Assembly (NCBI GenBank): GCA_010093605.1
Contig: MU004197.1
Span: 682,001-746,000 of the forward strand
Length of the DNA: 64,000 nucleotides
Direction: 5' to 3'
From: Lophium mytilinum
Taxonomy: Eukaryota
Under the pieces are notes generated by a model that was not told where the DNA came from, made no database searches, and saw only the letters and a program-made list of their open reading frames with translations. Shown here in pieces: positions 1 through 64,000 of the stretch. Each line of letters opens with the position of its first letter. Positions within the stretch are counted from its first letter, which is position 1. The translations under genes were made by a program, and so were the position numbers.

Positions 1-287
1 GCGGGAATCCCCGGCTTCGATGTTCTCGGAGAGGTTGAAGGAGCTGGAGGATAGCCCGGCTTCGATGTCGCCGGTGAAGGAAGACGGGAGGCGCTGATAG
101 AGATGCGGGAAGGGGTTTGGAAGGTTGACAGTCGGGAGGCGGTGGGTCCAGTGGGAACGGGTGTAGTAGAGGGCTGTGGATGGTGTTAGTTTGGTGGACG
201 CTGGTGGAGGGGGATGAGGGGCAACGAACCTGTAGAAAGGATGAGGAGGAGAAGAAAGAGGTAGGTGGAGTAGGCTATGTAGCTCAT
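1..287 (-). CDS. DUF2015/UPF0357 (YCL012C-like) small membrane protein, 3' end runs off the window
   Basis: ATG at 287, intron 174-229 (GTTCGT..CTAAC..CAG). Spliced product MSYIAYSTYLFLLLLILSTALYYTRSHW...YQRLPSSFTGDIEAGLSSSSFNLSENIEAGDSR carries the SF..DIEAGLSS..F.L..N...GDSR motif I associate with this family. Confidence 0.8.
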
Positions 288-689
288 ATTTGCGGTTCTT
301 GTGGGTTTACGCGCTGGGTGATGTAGAGGGCGTTGGTGCACTTCCGCCGCGTCCGGAGGGACTACGCGGTTCTGAACAGTAGTAACACAAGGAAAAGATG
401 TCGCGGTGGATAGCTGGGTATACGCAGGCGGGAGGGCTCCCAGCGCTGCTATTAGAGCTTAGAGGTGGCGTAGTCGAGGAGAGTGAGAGAGTGAATGAAG
501 CGTGATACCTACCTGTCTCTCCCCGAACGTGGTCGTCAGCTGCTGCGGCGGGTTGCATGACTAAACGGGTGTATTTTCGGATTGCAGTTCTTCCATGCCG
601 ACCGCGCCCGCACGGACGCCCACACAAATCGAGCCTCGAACTTCACGCGCGAGACGACTTGCTAGACAATACCCAAACACGCAGGTACA

Positions 690-1499
690 ATGGCGACCAA
701 CATTTCCTCGGACCTGATTTGGGAGGTTACCCGTACGTCTACTCCCCTCCCGAAATACTAGGAAGAACAGGAAATCAAAATGGAGGATCGAGAGAAATTC
801 GAGGAAGATCGAGAGCTGATGAAAGACCAGGCGGCCACAGTGCCTATCTCGTGAAGAGGAAGGGTGCCGGTGGTGTGCAGTTCTCGCGCGACCCGTTGAA
901 CTTGAAGAACCAGTACAGGCGGAAGGTCAGATTCCATCCCGATCTTCAATTCCTGGATTTGAACATTTAGCTAACAATGCGCAGTACGAGGGTGTCGCCA
1001 ATGACCAGGTACGTTAACCACACCAGATTCCGAAGAGCTCGATTGAACGATTTGGATGCTTGGGATATTGAGAACACTTGGACAATGGCTTATGCAGGAA
1101 ACAGGCCTTCGGTGTCCAACCCTCCGCTGACGGCGGCGTTATCCTCTCGGTCAAGAAGTCCGACAAGTCCCACAAGCCCGCCTCCTCTTTGCAGACCACC
1201 ACATTCGGCTCCGGAAAGTCGTCGCGGAAGTACGTAGACCTTCTTCTCCGATTTCCAGGAGATATCTGTCACGAGCCACGTGGAAATGGGAGCACGCTGG
1301 CATTATTGAACCGGTAGCTAATCGATGTTTTAGGACCTACTCTAGCATCGTGAACAGCACCACCAAGCGCAGCTACCGCCCCGACCTCCGCGCCGAGGCT
1401 GTCTCGCGCGCCTCTGCCATCCGCAAGAGCCAGAAGCCCGTCAAGGCCGACCGACCAAGCAAGCTGAGGGGAGCCAAGGCGAAGGCTGCTGCTGCGTAA
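690..1499 (+). CDS. RPL28: 60S ribosomal protein L28e
   Basis: Five exons, including a 24-nt exon at 985-1008. Spliced: MATNISSDLIWEVTRGHSAYLVKRKGAGGVQFSRDPLNLKNQYRRK...SIVNSTTKRSYRPDLRAEAVSRASAIRKSQK. Canonical splice signals; TAA at 1497-1499. Confidence 0.93.
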
Positions 1500-1775
1500 G
1501 GGACTTGTTGAAGGAATGAGGGGTAGCATGCGGCATGAGAACGGCGTGCAATTCAGGAATCAGATACCTCCAATGTCCAAGTGAGGGCAGTTGAGCATCA
1601 AAACATGTTTCATTTTGGGTGACTTTCGCTATCGCCGCTGTAGGCTCATGCAAATTACGCCCCTTCCACCAGCCTTTTGACATAGCCCAGCCTGTTAAGG
1701 CCACCCAGACGCCGCTCCAACGCCATACACATGCAAGAAAAGAGAATACCTACTTACATGTCGATCAGTTCGGCA

Positions 1776-2857
1776 TCACCGTCTGGGGAACCCAGGTGGT
1801 GGATTGAAACCGGCGGGCAGTCCAGGAGGCGGTCCAAAGCCAGCCGCAGGCGGGGGTCCAGAGAAACCTGGGGGCTGGAAGTTGATGGGTCCCCCGTAAC
1901 CAGCGTTTGACTGAGGTGGCCTTGCGGGGAGACCAGCTGGCGGCGGCGGCAGTGGCGTACTCGACATAGGCCGCTGCTGATGTGGGGGCGGGACGCTGTT
2001 GAAGCCGTTGTGGTGAGGAGCCATACCAAAGCCAGGCGGAGGGCCTCCGTTCATACGACCATCGCCCATCATCATCGCCGAAGGTGCGGGAGGCGCGAAT
2101 ACTTGCGAGGGGAATGGCTGTACCACTGGTTGGACGTTGTTCTTCCGGGCCTGTGCTGCTAGCATGCGCTCTGCTTCGTCACCATGTCGCTCGCCCTTGC
2201 CGTCCTTCTTGTAGGCGTACTGGACGGAGATCTCCTTGTTCATTAGATATTGACCGTGCATGTTCTGGATGGCAGCGTCGGAGGCGTCGAAGTCGGTGAA
2301 GGAGACAAAGCCGTAGCCCTTGGACAGATTCGACTCATCGCGAGCGACCTAGCAGACATGTCAGATACTAATCCAAGGCATGAGGAGCGGGGCTTGCCTT
2401 CGGCGGTTGCATTAAGGGCCCAAATCGTTGGAAAGTGTCCATGAGGACCTTCTCGTCCACCATAGGATCCAGGTTTCCGACGAAAAGCTCCGCGCCAACT
2501 TCGACCGTCTTCTGCTTGTCTGCTGATGCCTTGTTCACCCGAATTTGCTTTTGGTAGACCCGGATTCCGTTCATGATCTTGGCCGCATATTCGGCCTCGT
2601 CTTCACTGCCGAACTCGACGAAGCCGTAGCCTTGGTGCGTTTGAGTGACTCGGTCCTTGGGCATATGGACATTGAGGATGCGCCCAACCTGGAGCATCAG
2701 CTCCCATATCAGCTGGTCCGTCACGCGCTCGTCGAGGTTGCCGACGTAGATTGTCGCGTCCTTGTCTTGATCCCTGCGGTCCATGGTGAGCGGTTGTTTG
2801 GGTTCTGTTAGAGAGATGAAAGATTTGCGACTCTTACCAGTGCCTTGAGCTGGCCAT
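1776..2857 (-). CDS. HSH49: U2 snRNP SF3b subunit 4 (SAP49/Hsh49): two RRMs plus a Pro-rich tail
   Basis: [25 protein letters not shown]...HQGYGFVEF...VNKAS...[17 protein letters not shown]...[16 protein letters not shown]. Two GT-AG introns. Confidence 0.93.
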
Positions 2858-3073
2858 GTTTGTGCTTGCGACGGGTGAATGCAGCTTCCAAGGCGCCAGG
2901 AACGTTTGATTTGCGGAGGAAGGCGCGCGGGCGGTGGCAGAATGTCTTGGCACTGGGACACAATTCTGCTCTCCAACCTTAACGACGGCATCCATTGCCA
3001 TCAACGTCGCCTCACAATCCGCTACTCCATCATCCTCGTTATCCCGCTTCCAGAACCTCTCCTGTCTATCAAA

Positions 3074-3443
3074 ATGGTGTCACTATCAGAAGAGTCCAAG
3101 GTTTGCCCGCCAGACACCGGTACTGCGTCATGGACCTGACATCGCCATAGGAGCGCATCGCGAGAATCATTGACGTTTCACGCGTTGCCATACACTAGTT
3201 CGTTTCCCCATTGGTATCTCGTGTGCTAGATACTGATTCTTTTTAGTGGCTATCTCCCCTTGATCCTCTACCTCGGTGCGCTCTAATAACCTCCGCCGAA
3301 GTCACCTCTGCATTGTCCTAACAGCGCCCAGGTTATACCCACAGCGAGCCAAGGCCATCCATCATCCGGTGAGCAAGCATCACGCTGACAAGAGAGTATT
3401 GGCTCAGTCTAACCGTCCCAGACTCTTCTCTCCCCTGGCATGA
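3074..3443 (+). CDS. TOM7: Mitochondrial import receptor subunit Tom7
   Basis: Five tiny exons splice to [53 protein letters not shown]. Only partly visible in the ORF track. Confidence 0.93.
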
Positions 3444-4322
3444 ACAGCGCATACGATATCTGGAAAGCGAAGGCAGCAGTGTACAATACTCAGGCGTACG
3501 GAATTGGGATGCTTATGGTTGCACGAATGCGGTCAGTCGGGGGAGAGTGCCGTTGGCGCATCAGCGTTTGGTCGAATCTCCGCTTGGGACTGCATGTTTC
3601 GCCGCATCATCCGGTCAAGTCCTGGAAGCCACACGCCATAGGAAGCTAAAGATAGCCAAGGAATACACCAATGTACAACAGTTGAGCTATTATCAATCCA
3701 AGATCGTGCGTGGGCTGTGGCGTCCGGTTCTGCAGTGACGACGAGTTGAGGCTGAAGCGAGTGCAATTTTGTATACTTTAGGGTGAAAAGCGAGGCGCAA
3801 TGCACATATTGGGACTGCCTCGTGCATGTACAGCCCCACCAAACCGCTGTCACGCTATGAGGGTGTGAGCGCTTCCTGGTAGCCTTTCCTGCATTTGCGA
3901 CGTTCCTGGCTGGATAGTGGATTCCTCGCCAATGGTGTTGTATCATGCCCCCACGTGCTCGCAGGGCTCGAGCCAAGAGCAATACCTGACATCGCAGAGC
4001 GCTCCCAAACCAACCGTCCCAGGTCACCGATCAGCCAGTGAATCCGTTCACCCTGGCCAGCATGTCGCCCCGAGTCCGAGGACCGTAGCCCTGGGTGGGA
4101 TATGCCCACTGGCGTGCCGTGCGCTGCGTAGGAAGGCTCCCATCCGTCCCCCACCTGTCAAGGTGGACCTCAAAGTTGCCATCTGCTCCCAAACGTTTGA
4201 CGCCTGAAGAAAGAGCATAATGAACACTTGACTGTCACCCACATCTGCTCGGAGTTCGTCTCTGTTGCGCTGTCTAATCTTATCATCAACAACCTCGAAC
4301 TCGCTTTGCGCCAACCGTCAAT

Positions 4323-6588
4323 ATGGCGGGTATTCCCAGCATTGGAGACATCTTAATGCTGTCACAGCTGGCCTGGAAGATCGGCAGAGCATTTACCGCA
4401 GGAAGGAAAGGCGCGCCGGCAGCATTTCTCGAGGTTGAAACAGAAGTCAACGGCCTCGCCAGAGCACTGAAGCTCCTAGCAGAAACGCTGTTCGCCGACG
4501 CTGACGATAGCGTACTCTCCAAAGCCGACAAGGACACCAAGTATGGAGTCGCAACTATACTACTGTCATGTCAACAGACGCTTCACGACCTAGATTCCCT
4601 CACGGACCAATATCAAATCATCAAAAAGCACCGTACAAGCGGCGGATTCGCTGTTGAGAGATCGTGGAGCGATCTTGTGCTCTGCAGCTACAAGACCATG
4701 ATGTGGACTACCGAAGGCGGGAATATCCAGGCTTTGAGAAACATGCTGCACATGCACATGAGCACCATTACACTCACCATGCAGGCTTTACAGAGGTAAG
4801 CGTGCACTCTAATCGGATATTACTAGTGACACTGACCACCCTCAAAAGCAAATCCCTGTCTCGTCTGGAAAACACCGTGACACCCATGGCCGAAAAGATC
4901 GACGATATCCACCAGCAGACTGGCGATCTAGCTGAGAAGCTGGAAGATATCCATAGCATCGTTCGTGCCATTGCCGGAGAGACTCCTCGGATACGTCCAA
5001 GGCAAGACAGCGAGAATGGCAATAGTCGACCATCCAGCACTTACCATCTGGACTACCAAACCTCCCAATCACAGCAAGCTACCCCAACAGCAACTTCATA
5101 CACTCCACGAGATCTGCTTCCACAACGGCAAAGCTCTCGAATTACTCCCCAGCAGACGCCCGAGCTTGTTGGCTCAGAGCTATCCTCCTCCGCTTCCTCC
5201 ACTAAACGCATATCAAGCTTCAGCTTTGGCGGCTCGCAATCACAATATGCGAGCAGCTACGCGGGATCCGACGCAGGATCCTCCAATGGCTACACCAGCC
5301 CCATGGGAAGTCGCTCTCCCATCGCCGAAAGACGACCATCGAAACGCGGCGAGCCCAATCTCATGAGAACTCCTGAGCTGCCAGAGATGACAGAGCACCA
5401 AAACACCGATAGCACGCTCAGATGGTCGATGGAGAAACTCCCACAGCCCGCGTTAGACATTCCGCCAGAACCAGACATGGAACCTGTATCCCATTTTCAG
5501 AAACTCAGTATAACGCCATTAACTCAGTCAAGCCCCCTCATGCTTCATCGGAGCTCCACGAGCGCGAGTCAGCAGAACGACTTCGAAAAGGCTGCTTTCA
5601 GGAACTCGGCCGTCCTATGTGATGTGTAAGTCGATCAGTCGCACTCCTGCCGCCCACCTCGTGCCACCCATCTCCAAACCCTTGCTAAACCTCACCCAGC
5701 CGCGGCACCCTTGTTGAATACACCCGCGCCATCGAAACCGACGACGAGCCCTTCGGCGTCGAAATGGCGCAAGCCTGCACCGCCTGCCGCATCTGCGTCG
5801 TCCGCAAGCGCGAGACCTCCGCCGACCGCTCCATCCGCATGATCACCTCCATCTGGGCCTTCAGCTCCGACAACACGGTCCGCTTCCAGCAAAAGCTCGC
5901 CGACGGCGAACTCTACGTACCCTACTCGAGCTACTTCTCCCCAGAAAAGATCTCGGTAACCGTGCCAACCGAAGTCAAGTACCACGACGTGCGGTACGGC
6001 AGCAAGCCCCTCAAGACCGCGAAAACGAGCTGGATCAATTACGTGTTCGAGGAGGTGGCGGGCGCGACGCTGTTCCAGACGGAGCTGATGGGCCGCACGC
6101 TGCTGGCGACTTTCCGCACGGAGAAGACGCTGCGGATTCATGAGGGTCTTTCGAGTGTGCTCACGTATGCGGAGCAGATGTGCGGGATGGAGAATTTGAG
6201 GTTGTGGGAGGATGAGGCGACGAATGCGGTTATTGCGACGATTCATTTTAGCGCGCATTTTCGGAATGGGTATCTTGCGTTTTATCTGAATTCGTCGAGT
6301 AGTCCGGTGCGTGTGAAGGATGAGGGGGGGAGAGAGGTGAAGATTAAGGGACTTCGGGTACCTGTGGATGGAAGGGTGGATCAGAGGAAGGATAGTGGGG
6401 CGGGAGTGTCGGGGGTTGGGGAGAAGGGGGCGAGGAGAGGGAGCGAGGTGGAGAAGGAGAAGAAGGGGCGGTATATTGCGGGAGCAAAGATTGAGTTCGC
6501 GAGTGAGGCGGAGAAGAGGGCGTTTCTGGTTACGGTGAAGGAGGTGCAAAAGACGATGCGGGAGTTACCTGATTTGGTGGGGGTATGA
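4323..6588 (+). CDS. Conserved fungal hypothetical protein: N-terminal helical (HeLo/STAND-N-like) domain, Ser-rich linker, beta-rich C-terminal domain
   Basis: ORFs 4323-4799, 4664-5629 and 5764-6588 are joined by introns at ~4796-4848 and ~5626-5699 (both GTAAG donors). The N-terminus SIGDILMLSQLAWKIGRAF...APAAFLEVETEV resembles fungal STAND N-terminal domains. Confidence 0.75.
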
Positions 6589-7133
6589 TGGTGTCGAAAG
6601 AGGAGCAGTGGAGTATCGGATTTCTCAAAAGGATGGCCGGGTTGGTGCCATTGATCAAGAGCATTTTGGACATAGGCGGGGCTGGGGTGGTAGATTGCTG
6701 GTTGGATCTAATGGGTGAGGATGCTGCGGCTATGCTCCGGGATTATGGCGAAGGAGAGGGCACATTCTAAATCGTATGTATGCTAATGATACAGCTTGGC
6801 GCTATGAAAACAGACGCACTCGGGATGTAAAGAATCGAAGGGTGTGAATCAGAGAAGTGTAAAGCTAAGACGCGAGAATGTGATTCGAGGCGCGTGAATT
6901 GTGATATCAGGATCATGCACCACGTCAGGGACGCATCAGACAGTAGGTTCACATGCTTCAAGATTTGGTCGCCAGCAAGCACCAGCTTTTGTCTCAGTTC
7001 TGCACTGAGTTATACCAATTGTGATGCAATTAGATTGTTGCTCATATATGATTGTCCATCATGAGTCGTGAACGATCATCAAGCGCCATCAAGCATGCCA
7101 AAGACCAAGGTCTATGTGACTTCCGTCGCCCAC

Positions 7134-8858
7134 TTACGAGATGGTCTTCTCCCGGAAAGTGATCCCATATTTCTCGGTCAGCGTCTTCATCAGGGGCCTT
7201 GCAAGCTCAGGTGACATGGGGGCGAGGATGCCCTTCTCGCTGATAGTGCCGTCCAACACCTGCTGCACCGCGACGGCGCAAGGCACGCCCACCAACTTCG
7301 CCATCGCGGAGTAGCCCTTGGGGTCACCGTATTCGCACAGGGTCGAAGTGCGTGTCTCCTTGCTACCGTCCTTGTTCTCGATCTCGAACTTATGCTGGAG
7401 CATGACGAAGTCACGTTCGCCCTCCTCGTACTGCATCTTCTTCTCCAAAGTAGCGCATAGGGTATCGAGTGGGTTAGAGCGTGCGGTAATGTCCTCGTCG
7501 CCGAAGAGACCAATCCAGCGGAGACCATCGATGATGCGATCCTTCTCATCGTTGTTCTTGAACGTAGTGCGCGAACTGATAGCCCAGATGATGTCCTCTT
7601 CAGCGCGGGAGGTGGCACCAACGATCTTTGAGGTAGCCTCCTTCCAGCTGATCGAGGCGCCGGGCTTGAGGTAGTCTTTCTCCTCATCGCTGAGAAAGCC
7701 GATATCCACAAGAGTCTTGATGAACTCTGGGAATCCTTGATAGCGCAGAGTGCCTCGGATGATAGTCTGTGCCTCAGGAATCTGGTAGCGCACCCGATAC
7801 GGAGTAGAATCGCGGTTGGGGTAGGCGACAAAAGCATAGCCGGGGTAGATGTAGTAGGGCTGGGCGGTAGCCATCAGTCCTTCGGATGTTACATCAACAA
7901 TCTTGCCGTCCTTGTAGTATTTGGCGGGATTTCGGAGAGCTAGTAGCACACCACGAGAGCTCCAGCTGAACTTGTATCCGAGCGGGTTGTCCGAGTCCTC
8001 GGGTGCTGGGAGTCCTCCACAGTACGACAAGAAGCTCAAGACCTTGCCACCAGCTTTGTGAACCTCGTCAATCGTAAGGACGGCGGAGAGATGATCAAGT
8101 CCGGGGTCAAGGCCAATCTCGTTCATGACTGTGATGCCTGCGTCTTTGGCCTTCTGGTCCAGCTCTTCCATCTACAATGTTTAGCGCTTTGTGTATACAA
8201 GATCGATTTGAGGCAGACGTACAGCTGGGCTGACATAGGATGTGGTGACAACATTCTTCTTGTTTCGGATCGCAGACTCGATGACCGTGGCATGGAAGGT
8301 GCTTGGAAATGTTAGCATTCATGGTTTCTGTAAGCGAAGGGCCAACTTACTAAGGAATCAAGCTGATAACGACGGAAACTTTGGCAACCTCCGCATCGAG
8401 GGCTTTCGCATCCGAGACATCGAGCTAAACATCTTCAGCAACATGCGACTGGAAAAGGAAGACATTGGATGGCCTACGCTGATGGCGGACGCGTTCTTGA
8501 TGCCGCTAGCTAGCTTCTTCGCGCTCTCCAATGTTCTGCAGGCTATGACCACATCAACTGATGCCTCCAGTATACGATTGTGCCATCCTACCAACTGTGA
8601 CGCTGACGCCCGAGTTTCCTAGAATCTCCGCTGTGGGACGAGTGCTGTTCCATTGTTACGAACATCCGGATAGAATGAGGTGTTATACATACACGAAGCC
8701 TGCACCAAGCAGTAGGACGGACCTGGGAGTGAGTTAGAGATTGGACCAGACATTGGTGAACAGGATTGCTTACTTGGAGCTGCCGAGGATGGCTGAGAGG
8801 AATGGTTATTTTGAGCCCAATTGGAGGTCAGAGCGTACTTACGGAGCATGGAATCCAT
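7134..8858 (-). CDS. LYS9: Saccharopine dehydrogenase (NADP+, L-glutamate-forming)
   Basis: Spliced KSVLLLGAGFVTRP...VACRTLESA...SLIPYTFH...TTSYVSPA...MNEIGLDPGLDHL...SYCGGLPAPEDSDNPLGYKFSWS...GTLRYQGF. The 5' micro-exons are 16, 19 and 30 nt; the exact start codon is less certain. Confidence 0.95.
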
Positions 8859-9212
8859 AGCGGCGTTCTGGATTTCTTGGATACGGGTTTCTGCAGGTTC
8901 GAATGCAAGCGTTGGAGTCGCAAATTGAGTCAACGCCCCTCAAATATTTCTCGCCCTCCTAGCGGGGCTCTTGCGTGTTTGGGCTCCGTCATCGCATGCC
9001 AAGAATGGGATTTGCTCCAAGCTCGACAGGGGGCGGCCCGACTTTCATGCGACATTCACTACCTCCCTTGGCAACTAGCAACACGGTGGCATCTTGCATC
9101 TTTTCCGAAGCAGAGGCCTGCAGTAAAGTTACACGACGCTGGGAGAGCGCTGTGATGTTGAAAGAGGCGTGTTAACCCATCACGACTCTCCAAAATCCGA
9201 CAAGTCGCCAAT

Positions 9213-12053
9213 ATGCCGTCTGCCGTGGACTCCGGGGATGACCTGTATGCTGCTGTTAAGCAGGTAGTTAATCCTCATGAATTCTAATTGATGTTCTCAA
9301 TGACTAACCCAAGCTGTCTAGATAACACAGTCGTCTTCAGACTCGGACTACATTGACCAGCTGGTCCCTGTTATGAGAGATGTTCGCTATTCGGACCGCG
9401 CAGGGCATCTCATCCAAGCGCTAAACCAGATATCCGCTGAGCGGGAATCTGAAATTGAGCGCATGTGCAACTCAAACCATCAGGAATTCGTCAGCTCTGT
9501 GAATTCTTTATTACGAGTCCGGGAAGGCACTGTGGACATGACCACCCAAATTCTCCAGTTGAATCAATCCATCCAAGCCAGCACGGAGAACCTCGCCGCC
9601 CAAAAGAAAGCCCTTGTAGACTCGCGCGGAGTACGGCAGAGCATCGACGAGACATCGGAAGCTCTGAACGCATGTCTGGAGGTTCTCCGCGTCGCAAATC
9701 AAGTACGAGATTTACTTCTCGAAAAGAACCATTATGCGGCCCTGCGTTCCCTCGATGAACTACAAAACGTTCATTTGAAAGAGGTCGGACGGTACAAGAT
9801 TGCCGAAATGATCGAAAGATCTGTTCCGGCTACTCAGAGGTTAATCGCAAACGCGGTCATGGACGATCTAAACACCTGGCTTTATCGCGTCCGGGAAGCC
9901 TCTCAGTACTTGGGCGAAGTTGCCTTCTTTCAAACGGATCGCCGACGGACACGCCATGAAGAGCGAATGCAGCAAGACGAACACTTCATGAAATTCAAGC
10001 TCAACTCCGCTATGGACCTTGTGGCTGACGAGACTGATGAGTTTGATATCATGAACAATGAAGAAATGCAGACGGAATTCGACTTTTCTCCGCTCTTCGA
10101 ATGCATGCATATCCACGAAACTTTGGGCCGTAGCGATTACTTCCGTGCGGAATACGCTTCGAATCGTCGAAAGCAGAAGGATTTGATCATTCCTTCATCA
10201 CTAAACCTCCTAGACGACGATGGCTCTGATCTTAGCAGCTTTCTGGAAAGCATTGCCGGCTTCGCAATCATCGAAAAAGCGACGATCAAGAGGACGAATA
10301 ATTTTAGAGCGAATGTCGACGTTCGTACTAATACCTGTCCTCCGAGACCAACGCTAATCTCAAGCAGGTCGATGAACTATGGGACTCCATGTGCCAAAGC
10401 ATGGCTACCTTGATAACCAACGGATTGCCTTTGGTCGACAATGACAATCTTCTACTCAAGATCAAAGGACGAGTTGCACTCTTCATGCTTACTATGGAGG
10501 TGGGTGTCATTCGCATTCGCCATGCATAGAAAATTCTGACGTCGTTTTAGAAATGGGGATATTCGGTTAAGAATCTTTACGATTTGCTACTTACTCTTTT
10601 CGACAAATACTCAGACCTCCTCAAGCAGCGCTTTAGTGAGGACTTCCAAGAAGTAAGTCTCCTTGTTGATTTCCTACAGTGATGCTAAACCAAGACAGAT
10701 TGTTTCGACTGATGACTACATGCCAATGCCAATCAACAACCTCGAAGAATACGACAAAGTCGTCAATGTCAGCTGGTACACCCCAAGCCAAGCCCGCGAG
10801 CAGCTCACGTACGTATCCAACTCGATAGCTCTAAGTACACTGATTAACCATTTAGATTCCCCTGCGTTCTTCCATTCTCCCAAATGTATCCTCTCTGTTG
10901 CATTGACATTCGCAACTTCCTTAATCAAATATATTTATTCTCCGATGATCACTTCCAGCGCTCTACCGTCATCGACGAGACGCTTAGAAATGTAAGCCGA
11001 GTCCGGCAATGTAAACCCAGCATATATATACTTATACATCGAATGGGCCAGTCTCTTGATGAGCTGTTATGCGAAAAGGTCTGCCAATCTTTGGTAGAGC
11101 GCCTCAGCTCTCAATATCCCGGACAAATTGTCCAGATCCTCACCAACCTGGAGCATTTCGAGATCGCTTGCCAAGAGCTGCAGGACTTGCTTTTCCAGGC
11201 ACGATCATCAGGTTCCGCCACCGGCCCTGTCATTCTGCAAGCAACGGAGCAGTTCCGTAATGCCAAAAAGACGGCATCGGATCGTATCTTCGAACTGGTC
11301 AACTCCAAGATCGATGATCTCATCGAAACTGCCGAGTATGATTGGTATGTGCTCAAAGCTCCTCTGGATCTTCGACGCCACGTCACTAACGATGCTCCAG
11401 GATGGCTACGGTGCCTACCACAGAGACCAGCAATTACATGCAGGAGCTTACGCGTTACCTCTCTAACATCATGAACTCCGTTCTCCTTGGCCTGCCAACG
11501 GATATCAAAGAGTTCATCTACTTCGATGCCCTTAGTCACGCCGCATCCGCAATTTTGGTAGCCCTTCTCATTCCATTCCCCATCTGAACTCGGAACTAAC
11601 TCGTCTTGTCTCAGGAACTCCCCCTACACGAATCCGTGAAGCGAATCACTCCGGCCGCGGTCACCGCTCTCGTGACCGACGCAGACTTCCTTTCGTCCTT
11701 CGTCGACAGTTTGAACAACCCTATCTTGAAGGAGAATCTTGACGAGCTGGTGCAAACCGTGGCACTGATGGCGACCGACAACTCGGACGAATTCTTCGAC
11801 GTAGCACAGCGGAATCGAAAGTATGGTAAGGTTGACAGAGAGAAAGGAGCTATCTTGATTGAGAAGTAAGTTTTCATCACCCGGATTGCTCAGATGACTG
11901 CGACTCTTCCGGCGTGCATTGCGACCTAGTAGAAAGCCTAGGGCTGTTGCTAACGATCTACGCAGGGTCATGGAGGGCGCAGCCGTGGCAGCGCAGAGCC
12001 CGTCAAAGCCGTCTGATAGGTTTGCGACGATTGGTTCCAGGTTCCGAAGATAG
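9213..12053 (+). CDS. SEC15: Exocyst complex component Sec15
   Basis: Multi-exon. Motifs EIERMCNSNHQEFVSSV, DFSPLFECMHIH, DDYMPM, LPFSQMYPLCCIDIR, QIVQILTNLEHF, IFELVNSKIDDL. The last exon ends ...GSRFRR TAG at 12053. Confidence 0.92.
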
Positions 12054-12699
12054 ACCTTGTATGATACGCTTGCTTGTGGTGTTGGAATGGATCGGATGCT
12101 TGTGGAGACGGTATCTCAGTGGCATTTCTGGAGTCTGGCAGCATGGCGCAAATGAAGCGTTTGTATACCTCAATATAACAGTCGTTATGCTTGCACCTCC
12201 TCGTATTCCACTGCTCTGTTTTTCCATTTGTGCAATCTCATTCATCTTGTACATCGTCTCCCGTCTATCTCACGCGTTTCCTCATCGCTAGCACAGGCTG
12301 GCATCTGCGTAGCAAAAGCACCACTTTCAAGTAGCTGTACTACCTGCTAAGCATCATTATACCTCACGTATTCCAACATTGCGCTCTTACCCCTGCCAGA
12401 GCAATCAGGATCTTTGCTTGCTAACCATGCGCTCAGGGACCAGCACTCCATCACTGGGTGAATCCAGGAAAGAGTCAATATTCGTCCAAAATACCGCCGC
12501 CATGACCTCTTCTCCTCCTTCATTTCCCCTAGAGAGCCACCTACTGGCACAAGTTCTGGCTGCGAAGCAATCCCGCTCGCCATCCCTGATTCCCAGTCGC
12601 GCGAACACTCTTGCGCACCAAGACCCCCAATTTGTTTGGGCGAAAGGAATTAGATTCCCACAATATGTGCTTTACGCTGATCCTGATCTACAGATTCCT

Positions 12700-13160
12700 C
12701 CTCCTGCAATTGATACCTTTGCAGGTGTCTTGGTTCTGAAAAGATCCTCGTCCTCGCTCCGGGACAGCTGACTTGAGGGACACTAGCCCGTACGACCACA
12801 CCAATAAATTCCGCGATTCGCGTCACCAATTCCTAAGTCTTTATGATAAGGTACCGATCTACGTCTTTAATGCAGTGACCCTACTGCTGTATCTGCGCCA
12901 GCCATGGTCGTCGAGGGCGACTTTGCCGTCGCTCGCGCCGGCCTCTCAAGGACACCAGCTCGCAACGACATCGCCATCAAGTTCCGCGTTTCGAGTCCCT
13001 GACTCCTAAGACTGTACGCGAAGGTACTACTCGATCTCTTCAATGCAGTATCCCTATCACTCTACCTTCGCCAGCCATGATTGTCAAGGGCGACTTCGCC
13101 GTCGCTCGTCTCCCAGCCCATTAAAGACACCAGCTCGCGACAACGACATCAACATCTCCC
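12700..13160. repeat. Degenerate tandem repeat, ~3 x ~173 bp
   Basis: GACAC(C/T)AGC(T/C)CG recurs at ~12779, ~12951 and ~13125. Copies 2 and 3 share AATGCAGT...CGCCAGCCATG...AGGGCGACTT.GCCGTCGCTCG. Confidence 0.7.
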
Positions 13161-13839
13161 CAGAAACGTCGTCCCCTTCTAAGATCGCTCTCCAAGGCAC
13201 TTCCAAATCCTCCCAATCCAGCGCCCCCATCCCCATCTCTACACCATCCCTCCTTACCCAGCGCATCCGCCATCAGCCTTCCCGCCCTGCTCAACACCAC
13301 GTGACCAACCCGCCTCTACACGCACACGGCCGCCAGGAAACCGGCGCCCATCCGTCCATCCATCGAAGCAGCCATCCACCACATTCCGCCAGTTTCCACG
13401 CCTCCTCCTCACCCCCAACCAATTCCCCCATCGCGGACAGTCGGACGAACGAGTTTCCCGAGAAGTGGGGCGTGGAAACTGGCCGAAAGTCGCGGACGCT
13501 CCCAACCGGAAAGATGTTCGTCCGGTGACTCAGAAATCAGCCCACCGGCTGGACTGTTGGGGCGTGAGCAAGTTTCTGTGCAGGGGGGGAGGGATGAGCG
13601 AGTTTTCCGGCACGTGGGAGGTGTGGCGGTGCGGCGTGGGCGGTTTAAGGAGACGGAGAGAGGGGGCAGGAGAAACTCTTGGGGACGGTTTAGGGAAGGG
13701 CGGGGTCACGTGCTGGGTGGGCTACGACGCATGGGGGTGTTGGGGGGTAAGAGGGAGGCTGGAGGAGGTTGATTCCAGAGGGTCTGAGTTGGTTCTGGGC
13801 ATTTGGGGGTGGTTTGAGGATGGGGTGGGTGAGGAAGTG

Positions 13840-15600
13840 GAGGTTGGGTCACGTTTTGACGGGCTGGCTGTTTGCTGGATGGGCTACTCCTCACAGCGGT
13901 GCTGTACCTGCAAAGCTAAATATCGAGCTATGGTATATCCGCATGTCTGGATCTACGGCCTATTCCTATAGGGATTTTCAGTTGCACAGATTGGTATAGT
14001 GGGAATCGGGGTCGCTCTTGGTCGGGGAATTGCCTGCTGGCTTGGCCACCTCTAACGGTGGTGTTGAGCGGGCAAGCTATATGTCCAAGCAGTGTGGTAG
14101 AAGGGCTTGCAGCTGAGGGGTTCAAAAAGTCGAGAATAATACAATATTAAGATTGAAGTAGCGGATATTAGGCTAGTCTTTTACTAGATAACTACCGGTT
14201 GACCGGGCCACTCCTCACGGTGGTATTACGAGAGCAAGTGGGAAGTCTTGATGTTATATACTGGGGAAGCGGCGCAATACGTTTCGAAACTCCACGCTCT
14301 ACATGACGTTACGGCTGGGGAAGGGGAAATGGAACTACCCTTTGACCGTGTGGAGACGCGTGTGTTAAGCCACTTCTTACAGCGATATTGAATGAGCAAA
14401 GGCTGAGATATAGAGACCCGAAGTAGAGCCCGAGTGCTAGCACGTCCTAAATTAAGATGTAAAGGTTCATACAACAGGAATTAGGCTGCCTTTTAAGTAG
14501 CTTGCGATGTGATGGCCGAGCCACTCCTTACAGCGTTACTACTCAGCCAAAAGCGAAATTTGAGTAACGAAATATCCGTGTAATCAATGTCAGAAGCTTT
14601 TTATGTCATGTTCACGCCGAGATAGTGGAGATTGGATAGCCTCTTGGCAGCCGCAAGACATGCTGGTTGGGCCGTTCCTTACGGTGGTATGAAAAGAGCA
14701 AGAGCAAAGCTTAGGGAGTATGATATCTGCGTATTGGGTATATCAAGCTACGAAGACGATGTAACAGCTAAGGCAATGACAATTGGGCTACCTTCTAACC
14801 TAGCGGCAACACACTTGCCAGGCCGCTCCTAGCAGTGGTGTAAAAGAGGCCGGAGAACTGCTTAGACGCGCTCAATTATTACCGGTAGATTCTCAACTCT
14901 CTATATACAATGTGAAGGCCAACACATCATATATTAGACTACCATTTGACTAGCCTGTGCCCTACTAGCCAAGGCGCTCCGTACGGTGGCGCATAGGAAG
15001 CAAGACTGAAGCTGAAGCAGGGCAATATCCTCTTCACGCGCTAAAGATTATTAAAATAAGGACGTTTGAGTATGTAAAGGTTGAAGCGTCACATATTAGA
15101 CTACCTTTTGACTAGCCAGAAACCTACCAGCTGAAACACTCCTTACGGTGGCGTCTGAGGAGCAAGACGGAGGTCTAAGTAGTGCAATATTCTATCCATA
15201 TGCATAGGGTTACAAAGATCACCTCCTTGAAGCATGTGCTCCTTGAAGCGGTGTTTATTAGGCTACTCTTCAACCACCCGGTAACCTACTAGCCAGGGCC
15301 CTCCTGACGGTGGCATCGAAGAAGCAATATGGAAGCTGAAGCAGAGTAATATGGTATCTCATGCTTGAGGCTATTAAAATCACCTCCTTTAGACATGCAT
15401 ATGTTGTCGAGGTGAAAATTGCACTACCTTTTGACCGCTTTACTGTCTACTAACTAGAACCCTCCTTGCAGCGGTACTAGATGAGCAAGAAGGAAGCCTA
15501 AGCAGTAGGATATCCGACGTCACTCGTCACAGCTTCATTTAAGTCTTGAATCTATGTAGCATGTTTGAGAGACTTCATATTGAATCAAACGTCATGAACA
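13840..15600. repeat. Degenerate tandem array, ~11 units of 150-164 bp
   Basis: An anchor like GGCCACTCCTYACRGYGG sits at ~13881, 14043, 14205, 14367, 14518, 14669, 14820, 14971, 15134, 15295 and 15457. A second anchor, ATATTAGACTACC-like, is in phase. Confidence 0.85.
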
Positions 15601-15732
15601 GTTCCATTGCATGATACCAGACCGAAGCGCTACAGATGCCGTAACTCGCTGCCAAACATCACCAATCTACCCTCCAGTCTATACTCCCAGAGCCGACAGA
15701 AGAGAAAACACTACAACAAGACCTATAAGCAT

Positions 15733-16511
15733 CTACTCCATCTCCGTATCCAGTAACCACTCCGCGTACTCCTCTTCCGTCAGAACAAACTCCATCTCCT
15801 CATCTTCTTCCCCCTCCTCGTCCCCCTCCGCCTCCGCCAACGCGCGCTCAAACTCCTCCTCTCCCTCTTCTTCCAACAACGCCGCGTACGCATCTTCCAA
15901 CGCCAAGCACGCGCCGACGAACTCCGCCACAGTCACGTTGCCCCGGATGATTTGGCCCGGAAGCACCTCCCAGTCCCGCACGATCTTGTACACGGTGACG
16001 GTGTCCAGGTCCACGCGGGACAGGCGCTGGGGCTCCTCGACCTGCCATCCGGCCTCCCAAAACGCCTCGAAATCCGTCTGAACCACCGTGCCGGCCAGGT
16101 GAAAGGCGAAAACGACCTGGCAGCGGTCGTGTGGGCAGTACTGCGTGATGAGAACCTGATAATTGGCGTCCGGATCGCCTTCGGGGACCACGCGGAGGGG
16201 AGCGTCGGGGGTGGCGGGCGTGGCGACGAGGTCGGGAAAGAGGCCGGGAATCCGGCACTCGCAGGGGATGCGCTCGTCGTCCTTGTCGGGGTAGAAGCTA
16301 CCCTCTGCGCGGCGGGGGCTGGGGACGGGGGGTGCTTGGAGCCACAATTGCTCCCGGATGAGGGCCATTTGGGCTAGGGGAGTTAGTTTCATGAGGTAGA
16401 AGGTGAGGGGAGAGGGTATGGCTTACCTTGGGTGACGGAGAGGGCCTGCGGAGCGTCAACGAATGAGTCGTTGGAGGCGGTGCTGCTCGGGGAACCCGTT
16501 GGCGACGGCAT
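15733..16511 (-). CDS. Orphan hypothetical protein (~241 aa) with a highly acidic C-terminal tail
   Basis: Exon 16427-16511 (MPSPTGSPSS...) joins in frame to ORF 15733-16392 via intron 16374-16426 (GTAAGC..CTAAC..TAG). Coding-like codon bias. Confidence 0.75.
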
Positions 16512-17531
16512 CTTGGAGCTCTTGATGGTGCGAGGTGTCGTGGAAGAAGGGTGGTGGTTTGGCTGCGATTGGAACGGAGGAGGCGGAGGGTTGGAGATGA
16601 CAAGTGAGATGGTACAAGGTACTCTGACGACAGTCGAAATTGGTCGTATTGGGCTCGAAGCTTGAGATTGCTTAGGCGCCGTCGAAGGTATGGTGGATGA
16701 TTCTCTTGCACGCAAAGGAAGGCTGGCTGTTGTACAGGAGAGAGTGTTGTGGATTGGAGGTGACGTGGCAGCGAGGAAATCGGGGGGAGAAGTCTTCTTA
16801 TACTTCGCCACCACCTCACTTGCGACATCCCCAACGCCGAAGGTACCCCTTATTTCCGCATCCCAAGAAGCCTTCCATACCCGCACATATCCCCGCAATT
16901 ACTCAGTCACGCCCTCCTGATTCCCAACGCCCTTACCAATGCTGGCCTTGGCGACACCCACTGCTGCGACGCGTCTCGCACGTGTGAATCTGGCGCCTTT
17001 AGATTGATGCCGTGAGTGAGGGAGGGCAAAGATCAACTCCGTGAGTTTCGCTGGCTGCAGGAGGATTGGGCTTGGTGAAGGGCTCTCGGACGATTCCGTA
17101 TTGCCCACAACAGTTTTGCTGTCAATGACATTGTGATTTGCAGCTGCTACGCGTGCATTGACTGCTGCGCTGGTGGCAGTCTGGATGGGCTTTTAGCTGA
17201 CTGTGACCTATGGCAGCAAGGTGATATTTTGCTGGAGAAGCGCGAGGCCGGCAATGTTGTGGGCAAGGCCTGGAGGAGCGCGGCAGGACAAAACACCACG
17301 AAAACGCGTCGCAGCGCATAAAACACATGCTGCAGGTATGAGCGAGCGCGTTGAATGCCTGTCATGTGCATCATAGAGTATATAGCCGGCTTCATGCCCT
17401 CGCGCAAGCAGCCGAGCTGCTGAGATCTGCCCGCAGAGGCTTCCAACGTGCTGTGAAAACGTCAACAACGCCCCCAGCAAGCAGCAAAGCCCTTCATAGG
17501 CGCTCTGCGCGTAGATAGAACTTCAAAAAAG

Positions 17532-17732
17532 AAAAAAAGGCAAAAGAGTATCCCCCGCACCAGCAACACTATTGAAGAGTGAACCTGGTGCGGAGACTAA
17601 TCTCTTCGCCATATACTTTACCTTGCCGTTGCCGTGCCAGGAATCGAACAGGGGGAGGGGAGACGTACCTTGTGTGTCAAACTCCGCGGGATTCGAGTAA
17701 TCCTACCACCCCGCCATCCCGCGGAGTTTGAT
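17532..17732 (-). ncRNA. Candidate Pol III-transcribed structured ncRNA of unknown class
   Basis: TATATATTT at 17763-17755; predicted start A at 17732; A-box-like TGGCGGGGTGG 17716-17706; B-box GTTCGATTCC 17649-17640; perfect 16-bp 5' stem; 3' stem with G-U pairs; T4, T7 and T6 runs between 17545 and 17525. Confidence 0.65.
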
Positions 17733-20700
17733 GAAATGCCGCCAAAATAAAATGAAATATATACACTACTCAGGGTAGGATACATATCTCACCACTTTGC
17801 TGGAGGATGTTCCCGGGCATAGGAGCGAGCGTAAGCCAGGTATGTATGCGCAAATACTTTTGTTTGGAATGCGGGCCACGTGGTGAGGCAATCGCTTCGT
17901 GAGGTTTTTCGGGCGGGGGATTTTTGGGTTTGTCGAAGACAGCACCCCACACCTTTGACAGACTCGCAACGCCATGAGGTCTTCAGACATTGCTTGGTCC
18001 TATGCGCATGGCTACGTAGGGCTTGTCGTGATCTATAATGGTGTTGAGGGTTGCTGAGGCTGGCCGGGATCGGGGATGCTAAGCGGGGGGGATTTTCCAT
18101 ACAACGACGCCATAGGCACCACCGGCAGCCTAGTAGAAGGAGGTGACAGCAGGAGAGTTCCAGAATAGATCAGTCATTCTTTCTTTAGAGTTAGCGATGC
18201 ACGTCTGATGCTTTCTGATACTTTTTTATGGATGCCATGTGGTGGCTAAAGACCCGGCATCCCCGCACCGCAATTTGGTGGTCAAGGACATTTTCCGCAC
18301 AAACCGAAGAGAGCGACTACTCATAAGTTTGAATGCTTCTTTTTTCCTATGTCAAGTAAGCTTCGAATCATGTTGGCATGGTTGCACACGGTATTGAGCC
18401 TGGTGGCCACTTTGGTGTCGTAAACTCAACATCCCCGACGAGGATTCACCAGGGCGGTAGCATAGGAGCCCACAGTAAGGAAAGCAGTCTCTGCCACTAC
18501 GGGGGCTTTGCCTCTTCGTCATGCAATACAGCCTCGATGAAGATGGGGATGGAACTGGACGTCCTGAGGACGTTCGACGTTCGACGTTGGCAGCGTGGGG
18601 GTGGGAACCGAGTACGAGCTCAGGGGCTAATCCCAAAGGGTGGTGACGCCGGATGTTTGCGGGTAGAACCATGGAACTATGACTTGTTAGTAAGCCCTCT
18701 ATCTCAACTTCATCAAACATCTGAGAAAGTTCAAAGAAATGATTGCAGCTTGTAAGGAGATGTACGAGCTCAGCCAGTTAGCGGTATGGGTGTTACACCA
18801 TGGCGAAGATAGACTGCACACCCGTGCCGATATCTCAGGCACCCGCCACTTCAAACCCGACTTTGATCTTGGTCTCGTTACTTGGACGATGCTAGTGGGG
18901 AGTAAGGCACCACCCAAATTGAGGACCCTGAAGAGTGCCATGCAATGATAGCGGGGAAGATGGAGCTTGAGCCCTCACTTGCGCTGCACAGGGAAAGGAG
19001 GAGAAGGAGCGAAGCATTTACTCACCACATATCCGGCTTGCACTTACCAGTTGGATTCCTCTGAGAAAGAAAATGGGAAACGAGGCGGAGTAGGCCACCA
19101 TCGGCGGCTCCAGTGTGCAGAGGCATCAAAGTAACGGGCCTGAGAAATCTACCACGCGAATTAGCCACTGGTTCAAGCTCGCCAATTGAGTTTGAACTGC
19201 GCTCATCATGTGAACACGTGTAACGACTAGACATCTACGCAACCCATAACATCCAAGCACGGTGCATTTGCGCCTCTGCTGATCTGGTGCCTCCGAAACT
19301 TTTGCTTGTAGTCGAAAGGCTGGTCCTTCTTCATGGCCCTTCTTCATGGACCCCTTTCCAATGGACTCCGCTCATTCGTACATGACAAGAAAGAATGAAA
19401 AGATGTAGCACCCAGGTAACCAGCCGGCTTTCGACATAAGGCTCGGAAATCAATCCTACTAGCCCAGACAAGGTGCGTCTTGGAAGTATTTCATCTGGAC
19501 AAGGAAAGATGGAACCCTCCTGGTAATTGCCGCGACCGCGGTGAGAAGCAGTGGTCTGCAGACCGTGCGCACCGATGATGCTTTCCCCTCGCTATGCTTA
19601 TTCTTGCCGTCCTTAGTTCAGAGAATGCTATGAGGAAGCAATCTCAATGAGAAAAGGGTGGCGGAAGGGCAGGTTTCCGATGAACTGGATTAAGACGCGA
19701 TGTTGTAAAACGAACTTACCGAGTGTTTGGATGCCATATACAAATGCTGGTCAAACAGCCTCATGAACTATCAGTATCCTATCAATTCGTTAGCTACTAT
19801 TCCACGACTCTCAGCCATGCGAATTAGGGAGAGATCGAAGACATGTAACGCCCAGAAAACCACACTGCTTTAGATAACTGGTTGCAGCGGACAGTCCCAC
19901 TGGCCCGTTGGCCGGGGAGAGTTGGAACTAATCTGGAATTTCAGCGACGAGAGCGGAGCCACGGTTCGCCTACCTACTCGAGGTGGGACCTAGGTCACAT
20001 CTCTGTCACCTTGGTTTTCTCTGGCCTTCCTTTCGAGAAATCTGCTATCAGGAAGCAGTTTCAGTTGAATGAAGGCTATTGGAATCTCTGTTTTGGGGAA
20101 GGTGATACGCGTTACTAGTGCAATTTCAAAGAAAGGAGCTTACTGGAATTCCGATGGCAGACCGCATTACAGCGATGCTCCTCGAAGGTACTTCTTGATG
20201 CTCAGAACCCTATCAACTTGTTAGCCTCTGTTCCAATCTCGTCATAATAACTTCATCTCGTCATGAGAACTTCAACCGCAATGAACCAAAGAGAAAAATC
20301 TGTAACGCGTCGGTACCATGCCACATAGCGCCTTACCATGGCGTGGCGCAAGGCTCCACGGCCCAAGCCGGTGCGTGCTGCGAGGTCTACCTAAATAGGA
20401 GATCCTCACACTTTGCCTCGACACATCAACGGACAGCACCTTCAGGGACTGACCCCTACTACGGTGTTCCGACTTGGACTGGACCTCGGTAACACCTCAA
20501 GCGACACCGAAGGCGATGAGATGGTGACTCTGCTCAACGCAAAGGCAGAGTCTGCACGCTACCATCTATATGCTCAGAATTCTGATCGCCTTCTTTGATC
20601 TTGCCTTTGTTGAAAGCAGAGAATGCTATGAGGAAGCGAGCTCTGTTACCATAAGGCGACTGCGGGAGCTCCTGGAATGAGGATTTCGAAGTGAAAAGAG

Positions 20701-23700
20701 AAGACGGAGACTCACTACTTTAGTCGGCATCGATGCTGATTGAAGAGAGCTTGCGAACCATCCACATGCCATCGGCTCGTTAGCCTCTGTTTCGATTTTC
20801 GTGCTGAGAGCTTCAGCAATGATAAAATAGAGAAGATTGTTTGTTTGCCGCTGAAAATCCCTATGGTAGTTCTACGAGTTTGGAGATTATTAGGAGCCTA
20901 TGATTCATTAGCAAGGGTCCATTCTGAAAGGTTTTAAGACATGTAGGATTTCGGGGACACAGGAAGGTGTGTAAGTCCAGCTCGTACCTAACGCCATACA
21001 GGATACACAACGCCGACTCCGAAGAGCACGATGTCGAGATCATGACACAGGAGCTTGAAGCATGATTCCGTGTTCACGTTGATGTAGGCCTTTGAAAACA
21101 GCTCATCTTCTCTTTTTCGGATCATGACTTACACTCTGTCATGCTCCGGCTTAGGGCAGCCGCTGGGGTTCGAGGGGTAGGGAATGGTGAGAGTAGGACT
21201 TACCAAAAGGTCTACTTATTGCCATCGTGATTATACTGTTAGACTCTGAAGCCGTTGGAGGCAGAGACGGTAGTGGAGGGATGTAGTTCTGCTTGGCGCC
21301 CATTGCTATATGGAACAAACGCCAGTCACTCAAAAGAGCGCGGGTTCAGTATCCCAGCAAGAGGCAGATAGCGAGAACCAGCGTATGCATTGATCTTGGC
21401 CGCCGGTGAGAGACCAGTGATAAAGACTTGATCAAGATCCGTATCGAAGCGGCCGTTCAGGGGTTCGTGGACGAGGTCGTGCCTCGTCGTAAGAAGCTGT
21501 TAGGGAAGGACATAGTCTGTGCGGATATCGAAGTTGAACATACTTGAGTATCTCCAAGACGCTAGCGTCGGCTTCGGGTTGGAGGAGGGCGTGTCAGTTT
21601 GAGGGTAAATGGGAAAGACATGTATCCCATGCATTGCGCACACATGGTTAGATAGAGTCCCTCTACATGGTTTGAGCGACTGCTGTACCATAGGCGGTAA
21701 CACCAGCCACTCCGAAGAGTGCCGAATACGCCTCTAGTACGTAGCCCTCTTGCAAGGACTCGCTTTCGCGTTGAACTTCGCCGCTTTGTAAGACATCTGA
21801 TAAAACTTTATCAGGATCCTTGTTCTGGGCGGTTGAGATGTTTTGGGTTGTAGCGTATCATGTGTATACGATATGGACGGAACTTCCTCGAAGCCCGAGA
21901 TATACGATTCGAGATCTGGGGAGGAGGGAAGGATGAGGTGCAAGAGACGGGTGCCTAGCTTGCGATGGTGTTTCTTGGAAGACTATGCAGCGGTCAGCAC
22001 GTCGATATCATGGTCTAACACAAGAAACATACTTGATCAACGGCAGAGTCTTTGGCTGACTGGGAACGTCGATGACCATGGTCGATTCTACATGGCTCAG
22101 ACGCGCAGTGATGCTGGATCCTCTTACGCCCTGAGTTCGTGCGCTGCCATAGGACAGACACACACGACGAATGCCCAGGGGTTTGGGGCGAGGAGGTCAG
22201 ATTAACGGAGTCGAATGATGTAGAAACTTGCTTGACCTCTGAACAGGTGAGTTTGACGGCATGCTCAAGTTGTACTGAAAAACTAACGAAGTTGTTAGCC
22301 AATATTTCTTTTCTTTGGAAGACCAAGTGGAAGGGATGAGGGAAGATATGGCGAGTGGTAGCTGTTACAAACGTCCCTGACTGCTGATGCGACTAATGCA
22401 GACACAAAACCCTACGTTGCTAGATTCATGTTGCCCTCATCGTCACGGGCTATCGTGGAAACAGACAGCCCATGTGTGTGTAGCAGTCGCGCTGTTGTGC
22501 GTGCGATAGCGATGGAAGCTTAAGCCGACAGAGTTGCCAAAGATCGAAGAAAATGAGACAAGTATGAAAGCTGTGATGAAGTTGAATGAATGCTCACTTG
22601 TCAGAGTAATGCGAAAGTACTCTTTGTTGTGTGCATGCCACGGATCAATTTCAGTCGATGCCCGTGGCTGCGGATGTCCAAAGCACTGGCATCCGCCCTT
22701 TGACGTCAAAACAGGAGAGCGCATATGAAGCACTTCGATAGAATAGAGAGATGCGAAGACCAAGCTGGTGGATCTAGACGTCCTGCTAGACTGCCGGTGA
22801 GTCTTCGTTCCAGGTCGAGGGGCGACAGGATAGCGGCACAAGCTGGGCAGGTTCAGTTTGAGTGAGAGATGAGTAGGAGACCGTGCAGCTGAGTCTACAG
22901 ACTGTAGTTAGTACCATAGAGTCGCGAGTATGGTGTGCGATAGATTCATGGAGTGAGAACGACGTTTGAGTCCGCGGGAGACTGCCGTCGGTGTGAGAGC
23001 AGTGACGGGCATCTGGGGCTCTGAGAAAAGAAGGAAGAGAAGGAGGAAGCCTCGCAGCAGTGAACATGATTAAGGAGAGCCTCTCGCGAGTTGTAAGAGA
23101 GTAGACAGAGTTTGGGTGAAGATGGAGAGTGTGGTGTGGAAGTGTCGCGGGTGGGTTTGTTATGGGGGGAGAAAGTAGAGCGGGCAAGCGAGGGATCTTC
23201 ATCGCCCACGAGCCTGGAGGCGACTGTTGCCGTGGGAGCTGGGGCAGGGAGTTAGTTTAACGGGCGGTGGAAAGCACATATTGTTTATAGACTGCAGGCG
23301 GATTGATGGGGCGTATATCATAGTTCTATAGACACGTATTTCCTATATATCTTGCGGCTGCAAGAGCTGTAGGAGATGGGCGCTCAGGAAAGATAGAGGC
23401 TCTCATTTTCTTGCGCATTTTTTCTATCTTGCAAGTCCATCTGCGCGGGAAGCTTGTAGATAGTTGCCGCCAAATGCCTTCTTCGGCGCGCCTCTCGCAG
23501 GGCATTCCCCGGAGCCACATTTCCAATTAGAACCCGAGACGTGCAGCCTCATCATTTTTAGGAGATAGGAAGGCTTCGCAAGCAGCTCACCCATTTCATC
23601 TGGGCCCGTTGTGTTGGTGGAGCCCAGAAGTCGTCCCGCGGACTTTGGTTGCTGGCCCAAGCATTCTTCATGCCACCTCCACCAACACCACAAACTTCAA

Positions 23701-26700
23701 CACACTCATGATTACGCACGCCCGTATACGTCAGGGGGATCTAGACGCCGCGGTTGTCAGCTAATCCATACCAAAATTTCGTGCGCAGGAAACATTGGGT
23801 GCGGGAGCCCATGCGGGACAATTTTGATATCAAACCCTCCGCGACCACACACTCCGAAGCCGCGCAACCTCCCGAACATCCTATACACGCCTGGCAACTC
23901 TTGAACAATCTCCTAGGGCTGGAAACTCTCTTATAGAATGGACAGCATCGGGGTGCGCGCTGCCGTTTGGCTACACAACTGGATGGAACGAGCCGGACGG
24001 CAGATCGCATCTTGGACACAATCTTTCTGGAAAACGACGAAGCGCTTTTGCATCACGCTGTATTGCGGCCTCTGAGGGACTTGCAGCTGCTCCTACACTT
24101 CCCCGATTCTTCCTTCATCTGTCCGGGGCGGGGCCAGCGCGCTGTGGGCATGCGACAAACAAGGTATGAACAGCCTTTTCGAGGAGGAGATACGTACAGA
24201 GGCGGACGGCAAACCTTCTGAAGAGCACTGCAGAGCGCTACGCATATCAAGAGATTCAGGGGGTGCGCCGCAAGTGTTTTGTCGGGTTTCTTTCGTGGCC
24301 GACCTCCTCGATTTCTCGAAGGCCCAAAAGCCTCTACCCCGAAGATCACCGCTTGCGACAGCTCCCAATTTCCCTTCGAGCAGGATTGCGGGCTTGCTAG
24401 CTCTAATCTCTACCCGGCGAGAGCTGCATACACCAACAAAGGCCCGAAGGGCATGCGTGTTGGGTCAAAAATGGAAATTTGGAACACTCGACCGGGACGC
24501 AGCAACATCCGCTATCTTCAATACCCTATCAAGTCCGCCACTCTTGCAAGCTCACGGACTAAATCACAGCCCTCGTCGTAGCGAAGGCTTCCGATTCAAC
24601 TGGCGTTGAGTCCTAGAAGCATCGTCGACAACAACCATGAAAAGGAAGACGATTCGGCCGCGCTGCACAACTGGCAAACATGGCTACCTACCGGAGCAAG
24701 CAGGGCAGACAGAACGATGACAACAAGTTCGGAATGAGACGACAAAGACTGCTGGCGTTGGGAACAATTGATGACATTATCGTACAAAAAAGCCCGGGCT
24801 GACGGCGAAGACCAAGCGGGCTCGCCCTCAACTCTTCTCAGGGGGCGCCCACAGGCACAAACGCTGGAAGCTCTACAGGAGTAAGTCAGCGACGGTCTGA
24901 AACACCCAAATTCGTGGCCAAGTCAATGGAGATAGTATGCTAACGAAAAGTTTCTTGAACAGCGTAGAACACACCCCTTGACCCTTACCTTCAACAGATT
25001 GCCTCAGAGAAACCACCCATGCGCCCGTGAGTACTGCGACGACGCGGTCGATACCTCATCAGCCCAAAACGTTGGGCGCCTTTCTCGAAACGAAACGACT
25101 CCGCCTTCGGCACCTACTACTCGCCCTCCTTCCTCTACACACAAACACAAGCACGCTCGAGGAACGGCGAGACGTCAGAGCGGCAGTCCTCTCTCTACCT
25201 TGCGAGGTCTGAAAGCGGGTGGAATGGATACATAATGGGATACTAGGAGCTGGGAGGAAGTAGGGGATAACCATTGGCTTTCGTGATGAGAAGTGATAAA
25301 TTGTTGGACACTCAGGGGTAGAGGCGGCTCTATGGTCATTAGTGGCCGGCCTACAATGCACAGCGCTTACCGGGCGGAGTCTGGAATGCAGGAATGATGT
25401 AATTGGAAGCTGCACATCCAAGAAGGAGGCCAGGGGTTGTCTCAATATGGCTGAGCGGCGGTTGCTAGAGCCCCTGAGTTACCCCCTTTTCAGGCTGCGA
25501 GACTCAGATTCTCAATATATGCTCTTCCTTGCCAGATCTGCTTTGCGCGAGGGTTCTGTTATATTCCGGAGAAGGAAAAGCTTGCATTGCCCTTGGTGGA
25601 ATTGGTGGCTGGTAGAGAATTGGATTTTTCTCAACCACGTCCACAGAATCTTACCCCTGAGTGCGTGGCTGTAGATTCTTCGTATCTCGAAGCTCATCGC
25701 TCAAGTCGTAGATGTGACTTTCCTACAGAATGGCGCAAATGCGATCAATTTGGAGTAGACCGCTTGCGGGCACTATGCTATGCACATTGGAAATGTTCAG
25801 AGGCACGCAATTGAACAGCAACCACTTGCCAGAACTGCCCCTTTTCCGGGCCCTAGACTCCCTAGAACCGTACTATACGGCCCCGACAGCAGATCTGCTC
25901 TGCCGCCGTAGTTGTGCCCATAATGTTGCTGGAAAGCTCGCGGGGGAGGCTGTGGCCGCAACACCAAGCCGCGGCATCTTCGATCTCGAGATGGGCGTCT
26001 CCCGAGCACATCACACGCCGCAGGCCACAACCACTTGCTGAAGACCTACAATTGCCTGGCAGGAGCATCTTTAGAGCTCAATGAAGCTTGCCCTCCACTA
26101 GAAACCTACCTCGGGCGTGGGCTTGGGTCCGCAACCGCGCTGAAGACGCGGGCGTGTGACGCTGCCACTCCGCACAGAATGACAGCCTCACCGCTCCTTG
26201 CGCTTGATAACAGTGCGACAGTGACGTCCTATAGCATATCTGCCGGCGGGAGCATCCTGCACGCTCCAGACATCATCAGTAGACACCTTCTGCGTGCTCC
26301 TCGCGCTGTGGACACCTCTCTGAGGCCTCTGTGTCTCTGAAAAATGCCCCAATTGAGCTCGGCCTCAGTTCTCCAGCCTGCCATCACTCCAGCTGCAGTC
26401 TAGCAGACAGATTGATACATGCAAGCCTTCGTAGCTACTCAGCATGCTGCCGGCGCCCCAGGGCCTCTCACTGCCCCTCCCACCGCTCCTGCCGTCTTTA
26501 GCTGCCCCAGGACCTGCCCGTTATACTGTCCCACTCACCCCCTGCTCACGAGAGCACAAGCCACACGTTCTCAACCGTGGGCGGGGCCAGGTACCCATGC
26601 TAGCCCCCGCCGTTAGCGTATACAGCCTCAAAGAATGTTGAAGAGGCTCGCGGCGAGTGAGCTCGACACCGGCAGTGGCTCCTGTGCAACACCCCCACCG

Positions 26701-27215
26701 TAGAATTCTGTCACCAGTAGACCTCAAGATAGAGCTCGACGAGGGCTATCACCTCCCGCTTCTCTCGTCTTCATAGCTCGACGGGGAGGGCAGATATCGA
26801 GCTGCGCAGCACGGCGGGCAGGCGGCCGGGAACTCGCCGTCCTTCTCCTCGAGCAGAATCCGCGCGGGGGAAAACGCCTCTTTCCCAACGACAATCCCCA
26901 CCAGCATCCTCATTGGCTTTAATCTGCTCAGTCGCAGTGAGTCAGCTCTTTGGGTGGGCCGGCCAGTAGCGTGGTTTGAAATCTGCTGGAGTATAAGTAC
27001 TTCGCCCCTCCCCGCCCTTCGCTCTTTCTCCATCCTTCTTCCGACACACGGTCTCTTCCTTAAGTTGGTCTCGCACCTCACACTCCCTTGGCCTTTGGCA
27101 CTTTGGTCTTCGTCAATCTTCTTGTCCATCATACACTCCTTCATTGTCAGTCAACATCGTCGTGTTGTGCATCGTCGTTATGGTTCGCTCGACTCCGGTC
27201 CCATCATCGCCCATC

Positions 27216-29671
27216 ATGGAGAGTTCCCCCCAGGGCTCCTCTGGCACCGGTCCAACGGAGTATTCGCCGGTCACCGAGCGTGTTCGTGGAAAGCAGCCGG
27301 TCAAGGATGAGGTTACCGATACCTTCGTCCCCACCAAGGCTTCGGCATCAACCCAGGCATCGGCATCAACCCCGGCATCGGCATCCGTCCAGGCATCGGC
27401 TTCAACCCGGGCGTCGGCCTCCACTCCGCGTGTCGTTGCGAGCGCTTCAAGCTCTTCGGGTTCCTATCACGTGGTCGGCCGCAACATTGTCGACATCGGT
27501 GACCTTGTACGCAAGGCTGTTGACCAGGTCACGTTACCACCAGTCCTTCCGGCCCATCAGGTTCTTCGCCTGCGTACCGACAAGCAACATTCCCTTACCA
27601 CGTCAAGCCTTGATGACATCGATGCCTTCTGTACACGCCACCTCTTGATCGATCTTCAGCAATGCCCTTCTTTCGCAGCCGATATTTTGAAGTGGGCTCT
27701 TCATGTAAGTTCCCAAAGTCCTCCATCTCTCACTGGCATCACATCAATATTGTTTTCTTCCTTCTCTTTTCCAACATCGCCTCTCTTGTGAACTTCAAGT
27801 CTCAATTTGTTCTTGTGTCTGACATATTTCCACAGCGTGATGTTATTGGCGAACCCGGTTCGGGCCATTACATCACAGAGTCTGCTGATAGTCTTGTCAT
27901 CCTTATTGACGCTGATGACTTGGCTCTCACACTTCGCGTCCGCGAAGTCATCCTCCGGCTCATGTTTGACGCCTGTTCGAATCTGGACGCCTTTACCGGA
28001 AACAATCTGGAGTTTCTTACCGGAATCCATCTGGAGTTCCTGCAGCCGGCCGGTGCCTCGCAGCTTCGATACCAACTGCAATCAATTTCGTCACCAGCAA
28101 CTCGCGTCGCGTTCGAGGTCCAGATGTTCAAGGCCCAGATGTTCGAGGCCCAGGTGTTCGTCCAGGTTAGGTGTATGTCTCTCCCAGGAGTCCAGCCACG
28201 CGAGTTTCTGGACTTCACCAATGAAGTCAGCAACGCTCTGACTACCAAACACTTTGCCCGTTACGGTCACGTCTTCCATGCCTTGTTGGACCACAACCAG
28301 GTTCCACAAGGTTACGAACGACTTCGTGCCGGACTCGAAGATTTCATGTACCGGGTGGAATTCGACTCTGTCAAGGCTGCACGAGACTTGGCGTATGCCT
28401 GGGCCGAGAATGCAGCTTGGGCTGAGCTGAGTGGTCGCCAGAACTTCCCAGGGCGAGGAAACCCCGTAAGTACACCCTCCGCTGCTATTGATGCATTGCT
28501 AACATTTATCAGGTATCCTGGGAGATCGTCAACGTCGGGCTAGTTGATATGCACCACGGTGATTTCGCACATCCATTCCCTCTGGAGTCGGGTTCATCTC
28601 AGCAAGTTTCTCCTGGCCATGTCAATGTTGATCGACGCCAAGGCAACTTCGCTCGCCATTCCGGTCATGGGAACGATGGTCTTTATGACCGCGGATACGC
28701 TCGTTTCCAGGATGCGCGTTTCCAGGAATTTGCGGATGCTAACGCTCATGTCGTGCGCCATGTTCTTCCCGTCCAGCATGTTTATCCCGTCCAACGGCGT
28801 GGCTTCCGACCGGGCTACCGAAACGGACGCACGTGGAATGCCCACGACAACACGGTCTCCTACGCTCACATCCTAGATGGGTCTGATGTGCGAACTACGA
28901 TCATGTTACGCAACATCCCAAATAAGATGACTGATGTAAGCACCTTCTTCCTTGCTTGTGTAGCATCAACTAACACTCTCAGGAACAACTCCTCCTTTTG
29001 CTGTGGGATGCTGGATTCCGAGGACTGATTGACTTCATGTATCTCAGGATGGATTTCAAATCGGGTGCCAACGTTGGCTATGCCTTCTTCAACCTGACTT
29101 CACCGATTCACATCATTCGATTTCTGGAATGCTTTGAAGGTCGTCCCTGGCCGAGCATGAGAGCCGGCCCAACTACCAAGCTGGCAGAGATCTCTTACGC
29201 TACCTCGCAGGGCCTCGAGGCCCTCATTCAGAAGTTCCGGAACTCATCGGTGATGAGAGAACTAAAGAGCTGCCGCCCGAAAGTAAGTCCCCAGTGCATT
29301 TTTTCCAACATAGCTCTAACGAATGCAGCTTTTCTACACCTTCCAGGACAATGTTCCAATCCAACTTGTCGGTGGTGAGGTCGACTTTCCTGCTCCTGAC
29401 AACGAGCAGAAACTTGAGAGATCAATTCAGAACGCACAGAGCATCGGTATGTGTTGTCTCTCCAATGATTCGATGCCAGAAGCGCTAACGATCCCCAGGC
29501 CTATTCCCACCGAATGGGCGCGGTGGAGCTTCCCCGAACCGTCGTGACCGGATGTCGATGTTTGACCGAGGAACTCCCCGCGACCTCGCAGCAGCGTACA
29601 ATGTCCAGGGATATGGTCCCATTTCTCCAGCCCAGTTTCAGTACCCAAACGGCCACCACTCCTTCTACTGA
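27216..29671 (+). CDS. mei2: Mei2-like RNA-binding protein (C-terminal Mei2-type RRM3/RRM_2)
   Basis: Six exons spliced in frame (introns 27705-27835, 28466-28512, 28936-28982, 29283-29328, 29447-29498). DVRTTIMLRNIPNK, DFMYLRMDF..GANVGYAF.N, ISYATSQGLEALIQKFRNSSVM and RPKLFYT are Mei2 RRM3 signatures. Confidence 0.88.
27338..27428 (+). repeat. Coding minisatellite, 5 x 18 bp (ASASxx)
   Basis: GCNTCGGCNTCN units encode ASASTQ-ASASTP-ASASVQ-ASASTR-ASASTP in exon 1 of the mei2-like gene. Confidence 0.85.
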
Positions 29672-30559
29672 GCCAAGATCTCCATCACCGCTATGGTTAC
29701 CCACCTTGAACTGTTTGAAGATTGGCGTCGAAACAGTCTTCTGAGGTACTTTGGCTGGGTGATGATTGCATATGCGTTGGTTCCACACCGATGCAAGACA
29801 ATTTCCTCTTTGTTGTTTCTCATGTGGGTGCTGACAGTTCGCGCTCACGACAAGTGAGCCTACTTATCTGGTCTTCGAGAGATGTTTCTTTACTTTCTGT
29901 GTATCTGGTTTCTTTTGTTTTCTCTCTCAAAAAGGTATGACGGGTCACGAGGTACGATGAAAACGAGATACGGATGATGGGAATGATTCTCGAGTGGTTT
30001 TCCTTTTTGCTTTTTGCTTGTTGCTTTCCATACTGCTAATGGATGCCCTATATGGCATCAGTATCCTGTATGGTACTGTCGGTTTCGGGTTTCGGATTTC
30101 CTTTTGTTGATCACGGTTCGGTCTGTACTAGTAGCTCCTCTTTCGGGGGAACTCTTCTGTACTTTAGTATCGCCTCTGGGAAGGCATCGGTGGGTATCAG
30201 CTTCGCAATGAATGCTTTGCCACCAACTCGCAGTATGCCTATTTGCCTTGAGTGACTCTCGATGAGATTGAGACCGCGATCATGACAGCGGCACAGAATC
30301 GTCGAAGCTTGGGTGCAAGGGACGGTGAAGGTCTTACGGAAGAGGTAAGTCGACCTCCACATCCCAGGATTATCCTCAGAGACCCTAACAAAGAACATTC
30401 CAGGGCGAATACTCTGCTGGAGACCAGCAGAAAGGGCTTTGAAAAACCGCAGCGTGAAGAATCCGTACGTTCGGATCGTTTCGAGTCAGCTCTTTGCGGC
30501 GGCGCCGCCTTTCGCGGAGGTGTTCGAAATGGTAGCATTGTCGATGCAGTGTAAGTCCA

Positions 30560-33300
30560 AACCCCCAGGAGCACCTTCAGAGAGGGTTGGACAAGCTCGT
30601 GCTGACTTCTTGCAGGAATGCGACCGTGGGGAAGCTGGTATTGTGGCCACTTCTGGAGGCTGGGGAGTTCACATATGACACACCCGTTAGGAGGGATTGC
30701 GGCGAAGAGGGTGTACTGGGTGGGTATTGACACATAGGAGGTTGTTCTAGGAGCCTTTGGGATCCTCGTCCTGGCTTCTTGCAGGATTCCGACCGTAGAG
30801 GGGCGGTTGGAAGCGCTGGTTTGGGAGGGCTTTTAGGGGTGGAGGAGCGACCCCTTAGGCAATAGTACGGTAATGTCTTCCATCTAGGTAGGTATTGCTA
30901 CCCAGGAGGTGCTTTTAGGTAGCTTGAAGACCTTGATCCTAACATTTCGCACGGTTGCGACCGTAGGATCGATGGTAGTCGTTGTCATCGGTTCGAAGAT
31001 ACTAAGGTTGGTAGAAAAGCGACTCCTTTGGGGAATCCTGGGATCAAAGTTGAGCTGGGTGAGTATTGGTACCCAAGAGGTATTTTTGAGGACCTTTAAG
31101 AACTCCATCCTAACTTGTTGTAGGACTAGGGCCGTGAGAATGCCTTCATTGTCGCAGATTCGACTTTTTGAGATGGGCGAGGACCCACCGCTTGGAGAAT
31201 GATACGACACCATGGTTCATTCAGGTAAGTATTGCTACCCAGGGGGTGTTTGTGAGGATCATAAGGACCTGTGTCCCAACGTTCTGCAGGATTGCGACCG
31301 TGGGATCGACTATAGTCGTTGTCGTCGGTTCGAGTACTTTGGGGTTGGTAAAAAAAAAGCCACCCCTCAGGGAATGTTATGGCAATATGGTCGATCTGAG
31401 TAAGGATCTATACCTGGGAGGTGTTTATGAGCACCTTAAAGGTCCCCATCCTAGCTTTTTGCAGCAATCGACCCGTTGGAACAGTGTTGTTCTCGCGGTT
31501 TTGGTAGCTTTAGTGTGGACAAAAGAGCCACCCCTTGAGGAGTATGACGACAACAGGGTCGGTCTGGGTGGGTATTGGTACCCAAGAGGTGGTTCCGATG
31601 ACCATGAAGACGTTCATCCTAACTTTTTGCAGGAATCAACACGTCGGAATGTTGTCGTTGTCGTTGCTCCTGAAACGTTGATTTCTCTCGTAGAGAAGCC
31701 ACCCCTCGAGGAGTACTGCGGCAATACGTTCGGTCTGGGTGAGTATTGATGCCCAGGAGGTGTTTCCATTATGCTCAAAGATCTCCATCTTGATGTTTTG
31801 CGGAAATCGACCGGTCGGAATGGTGTCGTCGTCGCTGCTCTCGAAATCTTGATTTTTCTCGCAGAGAAGCCATCCCTCGAGTAGTACTATGGCAACATGG
31901 TCCATTTAGATGAGCATTGTTACCTTCAGAGCTGTTTCCATATATCCTGAACATCTTTGACCTAACTTTCTGCAGGAATCGAACGTCCAGAATAGTGTTG
32001 TTGCCGCCGGTTTCGAAATGTTGGTTCTTCTCGCAGAGAAGCCACCCCTCCGGGAGTAACACGGCAGTAACGTCGATCCAGGCAAGTATCCATACGCCAG
32101 AGGTGTTTCTAGGGACCATGAAGATCTCTGTACTAAGTTTTTACAGCATTGCGATCGTGGGATTGCCGTCGTTGCCGCCGCTTCCCAAATGTTGGTTGTT
32201 CTTAGGGAGAAGTCGTCCCTCCAGAAGAAAAACGGCAGCTAAGTCAATCAGAGCAAGTATTGTCTTGCGAGAGCTCGATCCAAGGTCCCGGAATATCTCC
32301 AAGCTGAAATTTTGCAGGAACCAAACGTCCTTTGGTGTTATTGTCGCCGTCTGGGCAACCTTTTTAGCTTGAACAGTCGGGCGACGAGGACTCGTATGGC
32401 AGCGATGTCGATCCGGGTGAGCATTGATGCATGGGAGCTGCATCTAGTACCATGTAGGATCCTCCGGCTCATGTTACACAGTCTCCAAACCGCTGGCATG
32501 GGGTTGTTGTTGTCGTCGCTGCTTGGGCAATCTTGTCCTCGTAAATGAACCAAGCGATGGGGTCGATGCCATGGGAGCATCGGGTTGCAATACGTTCAAA
32601 CGCTCGTGAGCTGATTTCAAGGGCATACATGATCTCCATGCTAACTTTTTGCAGCATCTGAACTGTCGAAATGCCGTCGTTGTCGCTGCTTCGGAACTGT
32701 CATTCTCGAGAGAAGCCAGCAAGGGACATGTATACGCCGTCAAGTTTGAGCCGAGTGACCGATGACACGCAGGAGCCCAGTCTAACATCCTGTTTGATGC
32801 TACTTTGACCTTGCTGCACGGCTTGACTGCTCGGAATGGTCTTGTTGTCGCCGCTTCTGGGGTGAAGTTACTTGCTTGTGTGGAGATCACCCAGCGAGGC
32901 AGACCTTGCGAGCCATATCGATCTGTGAGGACATTGACACACACGAGCTTCATCCCATATCTCAATGGATACACACACCAGAATTCTGTCCGATTTGGCG
33001 CATCGACATGCCGTCGTTGCCACCGATTTCGAAGTCTTTGACACGGCGGAGGCGGCTCCCGACGAAAACACTTTGCCTTATAGCAACGGCGAGCTAGAAC
33101 AGCTCCCAACACCCGAGAGATACTTCTCGCACGCTTGGAGAGCTCCATGCTAACTCCTCGCAATGTTCGCAACGCTGGATTGGTGTGTTGTCGCCATTTC
33201 GGCGGTCTTCATGGCCAAACGACGGGAGAAAAATAGACAGTAATGCCAGGCCAGAGTATGTTCAGACCCCCGAGAGCTCCGTCTCTTGTCTTTTTCGATC
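30560..33300. repeat. Degenerate tandem array, 14 or more units of ~170 bp
   Basis: A TGCAGGAAT..ACCGT-like anchor occurs at 30611, 30780, 30948, 31119, 31285, 31460, 31628, 31799, 31971, 32142, 32313 and 32650. AGAAGCCACCCCTC and GAGTATTG...CCCAGGAGGTG motifs are in phase. The right boundary fades. Confidence 0.85.
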
Positions 33301-36300
33301 CTCCTGCTAACCTGATAGAGGGTTTGCACGTTCAATTTGGTCTCATTATTGCAGTCTTTGAAACCTGGGAAACCAGCGGGCCGGAAGTATTAGGAAGATA
33401 ATGTCAGTCCATGGCAAGCCCTGACATACGAGAGACCTATCCAGTATTCCATATAATCTCCCTGTACACTTGGAGTACGATTTGAAAAGGCAGAATGCCA
33501 TCATTTTCGCAGTCTCGGAACTCTTGGTAGCCAATCGACAAGAGGGAATACAACAGCAACGGCAGCCCATGGTATATCCTAGTGTGCGAGAAGTCCATAG
33601 AGTGCCTTCAGACATGCACATCCTCGATTTCCCAGGGGCGAGAACTTGAGATTTGACCTCGCTGCCGCCGTCGGCAGGCAAGCACCTGCGGCGGCGAGAT
33701 CGGATTGGGGGCCTATGCGAAGCTGACTCTTTCATGCCAGGGGCCTTCTCGATCAGAAGTGCCACGCCTTGTTTGAATCCATGGAACTCACGGATGGAGA
33801 TATTTTCCGACTTAGGCATATTCCTCCGATGTGATGATCACGTGATCGTAGAGTTGGTCGTTTTCGAGGCTCGAGATCAAGGTGGTATAGTTGCCAAGTT
33901 AGTTGTCTGGCCTGGCTAAGAGATGATAGGGATCAATTAAAGATGAGGTAGCGTCTGAGTGATGCTTAGGTCTGGTATGCAGTCGTCGCAGCCGTATTTT
34001 AGGGCAGCTGGATCCAATTTCTCCGCGCGGGCTGCCGTGAAGAGACGATTTCCGTGGGCTTCTTCTTGCTTTATTTGCCTAACCGTCTTCGAGAGCTCGT
34101 CTTTGTGATCTTCACTAATGCGAGATGCCATAGTACAATCCAACTGCTGCCTCCCAGACACCGACGGGCTGCCTTTAAATCCTTCCTAGAAAGCAGCGTC
34201 GAGCTGCGATTTTACAAAAACGGTCGAGTAACGTAACAAATTCCGGCAAAATCTATGGATATGCCGTTTAATTCGTATCCATGCTCTTCTTCTCGTCTTC
34301 GAATGCTTGTTCAACGGCTGACCAGCATCCAGGGACTCTACTCTCAGGGAATACTATCAATCTTCGATAAGAGATCAAAACCTGAAACCAGATACAAATA
34401 GCTGAAAACCCAGGAAGGCCCTATACGGCATGGAGCGATCTCTGTCACGGACCTGATGTAACAAGAGCATCCGGCATTTCCCTCGGACAACACAAATCAG
34501 AATCGTGAAAGACGATCTGTATTCCATTGAAATATGGTGTGCATCCTGGTGTCCAGTTATGTCATCTTGTATCCAGATCGTTCTTGTCCTCGAATGTTCA
34601 GACCCTTCGAGCCTTGAGCAGACTAAATGGTACATCTAATCCGAGTCAAACTTGGACAAGCATGACGCCTATGTTACGAGTCCTCGAAGGAGTTCTTTGC
34701 AGAAATCCAAGTCAGAGGACAAAAGTCTTGCCGAGCTTCCCCATTTCCCAGCGGAGACACCCATATTCGACTCGAGTATTCCAAGATTTTTCTTATTCCA
34801 TGGATTAAGGCATCCAAAGTGGGCATGGCGCTCTTGTGGTGTATAGGTAGTGCTCTCGTTGTCTCGCGTGGATGACTTTCAGTGGTTCTGTTGTTCGGAC
34901 CGAGTATCCCCGCTACTTCTCGACGAAGAGCTTTGGGGGCAAGTCTCGAGGATCATCGCTTTGGAGGGCCTCGACGAAGGAAGGTGATTCTCGAGAGACA
35001 GAATGGACACGATTGGAATTCAACGCGGTTTCTCGAGGTCGGAATCGTCTGCTTGCTGTCCCGTCAGTTTGTTTCAAGCCAGATCATAGCTTACCTCTTA
35101 GGGCGACCCTGTGCCCCACAGGACAGCGTTTTGTGTACTCCTAAGCATATGACACGGGCTTCAGCGGAGTGAAGGCAAAGACCGAGCACAATTCAGAGAC
35201 GCCTTGCTTGTGTTGTCTTAGGTGTTATTCAGAGTGCCTCCTTCTTAGACGACCGCCATCTAGAGCAAGCTCGTTTGAATTAAGGCAAGGAAGGAGCGAG
35301 AGTCGTATCATTCCTGCATTACTGTTTAATGTTCCCTGAAGGCGGGAAGGTGGATGTATCGATCTCGGGGTGGTGTTTCGATTCGTGGCCTCCAACGCGT
35401 TAGAACGAGTGAAGGGACTGGGCAGCCGGCGTGGCACATTCATCAAAACACCATACCTTCTTGCAGACACCACGATCTAATGCAGAGATGGGAGAGGGAA
35501 GATGACAAGAAGCTACGGGCTTCGCCACGCTGCTCCTTCGATTCATGATGCCGGGGAAGAGCTTGCTGCCTCTCCATCCCGCCTCCCAGCCTCTCTCAAG
35601 AGGCGCTCCAAAGTACCATATGATCGATTCCTCCATCATATCCTTCCAAAAGAGTGTAAGGGGTGTCTGTATGTGTTCCGAAGTGTCGAGGGGTGTTGGT
35701 GTATGGTGGATCGAGGGTCGTGGGCTCAAGTTACGAGGAAGTCCGGAGAAAGGAGCCCACAGCACTGACACCACCGAGAGCCTCAGTGCAGATCTTCTAA
35801 GCCTTTAGATCTTCAGAAGCATACGACTACATGCCCTAGACTCAGTAATCGTTCTGTACTCATCAGTTGAAGCTCCAAAGCTCTCCGGTATGGTCTGCGG
35901 CCCAGAACGCGCCCTTGGGGGCCAAAACACCCCTCGAAAAGCACGAAGCTGCAGCCGAGCCATCGCCACCCGGCTTCAACTCTCTCCCCACCAAGATAGG
36001 ACATTCACAGGCACAACGCAGGCCCAAAGACTCGACCCATCTGATGATGTTGGCGCGTGAGACAACGCGGGCGGGGAACTGGGAGCACCGGGGTTTTAGC
36101 ACGCATGCCCATGACTCTCCGCACGCCATCCATAGGCCAGTGCGACATACCCCCTGAGAGGGGCTGACGGCCCAGCCTTTTAGGCATGATTACGCGGCGG
36201 GGAGCCAAAATTCGAATTTCTGTGAGAAGTACGTGGCTTTGGGACAAAAGGGTCTTTTTCATCCATGGTACTGTGCATTTCCGGCGTACTCCTCTACCAT

Positions 36301-37287
36301 ACCAAGATCTAGCTACACGCGTCGTCACCTGCCTAGTGAATTTCTATTATTATATTGTTGTTGATCCTCTAGCATCTGAGACTGTTTGCGGGTACGCCAC
36401 AACACCTCCGAGATAGCCGTTCTCGTGCCTACGAGGCTCGCTCCACACCACCTTCAGAACCCTTCGACACCCGAGGATCTAAACAAATAAAAGCGAGTGC
36501 GAGTAGGGCAATGGCAAGCTGCATCGGGGAGGCCGAGAAGAATCTTAATAGCTCAGGAGATACTTAAATGCTACGCTCCCTCGCTACCTAAGCTACTTTG
36601 TGTGTCGAGTTCCTCCCTGCAAAGGTATACCCTGCGAGAATCCCGGAGTTCTAGAACAAGATAACGGACGTGCACCGACGTACATAACTCGCTCAGGGCC
36701 CACGAGAGCAGCGACGAAATAGTCACGAGGCTTGTTCATTGTCATTCCTGCAGCTGCTGGGGGTGCCTGAGACGCCGGAAAGAGGTGCCCAGGCGTATGA
36801 AGATACTTAAGGGACTTACAGGGCCGGAAACATGAACATTGCTATAAGGCTGGATATACGGACACTACGCTGTTGGAGGGAGGATTAGGCTTCGAGCTAG
36901 TGGACTGGATTGAGGGTAATTCTGTTGGTATACCGACGTCAGGAGGGCTTTAAAAGGTTTCAACTGCTGAAACTATCCACGTCATTCAGTCTGCGAAGAA
37001 ACTTGCTTCAGGAAGATACCCAATTCGACTATACGGCTGGAAGCATACAACGACACCATCAGGATTGGAGGGTTACCACAACACCAATACCGCTATCCGC
37101 ACCCACCGGGCGCCCGCCGAACACCGTCACCTGCCCGTCAATCCCACCACAACCCCTTCTCATCTCGACATCATCGCCTTCGCCATCGCCATCTCATCAA
37201 CCATCCGAATCAAGACCTCACTGTTTTCATACCACCACCATCTTACCACCGCCACAAGTCCCCCGGAACTCTACCTACAGCACCAAA

Positions 37288-37938
37288 ATGGGACCAAAAC
37301 CCACCCCCAACCACGCGCTCTCTCTCACGCCTACCGAAAAGACCGAACTCGCAACCACTCTCGAGCTACTCACCCGCCTCTATGTTCGGAATGTGAACCA
37401 GCACCGCCGCAGCCACTGGTTCAGCTCCCTCGTCGCGTTCCGCAAGCAACTAGGCCTGCTACTCGGAGAGATCGAAGCCGCAACCGAAGGAATCAAGAGT
37501 TTGAAGGGGAAGAAAGCGCAAGAAGCGAAAGAAGAGGGGGAAATGAAGGTCACGGAGAGGCTAGGATTCTGGGATGAGGTGTGCCATGGGTGGTATCTGT
37601 ACGTATTTTGCTTTCTTTGTACCTTTTTGGTGGGCGGGGAGGTGTTCCGGCGGGGCTAACGGATACACAGGACGTTCACCCAGCTTCTCGCAGCGGGCCA
37701 ATTCGCGGTGCTCGGACTCGTGCTTATGGCGGCGGTGGCGAGGGTGTGCAAGCTGGTTGGTATCACGGAGTTCTACCAGGACTTTGCGAGTGAGGATATG
37801 AAAGAGGTCTTGCAGGTGATGGAGAAGGGAGAAGCGGTGAGAGCGTTTGGGGAGGCTGGGGCGGAAGCGGATGCGGAGGGTGGAGCTCAAGCAGGAGATG
37901 ATGAGGAAGATTTCGGGGAGGTTATTGAGAGAATTTGA
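37288..37938 (+). CDS. RMP1: RNase MRP protein subunit Rmp1-like
   Basis: Intron 37599-37670. LLTRLYVRNVNQHRRSHWF...WYLTFTQLLAAGQFAVLGLVLMAAVARV matches the Rmp1 RNxNQH and QFxxLGLVL motifs. Confidence 0.82.
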
Positions 37939-38739
37939 ATTGGGGGGAAAGGCTTCGAGTTCTAACTGATCTAGATCAAGGCTTAAAGGGCCTCGGGACA
38001 GCAGAGAGCGATGGAGATGCATTTCGGGGTCTTGCTTTCGGGATTGAGCGCTCTGCATTGCATTGTATGGCTTTCGGATGGGCTTTGGCGTTACGGGATC
38101 ACGGGACTACCTAATGAACTAGGCATGGCATATGGATGGCGGGTAGCATTCACTGCATGCGATTGATGTTGCTAGGGAGTCAATCATGGGGAAAAGGGGG
38201 TGTTTTCTATCACGTGGGATCGTTGAGACACACGTGATGGTAGCGGTAATGTCTCTTTCGGTAGTATAATTTCTTTCTTCTCGAAACTTGCAAAGGATGC
38301 GGCTGCAAAGTCGCGAGCTGTAAGACCTGTGTTTCGACTATCAAAATTCGAAAAATATTTCCCTCCATCTATTTCAGGGCTCTGAAAGATGACTTTGGAC
38401 ATTACTATACCACTTTCTGGTATCCCCCGATAAGTTCTCAAAATCCCGGCAAGATGTAAGCAATGCTTTGACGCCGATCAATCACGGCCCAAAAAGCAGT
38501 TGCATTACTACACCCTAAGTCTCAACAACCCGATATACAATTGCTTCAGCGCCATCTTGGAAGCTGGATACCACTGTCAGGAGCATTCCCATTACCAGGA
38601 AGGCGGCCCGTCACGATATGGCTTGGACTCCATCGCGCGAAACTTGACATCGCGGTTCGAATTTAGAAACCCTATGGCGGTACCCCAGGCAGGGGCAGAG
38701 TGCGCACAGCCTATCAGTGTACCATCCCATCCTCGAGAC

Positions 38740-39290
38740 CCCAGACTCCTAGTCTCCCAGACCTAAACCGAAACGGATTACCATCTCCCAATTCCCAACT
38801 CTTGGCTCTCTCGAAACGTATAGAGCACAGATGCCAGATCTAAAAATAGCATCCCCGACTCCACCATGGTGATCCGATATCCGACCATGGAACTCATCGT
38901 ACCAAGATGTGCACAGCCAATCGAAACACGTTTCCAGTTCCCCAAAGCCGTAAGGCATGGCCTCGCCGGAAAAGTATGGAGTCCAGATGCTAAAAATAAT
39001 ACCCTTCCTCGAGTCCACTTCACGAGGGTCTTTGGTATCTAATCCGTGGGAATTAAGGGTACCAAGATGGCCGCAACCAATCGAGAACGCTTTCAGTTCC
39101 CCAAAGCCGTAAGGCCTGGCTTTCTCGAAAGGTATGGAGCCCAGATGCTAATGATAACACGCGTCCTCGAGTCCACTCTACGAGGGTCTTCGATATCTGA
39201 GCCTTGGAAATTCAGGGTACCAAGATGGCCACAACCAATCGAGAAAAGTTTCGTATTCCCCAGCCCCGTAGTGCTGAGCTTCTTCTAAGT
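38740..39290. repeat. Degenerate tandem repeat, 3-4 x ~159 bp
   Basis: GTACCAAGATG..CCAATCGA at ~38899, 39059 and 39217. CAGTTCCCCAAAGCCGTAAGGC and CCAGATGCTAA are repeated. Confidence 0.85.
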
Positions 39291-39469
39291 ACTTGCCAGC
39301 ATGACTTTGAGGGAGAATGCGGGAATGATGGAGGTAGTCGATTTGCAGAGAGGCTGTCATGCTTTTCGCAATAAAATGGTGGAACTTCGCCCAGTAATCT
39401 ACCCTTCTTATCTACAACGCTACTAATCCCACGTCAAAAACTCCTTGTGCATCGGGTTCACGCCCCCAA

Positions 39470-40000
39470 GAAACCACTCAGACGCCACCGACCAACTGTC
39501 AAAGTCCCCGAATCAGGGCAATTGCGATTTGAAGCCTTGAGACTTCGATATTGCGTGCAACACATTTACACCTTGATGAGCCACTTCTGACACCACTAAC
39601 CAGCTGTCAAAAGCCCTGAATTAGGCTGCTTGTAATATAAGACCTTGAGACTTTAACATCGCGTGCACCACATTCTGAGCTAGACGGGCCACCTCTAACG
39701 CCGCTATTCGGCTATTAAAAGGACCTAATTAGATTGCTTGGAATATGAGACCTTGAGACTTGGACATCGCGGGCACTATATCTTGACCTTGATGGGCCAC
39801 CTCTAACGCCGCTATACGGCAATGACAAGCCCGAATCAGGCGGCTTGCAACATGAGGTCTCGAGACTTTGACGTCGCGGGCACCACATTCTGGACCTCGA
39901 TGGGCCACCTTCAACGCCGCTACACGGCGGTCAAGAGCCTCCAATCAGCTTGCTTCTAACATAAGACCTTATGACTTTGAAATCGCGTGCTCCAGATTCA
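39470..40000. repeat. Degenerate tandem repeat, 5 x ~108 bp
   Basis: A CCTTGAGACTT..ATCGCG-like motif occurs at ~39535, 39643, 39752, 39860 and 39967. GGGCCACCTCTAACGCCGCTA is in phase. Confidence 0.85.
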
Positions 40001-42104
40001 TAACGCTATAATAGGAAATCGAAGGCGTGATCTGGGGTCTGTGTGGTGCCTTGGGTTGGGGAATGATGAGAAAGCTTCAGCGGTTAAAAGTGTGAAAATT
40101 ACGGAGAAAGGTATCATTTTGTGAGGATACGGCTGGCTCAAGAAGTCCTCTGTAGTGATGTAAAATTAACGGTGGAGGATAGGATCAAGAGTCGGCTAAT
40201 GCAAAAGGAGTGATGTTCCCTGGTTCTGAGGTTCTCGAACCGTGAAAGCTTATAGCTGGATTAGGAATTTCGAAGGTGGTGGAGCAGAGTGTGGAGTGCA
40301 GAGGATACATTTCATCTGCCGTCCAAAGTCCAAAGTTGTTTAGTATCCCTGGGCCCGACGCATTTGGCTCTAAAATATCAGTAGGAACACAACCAATAGG
40401 AAGCCTCGAGTGATTTGATAACAGCTGCAGCGAAGGACTTGAGCAATACATGCCCTCTAGGCTTTTCGTACACTACCCTAGCATCGCCTGGGGTCCTGTA
40501 GTACAATATGAGAGATTAGAAAGGGACAGTTCTAACAAGATAAAAAGCGTTGCGGGCCACCTTAAACGGTGCTAGACTGTCCGTTTACATAGTGTGTGTA
40601 ACAGAGAGTCCGAGCGTTGCGCCACGACGGGCTAAGAGATAGTTGGATTGGGAATGTCGAAGGCGGCGGAGAAGAGTGTGGAGTGCAGAGGACACATTTC
40701 ATCTACTGTGACGAAGTCAAAACCTCCTTGGTATCGGTACCTCCTGACACGTTTTGTGGCGCTTCAACGTGCTGATCGAACTGGGATCGAATGGTCAAAT
40801 GTCAATTTGTCAGCGCAGCCTGAGGTACTAGGCAGGCAGGAAATAAATGGCACACTACAGCATTTCAACACTGTCTGAGGTGGCCCAAAGAGCTATCAAG
40901 CTTGCCAAAGCGGAATTTTTATGAAAAGCAGTAGCATACTGGCGGACCTCAGGCGGTGCTAAACAAACGTATACAGCATATAAATAGTGTGTATATACCT
41001 TATGGATCTGTAAACTGCTGCTCTCTATTAACCCTTTATTACTACGCTGCCTTCCGGATGCACCGGTTACCACTGCTTGAGGGGCCTTAACGAGTTTCTA
41101 CAGACCCGTGATGGAAGAACTTCTATCCTATCTGAATTTCCGAAAATGCACTGAAGCACTCCAAACGGTGGCATACACACGTATGTACAACTGAGTGAAT
41201 GCACTAACGCTAAAACACTAAAAAGGCTGCTCTCCAGTGTTGTTCCTCCACTCTGGCTTATTAGGTGTGCCAGTAGGCAGAGACCCGCCGGCGCCAATGT
41301 TTGTGTATGGGTCGTATTTTGGCTTCCAACTCCCTTCTTCTCTTTGAACGACCATTCTCCAATCTTTCAAACCGGGTATCCTACTCAGCTCCTAACACGG
41401 GAACTCCCCGTTCAACCAATTCTTGGCCGCCTTGCCTTGGGGATCTTCTTGAAAACATTGACAATCAGCGCGGAAATGGGTGTTGATTGGAATGATTATC
41501 ATGTAAACGGACAAGACGTGGTTAGGGACTGGGAATCGAAGGATGGGCTAGAAGAGAATCGATAGCAAATATGGTGGAGTTTGCTGGAGACTCACGGTGA
41601 AGGCTGAGTTGATGTAACGAATTGTTGCACTAATAGAACGAAGTAAGGATTTCCTGCGCTAACAGAATTCGAATCGATGCGCTAATGGGATTTTCAGACG
41701 ACGTGCTGCTGATGGATTGTTGATGGAAGAGGATGAATCCCGCAGTAGGCGCCCTAAGGGAATGACCACCATGATTTGTACGTAGCTCTGGCAGAAGGTG
41801 TTACCATTGAGCGAACGAGATAGGTAGGAAGACGGAGCATCGAGAGCAAGTGCGGTCGATATCCCGTAGCCCTTCGCAATTAACTCTTGGTTGTCGATCA
41901 GGGTGCAAGCAGAGAGAACACGCAAGCAATCTTTCCTCCAGACTTTTGCATATTTTGATAGTAGCGCAGGAGGCCTCCTAGCAGGCTATAATAGATCGGA
42001 AAAGGTCAACGCTAATAAGGTCAGGAGCTTTGGGGCCACCTCACACGGTGTCGGGTTACTACTTTGTGTCGAAGGGAGCCTGATCAGGAGATAGTACATT
42101 CGCG

Positions 42105-42995
42105 CTACTCCCAATCCGGCATTGCATCATCGTCAACATGATGCTGCTGGAGTTCCCCGGGTTCTGGCCTGAAATGTGCGACTTGTTGGGCCCCTGTATG
42201 TGAGTACTGATATGGAAGCCGCCGAAGACGCTCAGTCAACGAAGCTAGGCGAGCATCGAGTTGCTCGAACTGTTCCTCAGATGTAGAAGGTGGAGTAGGA
42301 TGGAACGATGGAAAAAGCATTTGCTCTGGTCGGAGTGTAGGAGTCGCTACATCGGCGGACTGGCTGTTATCGGGCCCAGCGCGCATAGGCTGGGCTTGTT
42401 CAAGCGTCTCACCGTTTTCCAGGCGTCGAGACAGCTCTTCTCGATTCCTTCCAAGGTTCTCCCGCGTACGCCGGAGCGCATTTTCCAAGCGCGCCTCCAG
42501 CGCAAGACTCTCCTGGATATCTTGTTCTAATCGAGCCAAGGAGCGAGGCTCATCCGTAATGCGATTGAACAGAACCCCGTCCCGCCGACGGACAGGGTCG
42601 CGAATGATCAAGTCCTCATTGTCGCCAGCCTGCCGATAACGAGTGAAGCGTGCCCGAAAAGCCCGAAATCGGTGCTCTTCTGTGAGATCCAGAGCGCGGG
42701 GCTGTGGCTGTCCACGGTACAGCGAGGCCCTACACATAGGGCACGTATTTTGATTGCTCCTACCGCAAGAAAGCCAAGACATCAAACAATCTCGACCGAA
42801 AACATGAGTGCAGTTGCTGATGCCGGTGATCTGGACAGCGCGATGGTTTGCGTCTATATCCTCGTGGCAGATTGGGCATGCATCTGGCACTTCGGGATGA
42901 CTACCGTCTATATCGGTGAGGTTATTGGCGATAAAGACCTGAAGATTGGCGGGGATGTTGGAAGGCATGGCCGATGAAGTGAGAAGATTTGGCAT
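42105..42995 (-). CDS. RING-finger protein (probable E3 ligase), single exon
   Basis: 296-aa ORF with CPIC-x18-CTHVFGRDC-x14-CPMCR followed by coiled-coil-like segments. Confidence 0.8.
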   Translation of the reverse strand: MPNLLTSSAMPSNIPANLQVFIANNLTDIDGSHPEVPDACPICHEDIDANHRAVQITGISNCTHVFGRDCLMSWLSCGRSNQNTCPMCRASLYRGQPQPRALDLTEEHRFRAFRARFTRYRQAGDNEDLIIRDPVRRRDGVLFNRITDEPRSLARLEQDIQESLALEARLENALRRTRENLGRNREELSRRLENGETLEQAQPMRAGPDNSQSADVATPTLRPEQMLFPSFHPTPPSTSEEQFEQLDARLASLTERLRRLPYQYSHTGAQQVAHFRPEPGELQQHHVDDDAMPDWE

Positions 42996-45370
42996 GGTTT
43001 GGTGGTATGTTGTGGCGATCGAGGTTGAGGTTGAGGTCGTGGTGGGCGGTGACTAAGTAGGCGAGTTGATAGAAAGCGGTCGAAACTTAGGTGCAGCTTG
43101 TAGGAGTACGATTCGCAGCTGATGCTACCTAGTGCGCTCAACCTCCTCGCAGGGGTAGGCGGGGCGGCTCCTGAGGAGTGAAAGCGTACGGTGTCGTATT
43201 GCTAATAGGGCGGAGGGTGCGGTGAGTGTGTGGAAGTCGACGGGAGGGCGAGCGCGGCTTGCAGAGGTATGAATACGGGGAAAGCTTCCTGACGAGGCGG
43301 CTTTCACTTAACCGTCACAGATGATTGAATCGCTAGTGAATGTTAACGTTTGTTTATGAGCAACGTGAAAGGCTGCTGAACAACAAGTGTAAAGCGTTTA
43401 CATTACTTTCACCACGATTTGACATCATACCGCGTACACTCTTACAGGAATCCTTTTATCTCACAGTAATTATTCGTCGTTCCAGCGTACGCGCGCTCTG
43501 ACTAGAATTTCATGCACCACGTTTCCAGGACTGGATGCAACGTGTAACCAAAATCGACAATAGTCGTGCTACTATGTGAAGGATTTATACTTTGCAAAAT
43601 TGTGTGTTGGTGGTACCATGGTTTTCGTGAAGTGCTCGACCGTGGTTGCAATGGCGTCCTTAGTCATCTCACGATTGAAATATCCACGATCAGTTGAGCC
43701 CTGGCACTGGTAGTACCATATAAGCTAGATAGGTACAGCATGCCTGGCGTATTGAATGAGACGGCGTCTGAGCGTGAAATGGCCTTCGATGCAGTTGAGG
43801 AGTCATAACGGATTATGAGATAGGGATCTATGAGACTTATCTCGGAGTTGAACCTGATATTGCTAGACTCTAAGCGCTAGGAGAAGAGCCGTATCTGGGA
43901 AGGTGTTGGGAGATGTGGCAGACGATCGATTTAGATAGAGACTGATGAACTTACTTACGGTAAGAGACTCGACTGTGAGGTTAGTAGACTATTGCACTGA
44001 CCGGCCAAGTACAGATACAACCGAGGCCAAGAATGTAGAACATAGATTCCAGAGCGACTTTCATAGGCTCGACGGAGGTGGTGTGGTGGCTCGTTAAAGC
44101 TAGCTGTGGCAATCAAGTTGTAGTAAACGGAGCGAATAGTGATTTAGTGGAATGTACGAAGGAGACCACTGGTAAATCTGGTGGTGGCATGGGTAAGTGC
44201 AACGATTTTCAAGACAAAAAGTTAGTCGACAAAAACATTCACAACGCGGGACTAGAGATTAAACCGAGTACGCTTCCGTCACGGTTGCTGTGACGAATAT
44301 TGGAAAGGCTATGCTTCCTTCCTTTGTAATCATTACCCAACGGGGGGGCAGAGCATACCAGAGTCTACAGAAGTAATCCCACATTAAAGCGAGGTACCAC
44401 GTTACTCTGGAGATGGCATTACGATGTTCCTCTCCAGGGGATGTCGGATGAATGCGATTATTGGCGGAAGGATTCAGATGCGGTCGGCCCCAACAGAAAT
44501 CACTAGGTGATTGCACGAGTATTACGCCTTTCGGCTTATGTCACCTGCATGTTTGGTACACGTTTATTAGCTGATATTCACTATGTTTTGTATAAACCAA
44601 CAGAGCCTGGGTTGGCTTGGGGAAAGCGACGTAGGTGCTGAGACTTGATCGGATGATGCCAAGGGAAGTAAAGCAAGGCTAAGAATAGCTCAATCCTCAG
44701 AACTTGTCCCCCGTTCTAGAATTTACAGAAAACGTACTCAGGCTAGACAGCTTGTTTGCCTTATATGAAACATAAGCCGGATATCGAGAGATGCGACGTT
44801 TGACAAATACTTATTTTGAAATGCGGGGAAGAAGAGAAGAAGTTGAGAAAACGACATGGAGCAAGGACGACTAACATGTTCGCGTTCAGGAGTCAGACAA
44901 GGCTAATGAATTTAGCAAGGGAGTACCCCGATGACAGACTTATGCCTGTGATATGGACATCGAGGTTGTGATGTGCCAATGCAGGCAGGGTTAATGGTCC
45001 TAGGCGTAAACGGAGCTCTCTGACTGCTATCAAGTGTAGCGAATACCGCATATTGATGAGATGTAAGAGGCATATTCAGCAGTTCCGTCCCGGTCGAAGC
45101 CTGCAATGTGCTGTCAGTGAAGGTTAAGCTGCAAAGGAAGTCAGCACAGCTAAGACTCGGACTAAACCAACTCCGATACCGGTCGAATTTAAGACCCTAG
45201 CACAACTCATGAGCGGGGATACGTGGAGCATTTGTAAGACCCATACACAGGCTATGCTTTTCAATAGGTGACAGAACAGAAACAGAACTATATATTGATG
45301 CTGGCCTCTCTTGCCACTATTGGTATTGGTATATATAACAAAATCTAGGCGATGTATGCTCATCTTACCA

Positions 45371-45459
45371 GCGCGGATAGTTTAATGGTAGAATTCGGTC
45401 TTCCCACCGTCGACGTGACATGTATGGCCGAGGCCCGGGTTCGATTCCCGGTCCGCGCA
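45371..45459 (+). tRNA. tRNA-Gly(CCC) with an 18-nt intron (45407-45424)
   Basis: Acceptor stem GCGCGGA/TCCGCGC plus discriminator A; D-arm AGTTTAATGGTAGAAT; anticodon stem CGGTC/GGCCG around TT-CCC-A; T-arm CCGGG-TTCGATT-CCCGG; downstream T5; upstream TATA. Confidence 0.95.
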
Positions 45460-45671
45460 TCGTTTTTGCCTGGCTTAGGGGCAATTAAGCACTTCTTTTT
45501 AACATCAATGTATGGTGATTGTGAAGGTTGAGAATTTGGTGTTGATTAGGTGAAAGATTGACAGACGCGGGGCGCGGAGGGTCATAGCTCGTCATCGGCG
45601 CCTTCTTTTGAACCTCGAAATTAGATTTGGGAACTCACTCACACACTACAACTATACACCCCACAGCAACC

Positions 45672-46803
45672 ATGTCGAAAATAGAGAAGACGATCCAGCG
45701 CCAGCAGCAGAAGTACGTTTTGGTCCGCGACTACGAAATGCATACTTACAGTTCCCAGGATCGAGGAAGGCCAGTTCTATGAAGCCCACCAGCAACTGCG
45801 CGTCATCGCATCGCGATATGTTAAGCAACAGAACAACGCTGCCGCGACCGATATCCTCTTCTCGGGCGCCCAGCTCCTCCTCAAGGCCGGCCAAGGAGGT
45901 AGCGGAGGGGACTTGTGCATGTTCCTACTCGACGTGTTCAATAAGAGCGAGGTCAAGCCAGACGCTGGAACGAAAGGGAAGCTGCTCACCCTACTACGGA
46001 GTTTTCCCACAGAAGAACCCACACGGAAGCGGTTCATATCTGAGATGATAGGGTAGGTTGCTTCAGGACCTGGCGAAGGAGTTCATGCTGACGTTGATAG
46101 TTGGTCGTCGAAGTTTGGCGAGTTCCCAGCAGGAGATCCCGAGCTGCATCATGTAGCCGGCACGCTGTACGCTGATGGTGAGTAGGGATTGCGGGTAATG
46201 GCATGTTAGCATGAAATCGTCGCTAATTGCTGAGTAGACTGCGAGCCCTACGACGCAGAACGACACCTCATACTCGGCACCAAAGATTCCCCAGATCATC
46301 TCGCGAGGCTGGAGTTTGACTGGTACTCGGAAGACGAATCCCACACGGCACCACTATACGCCGCCCGCGCTGTCCTCCCATACCTCCTCACGGGCAACGT
46401 ACGAGCCGCGAATAAGTCCTTCCTCATCTTTACAAGCAAGCTGGTACAATCGAAACCAAACCTGGGGAGCCAGGAAGTGAGCACAACCAGCTCGGATATC
46501 CGCGTATATCCCAGCCTTCCGCTGCTCAACTTCTTGGGGCTATTACTTCTGGCAGTACAGAGGGGTGCCCCGGACCTGTTCAGGCAGCTCAAGAGCCACT
46601 ACGCCTCACATCTGAAGGACGTAGCAGGCTGGGACGAGGCGCTGGCCCAGATTGGCGAGATGTATTTCGGCATAAAGATACCCAAACAAGGCAACCCGTT
46701 GATGGATATGATGGGGAGCATGTTTATGGGCGGAATGGGAGGAGGGGCGTCAAAGTCCAAGGCGAAGAAGGTCGAGGCTCCGCCTTCAGCCGGTCTTGAT
46801 TGA
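45672..46803 (+). CDS. GET4: Golgi-to-ER traffic protein 4
   Basis: Four exons: MSKIEKTIQRQQQKIEEGQFYEAHQQLR...GSGGDL...WSSKFGEFPAGDPELHH...AERHLILGT...PLLNFL...IGEMYFGI. Confidence 0.93.
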
Positions 46804-47222
46804 GTGTGGGCTTGTTGAGAGTAGTGTTCAGCGTAGCGTGGCGGTCTTACGGCCTCTGTAGCATATGATGTTAATGAGACAATGATTTTTGGTTCTCCAC
46901 AACTCTGTTCCAACAAATGAGCAATTGAAGTAGTGCTTCATGCGCAAATAGTGTAACCCCTAATACTCAGGATGTTAGTAGTAATTTTGCACAGTAATAT
47001 CTGGTAGCAAAGGCACAGAAGAAAGGTCGAACAATATGGCCTCTAGGATTGCTCCTGTCTTCGATGCTGATTCTTGCGGATTATGTGATATCGTTGTAGT
47101 GTCCCCCAGGGAGCCATAGTCTTATTTGCCTTCTTCCGCGTCCAGAAAGCCTCAATCGAGAAAGGAGATGGGTATCTTCGCTCCGAACGCCTCCAAAACT
47201 CCAACCCTAAACCACACCCCAA

Positions 47223-47721
47223 TCACGTCGCAACCGTATCCTCCGCCTCAAACATCCACCTATCATCTTCCAGACTGGCCACCTTCGCCTGCAAGCTTGC
47301 TTGTAGTGTAGCTTTGAGCTCTGTCCAGAAAATCAGTATCGTCCCATCCCAAGTATTTCACGCTGGGACTGCGCACCATGCGGCTCAATATGCTGCTGAT
47401 GCTTCCGATACGTCTCTATAAGTCGATTTTCCGCTTCTGTACAATTAGTGTTAGTACTGTCCTGCAGCTCCAGGTGTATAACGTGAACCTACCCCTCTCC
47501 TCCTGCAGATCATTTCTGGGTAACGGCGTCATGGCCGGCTGCTCCAGCCTGTAATTCCCATGCTCATCCCGCGCCACCATCTCGAGATTTGTATCATCAG
47601 GCGCGACTTGCAGCGTCGTAGCGGAAGTAGACGTCGAGCTCGTGGTCGGGCGGCGGTGGTGGAACAGGTTGCGGCGGACACCGGAGGCGGTGGTTGTGCG
47701 GGGGGGATGGCGCGTCGTCAT
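47223..47721 (-). CDS. Small protein, possibly an APC/C subunit (Apc9/APC16-like C-terminus)
   Basis: Three exons splice to MTTRHPPR...GVRRNLFHHRRP...EAENRLIETYRKHQQHIEPHELKATLQASLQAKVASLEDDRWMFEAEDTVAT*. The gene model is solid; the family call rests only on the LEDDRWMF motif. Confidence 0.65.
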
Positions 47722-48002
47722 GTCGTCGTACTCGGCGTATGGATATGGAGGTAGAGGTGAGGAGGAGTGGGGAGACGGGCGGGAGCGGATTGGGATTTGT
47801 AGGCGTTGGGTATTTGTGGGAGTGGGTGTATTCTTTGGAGGCGGAGAGCGAGGCATCCTTGTTGTTGATCTCCCGTTGCGGAGCTTGAGCTTCGCCGACG
47901 TTGGAGAGCTCTTTCTTTCACGTACACCACAGATGGGAGAGGTTGAAGCAGCGAGAGCTTGAATGACAACCTCATCTGATCCATCGGAATGTGTTAGCTG
48001 GG

Positions 48003-49750
48003 ATGGCTGCGACTTTTGACGTTCAGCCGGTCAGTCGGTTTGCTGGGAAATGTCCGCCGTTGAAGAGACCGCAGGTGAGAGCTTGGTATTCCTTACGCGT
48101 CGCTATGTTCAACTCTTTCAAAAGATGATGATGTCTATCATTTTGGGAATGGAAACTACGCGTCCTGAAACAGAATTTTCATGCCTTCTCCCTTCAAACC
48201 TTTCCATCTTCTCACATAATTCCCCATATCTCAATCTGCTTTTCCAAACAGAACGACCAAATTGGCATTAGGCACACCTCTAACAGCATCAAGGAAATCG
48301 CCTACTTCTCATTCGACGATGACCACAAATTCCGTCTCGACGATTCATCTTTAAAATACTACTACACGCCGGAGTATTCTCATCATTTACCCGCAAATCT
48401 GTGTGATGGCTTCGATACGTTCGAGAAGCATGATGACTCTGTTGACGAGCATCTTGATAGCCTTCTAACTACCATCATGGAGATGGAGAAGGCAGACGGC
48501 AAGCGTTCTGAAGTCGATTTCATCACATGGCGTGGAATGATGACCAAAGTAGGAACCTTTTACCGTGCTTTCTAGCAGTCGTACTGATACAGAATAGATC
48601 CTTACGGCGCCTTTTGATCATTTCAGCAAGTAAGAGAAGCATTTGAGCTACTGTTGTGGCAAAGCTTATGCGATATAGGTTCGAGATGAACGCGACACGT
48701 TTTCAAGTAAGCTATCCCTTATACATAGTTTCCGCGTAGTAGTCTAGCTAACCATATTCAAAGGGAACAATGTAAGCCGAAACCTTGGCGTGCTGTGGGA
48801 CGAGAAATTGAACGAGCTAGATTCATTGAGGATTTCCACGATGCAAAAGTCGCCGACCAATCTCGTCAACGAAGCCAACCTGCTCGACCAGGCGCTCATT
48901 CCCAAGATATGATGAGCTATTGGGGCGAGTTCATTCCATGCACTCTCAGGCGGAGTTGGCTAACGCGATGCTAGGCTATAAGTTTGAGACCCTATGCGTG
49001 ATGCCAGATACGTGGGGCGAAACCTCTAGAGAGTACATCGAAAACAGACACAGACATATCGTGAGCAACAAAGCTCAGTACTGCTCGGTGGTCAAGACTG
49101 GCTTTGCAAACTCCAGCCTGATCATTGGTGGCGAGGTAGATGCAGGTATGAAGCCATCGGCACGACGAAGGTACACGTGTATATTGACAGTAGCGCAGTG
49201 CAAACCAAGAAGCCATACGACCCAGAGATTCCCGGCTCGAAAGATCGTCCGATACCATGGGTTGAGCTCAAGACGTCGGAGGCAATCCAATCCGACAGAG
49301 ACGTGCTCAAATTTGAGCGCAAACTCCTCAAGTTCTGGGCCCAGTCTTTCCTCTTAGGTGTTCCTAGAGTCACCGTCGGCTTCCGGACAAAGGAGGGCAT
49401 ACTCACACATCTTCAAAACCTAGACGTCCTCAAGATACCAGGCCAAGTCAAGAACGGCAAGGGGACTTGGGACGGGAACTCATGCATCAACTTCACCGGA
49501 GCGTTGCTAGACTGTAAGTTCAAACAACAGCATCTGAAGAGGTTCATATAGCAATAGTTGTTAACAACAAGCAGTCTTGAAGAAGACCATCACATCAGAG
49601 GGCGTATGGAAGATCCGTCGCGTGGAGAAATCCCCTGTCATTGAAGTCTTCCAGGTAGAGACCAGTGGCCACGGTCGGATATTGACTTCAGAGTTCGTGA
49701 ACTGGCGTCAGGAGCAAATCGCAGGTGAAGTGATGCAAATGCTCCGATGA
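48003..49750 (+). CDS. RAI1: Rai1/DXO decapping nuclease
   Basis: Spliced motifs RPQEIAYFSFD, FITWRGMMTK, RFQGTIFIE, SYWGYKFETLC, GGEVDA, WVELKTS, RKLLKFWAQSFLLGVP. Confidence 0.95.
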
Positions 49751-51779
49751 ACCACTGCTCCCGGAGGCACAGTTCCCGGTTTGATACCCAGCAACGGACT
49801 TCATGCATTCAGTGGTTCTTCTGGTTCGAGGTCGCTCGAATCACCACGACGTCACAAAGACATCATGGAAGCGCTCACTGGTCACCAAGTTGGACATGTC
49901 GCAGGTAGGTATGAGAGACTATGGCCACATGGGTCATCTTCCTTCCAAGTTGTTACCCCTCTGACCAGGAACGGCTAATTCACAAGCGTTTCCTGCCGTT
50001 TTCCCGGAAGCGTCGATTCAGTGTACAATATTTTGAGATCAATTAGCCCATTACACAATCCAGAATCCACTTTCTTGAATCATCATACCCTAGAACATCG
50101 GCGTGGCTTCCTGTTTGGTGTCTTCTATGACGATTGACGAAGAATCACAGACGCCGGTTTCAGAGTCCCGCCGGTTATCAGAGAAGCAACGGGTGGTGGT
50201 TTCAGAGCTCTAATCCCTAACTAGGCACAGCTAATTCATGTGCGCCTTGGCCCACGAAGCGCTCTGTTTTCTGGTTTTTCTGCAAATATGATCTCGAAAT
50301 CTCGCGCCAGGAGCTCAAGGCGAAAAGCAAGCATCAATCGGATCAGGTTTGGAAGGTTACTCCCATCGGACCTAAAGATGTCGAGGTTCACACAGCCAAT
50401 GCCAGACCCGAAGAGCAACCGCCGTGATCTCGGTCTGCGAGCGCGCGGGTACTACCATTCACGCTGACAAGCCTTCCGGAATCTGATAGGCAACAGTGCT
50501 CGTCACAGTTCTGTGCTCAAACCGCATAAGCTGAAGTCGGGACTGAGCGAATCAGCAGCTAAATTAGACCATCTGCTGTGTGCCTGCCTCTCCCAGCAGT
50601 TCTAAATCCAAACCTAGGTGCACGACATCCCCAACCCTTCCTCGACCCGAGCCTATCCAGCTGAAAATCCGAGGGACCTTTCTGCTATCTCCCGTCAAAT
50701 TTGCTCCACTGCCTCCCTGAGTCAGCAGAGTCCCAAGGATATTCGCTCCCTGCACGCCTGGGCCTCGCAAAGTCACCCGCGAGCTTCCACCGAGCTAGCT
50801 TCCCAGCCTTCCGCGTCGCTTCCGGGCATCCAGTCGCGGAAGAGACCCGAGGCCCCGTGTAGGTAAGCTGGAAAGACCAGCCTCGCCTCCAAGCTCCGGG
50901 CCCAGAAGCTCGAAAGTTCGTTCCTCAGGCCGCGCACAGGGCGGCGCCGCCTCGCGAACAGGCATGGCACCGGCCGAATTCACAAAAGCCGCGCTGGAAT
51001 TGCGGGGACTGCAAGGTCGGCATGGTCGCTCTGCCAGGGTGAGGTGCTGAGGCTGGCTAGGGGTCAGGTACGCGAGTTGTCAACCTGAAACGTGAGCCGG
51101 GGAGGGGAGGCCAGGGGGGATACGGGGCGCATCTGACACGGCGGGTAGGGGTGGAGATCTTGGAGATCAAACGGTGGGAGCATGGGCGATGGGGTCTTCA
51201 GCTGTGAAGTTCCGCGGGGCCGATGTGATGGTGGTTGCTGCGGGTGGTTTTTGGTGGTGATGGAGAGGTGCATGATGCCGAAGCGAGGGAATGCTGCACG
51301 AAGCGAATTTAGGGAACAAGATTTGTTGCTAGGGGCTCAATCTTACCTAAAATCAAGTTTCTCTGGGGGGAGTATCTGAGGATTGAGAACTAACTACATC
51401 TACGAATGCATGCGTATACGTCCATATGCATGCCATAGAGCATCGAACGTACTGGCGCACGGACTTCTCTACAACCTCAATCCAGTAACTCGCCCTTACA
51501 CCTTCGTATCCCAAAACCTCACAAGAATAACCTTTAGCGCTATCCTTTCCTATCTCAGCGTTCAAACTCATCACGTCAACATTCTGCATTGACAAAACGC
51601 AAACAAGCAAAACACATGCTCCACTCATGCTGGCCGGTTCCTGAATCCTACTAACAAGGTTCGGGACAGCTGCTGCGCGTCATGAGTTGCGAAACCGTGT
51701 TCGACGAGCATTCAGCTATCGTGGTAATGGAGTAGAATACGGGCTCCTCCTTGGTTTGATCCAAGAATGACGTTCTCCA

Positions 51780-52320
51780 GATAATCGTGAAGGCCACAAG
51801 AAGCGACTACTGCAAGAGCCTGAGACTACTGCACATTACTGACGTCGAAAAAATGCAGTTCAACATCCACCTGATCACCGTTAACAGCCACAAAGCCTAC
51901 TTCTTCTCGCCTCGGCCAATTATAGGGTTGATGGTCAGATTTTTCCAGGTGGATGACTAGCGTTGCGGCTGCATAAAGCCACAAGCAACTACTGCACAGC
52001 ATAGACATCGCCAAAAGCAGATGCGGAGCCCATAGCCACTTACCTGTCTTAGTACCAGCCACCACTGCTTGCCTACGGAGCACTCACCTTGGCATCATTC
52101 GTCCCTAGAAACGAAGGCCACTAAATAGGCCTTGCCGCTACGGCCGCTAAGCATAAGGCCACGAGAAAACTACTGCAAGGCACAGTCAACGACTACCTGA
52201 AAAGCACCTATCGCCGTGATAGCCACCTATCTCGTCCCTCCAAGCCCAGCTCAACTATCATTAGATCACCACCAACCTCTTCATACTTTCCGCGAAGCAT
52301 GCAACTACTGCAAACGCAAT
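51780..52320. repeat. Highly decayed tandem repeat, 3-4 x ~180 bp
   Basis: GCCAC(A/G)AG..ACTACTGCA recurs at ~51792, ~51978 and ~52158, with a partial copy at ~52300. Confidence 0.5.
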
Positions 52321-55300
52321 GACACTAAAATAGACAAAAGCAACTCCATGCACCATCTGACCATATCGGTCCCCAACCTCCCTTCCGGATCTCCTCATTC
52401 CTTAACGCTAGCGACGACATTACCGCATCAAAGCTCTAGAGCTCAGATAGATATTCCCCGTACCGCAACGCTAGCTGTTACCACTGTTCGCTAGATCAGC
52501 TAGCCACGAGGAGCGGGAAGGGGACCTTCCTCACTCGGCGGGGCGATCGGCGCCGTCGACTTCACTGTATACGCCCGTGCGGAGGGCTTGAAACGGTGAA
52601 GTAGTGGCGATGCTGAAACTACGCACGAGGTACCGCGTGGAGAGGAAGCAAACCTACGACATAGCGTTTGTGAAGCGGTGTTTTCCGATGCTATCGATCG
52701 ATCGATGTCGCTGGTGTTTCTTGGTTACAGTGATGCTTTTCGGACTAGGCAGATCTAGGCGACTATTTTGAGATAGATTTAGGAGAAGAGCAGTATTTGC
52801 ATGCGGCGGTTCCAATTGAAGGGTTTGAATGATGATAATGAGCAGAGAGTGAACGAGATATCTCACGCATACTCTACATACTAGAAATCCACCTACATCA
52901 AACGCACAAGGCGTCCACAACCTCCAGCCCATCAATCGATCTATGCACTGGTCGCGCATATCATCACCCATCAAGCACATCCGGAACAACCTACCTCATC
53001 CCCAATCCACACAGCCAGGTCCCGAACCCCAACCCCAACCGCACAAGATCATCCACCTCTCACAGCCCCACGGCTCTCCTCCAAAGCACCACGCTCTCTT
53101 TCGAACGAGTTTCAAAGTCAACTTCCCGAAAGCGCACCCATGCAGCTGGGTGGGTAGTCTCCTCGCCCAAACCGCTCCACCCGCGGAGCCTCCTCCTCTA
53201 GATACGGACACGCACAAACCTCTACTCCCCGACACGGTTAGTTCCCCCGTATCAACCGCATACATAATAAACCACCTCGGCTCCAGCGCAAGGACCTACT
53301 CGAATCCGCTTACATGCATATACATGCAAAGCACAGGAAGCAGAGGGCAGAAGACAAGATACTCCGGCGGCCCGTGATGGGGTCGAGCGGTGCGGTGGTG
53401 GTGTTTCGAAGGCGGGCTGGGGGTGCGCTAATGCAGGTACGTGCGCTCAAGATTCCCTTTTAGGGGTGAAGACCGCGATGAGGTGACGGAGGGGTGGGCA
53501 GCGGCGGTGGACTCAATGAGATGATATGGAAGCGAGTCCGTGGATAAGCTAGGAGGTTGATGGGAACGGATGGCTGCGGAGGGAGTCGTGGATGAAGAGG
53601 TGGAGCTGGGCATGTAGGGTGACGTCTCAGGGGCCGGTTGGAAAAGTGGCGATGAGGGGGTGCAGGATGTGGCTAGGGAGGGAGTTAGGCTGTTGTGTAT
53701 TGATCCTCTAGAGGATTCTTCTGGGGGGAATCGAGATCTGTGAGGGTTGGAGATCGTTCACTTGCGTGCATACAGGTGCTTCGAAGATTACGTTTGTGGG
53801 CCAGTGAGATGGAAAATCTGAATCTCTTTACTAGTTTTTGACTGGATGGTGCAGTGCCTACCACAGTGGTATTCAAAGATAATAGGACATGAGCCACAAG
53901 CAGGTCTGATGGTTGAGACAGGCGGAGTGGACCGTTTTGCCAATCACGACGATCGCACAGAACTGACAGACAACGGGTTGCTTCAATCCCCCACATTTCC
54001 ACCATACCTCGCGCTATCGCTCTATCAGCGGAAAGAGACGGCCGTCCATCAACTCGACCCTGCTCAACCTCGCTAGGCCTCCCAAGCAGCCTCATCCACG
54101 TCCTGACACAGCCCCCTCTACCCTCGCGCGCGCTCTACTGGCAGTTAAACGAGCCGCCCTCAACCACTCTTTCAACCGCTGACGAGGACCCCGACTCTTA
54201 ACAGCAGTCCTAAGCGCTTGCGCACCAGGAAGCATCACGGGATCCCGCGCGCTGACTCGCCCGCTGCAGGACCCTCCAAACGCAGCGGGGCCAGGACGAA
54301 AAGGCAAAAATGGCTGAAACACGGCCGCCCACGTGCTGATTGGCAGCACACGCTCGGGCGAGACGCCAGACAAAAGTTCCACCCACCTGCTGTCCACGGC
54401 AAGGCCAAGCGGGGCCCGCCGTTTTGTCGCCACGAGCCAGCCAGCGGTGGGCGGGAGGGGGGAGAAAGAGGCTGGCTGGGCGGGGCCGCGATTGCGTTAT
54501 TGGCGTTGGCGAAGCTTGGGGTTTTTTGGGAGAGCGGCGCTGGTGTTTCAGAGGCAGATCAAACTGCCAGCAGAAGTGCTTGTTCCTGCAGCGACTGCGA
54601 CGCACAGAGAGGGTTCGCGGGGACCAGCCACAGGTGGATGCGGCGATCGCACTGCGGATTTCAGCCCTGTTTTCGGCCCGGTCGGAGGGAGGGCTGCTGG
54701 GTGCGCGCGGCAAGACGGACGGCATCGTGAATGTGGCCGCCCGTGAAGCATCGTGTCTATAATTGTGCGCCTATCAGACTGAGGCGTGTGCCCGTGAGAC
54801 GAGTTCACGGCTGGCGGCATGAACCGTGGCCAGAGACACGGGATTTGAAAAGGGTTCCGGGCTGGAGGGTGAAAGAGGCTGTTACAGAGCGAGGCGTATC
54901 GCTCCATCCCGAGCTCTATCACGAGTTGAGTTGCGGCACATCCCACCCTCGAAGCTTGGAGCCTTCACCGCCATGCTCGACTGGGCAGCTGCTGTGGGTG
55001 CTTTGCCTCTTCGACTCGCCGTGCATATTTTGAGTCGCGGAGTAGCGAGAGAGCAGCATGGCGGTCAGACAGGGAGGGAGTGAGGGTGGTGTTGACCTCC
55101 ACATTCCGCCCACGATTGCAGATAGCCCTGCGTCGACGATCGCGATCAACGCTTCGTCGCAGCATCAACGATACTGGTAAGTCCTCGCCAGAGTCTTCAA
55201 GTCTCGTACCTCGATCGTCAACAACGCAGCGCGATCAGCGAGTCTGGAGACGAGGAGAGGAAACGCATGGTCATCGGCGGGCAGCGCTCTTTTCGGCAGC

Positions 55301-56215
55301 GTGGGTGGTGTGGAGGGAGGGAGGGATAGCGCTAGACTGCTTTCCTGCTACTCCCGGCGGCGAGCGAGCAGGAGATGCACCCGTCCCCGTCTTCGGCAAC
55401 CAAAGCGCACTGGCAAAGTGTCTCTCTGCTGCTGGTCGCCGCGATGCCGGTGCGGGTTGTCTCGCTGTCCCGTGTCGTGGTGTTGTGGTGTCTCGACATT
55501 CCAGGCCCGTTCTCCTCTGGCGCCCGTCACTCTCCCGCCTCAGGATGTAGTCCCTCACGGCGGCCAACTCACGGCAGCTCACGGCCACTCGCAGGGCCGG
55601 GCGTGGAATCGGCTAGGAATCGGCAGGGAATGTAGGCAAGGTACCGCTGTGCGGGACCAGTCAACAGCGCCGGCAGAGGAGTGGCTTCGGCTCCCTCACA
55701 GCCAACCATTACCAATGTGGATGGCCCCTCCGGGATTTGGCTGGGACTACGGGGGCGTGCGGTTGGGGCCAAGTTAGGGGCTTTGCACAGACGACTTCGC
55801 GAGGCCTCTCCTGGTGTGCTGGGTCACATCGGCGGCCCGGCCAGAAATAGATTGATCCCAAACGCCTACGCTGTGCTTAATCTCCTGTTTCACCAACTCT
55901 CCGACACCTAAAGCTGTGCCCATCCCCCCGTCTGTCTGCTGTTTCGTGTCTGAAGCACCATCGACAACGCTTCACGTCGCTCTTGCCCGCAGTCCAGCAC
56001 CACACGAGGCCGGCCCTCTCTCCGTTTTTTACCTTCTAACCACATATCTCAAACCTCACAAGTCTTTTCCAACCGCTGTGCGCTTCATACCTTTCGCTCG
56101 CCTGGCAGGACCCAAACCGAGAGCCTTAACCGTCTCAATCGTCACCCTTCATTAACCACCGTCGTCTGACCAACACGCCAAAACACCCGCAGACAGAGTC
56201 GTGTTGCAGCGCAGC

Positions 56216-58556
<2,341 letters not shown>

Positions 58557-59849
58557 CACCTTTGCGTCTAGGCACTCTGGCCTATCATATCCCGGCGGGC
58601 TCGCAGTCGTTACTCTTTCAGCATCATTTGCGTTGCATCTGGGGCCATATAGACACAACGACCTGAACACCATATTTTCCATTTACGGACCGCCAACATA
58701 GATTTCTCCTGTCCAAATTCCTGGAAAGCAGTCTTCGCATCTAGTATCTCTTATGCATTTACAAGCTTGCAGGCCTCGATTATCTCGTTCTCGTACTTTT
58801 TGCTTTTTGCTGGGGGATCAGTGGAAAATGCGTTTTTCTTTTTTATTGGTTTGGGGTTCTGCGGTAAATCGATCTACAGACTTTATGATGAGATGAAACG
58901 GTTTCATTCTCTCTCTGCCTGTTGCAACTCTTGCTTTCCTTTACGTGTTCTTTTCTCTGTTTATTTCCTTTTCGTCGGTTTTTTCTTTACCTTTTATACA
59001 GTACTTCCTTTTGTAGTGGTGTGAGCTGCGGCTTGTGTGGCTGGCTGGCGAGGTTCGTCCTCCTGCATGTGTGGCAAAATCAACGACCTGATACGGACCG
59101 GCGATCGGTTCGAGAGTCGTGCGGTTTTCTTTTTCTTGGATTGGGAGGAGAGGCTGGTGGGCCTGGTGTATTATAGAGTCGGAATTATGAATTCGGCGAA
59201 CTTTATCTTGCTGTGCTTTTGTTTGAGTGATTGTGGTGCTTTGGAGGGTTGTAAATGATCGCGTTTCTTACTAGATGCTTTTATTATTATGTGAGTCTTG
59301 CCCACCTGGTGATAGTTCCGGTTACTGACTTACAAACATATTCCAGGCGTTATATACGGCCTGCACTCGTCTTCCACTCCACGGTCACACTCCGGCATTA
59401 AGCTGTCGACCCTGATTTGCTGGAAGATACGTCGTACACCGCTATTCAGCGTGAAAGTCACAAGTGTCAGGCTGCAGTCACGGGACCTTGATCCTGAGAG
59501 AGTATACAATGTCCTGCGTCTCCCAGGATTGAAAGACTCCAGGAGAAGAAGGTTCCGGTGGTGGGATCAAAACACGAACAAGATCACCACATAGCTGGCG
59601 GGCGTGGTGTGCAGTGGGATCAAAAGGACGCAGGAGAGTTCCTCATGTTCGGTGGTACCGTGTCCTGGGGTTTCGCTCCACATCACTCAGTATTCAGTCA
59701 ATGCTGCTGACTATCTCGCTAGCAAAATACTATCTACTAGCAGCATCGAGTCTTGACAACGAGCAGGAGTGTACTCTGCTAGTCCTCAGCATTATCAGAC
59801 CGCTCGACAAAGCGTCCACCGCCTGCACTCCATAGAAACCGTTTGATGT

Positions 59850-61700
59850 CCATTTTGATCCTCTCCCTCTTTAACTTCATGCTCCATCACGTCCTCGGTG
59901 TTTCAATTTAATCCGCAACTCTTCTTCACCCGCGCCATTGCCAATAAGAGCATGCCTGTTGATGCACTACCCCTTCCTCCTCACTAGCCATCTTGTCCTC
60001 GTACCGAGTGTTTTGATTAGCCGGCACCACTCCATTCGCAGCATTCCGGAGCGTTTTTGTTGGAGCACGCATCTCATTGTGCCTTTCGATAAGGTTTTTG
60101 ATCCGCCACTCCACCATGATGTGAGGTGATCTCACATTTTGACCCGCCGACACGACTCCATGTAGTTTATTCGTCATAGGATTTTGCTGGACCAGGCACC
60201 TCATGCAAGTATTCGATTCAGATCTTTCTTCCACCACTCTTCCACCATGAATCTGGGAGAAGCCTGATTTTGACTAGTGGACACGCCTCCATGGGCGCAT
60301 TGTCCCACGAATTCTTTTTGCTGGACCACGCACACTCATTCAAGTCTTTCGTCGAGGTTTTTGATCCACCACTTCTCCACCATATATCAAGAAGACAGCT
60401 AGTTTTGACTAGCCGACAAGACTCCATTCTGGACTTCCTTCATCTTTTTTTTGGACTACGCACACTCATCGGCCTCGATCGTTGCAATCTCTGATCCACC
60501 ACTCCTCCGCCATACGACATGACGATAGCTGGTTTTGACCAGCGGACACGACTCCATGAAATGTTTCCCTGATGCCTTTATTGGAACACACACTCATGTG
60601 TGGTCTTTTGTTGGGCTTTTTGATGAACTACTCCTCGACCCATACCTCTATCGCTGAGAAGATGTTGACCAGCGGACACGACTCCATGCGTGTGTTTCTC
60701 AACCTTTTTTCTAGTCCGCACAGCTTCCTCGCTGCCATGGTCCTGGTCCCACCACCCATCGCGATTGGCGGGGCGAAGTCCGACTACCGACACGCTTCCA
60801 TTAGGAATTTTACGAACTTTTTTTGCTGGACCACGCGTCACATGCGAAAGCCGGATATCTCTTTCGATCTCCAGCCATCGTCCGAGGTTATACCAACGGT
60901 TTGGCCGCCAACACGCCTCCATCGCTCATCATATTCGGTCGGTTTTGCTGGACCACACACCACATGATAGTGTAATAGTACGGATTTTTGATCCAACACT
61001 CCTCCACCCCAGGCATCGTAATGTGCCCACTTGTGTTTGACTGCAAGCACGCCTCCATTGCTGACTTTCTCATCGACTTTTGCCTCGCTACACACCACTC
61101 AGCCACTTGTTTAGGCGCTTTTGATTCAATCCTCCTCCACCCCAGCCATGACAGTCTTTAGTGTGTTGGTTGACTGCCCGCACGCCTCCATGAAAGAATC
61201 TTTTCCCGGGTTTTGCTGGACTACACACCATGTTCAGATAATTTGGATTTGATTTCAACTCAACACCCCTCCACCCCAGCCATTACCATCTTCCTAGTGG
61301 CATCTGATTGCCAACTCGCCTCCATCCTTTTCTTCTTGGTAGACATTTTACTCACCCACACTCCACATAATCCAGATAGAGACGCGGTTTTGATCCTCCA
61401 CTCCTCCAACCTAGCCACAGCAGTCTTTAAATCGATCTGATTGCCAACACGCCTCCATGTGGTATGTCTCGCATGCGATTTTGCTCGACTGCACACCACA
61501 TCAGTCTTTTCGAAGAATTCTTTTTAATCCAACACCCCTCCACTCCAGCCACAACAATCTTCCAAGCGCAGTCTGGCTGCCAACACGCCTCCATCACCAT
61601 ATTTCCGATGTAATTTTAGGTACTCAACCACACGCCACATGTAGTTTTAGACGCCAGAGTTTTGATCCAGTACCCCTCCACCCCAGCCATGAAGCTAGGG
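59850..61700. repeat. Degenerate tandem array, ~14 units of ~120-140 bp
   Basis: A TTTTGATCCA.CACTCCTCCACC-like anchor occurs at ~60096, 60359, 60492, 60619, 60986, 61119, 61388, 61521 and 61660. ACACGCCTCCAT and TTTTGCTGGACCAC are in phase. Confidence 0.85.
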
Positions 61701-62828
61701 GTGAAACCGTTTGACCACTCGTTGAACACCCAAACATCTCCTTCTCCTCCCCTCTTCCTCCCACTGCCCCGAAAAACCAAAGAAGGGGGCGAGAGGGGGT
61801 TCTTATACCCCCCAGACCAACGAAGAGGGGTGTGTCACATGCCGCCGCTCTTCGGCGCGCGATCGGACGCCGGGGCAGATCGGGCCTGTGTCGGATAGCG
61901 GTGGGGGGCATCGTATCACGACGTGAGTTCGGGTACGTCCGGCCAGCGCAGTGGGAATCAGACTACCTTTTGACAGGGCTGATGCGACTGGGCGGGACAC
62001 CCCTCAAGGAGGTAGTGAGCGAGCAAGAGCGGAGTTTGAGGGGTGTGATTCACCCGTCGCTGAGCTTATGATCTAGAGACTGGATGCCTAAAACAGTATG
62101 AGGAAGGGATGAAAGCACGTGGGGCACGTGATGGGGTTGGGAGAGGGGTATAAAAACTTCTCCGTTTCTGCAGCGAGGCACTTTTTCTCCAGGGAGGAGG
62201 AGGGCTAGATTGTAAATCAATTGAGCCCAATAACATGAGTGGTGGTGGGGGTGGTTTTGCAAAACAATATGCACGACGAGACAATGGGGTGCTGTGGCGG
62301 CCGTGGTGTTGCAAACAATCGAAGACAACTGCCCGCATGGTGGGAGCAACTTTGCAGAATTACGATGTTATGGTGGGCTTCCCTGCCTAAGATGATGATG
62401 CTGACAATCCCTCTAGATATATACCTGCCCTTAGCTTCGACAAGTCTTGAAGGAGAGTATGGAGAGGAGGTATTGAAGGTCTTCGTCAGCGAAAAGCGAG
62501 AGATCACTGCCCCGGTTCCACCTCCATCGGATCTTATGTTGTACAGGTTGATACCGCTTCCTAGACTCCTCCATGGAACTACGGCCGGTACCACTTTAAA
62601 CCCCCAACTCCAGCTCTATCAGCAGTTTGAAGAGGTCAAGTTGACACCACTCCCCGTCTTCCTCTCCATGTTCCTGGCTTTCTGCCGATTTTGACATCCC
62701 AACCCCACTCCATGGACGTTTGAGGCCGTCATTTGATGAAAGCCCGAAACACCATCCTGCTCCGCTGAGAAAACGAGCAAGGAGCGGGGAACGGGGAGGT
62801 TTTATACTCGGAAGATGGGAAGAAGTTC

Positions 62829-62864
62829 GAGAGGCACGTGAGAGGCACGTGAGAGGCACGTGAG
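62829..62864. repeat. Perfect 11-bp tandem repeat (GAGAGGCACGT)x3 containing CACGTG E-boxes
   Basis: Read directly from the sequence. Confidence 0.9.
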
Positions 62865-64000
62865 CTATGCTTCTGAAGGCCTATCTAGCATACTTTGTCA
62901 TCGCTCACATGTTCTCTCACGTGCGTCTTTCTGATCTCTCTTATAAAAGCTTTTGTCTGCATGCAGTTGCTTTCAGCATAGGGCGACACTTGGGGTTGAA
63001 TCAAAATCGACTTGTTCAAACTGCGATGATGGGTTCTGGAGAGGAGGGTCGATTGGCTTGGGGGGATCAAAACGATGAATCATTGGTACCCGATGGCTGC
63101 TGTGGGGATTGTGTTCTGCGATTGAAACAGCAGACTGGTGAGACGATGGTGAAGCGTTGGAGGATGCTTCATTTCCAACGATGCGGAACATTGTCGTTGT
63201 CCGGTGATGCTCGATAGTAGAATATGCTGTTAGAGGAAATTACTAGCATTAGCCATGGTTTGAACTTGCTGTGACATTTGGCAAGTTGATAAAGAATACA
63301 CAGAAAGACGAAGGCGTTTGAAGTCTAGGAGGCGCTGAAGGAGCTTAGCCTGCTATCTAATATCCCATGAGCAGCATAAGCAGGAGGTAGTGCGAATCAG
63401 CAGGTGACAGTGATGAAGAGGAAACACACCCCGAACTCTCTCCCACTCCAGCCAACCACAGGTCCATGCTCAGTTTCTTTAGCGGAGTTTCGAGACAGGT
63501 ACTCCATGTGTCCCTTCAGTTCTACCTTTGAAAAGACCCTCTCCAAAAACTTCTCCTCCCGTGATTGTCGCTAACTTGACTTGGAGATGCTTTTATAGAT
63601 GGGAGAAGTTTTTGGGTTATGTGATCTCAATGGTGTGAATGTAGCGCACGGACCGTCAATCACATCTAGTTTTGCCTTTGTACTACAACACCTCTCCTTA
63701 ACATTCAATCGATGGATAGCAAATTTAGGTAAATTGATATTACTGACACTAAAGTTTCGCCGTTAACCTAGTGTCCCTCTCTTCATGCCGTTAGTACTCT
63801 ACGGCTTCAAAGGCGAGAGAGGCTATCTAGCTAGGAGGTATGCCTTCGTGCGCAATTCATCTTCTTCTTCAGCAACACAAAACCCTTTGCGCACGAGTCA
63901 TGGTGCGTACGTCGCCAACCGTGCTGCCCTTCGGTCCTCCTACACAACTTCAATCATCGGTGAGATGTTCTCTTTCCTCCTCTCCAACCAAACCGTCGAA

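Follow-up and report, generated by a model that had tools for sequence, protein, structure and literature searches.

Does the minus strand at positions 17525-17763 carry a free-standing gene for a new RNA, or is it part of a larger transcript? The first-pass annotation of this locus had proposed an RNA polymerase III (Pol III) gene with a product of about 195 nt, and the proposal was followed up within the window, that is, the whole 64-kb stretch of Lophium mytilinum DNA that was analysed and whose coordinates are used throughout. The flagged stretch is probably the exon 1/intron 1 junction in the long 5' leader of a spliced minus-strand gene, and a free-standing gene is unlikely. As far as the evidence goes, it speaks against the proposed RNA gene as a stand-alone gene, while a conserved hairpin and Pol III-like signals lie within the leader.

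The transcript structure was determined from the contigs of run X2. This run behaves as RNA, which we infer because its joint in the coding sequence gives exactly the recorded 241-amino-acid protein and because its cover nearly stops above 18590, the label given by the tool being a guess. The analysis was conducted on contigs and not on reads, and RNA ends are not visible in contigs. The following parts of the transcript could be recognized:
17669..18590, minus strand: leader exon 1, non-coding, matched by a 922-nt X2 contig with 0 differences (its upstream extent is the reach of the contig)
17451..17668, minus strand: spliceosomal intron of 218 nt, GTACGT ... TTGAC ... CAG, with an X2 contig joint from 17669 to 17450
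17461..17465, minus strand: branch-point-like TTGAC, 11 nt before the 3' splice site
16427..17450, minus strand: exon 2, with the remaining leader and the start codon at 16511, seen in an X2 contig
16374..16426, minus strand: intron of 53 nt in the coding sequence, GTAAGC ... ACTAAC ... TAG, with an X2 contig joint and CT..AC ends on the plus strand
15733..16373, minus strand: exon 3, with the remainder of the 241-amino-acid coding sequence including the stop codon

The joint that skips the 218 nt has CT..AC ends on the plus strand, which correspond to GT..AG on the minus strand; these ends, the branch-like site and the joined form in the X2 contig are those of a spliceosomal intron at 17451-17668. 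Spliced and unspliced forms of the leader coexist in X2, with a 276-nt contig retaining 17451-17668 and a 58-nt contig skipping it. The mean depths of the X2 contigs were 45.6 upstream, 22.1 for the unspliced form, 27.5 for the spliced form and 60.2 downstream, means that cannot rank the parts. With X2 taken as RNA, the leader is transcribed from the minus strand by RNA polymerase II (Pol II) and spliced, and both isoforms are made. The X2 joints, one of which is the coding intron of the 241-amino-acid protein, therefore place the candidate inside a leader of about 1.9 kb. The first-pass annotation was right in choosing the minus strand; its motif order could be found again, while its reading as an independent transcription unit was not supported; the proposed RNA straddles the exon-intron junction of a spliced minus-strand transcript that had been missed. 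Leader exon 1 contains the TATA-like run, the A-box-like site and the first hairpin, and the 218-nt intron encloses the B box, the second stem and every T run.

The spliced translation of the host gene was identical to the recorded hypothetical protein BU16DRAFT_543703 of Lophium mytilinum. A search of 1.84 billion representatives revealed a single relative of this coding sequence, from Mytilinidion resinicola, with 61% identity; it also begins with MPS, matching the start codon at 16511. The host gene is real, judging by this relative and the start that it shares. No Pfam match was found for the ORFs around the flagged site, exon 1 included. The spliced leader is 1861 nt long and carries 30 ATGs upstream of the start codon, and the intron-retaining leader carries 32. 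A plus-strand ORF at 17515-17700, with 61 codons from stop to stop and no ATG, looks non-coding. One small ORF of the leader has to be considered further:
17523..17612, minus strand: ORF of 29 codons (MAKRLV...PFFLF, then TGA), present in the intron-retaining form only and coinciding with the conserved block described below

The elements on which the Pol III proposal was built, including both stems, were all present on the minus strand at the positions claimed for them. The promoter-like and terminator-like elements were as follows:
17763-17755, minus strand: TATA-like run TATATATTT, 31 nt ahead of the C-A at 17733/17732 (proposed start 17732)
17716-17706, minus strand: A-box-like TGGCGGGGTGG at +17, in the loop of hairpin 1, agreeing at 10 of 11 positions with TRGCNNAGTGG (one mismatch)
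17649-17640, minus strand: B box GTTCGATTCC, intronic, agreeing at 10 of 11 positions with the consensus GGTTCGANNCC, whose first G it lacks
17545-17542, 17538-17532 and 17530-17525, minus strand: runs of T4, T7 and T6 directly after hairpin 2

The true tRNA gene of the window (45371-45459) carries TATATATA 30 nt before its first base, placed as the TATA run is here. In a Pol III gene of type 2 (internal A and B boxes) the A box is expected at about +18 from the start. The A box and the B box were 56 nt apart, the accepted distance being 31-93 nt in the part of the literature consulted (PMC5356446). T runs of the kind that terminate Pol III are present at 17545-17525, yet in the X2 contigs they are crossed by the Pol II transcript. 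Taken singly, the boxes were not unusual: the B-box pattern GTTCGANNCC had 4 matches in the window against 2.15 expected, and the A-box pattern, relaxed to admit 17716-17706, had 3 against 1.76. Minus-strand runs of T6 or longer occurred five times in the 64 kb, two of them at the flagged site. The full order of TATA, A box (at most one mismatch), B box and T5 or longer was found once in the real window, at the flagged site. The same order was found in 0 of 300 first-order Markov windows (1 of 300 when the TATA was not required), a figure that is optimistic because the criteria of the simulation were set after the site had been seen. The described sequence features together exceed chance in the window, and the Pol III-like syntax noticed in the first pass is statistically unusual there.

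The two predicted hairpins could be defined on the same strand:
17677..17731, minus strand: hairpin 1, a perfect 16-bp stem (17731-17716 with 17692-17677) and a 7-bp G-U-rich extension
about 17540..17610, minus strand: hairpin 2, with a 12-bp core, an internal loop of 3x3, a 4-bp tip bearing a 7-nt loop, and AAGAG/CUCUU as the lower stem

Hairpin 1 belongs to the exon, and 8 nt separate its end from the 5' splice site. Its 16-bp stem was the sole pair with 100% complementarity among the 12 inverted pairs listed, and we estimate that 64 kb should contain about 0.001 perfect inverted repeats of 16 bp within 80 nt. On the minus strand, hairpin 1 was predicted to fold at -35.0 kcal/mol (z -7.0) and hairpin 2 at -32.5 kcal/mol (z -4.45), the plus-strand values being -28.0 and -25.4, respectively; the claim that G-U pairing favours the minus strand is thus borne out for both. 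A role of hairpin 2 as a 'zipper' that shortens the distance from the 5' splice site to the branch point was considered and rejected as not specific. The predicted distance was 6 against 206 in linear sequence, and it was equalled by 22 of 60 shuffled intron interiors in which the first 6 and the last 25 nt of the intron were preserved. The short predicted distance arises because intron positions +3 to +7 are complementary to the branch region, namely to the GAC of TTGAC and the GU that follows.

Conservation in relatives, on which the original proposal had been made to depend in part, is seen in the contigs of runs X4 and X5, which come from two studies:
17513..17613, minus strand: conserved block, with 0 listed differences from X5 at 17543-17613 and a lower end at about 17513 estimated from word share (0.15 for X5)

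A 178-nt contig of X5, a diverged relative, showed 5 substitutions and 9 gapped bases in the 48 nt at 17614-17661, so that 71 listed-clean bases adjoin 48 bases of which 14 are changed or missing. A 151-nt contig of X4 showed 3 differences. The comparison with these contigs shows the hairpin 2 block to be conserved in relatives, a result drawn from two short contigs with depths of 2 and 3.4. The cover of X5 has gaps at 17692-17879 and below 17511, and its comparison extends to neither hairpin 1 nor the A box nor the TATA run; runs X6-X8 (word shares 0.15) were left out of the comparison. In the B-box core, the 8 specified positions were unchanged in X4 and X5, with changes at 17650, 17643 and 17639 (flanking or N positions), and the B box of X4 reads GGTTCGATTCC; this sparing is statistically weak (about 0.05-0.13 by our own estimate). 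Three 36-nt matches, two in X5 and one in X4, with 5-6 differences and A/T-rich, were taken as spurious. Searches with hairpin 2 patterns gave 0 loci in each of the metagenome, genome and viral contig collections.

Known RNA classes and repeats could not account for the element. At gathering scores, Rfam matched only the tRNA at 45371-45459 in the whole window, and four matches obtained in 17200-18100 at E values up to 10 (their E values being 1.9-5.1) were rejected, as they score far below the gathering scores of their families; no fitting family was found at either setting, in line with the view that the element belongs to none. A tRNA was rejected because ARAGORN found only the gene at 45371-45459, no Rfam tRNA match occurred in 17200-18100 even at E up to 10, and there is no cloverleaf, as had been observed before. 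The U6 ACAGAGA box and U5 loop 1, both reported absent in the first pass, and an Sm site were absent by motif search of the locus, and the U5, U6 and Sm-site readings were rejected. A box C/D snoRNA was also rejected, the intron having neither a D box nor, with one mismatch allowed, a C box; the sole C-like site (one mismatch, 17795) and the sole CUGA (17773) are exonic and 22 nt apart, and the Rfam match there had an E value of 1.9. A box H/ACA snoRNA was rejected as well: the perfect stem of hairpin 1 has no pseudouridylation pocket, hairpin 2 has only the 3x3 loop, and no ACA follows hairpin 2. The telomere repeat was taken as (CCCTAA)n. A telomerase RNA with a spliceosomal 3' end, whose template would lie upstream of the 5' splice site, was rejected on finding no 8-mer of this repeat, which is not confirmed for the species, on either strand of 17400-19300. 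Neither ies6 nor the atypical snoRNA motifs, as presented in the portion of PMC5640933 available, resembles the flagged element. The suggestion of a SINE-like element had to be abandoned: no further copy of the hairpin arms was found in the 64 kb at up to 3 mismatches, bar one chance-level 16-mer, and a DNA contig of 28.7 kb from run X1 continues through the site with no branching, copy number being judged from the window and this one contig. A MITE was rejected with it.

The best reading, held with moderate confidence, is a conserved RNA structure borne by the intron of a Pol II leader. Its functional core would be the block of about 100 nt made up of hairpin 2 and the U tract, which has stayed constant while the neighbouring intron sequence diverged in a relative. 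The block would work as minus-strand RNA made from the Pol II pre-mRNA. It may be a cis element governing how far the leader intron is spliced out or retained, so deciding which upstream ORFs are carried, or it may be set free as a hairpin RNA once the intron has been excised; effects on splicing, on translation or on the output of small RNAs are all putative.

Some observations sit uneasily with a structure of the Pol II leader intron. The full Pol III-like order is unexpected by chance and the B-box core is spared in two relatives, both of which would have to be coincidence, and the constancy of stem, loop and U tract suits a discrete RNA product more than a splicing aid. These features would find a place in a leader-type Pol III unit nested in sense within the Pol II leader, a reading that we consider rather unlikely. 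TFIIIB would be placed on the TATA run, TFIIIC would bind the A and B boxes within a 5' leader of about 120 nt that evolves fast (hairpin 1 to B box), and the product would be the conserved hairpin 2 (about 80 nt and a U tail), terminated at T7/T6 and perhaps processed to milRNA-like RNAs. The promoter elements would then drive a primary RNA of about 195 nt from an undescribed fungal gene, and its hairpin product could represent a new class of small RNA or a conserved precursor of Pol III milRNAs, a consequence as doubtful as the unit itself. The single occurrence of the full syntax in the window, its failure to appear in the 300 simulated windows, the tRNA-like placement of the TATA, the local concentration of rare T runs, and changes in X4 and X5 that miss all 8 specified B-box bases all point to such a unit. 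A variable leader with a constant 3' hairpin and U tract also fits the leader-promoter genes RPR1 and SNR52 (PMC5356446, in excerpt), and in Neurospora, milRNA loci that carry TATA-like elements, putative A and B boxes and poly-T depend on Pol III (PMC3547838, in excerpt). However, the B box is preceded at 19 nt by a working 5' splice site, and the whole unit is crossed by a Pol II transcript that undergoes splicing; on the same tentative footing, host splicing might remove the Pol III RNA or compete with it. Both boxes are imperfect, no tRNA-like fold is present in the region, the statistics for the sparing of the B-box core are weak, and the simulation criteria were post hoc. Another reading, in which the TATA, A box, B box and T run would be remnants of an element descended from a tRNA (an old tRNA gene or the head of a SINE), possibly still binding TFIIIC and with no functional RNA, appears highly improbable. 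Yeast loci derived from ancient tRNA genes (ZOD1, YGR033C) and TFIIIC-only ETC sites provide precedents in the excerpted text of PMC5356446, and the best local alignment to the tRNA of the window spans the T arm together with the acceptor's 3' side, with a score of 27. The same score was attained by 7 of 490 random pieces of the window and by 19 of 500 shuffles, and the alignment is weak and seeded by the B box itself. Moreover, the site has no cloverleaf, no tRNA was matched there even at E up to 10, the 95 nt between its B box and the first T run are unlike a tRNA gene, no other copy was found in the window and the DNA contig is unbranched, and the constant 100-nt block downstream would go unexplained.

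Introns can be expected to hold T runs more often than the window overall. This expectation, the chance-level frequency of each Pol III motif taken singly, and the dependence of the conservation on two contigs with depths of 2 and 3.4 favour an absence of function, in which hairpins and boxes would be neutral accidents and the constant block a sampling effect of two short contigs. We judge this improbable in view of the perfect inverted repeat, with its expectation of about 0.001 per 64 kb and its standing as the only perfect one of the 12 listed, the contrast between the 71 clean bases and the 48 with 14 changed or missing in X5, and the z-scores of -7.0 and -4.45. It is very improbable that the conserved unit is the 29-codon upstream ORF (17612-17523), translated only from the intron-retaining isoform and controlling the downstream ORF through its peptide or through its own translation. 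Its start falls 1 nt inside the first X5 difference (17614), its end is also in the block, and the flanking gaps of X5 sum to 9 nt. However, zero synonymous changes across 29 codons would be odd for coding constraint beside diverged flanks, the start context is poor (T at -3), the 3' third consists of T runs, and at least 18 ATGs precede it within the leader by our own estimate.

If the structured leader intron is the correct explanation, the locus would add another conserved RNA structure in a regulated leader intron, in a lineage-restricted fungal gene, which would aid annotation and be unsurprising. If a Pol III-like syntax is truly nested in the Pol II leader, the locus would be a concrete place in which to study the interplay of two polymerases or the origin of milRNAs. 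To our knowledge, very few Pol III genes apart from those of tRNA, 5S, U6, SRP and RNase P RNA are known in filamentous fungi.

Among the known systems, RPR1 and SNR52 of S. cerevisiae resemble the candidate in having A and B boxes in a leader, an RNA body and a T-run terminator (PMC5356446, in excerpt), and the candidate also has an upstream TATA run, as at the tRNA gene of the window. The body of the candidate, in contrast, is neither RNase P RNA nor a C/D snoRNA, and it lies inside a spliced Pol II transcript. A fungal milRNA locus is marked by a hairpin that yields a dominant 19-25-nt RNA together with its star strand, and the candidate has hairpins of suitable size. The Pol III milRNA loci of Neurospora crassa share with it a hairpin of pre-miRNA size, TATA-like and A/B-box-like elements and poly-T, whereas most milR genes are intergenic, according to the section of PMC3547838 consulted; fungal mi/milRNAs lying wholly within an intron were very rare in the part of an eLife re-analysis available (PMC9757828). 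Yeast tRNA-gene relics and ETC sites, as described in the excerpt of PMC5356446, likewise have a B box outside a tRNA and weak tRNA-like similarity; they have no conserved downstream hairpin there and were defined by ChIP, while the candidate is known here from its sequence.

Intron-encoded snoRNAs and the 'atypical snoRNA motif' of Li and Breaker 2017 (PMC5640933, in excerpt) offer the likeness of a constant island in a diverged intron, and differ from the candidate, which has no C/D boxes, no H/ACA pocket and no ACA after hairpin 2. Structured introns that tune splicing, namely the zipper stems of the yeast RPS17B type and the TPP riboswitch introns of fungal 5' leaders, differ in that no TPP or other riboswitch model matches here, that the shortening of the branch distance by hairpin 2 is unspecific, and that the sequence itself is constant here, not the pairing alone. 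Their likeness to the candidate lies in a stable structure in an unusually long leader intron with both isoforms present (PMC2536676; PMC5882874).

The run search returned eight sequencing runs from four studies, none of the eight on record as RNA, and four of them were compared with the candidate region over 16300-19300. Run X1, probably the source DNA, gave one unbranched 28.7-kb contig through the candidate with no differences. The six contigs of run X2 were near-identical to the window, also with no differences, and their cover almost ended above 18590. Two joints were found in X2; the segments they skip are bounded by CT..AC as read on the plus strand and hence by GT..AG on the minus strand. 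Joint 1 skips 16374-16426 (53 nt) and joint 2 skips 17451-17668 (218 nt), where a 58-nt contig represents the spliced path and a 276-nt contig the unspliced path. X2 behaves as a transcriptome; the RNA label is a guess, accepted because the 53-nt joint yields exactly the 241-aa protein on record. Joining the exons by coordinates gave a 241-aa ORF identical to the hypothetical protein BU16DRAFT_543703 of Lophium mytilinum. Among 1.84 billion representatives this protein had one relative, from Mytilinidion resinicola, which is 61% identical and shares the MPS start; both the CDS and the start position 16511 are therefore credible.

The minus-strand host transcript extends from about 18590 down to about 15590. 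After splicing, its leader (16512-18590) is made up of exon 1 plus 939 nt at the start of exon 2, 1861 nt in total with 30 ATGs. The features of the leader and of the candidate were as follows.

18590-17669, minus strand: exon 1, from X2 contigs
17763-17755, minus strand: TATA-like run TATATATTT, read from the sequence, with C-A at 17733/17732 lying 31 nt downstream
17716-17706, minus strand: A-box-like site TGGCGGGGTGG, by motif location, in the loop of hairpin 1
17668-17451, minus strand: leader intron of 218 nt, with GTACGT at 17668 and a CAG end at 17451
17649-17640, minus strand: B box GTTCGATTCC, by motif location
17545-17525, minus strand: T4, T7 and T6 runs, by motif location

In the candidate stretch (17525-17763), these contigs directly support a junction of exon and intron within a Pol II leader. 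The TATA-like run and hairpin 1 with its A-box-like site belong to the exon, hairpin 1 ending 8 nt before the 5' splice site. The intron contains the B box, hairpin 2 and the three T runs; TTGAC lies 11 nt upstream of the closing CAG. The first-pass annotation had proposed a single candidate ~195-nt Pol III RNA here. Every motif it noted, and both stems, could be located on the minus strand. However, the proposed RNA is cut in two because the exon/intron boundary, a working splice site, falls inside it, and Pol II transcribes past its supposed terminator. A translated fungal mRNA would not usually have a leader this long (1861 nt) and this rich in ATGs (30). The leader may represent a long isoform that is mostly left undecoded, or a non-coding RNA from upstream that is fused with the mRNA. 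At 18714-19149 there are X2 contigs of low depth (3-6), with approximately 120 nt nearly uncovered between them and exon 1. The minus strand upstream of exon 1 also carries GTAAGT near 19046 and CTAAC then TAG near 18690-18678. A further upstream exon and intron around 18678-19149 are possible; the X2 contigs show no joint there.

Hairpin 1 is formed by a 16-bp perfect inverted repeat (17731-17716 with 17692-17677), the sole fully (100%) complementary one among the 12 inverted pairs listed for the window. Its folding energy was -35.0 kcal/mol (z -7.0) on the minus strand versus -28.0 on the plus strand, and that of hairpin 2 (about 17610-17540) was -32.5 (z -4.45) versus -25.4. The entire 203 nt gave -81.7 (z -4.28) versus -74.1 on the opposite strand. 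The minus-strand preference claimed earlier for both stems was thus borne out.

Related sequence came from two other studies, as runs X4 and X5, the latter an air metagenome. The 151-nt X4 contig (17535-17685) had 3 differences and the 178-nt X5 contig (17512-17691) had 12 differences and 9 gapped bases in total, of which those away from the contig ends are listed. Within this reliable span, X5 showed no differences from 17543 to 17613, and five substitutions plus six gaps that add up to 9 nt from 17614 to 17661. The X5 word share was 0.15, from which the unbroken identical block may be estimated at approximately 100 nt. The locus as a whole is present but diverged in X5, since the matches of a second X5 contig to exon 1 are patchy, at about 78-87%. 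Changes around the B box (17650, 17643, 17639) left its eight specified bases intact, and the X4 B box is the full consensus GGTTCGATTCC; by our own estimate this core would be spared by chance with a probability of roughly 0.05-0.13, so that its sparing is suggestive only. The constrained element is hairpin 2 with its U tract, which would act as minus-strand RNA.

We see about an even chance that this element is intron-borne and belongs to the pre-mRNA: the hairpin 2 block would set retention versus splicing of the leader intron in cis, or a hairpin RNA would be freed from the intron. Retention brings the ATGs to 32, compared to 30 when spliced. One of the two added ATGs opens a 29-codon ORF, MAKRLVSAPGSLFNSVAGAGDTLLPFFLF (17612-17523, minus strand), which coincides with the constant block and is present in the intron-retaining isoform only; that a coding small ORF explains the block is very improbable. 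Intron positions +3 to +7 (ACGUC, 17662-17666) are complementary to GACGU (17458-17462), which includes the predicted branch A. Sampling 300 structures for the isolated intron gave a paired branch A in every one and a paired 5' splice site in 99.7%. The 'zipper stem' idea, as given in the available part of PMC2536676, was tested on this intron. Because of this pairing, the predicted distance between 5' splice site and branch was 6 versus 206 linear, a result that is not specific, as it was equalled by 22 of 60 shuffles in which the first 6 nt and the last 25 nt of the intron were left in place. If formed, the pairing would hide both splicing signals, in agreement with partial retention. The element is best viewed as a conserved structured element of a leader intron, although there is a modest chance that it is something rarer. 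No description of it was found in the literature searched on the subject, and no likeness to ies6 or the atypical snoRNA motifs was seen in the accessible part of Li and Breaker 2017.

The window is fungal by its Pfam content (the Ste12-like factor, Sec15 and saccharopine dehydrogenase). Its other features were as follows.

7134-8171, minus strand: saccharopine dehydrogenase (Pfam)
9322-10413, plus strand: exocyst Sec15, N-terminal part (Pfam)
42105-43052, minus strand: RING-finger protein (Pfam)
56594-58117, plus strand: Ste12-like transcription factor (Pfam)
45371-45459, plus strand: intron-containing tRNA gene (Rfam 53.3 bits; anticodon not named by ARAGORN)
30567-33208: diverged tandem repeat array, unit about 171 nt
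38928-40001: diverged tandem repeat array, unit 108 or 159 nt
60011-61690: diverged tandem repeat array, unit 130-134 nt

Between 16422 and 26997 no stop-to-stop ORF reaches 200 aa, which puts the candidate on the border of a gene-poor stretch (19300-26900) of approximately 10 kb. Just past the 3' end of the host gene, a 162-nt unit is present in three tandem copies, 75% alike (14932-15352). The 171-nt array overlaps long ORFs at 31138-31749 (plus) and 32474-33208 (minus) and contains another GTTCGATTCC at 31975-31984.

The Pol III-like motifs are unusual in combination, though not singly: the window held four B boxes versus 2.15 expected and three A boxes (relaxed pattern) versus 1.76, while two of the five T runs of at least 6 nt on the minus strand of the 64 kb fall in the candidate. 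The full order of TATA, then an A box (one mismatch allowed), a B box and at least T5 was present once in the window, at the candidate, and in none of 300 first-order Markov windows, or one of 300 without the TATA requirement; these figures are biased in the candidate's favour, as the criteria were fixed after the site was seen. A neutral accident is considered improbable. The window's sole true tRNA gene is preceded by TATATATA at a distance of 30 nt and closely followed by a T5 run, so the Pol III gene model of the first-pass annotation is apt for this genome. Its B-box 10-mer is identical to that of the candidate. The alignment between the two is weak, and a tRNA-gene relic or TFIIIC site is accordingly held to be quite improbable. 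No Rfam family fits the candidate, and a tRNA was rejected by ARAGORN and Rfam alike. The SINE-like option of the annotation, together with a MITE, was rejected on copy number as judged within the window and from the unbranched 28.7-kb X1 contig. C/D snoRNA was rejected because the stretch lacks C/D motifs, and H/ACA snoRNA and telomerase RNA were also rejected; a motif scan of the stretch found no U6, U5 or Sm motifs.

Judged from sequence, a Pol III gene whose promoter boxes lie in a 5' leader, with the constant 3' hairpin and T runs downstream, is unlikely, yet it is the alternative to which we give the most weight. Against it, such a unit would contain a functional splice site and be read through by Pol II. 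The ordered motif set, however, exceeds chance expectation, and the 5' part drifts with the B-box core kept while the 3' hairpin and T runs stay constant, as a leader-promoter gene would show. According to the portion of PMC3547838 consulted, Neurospora milRNA loci bearing similar Pol III-like elements depend on Pol III. For RPR1 and SNR52, promoter boxes located within a 5' leader are described in the part of PMC5356446 available to us, and in the candidate, as in those genes, a box-bearing 5' leader would precede the conserved part.
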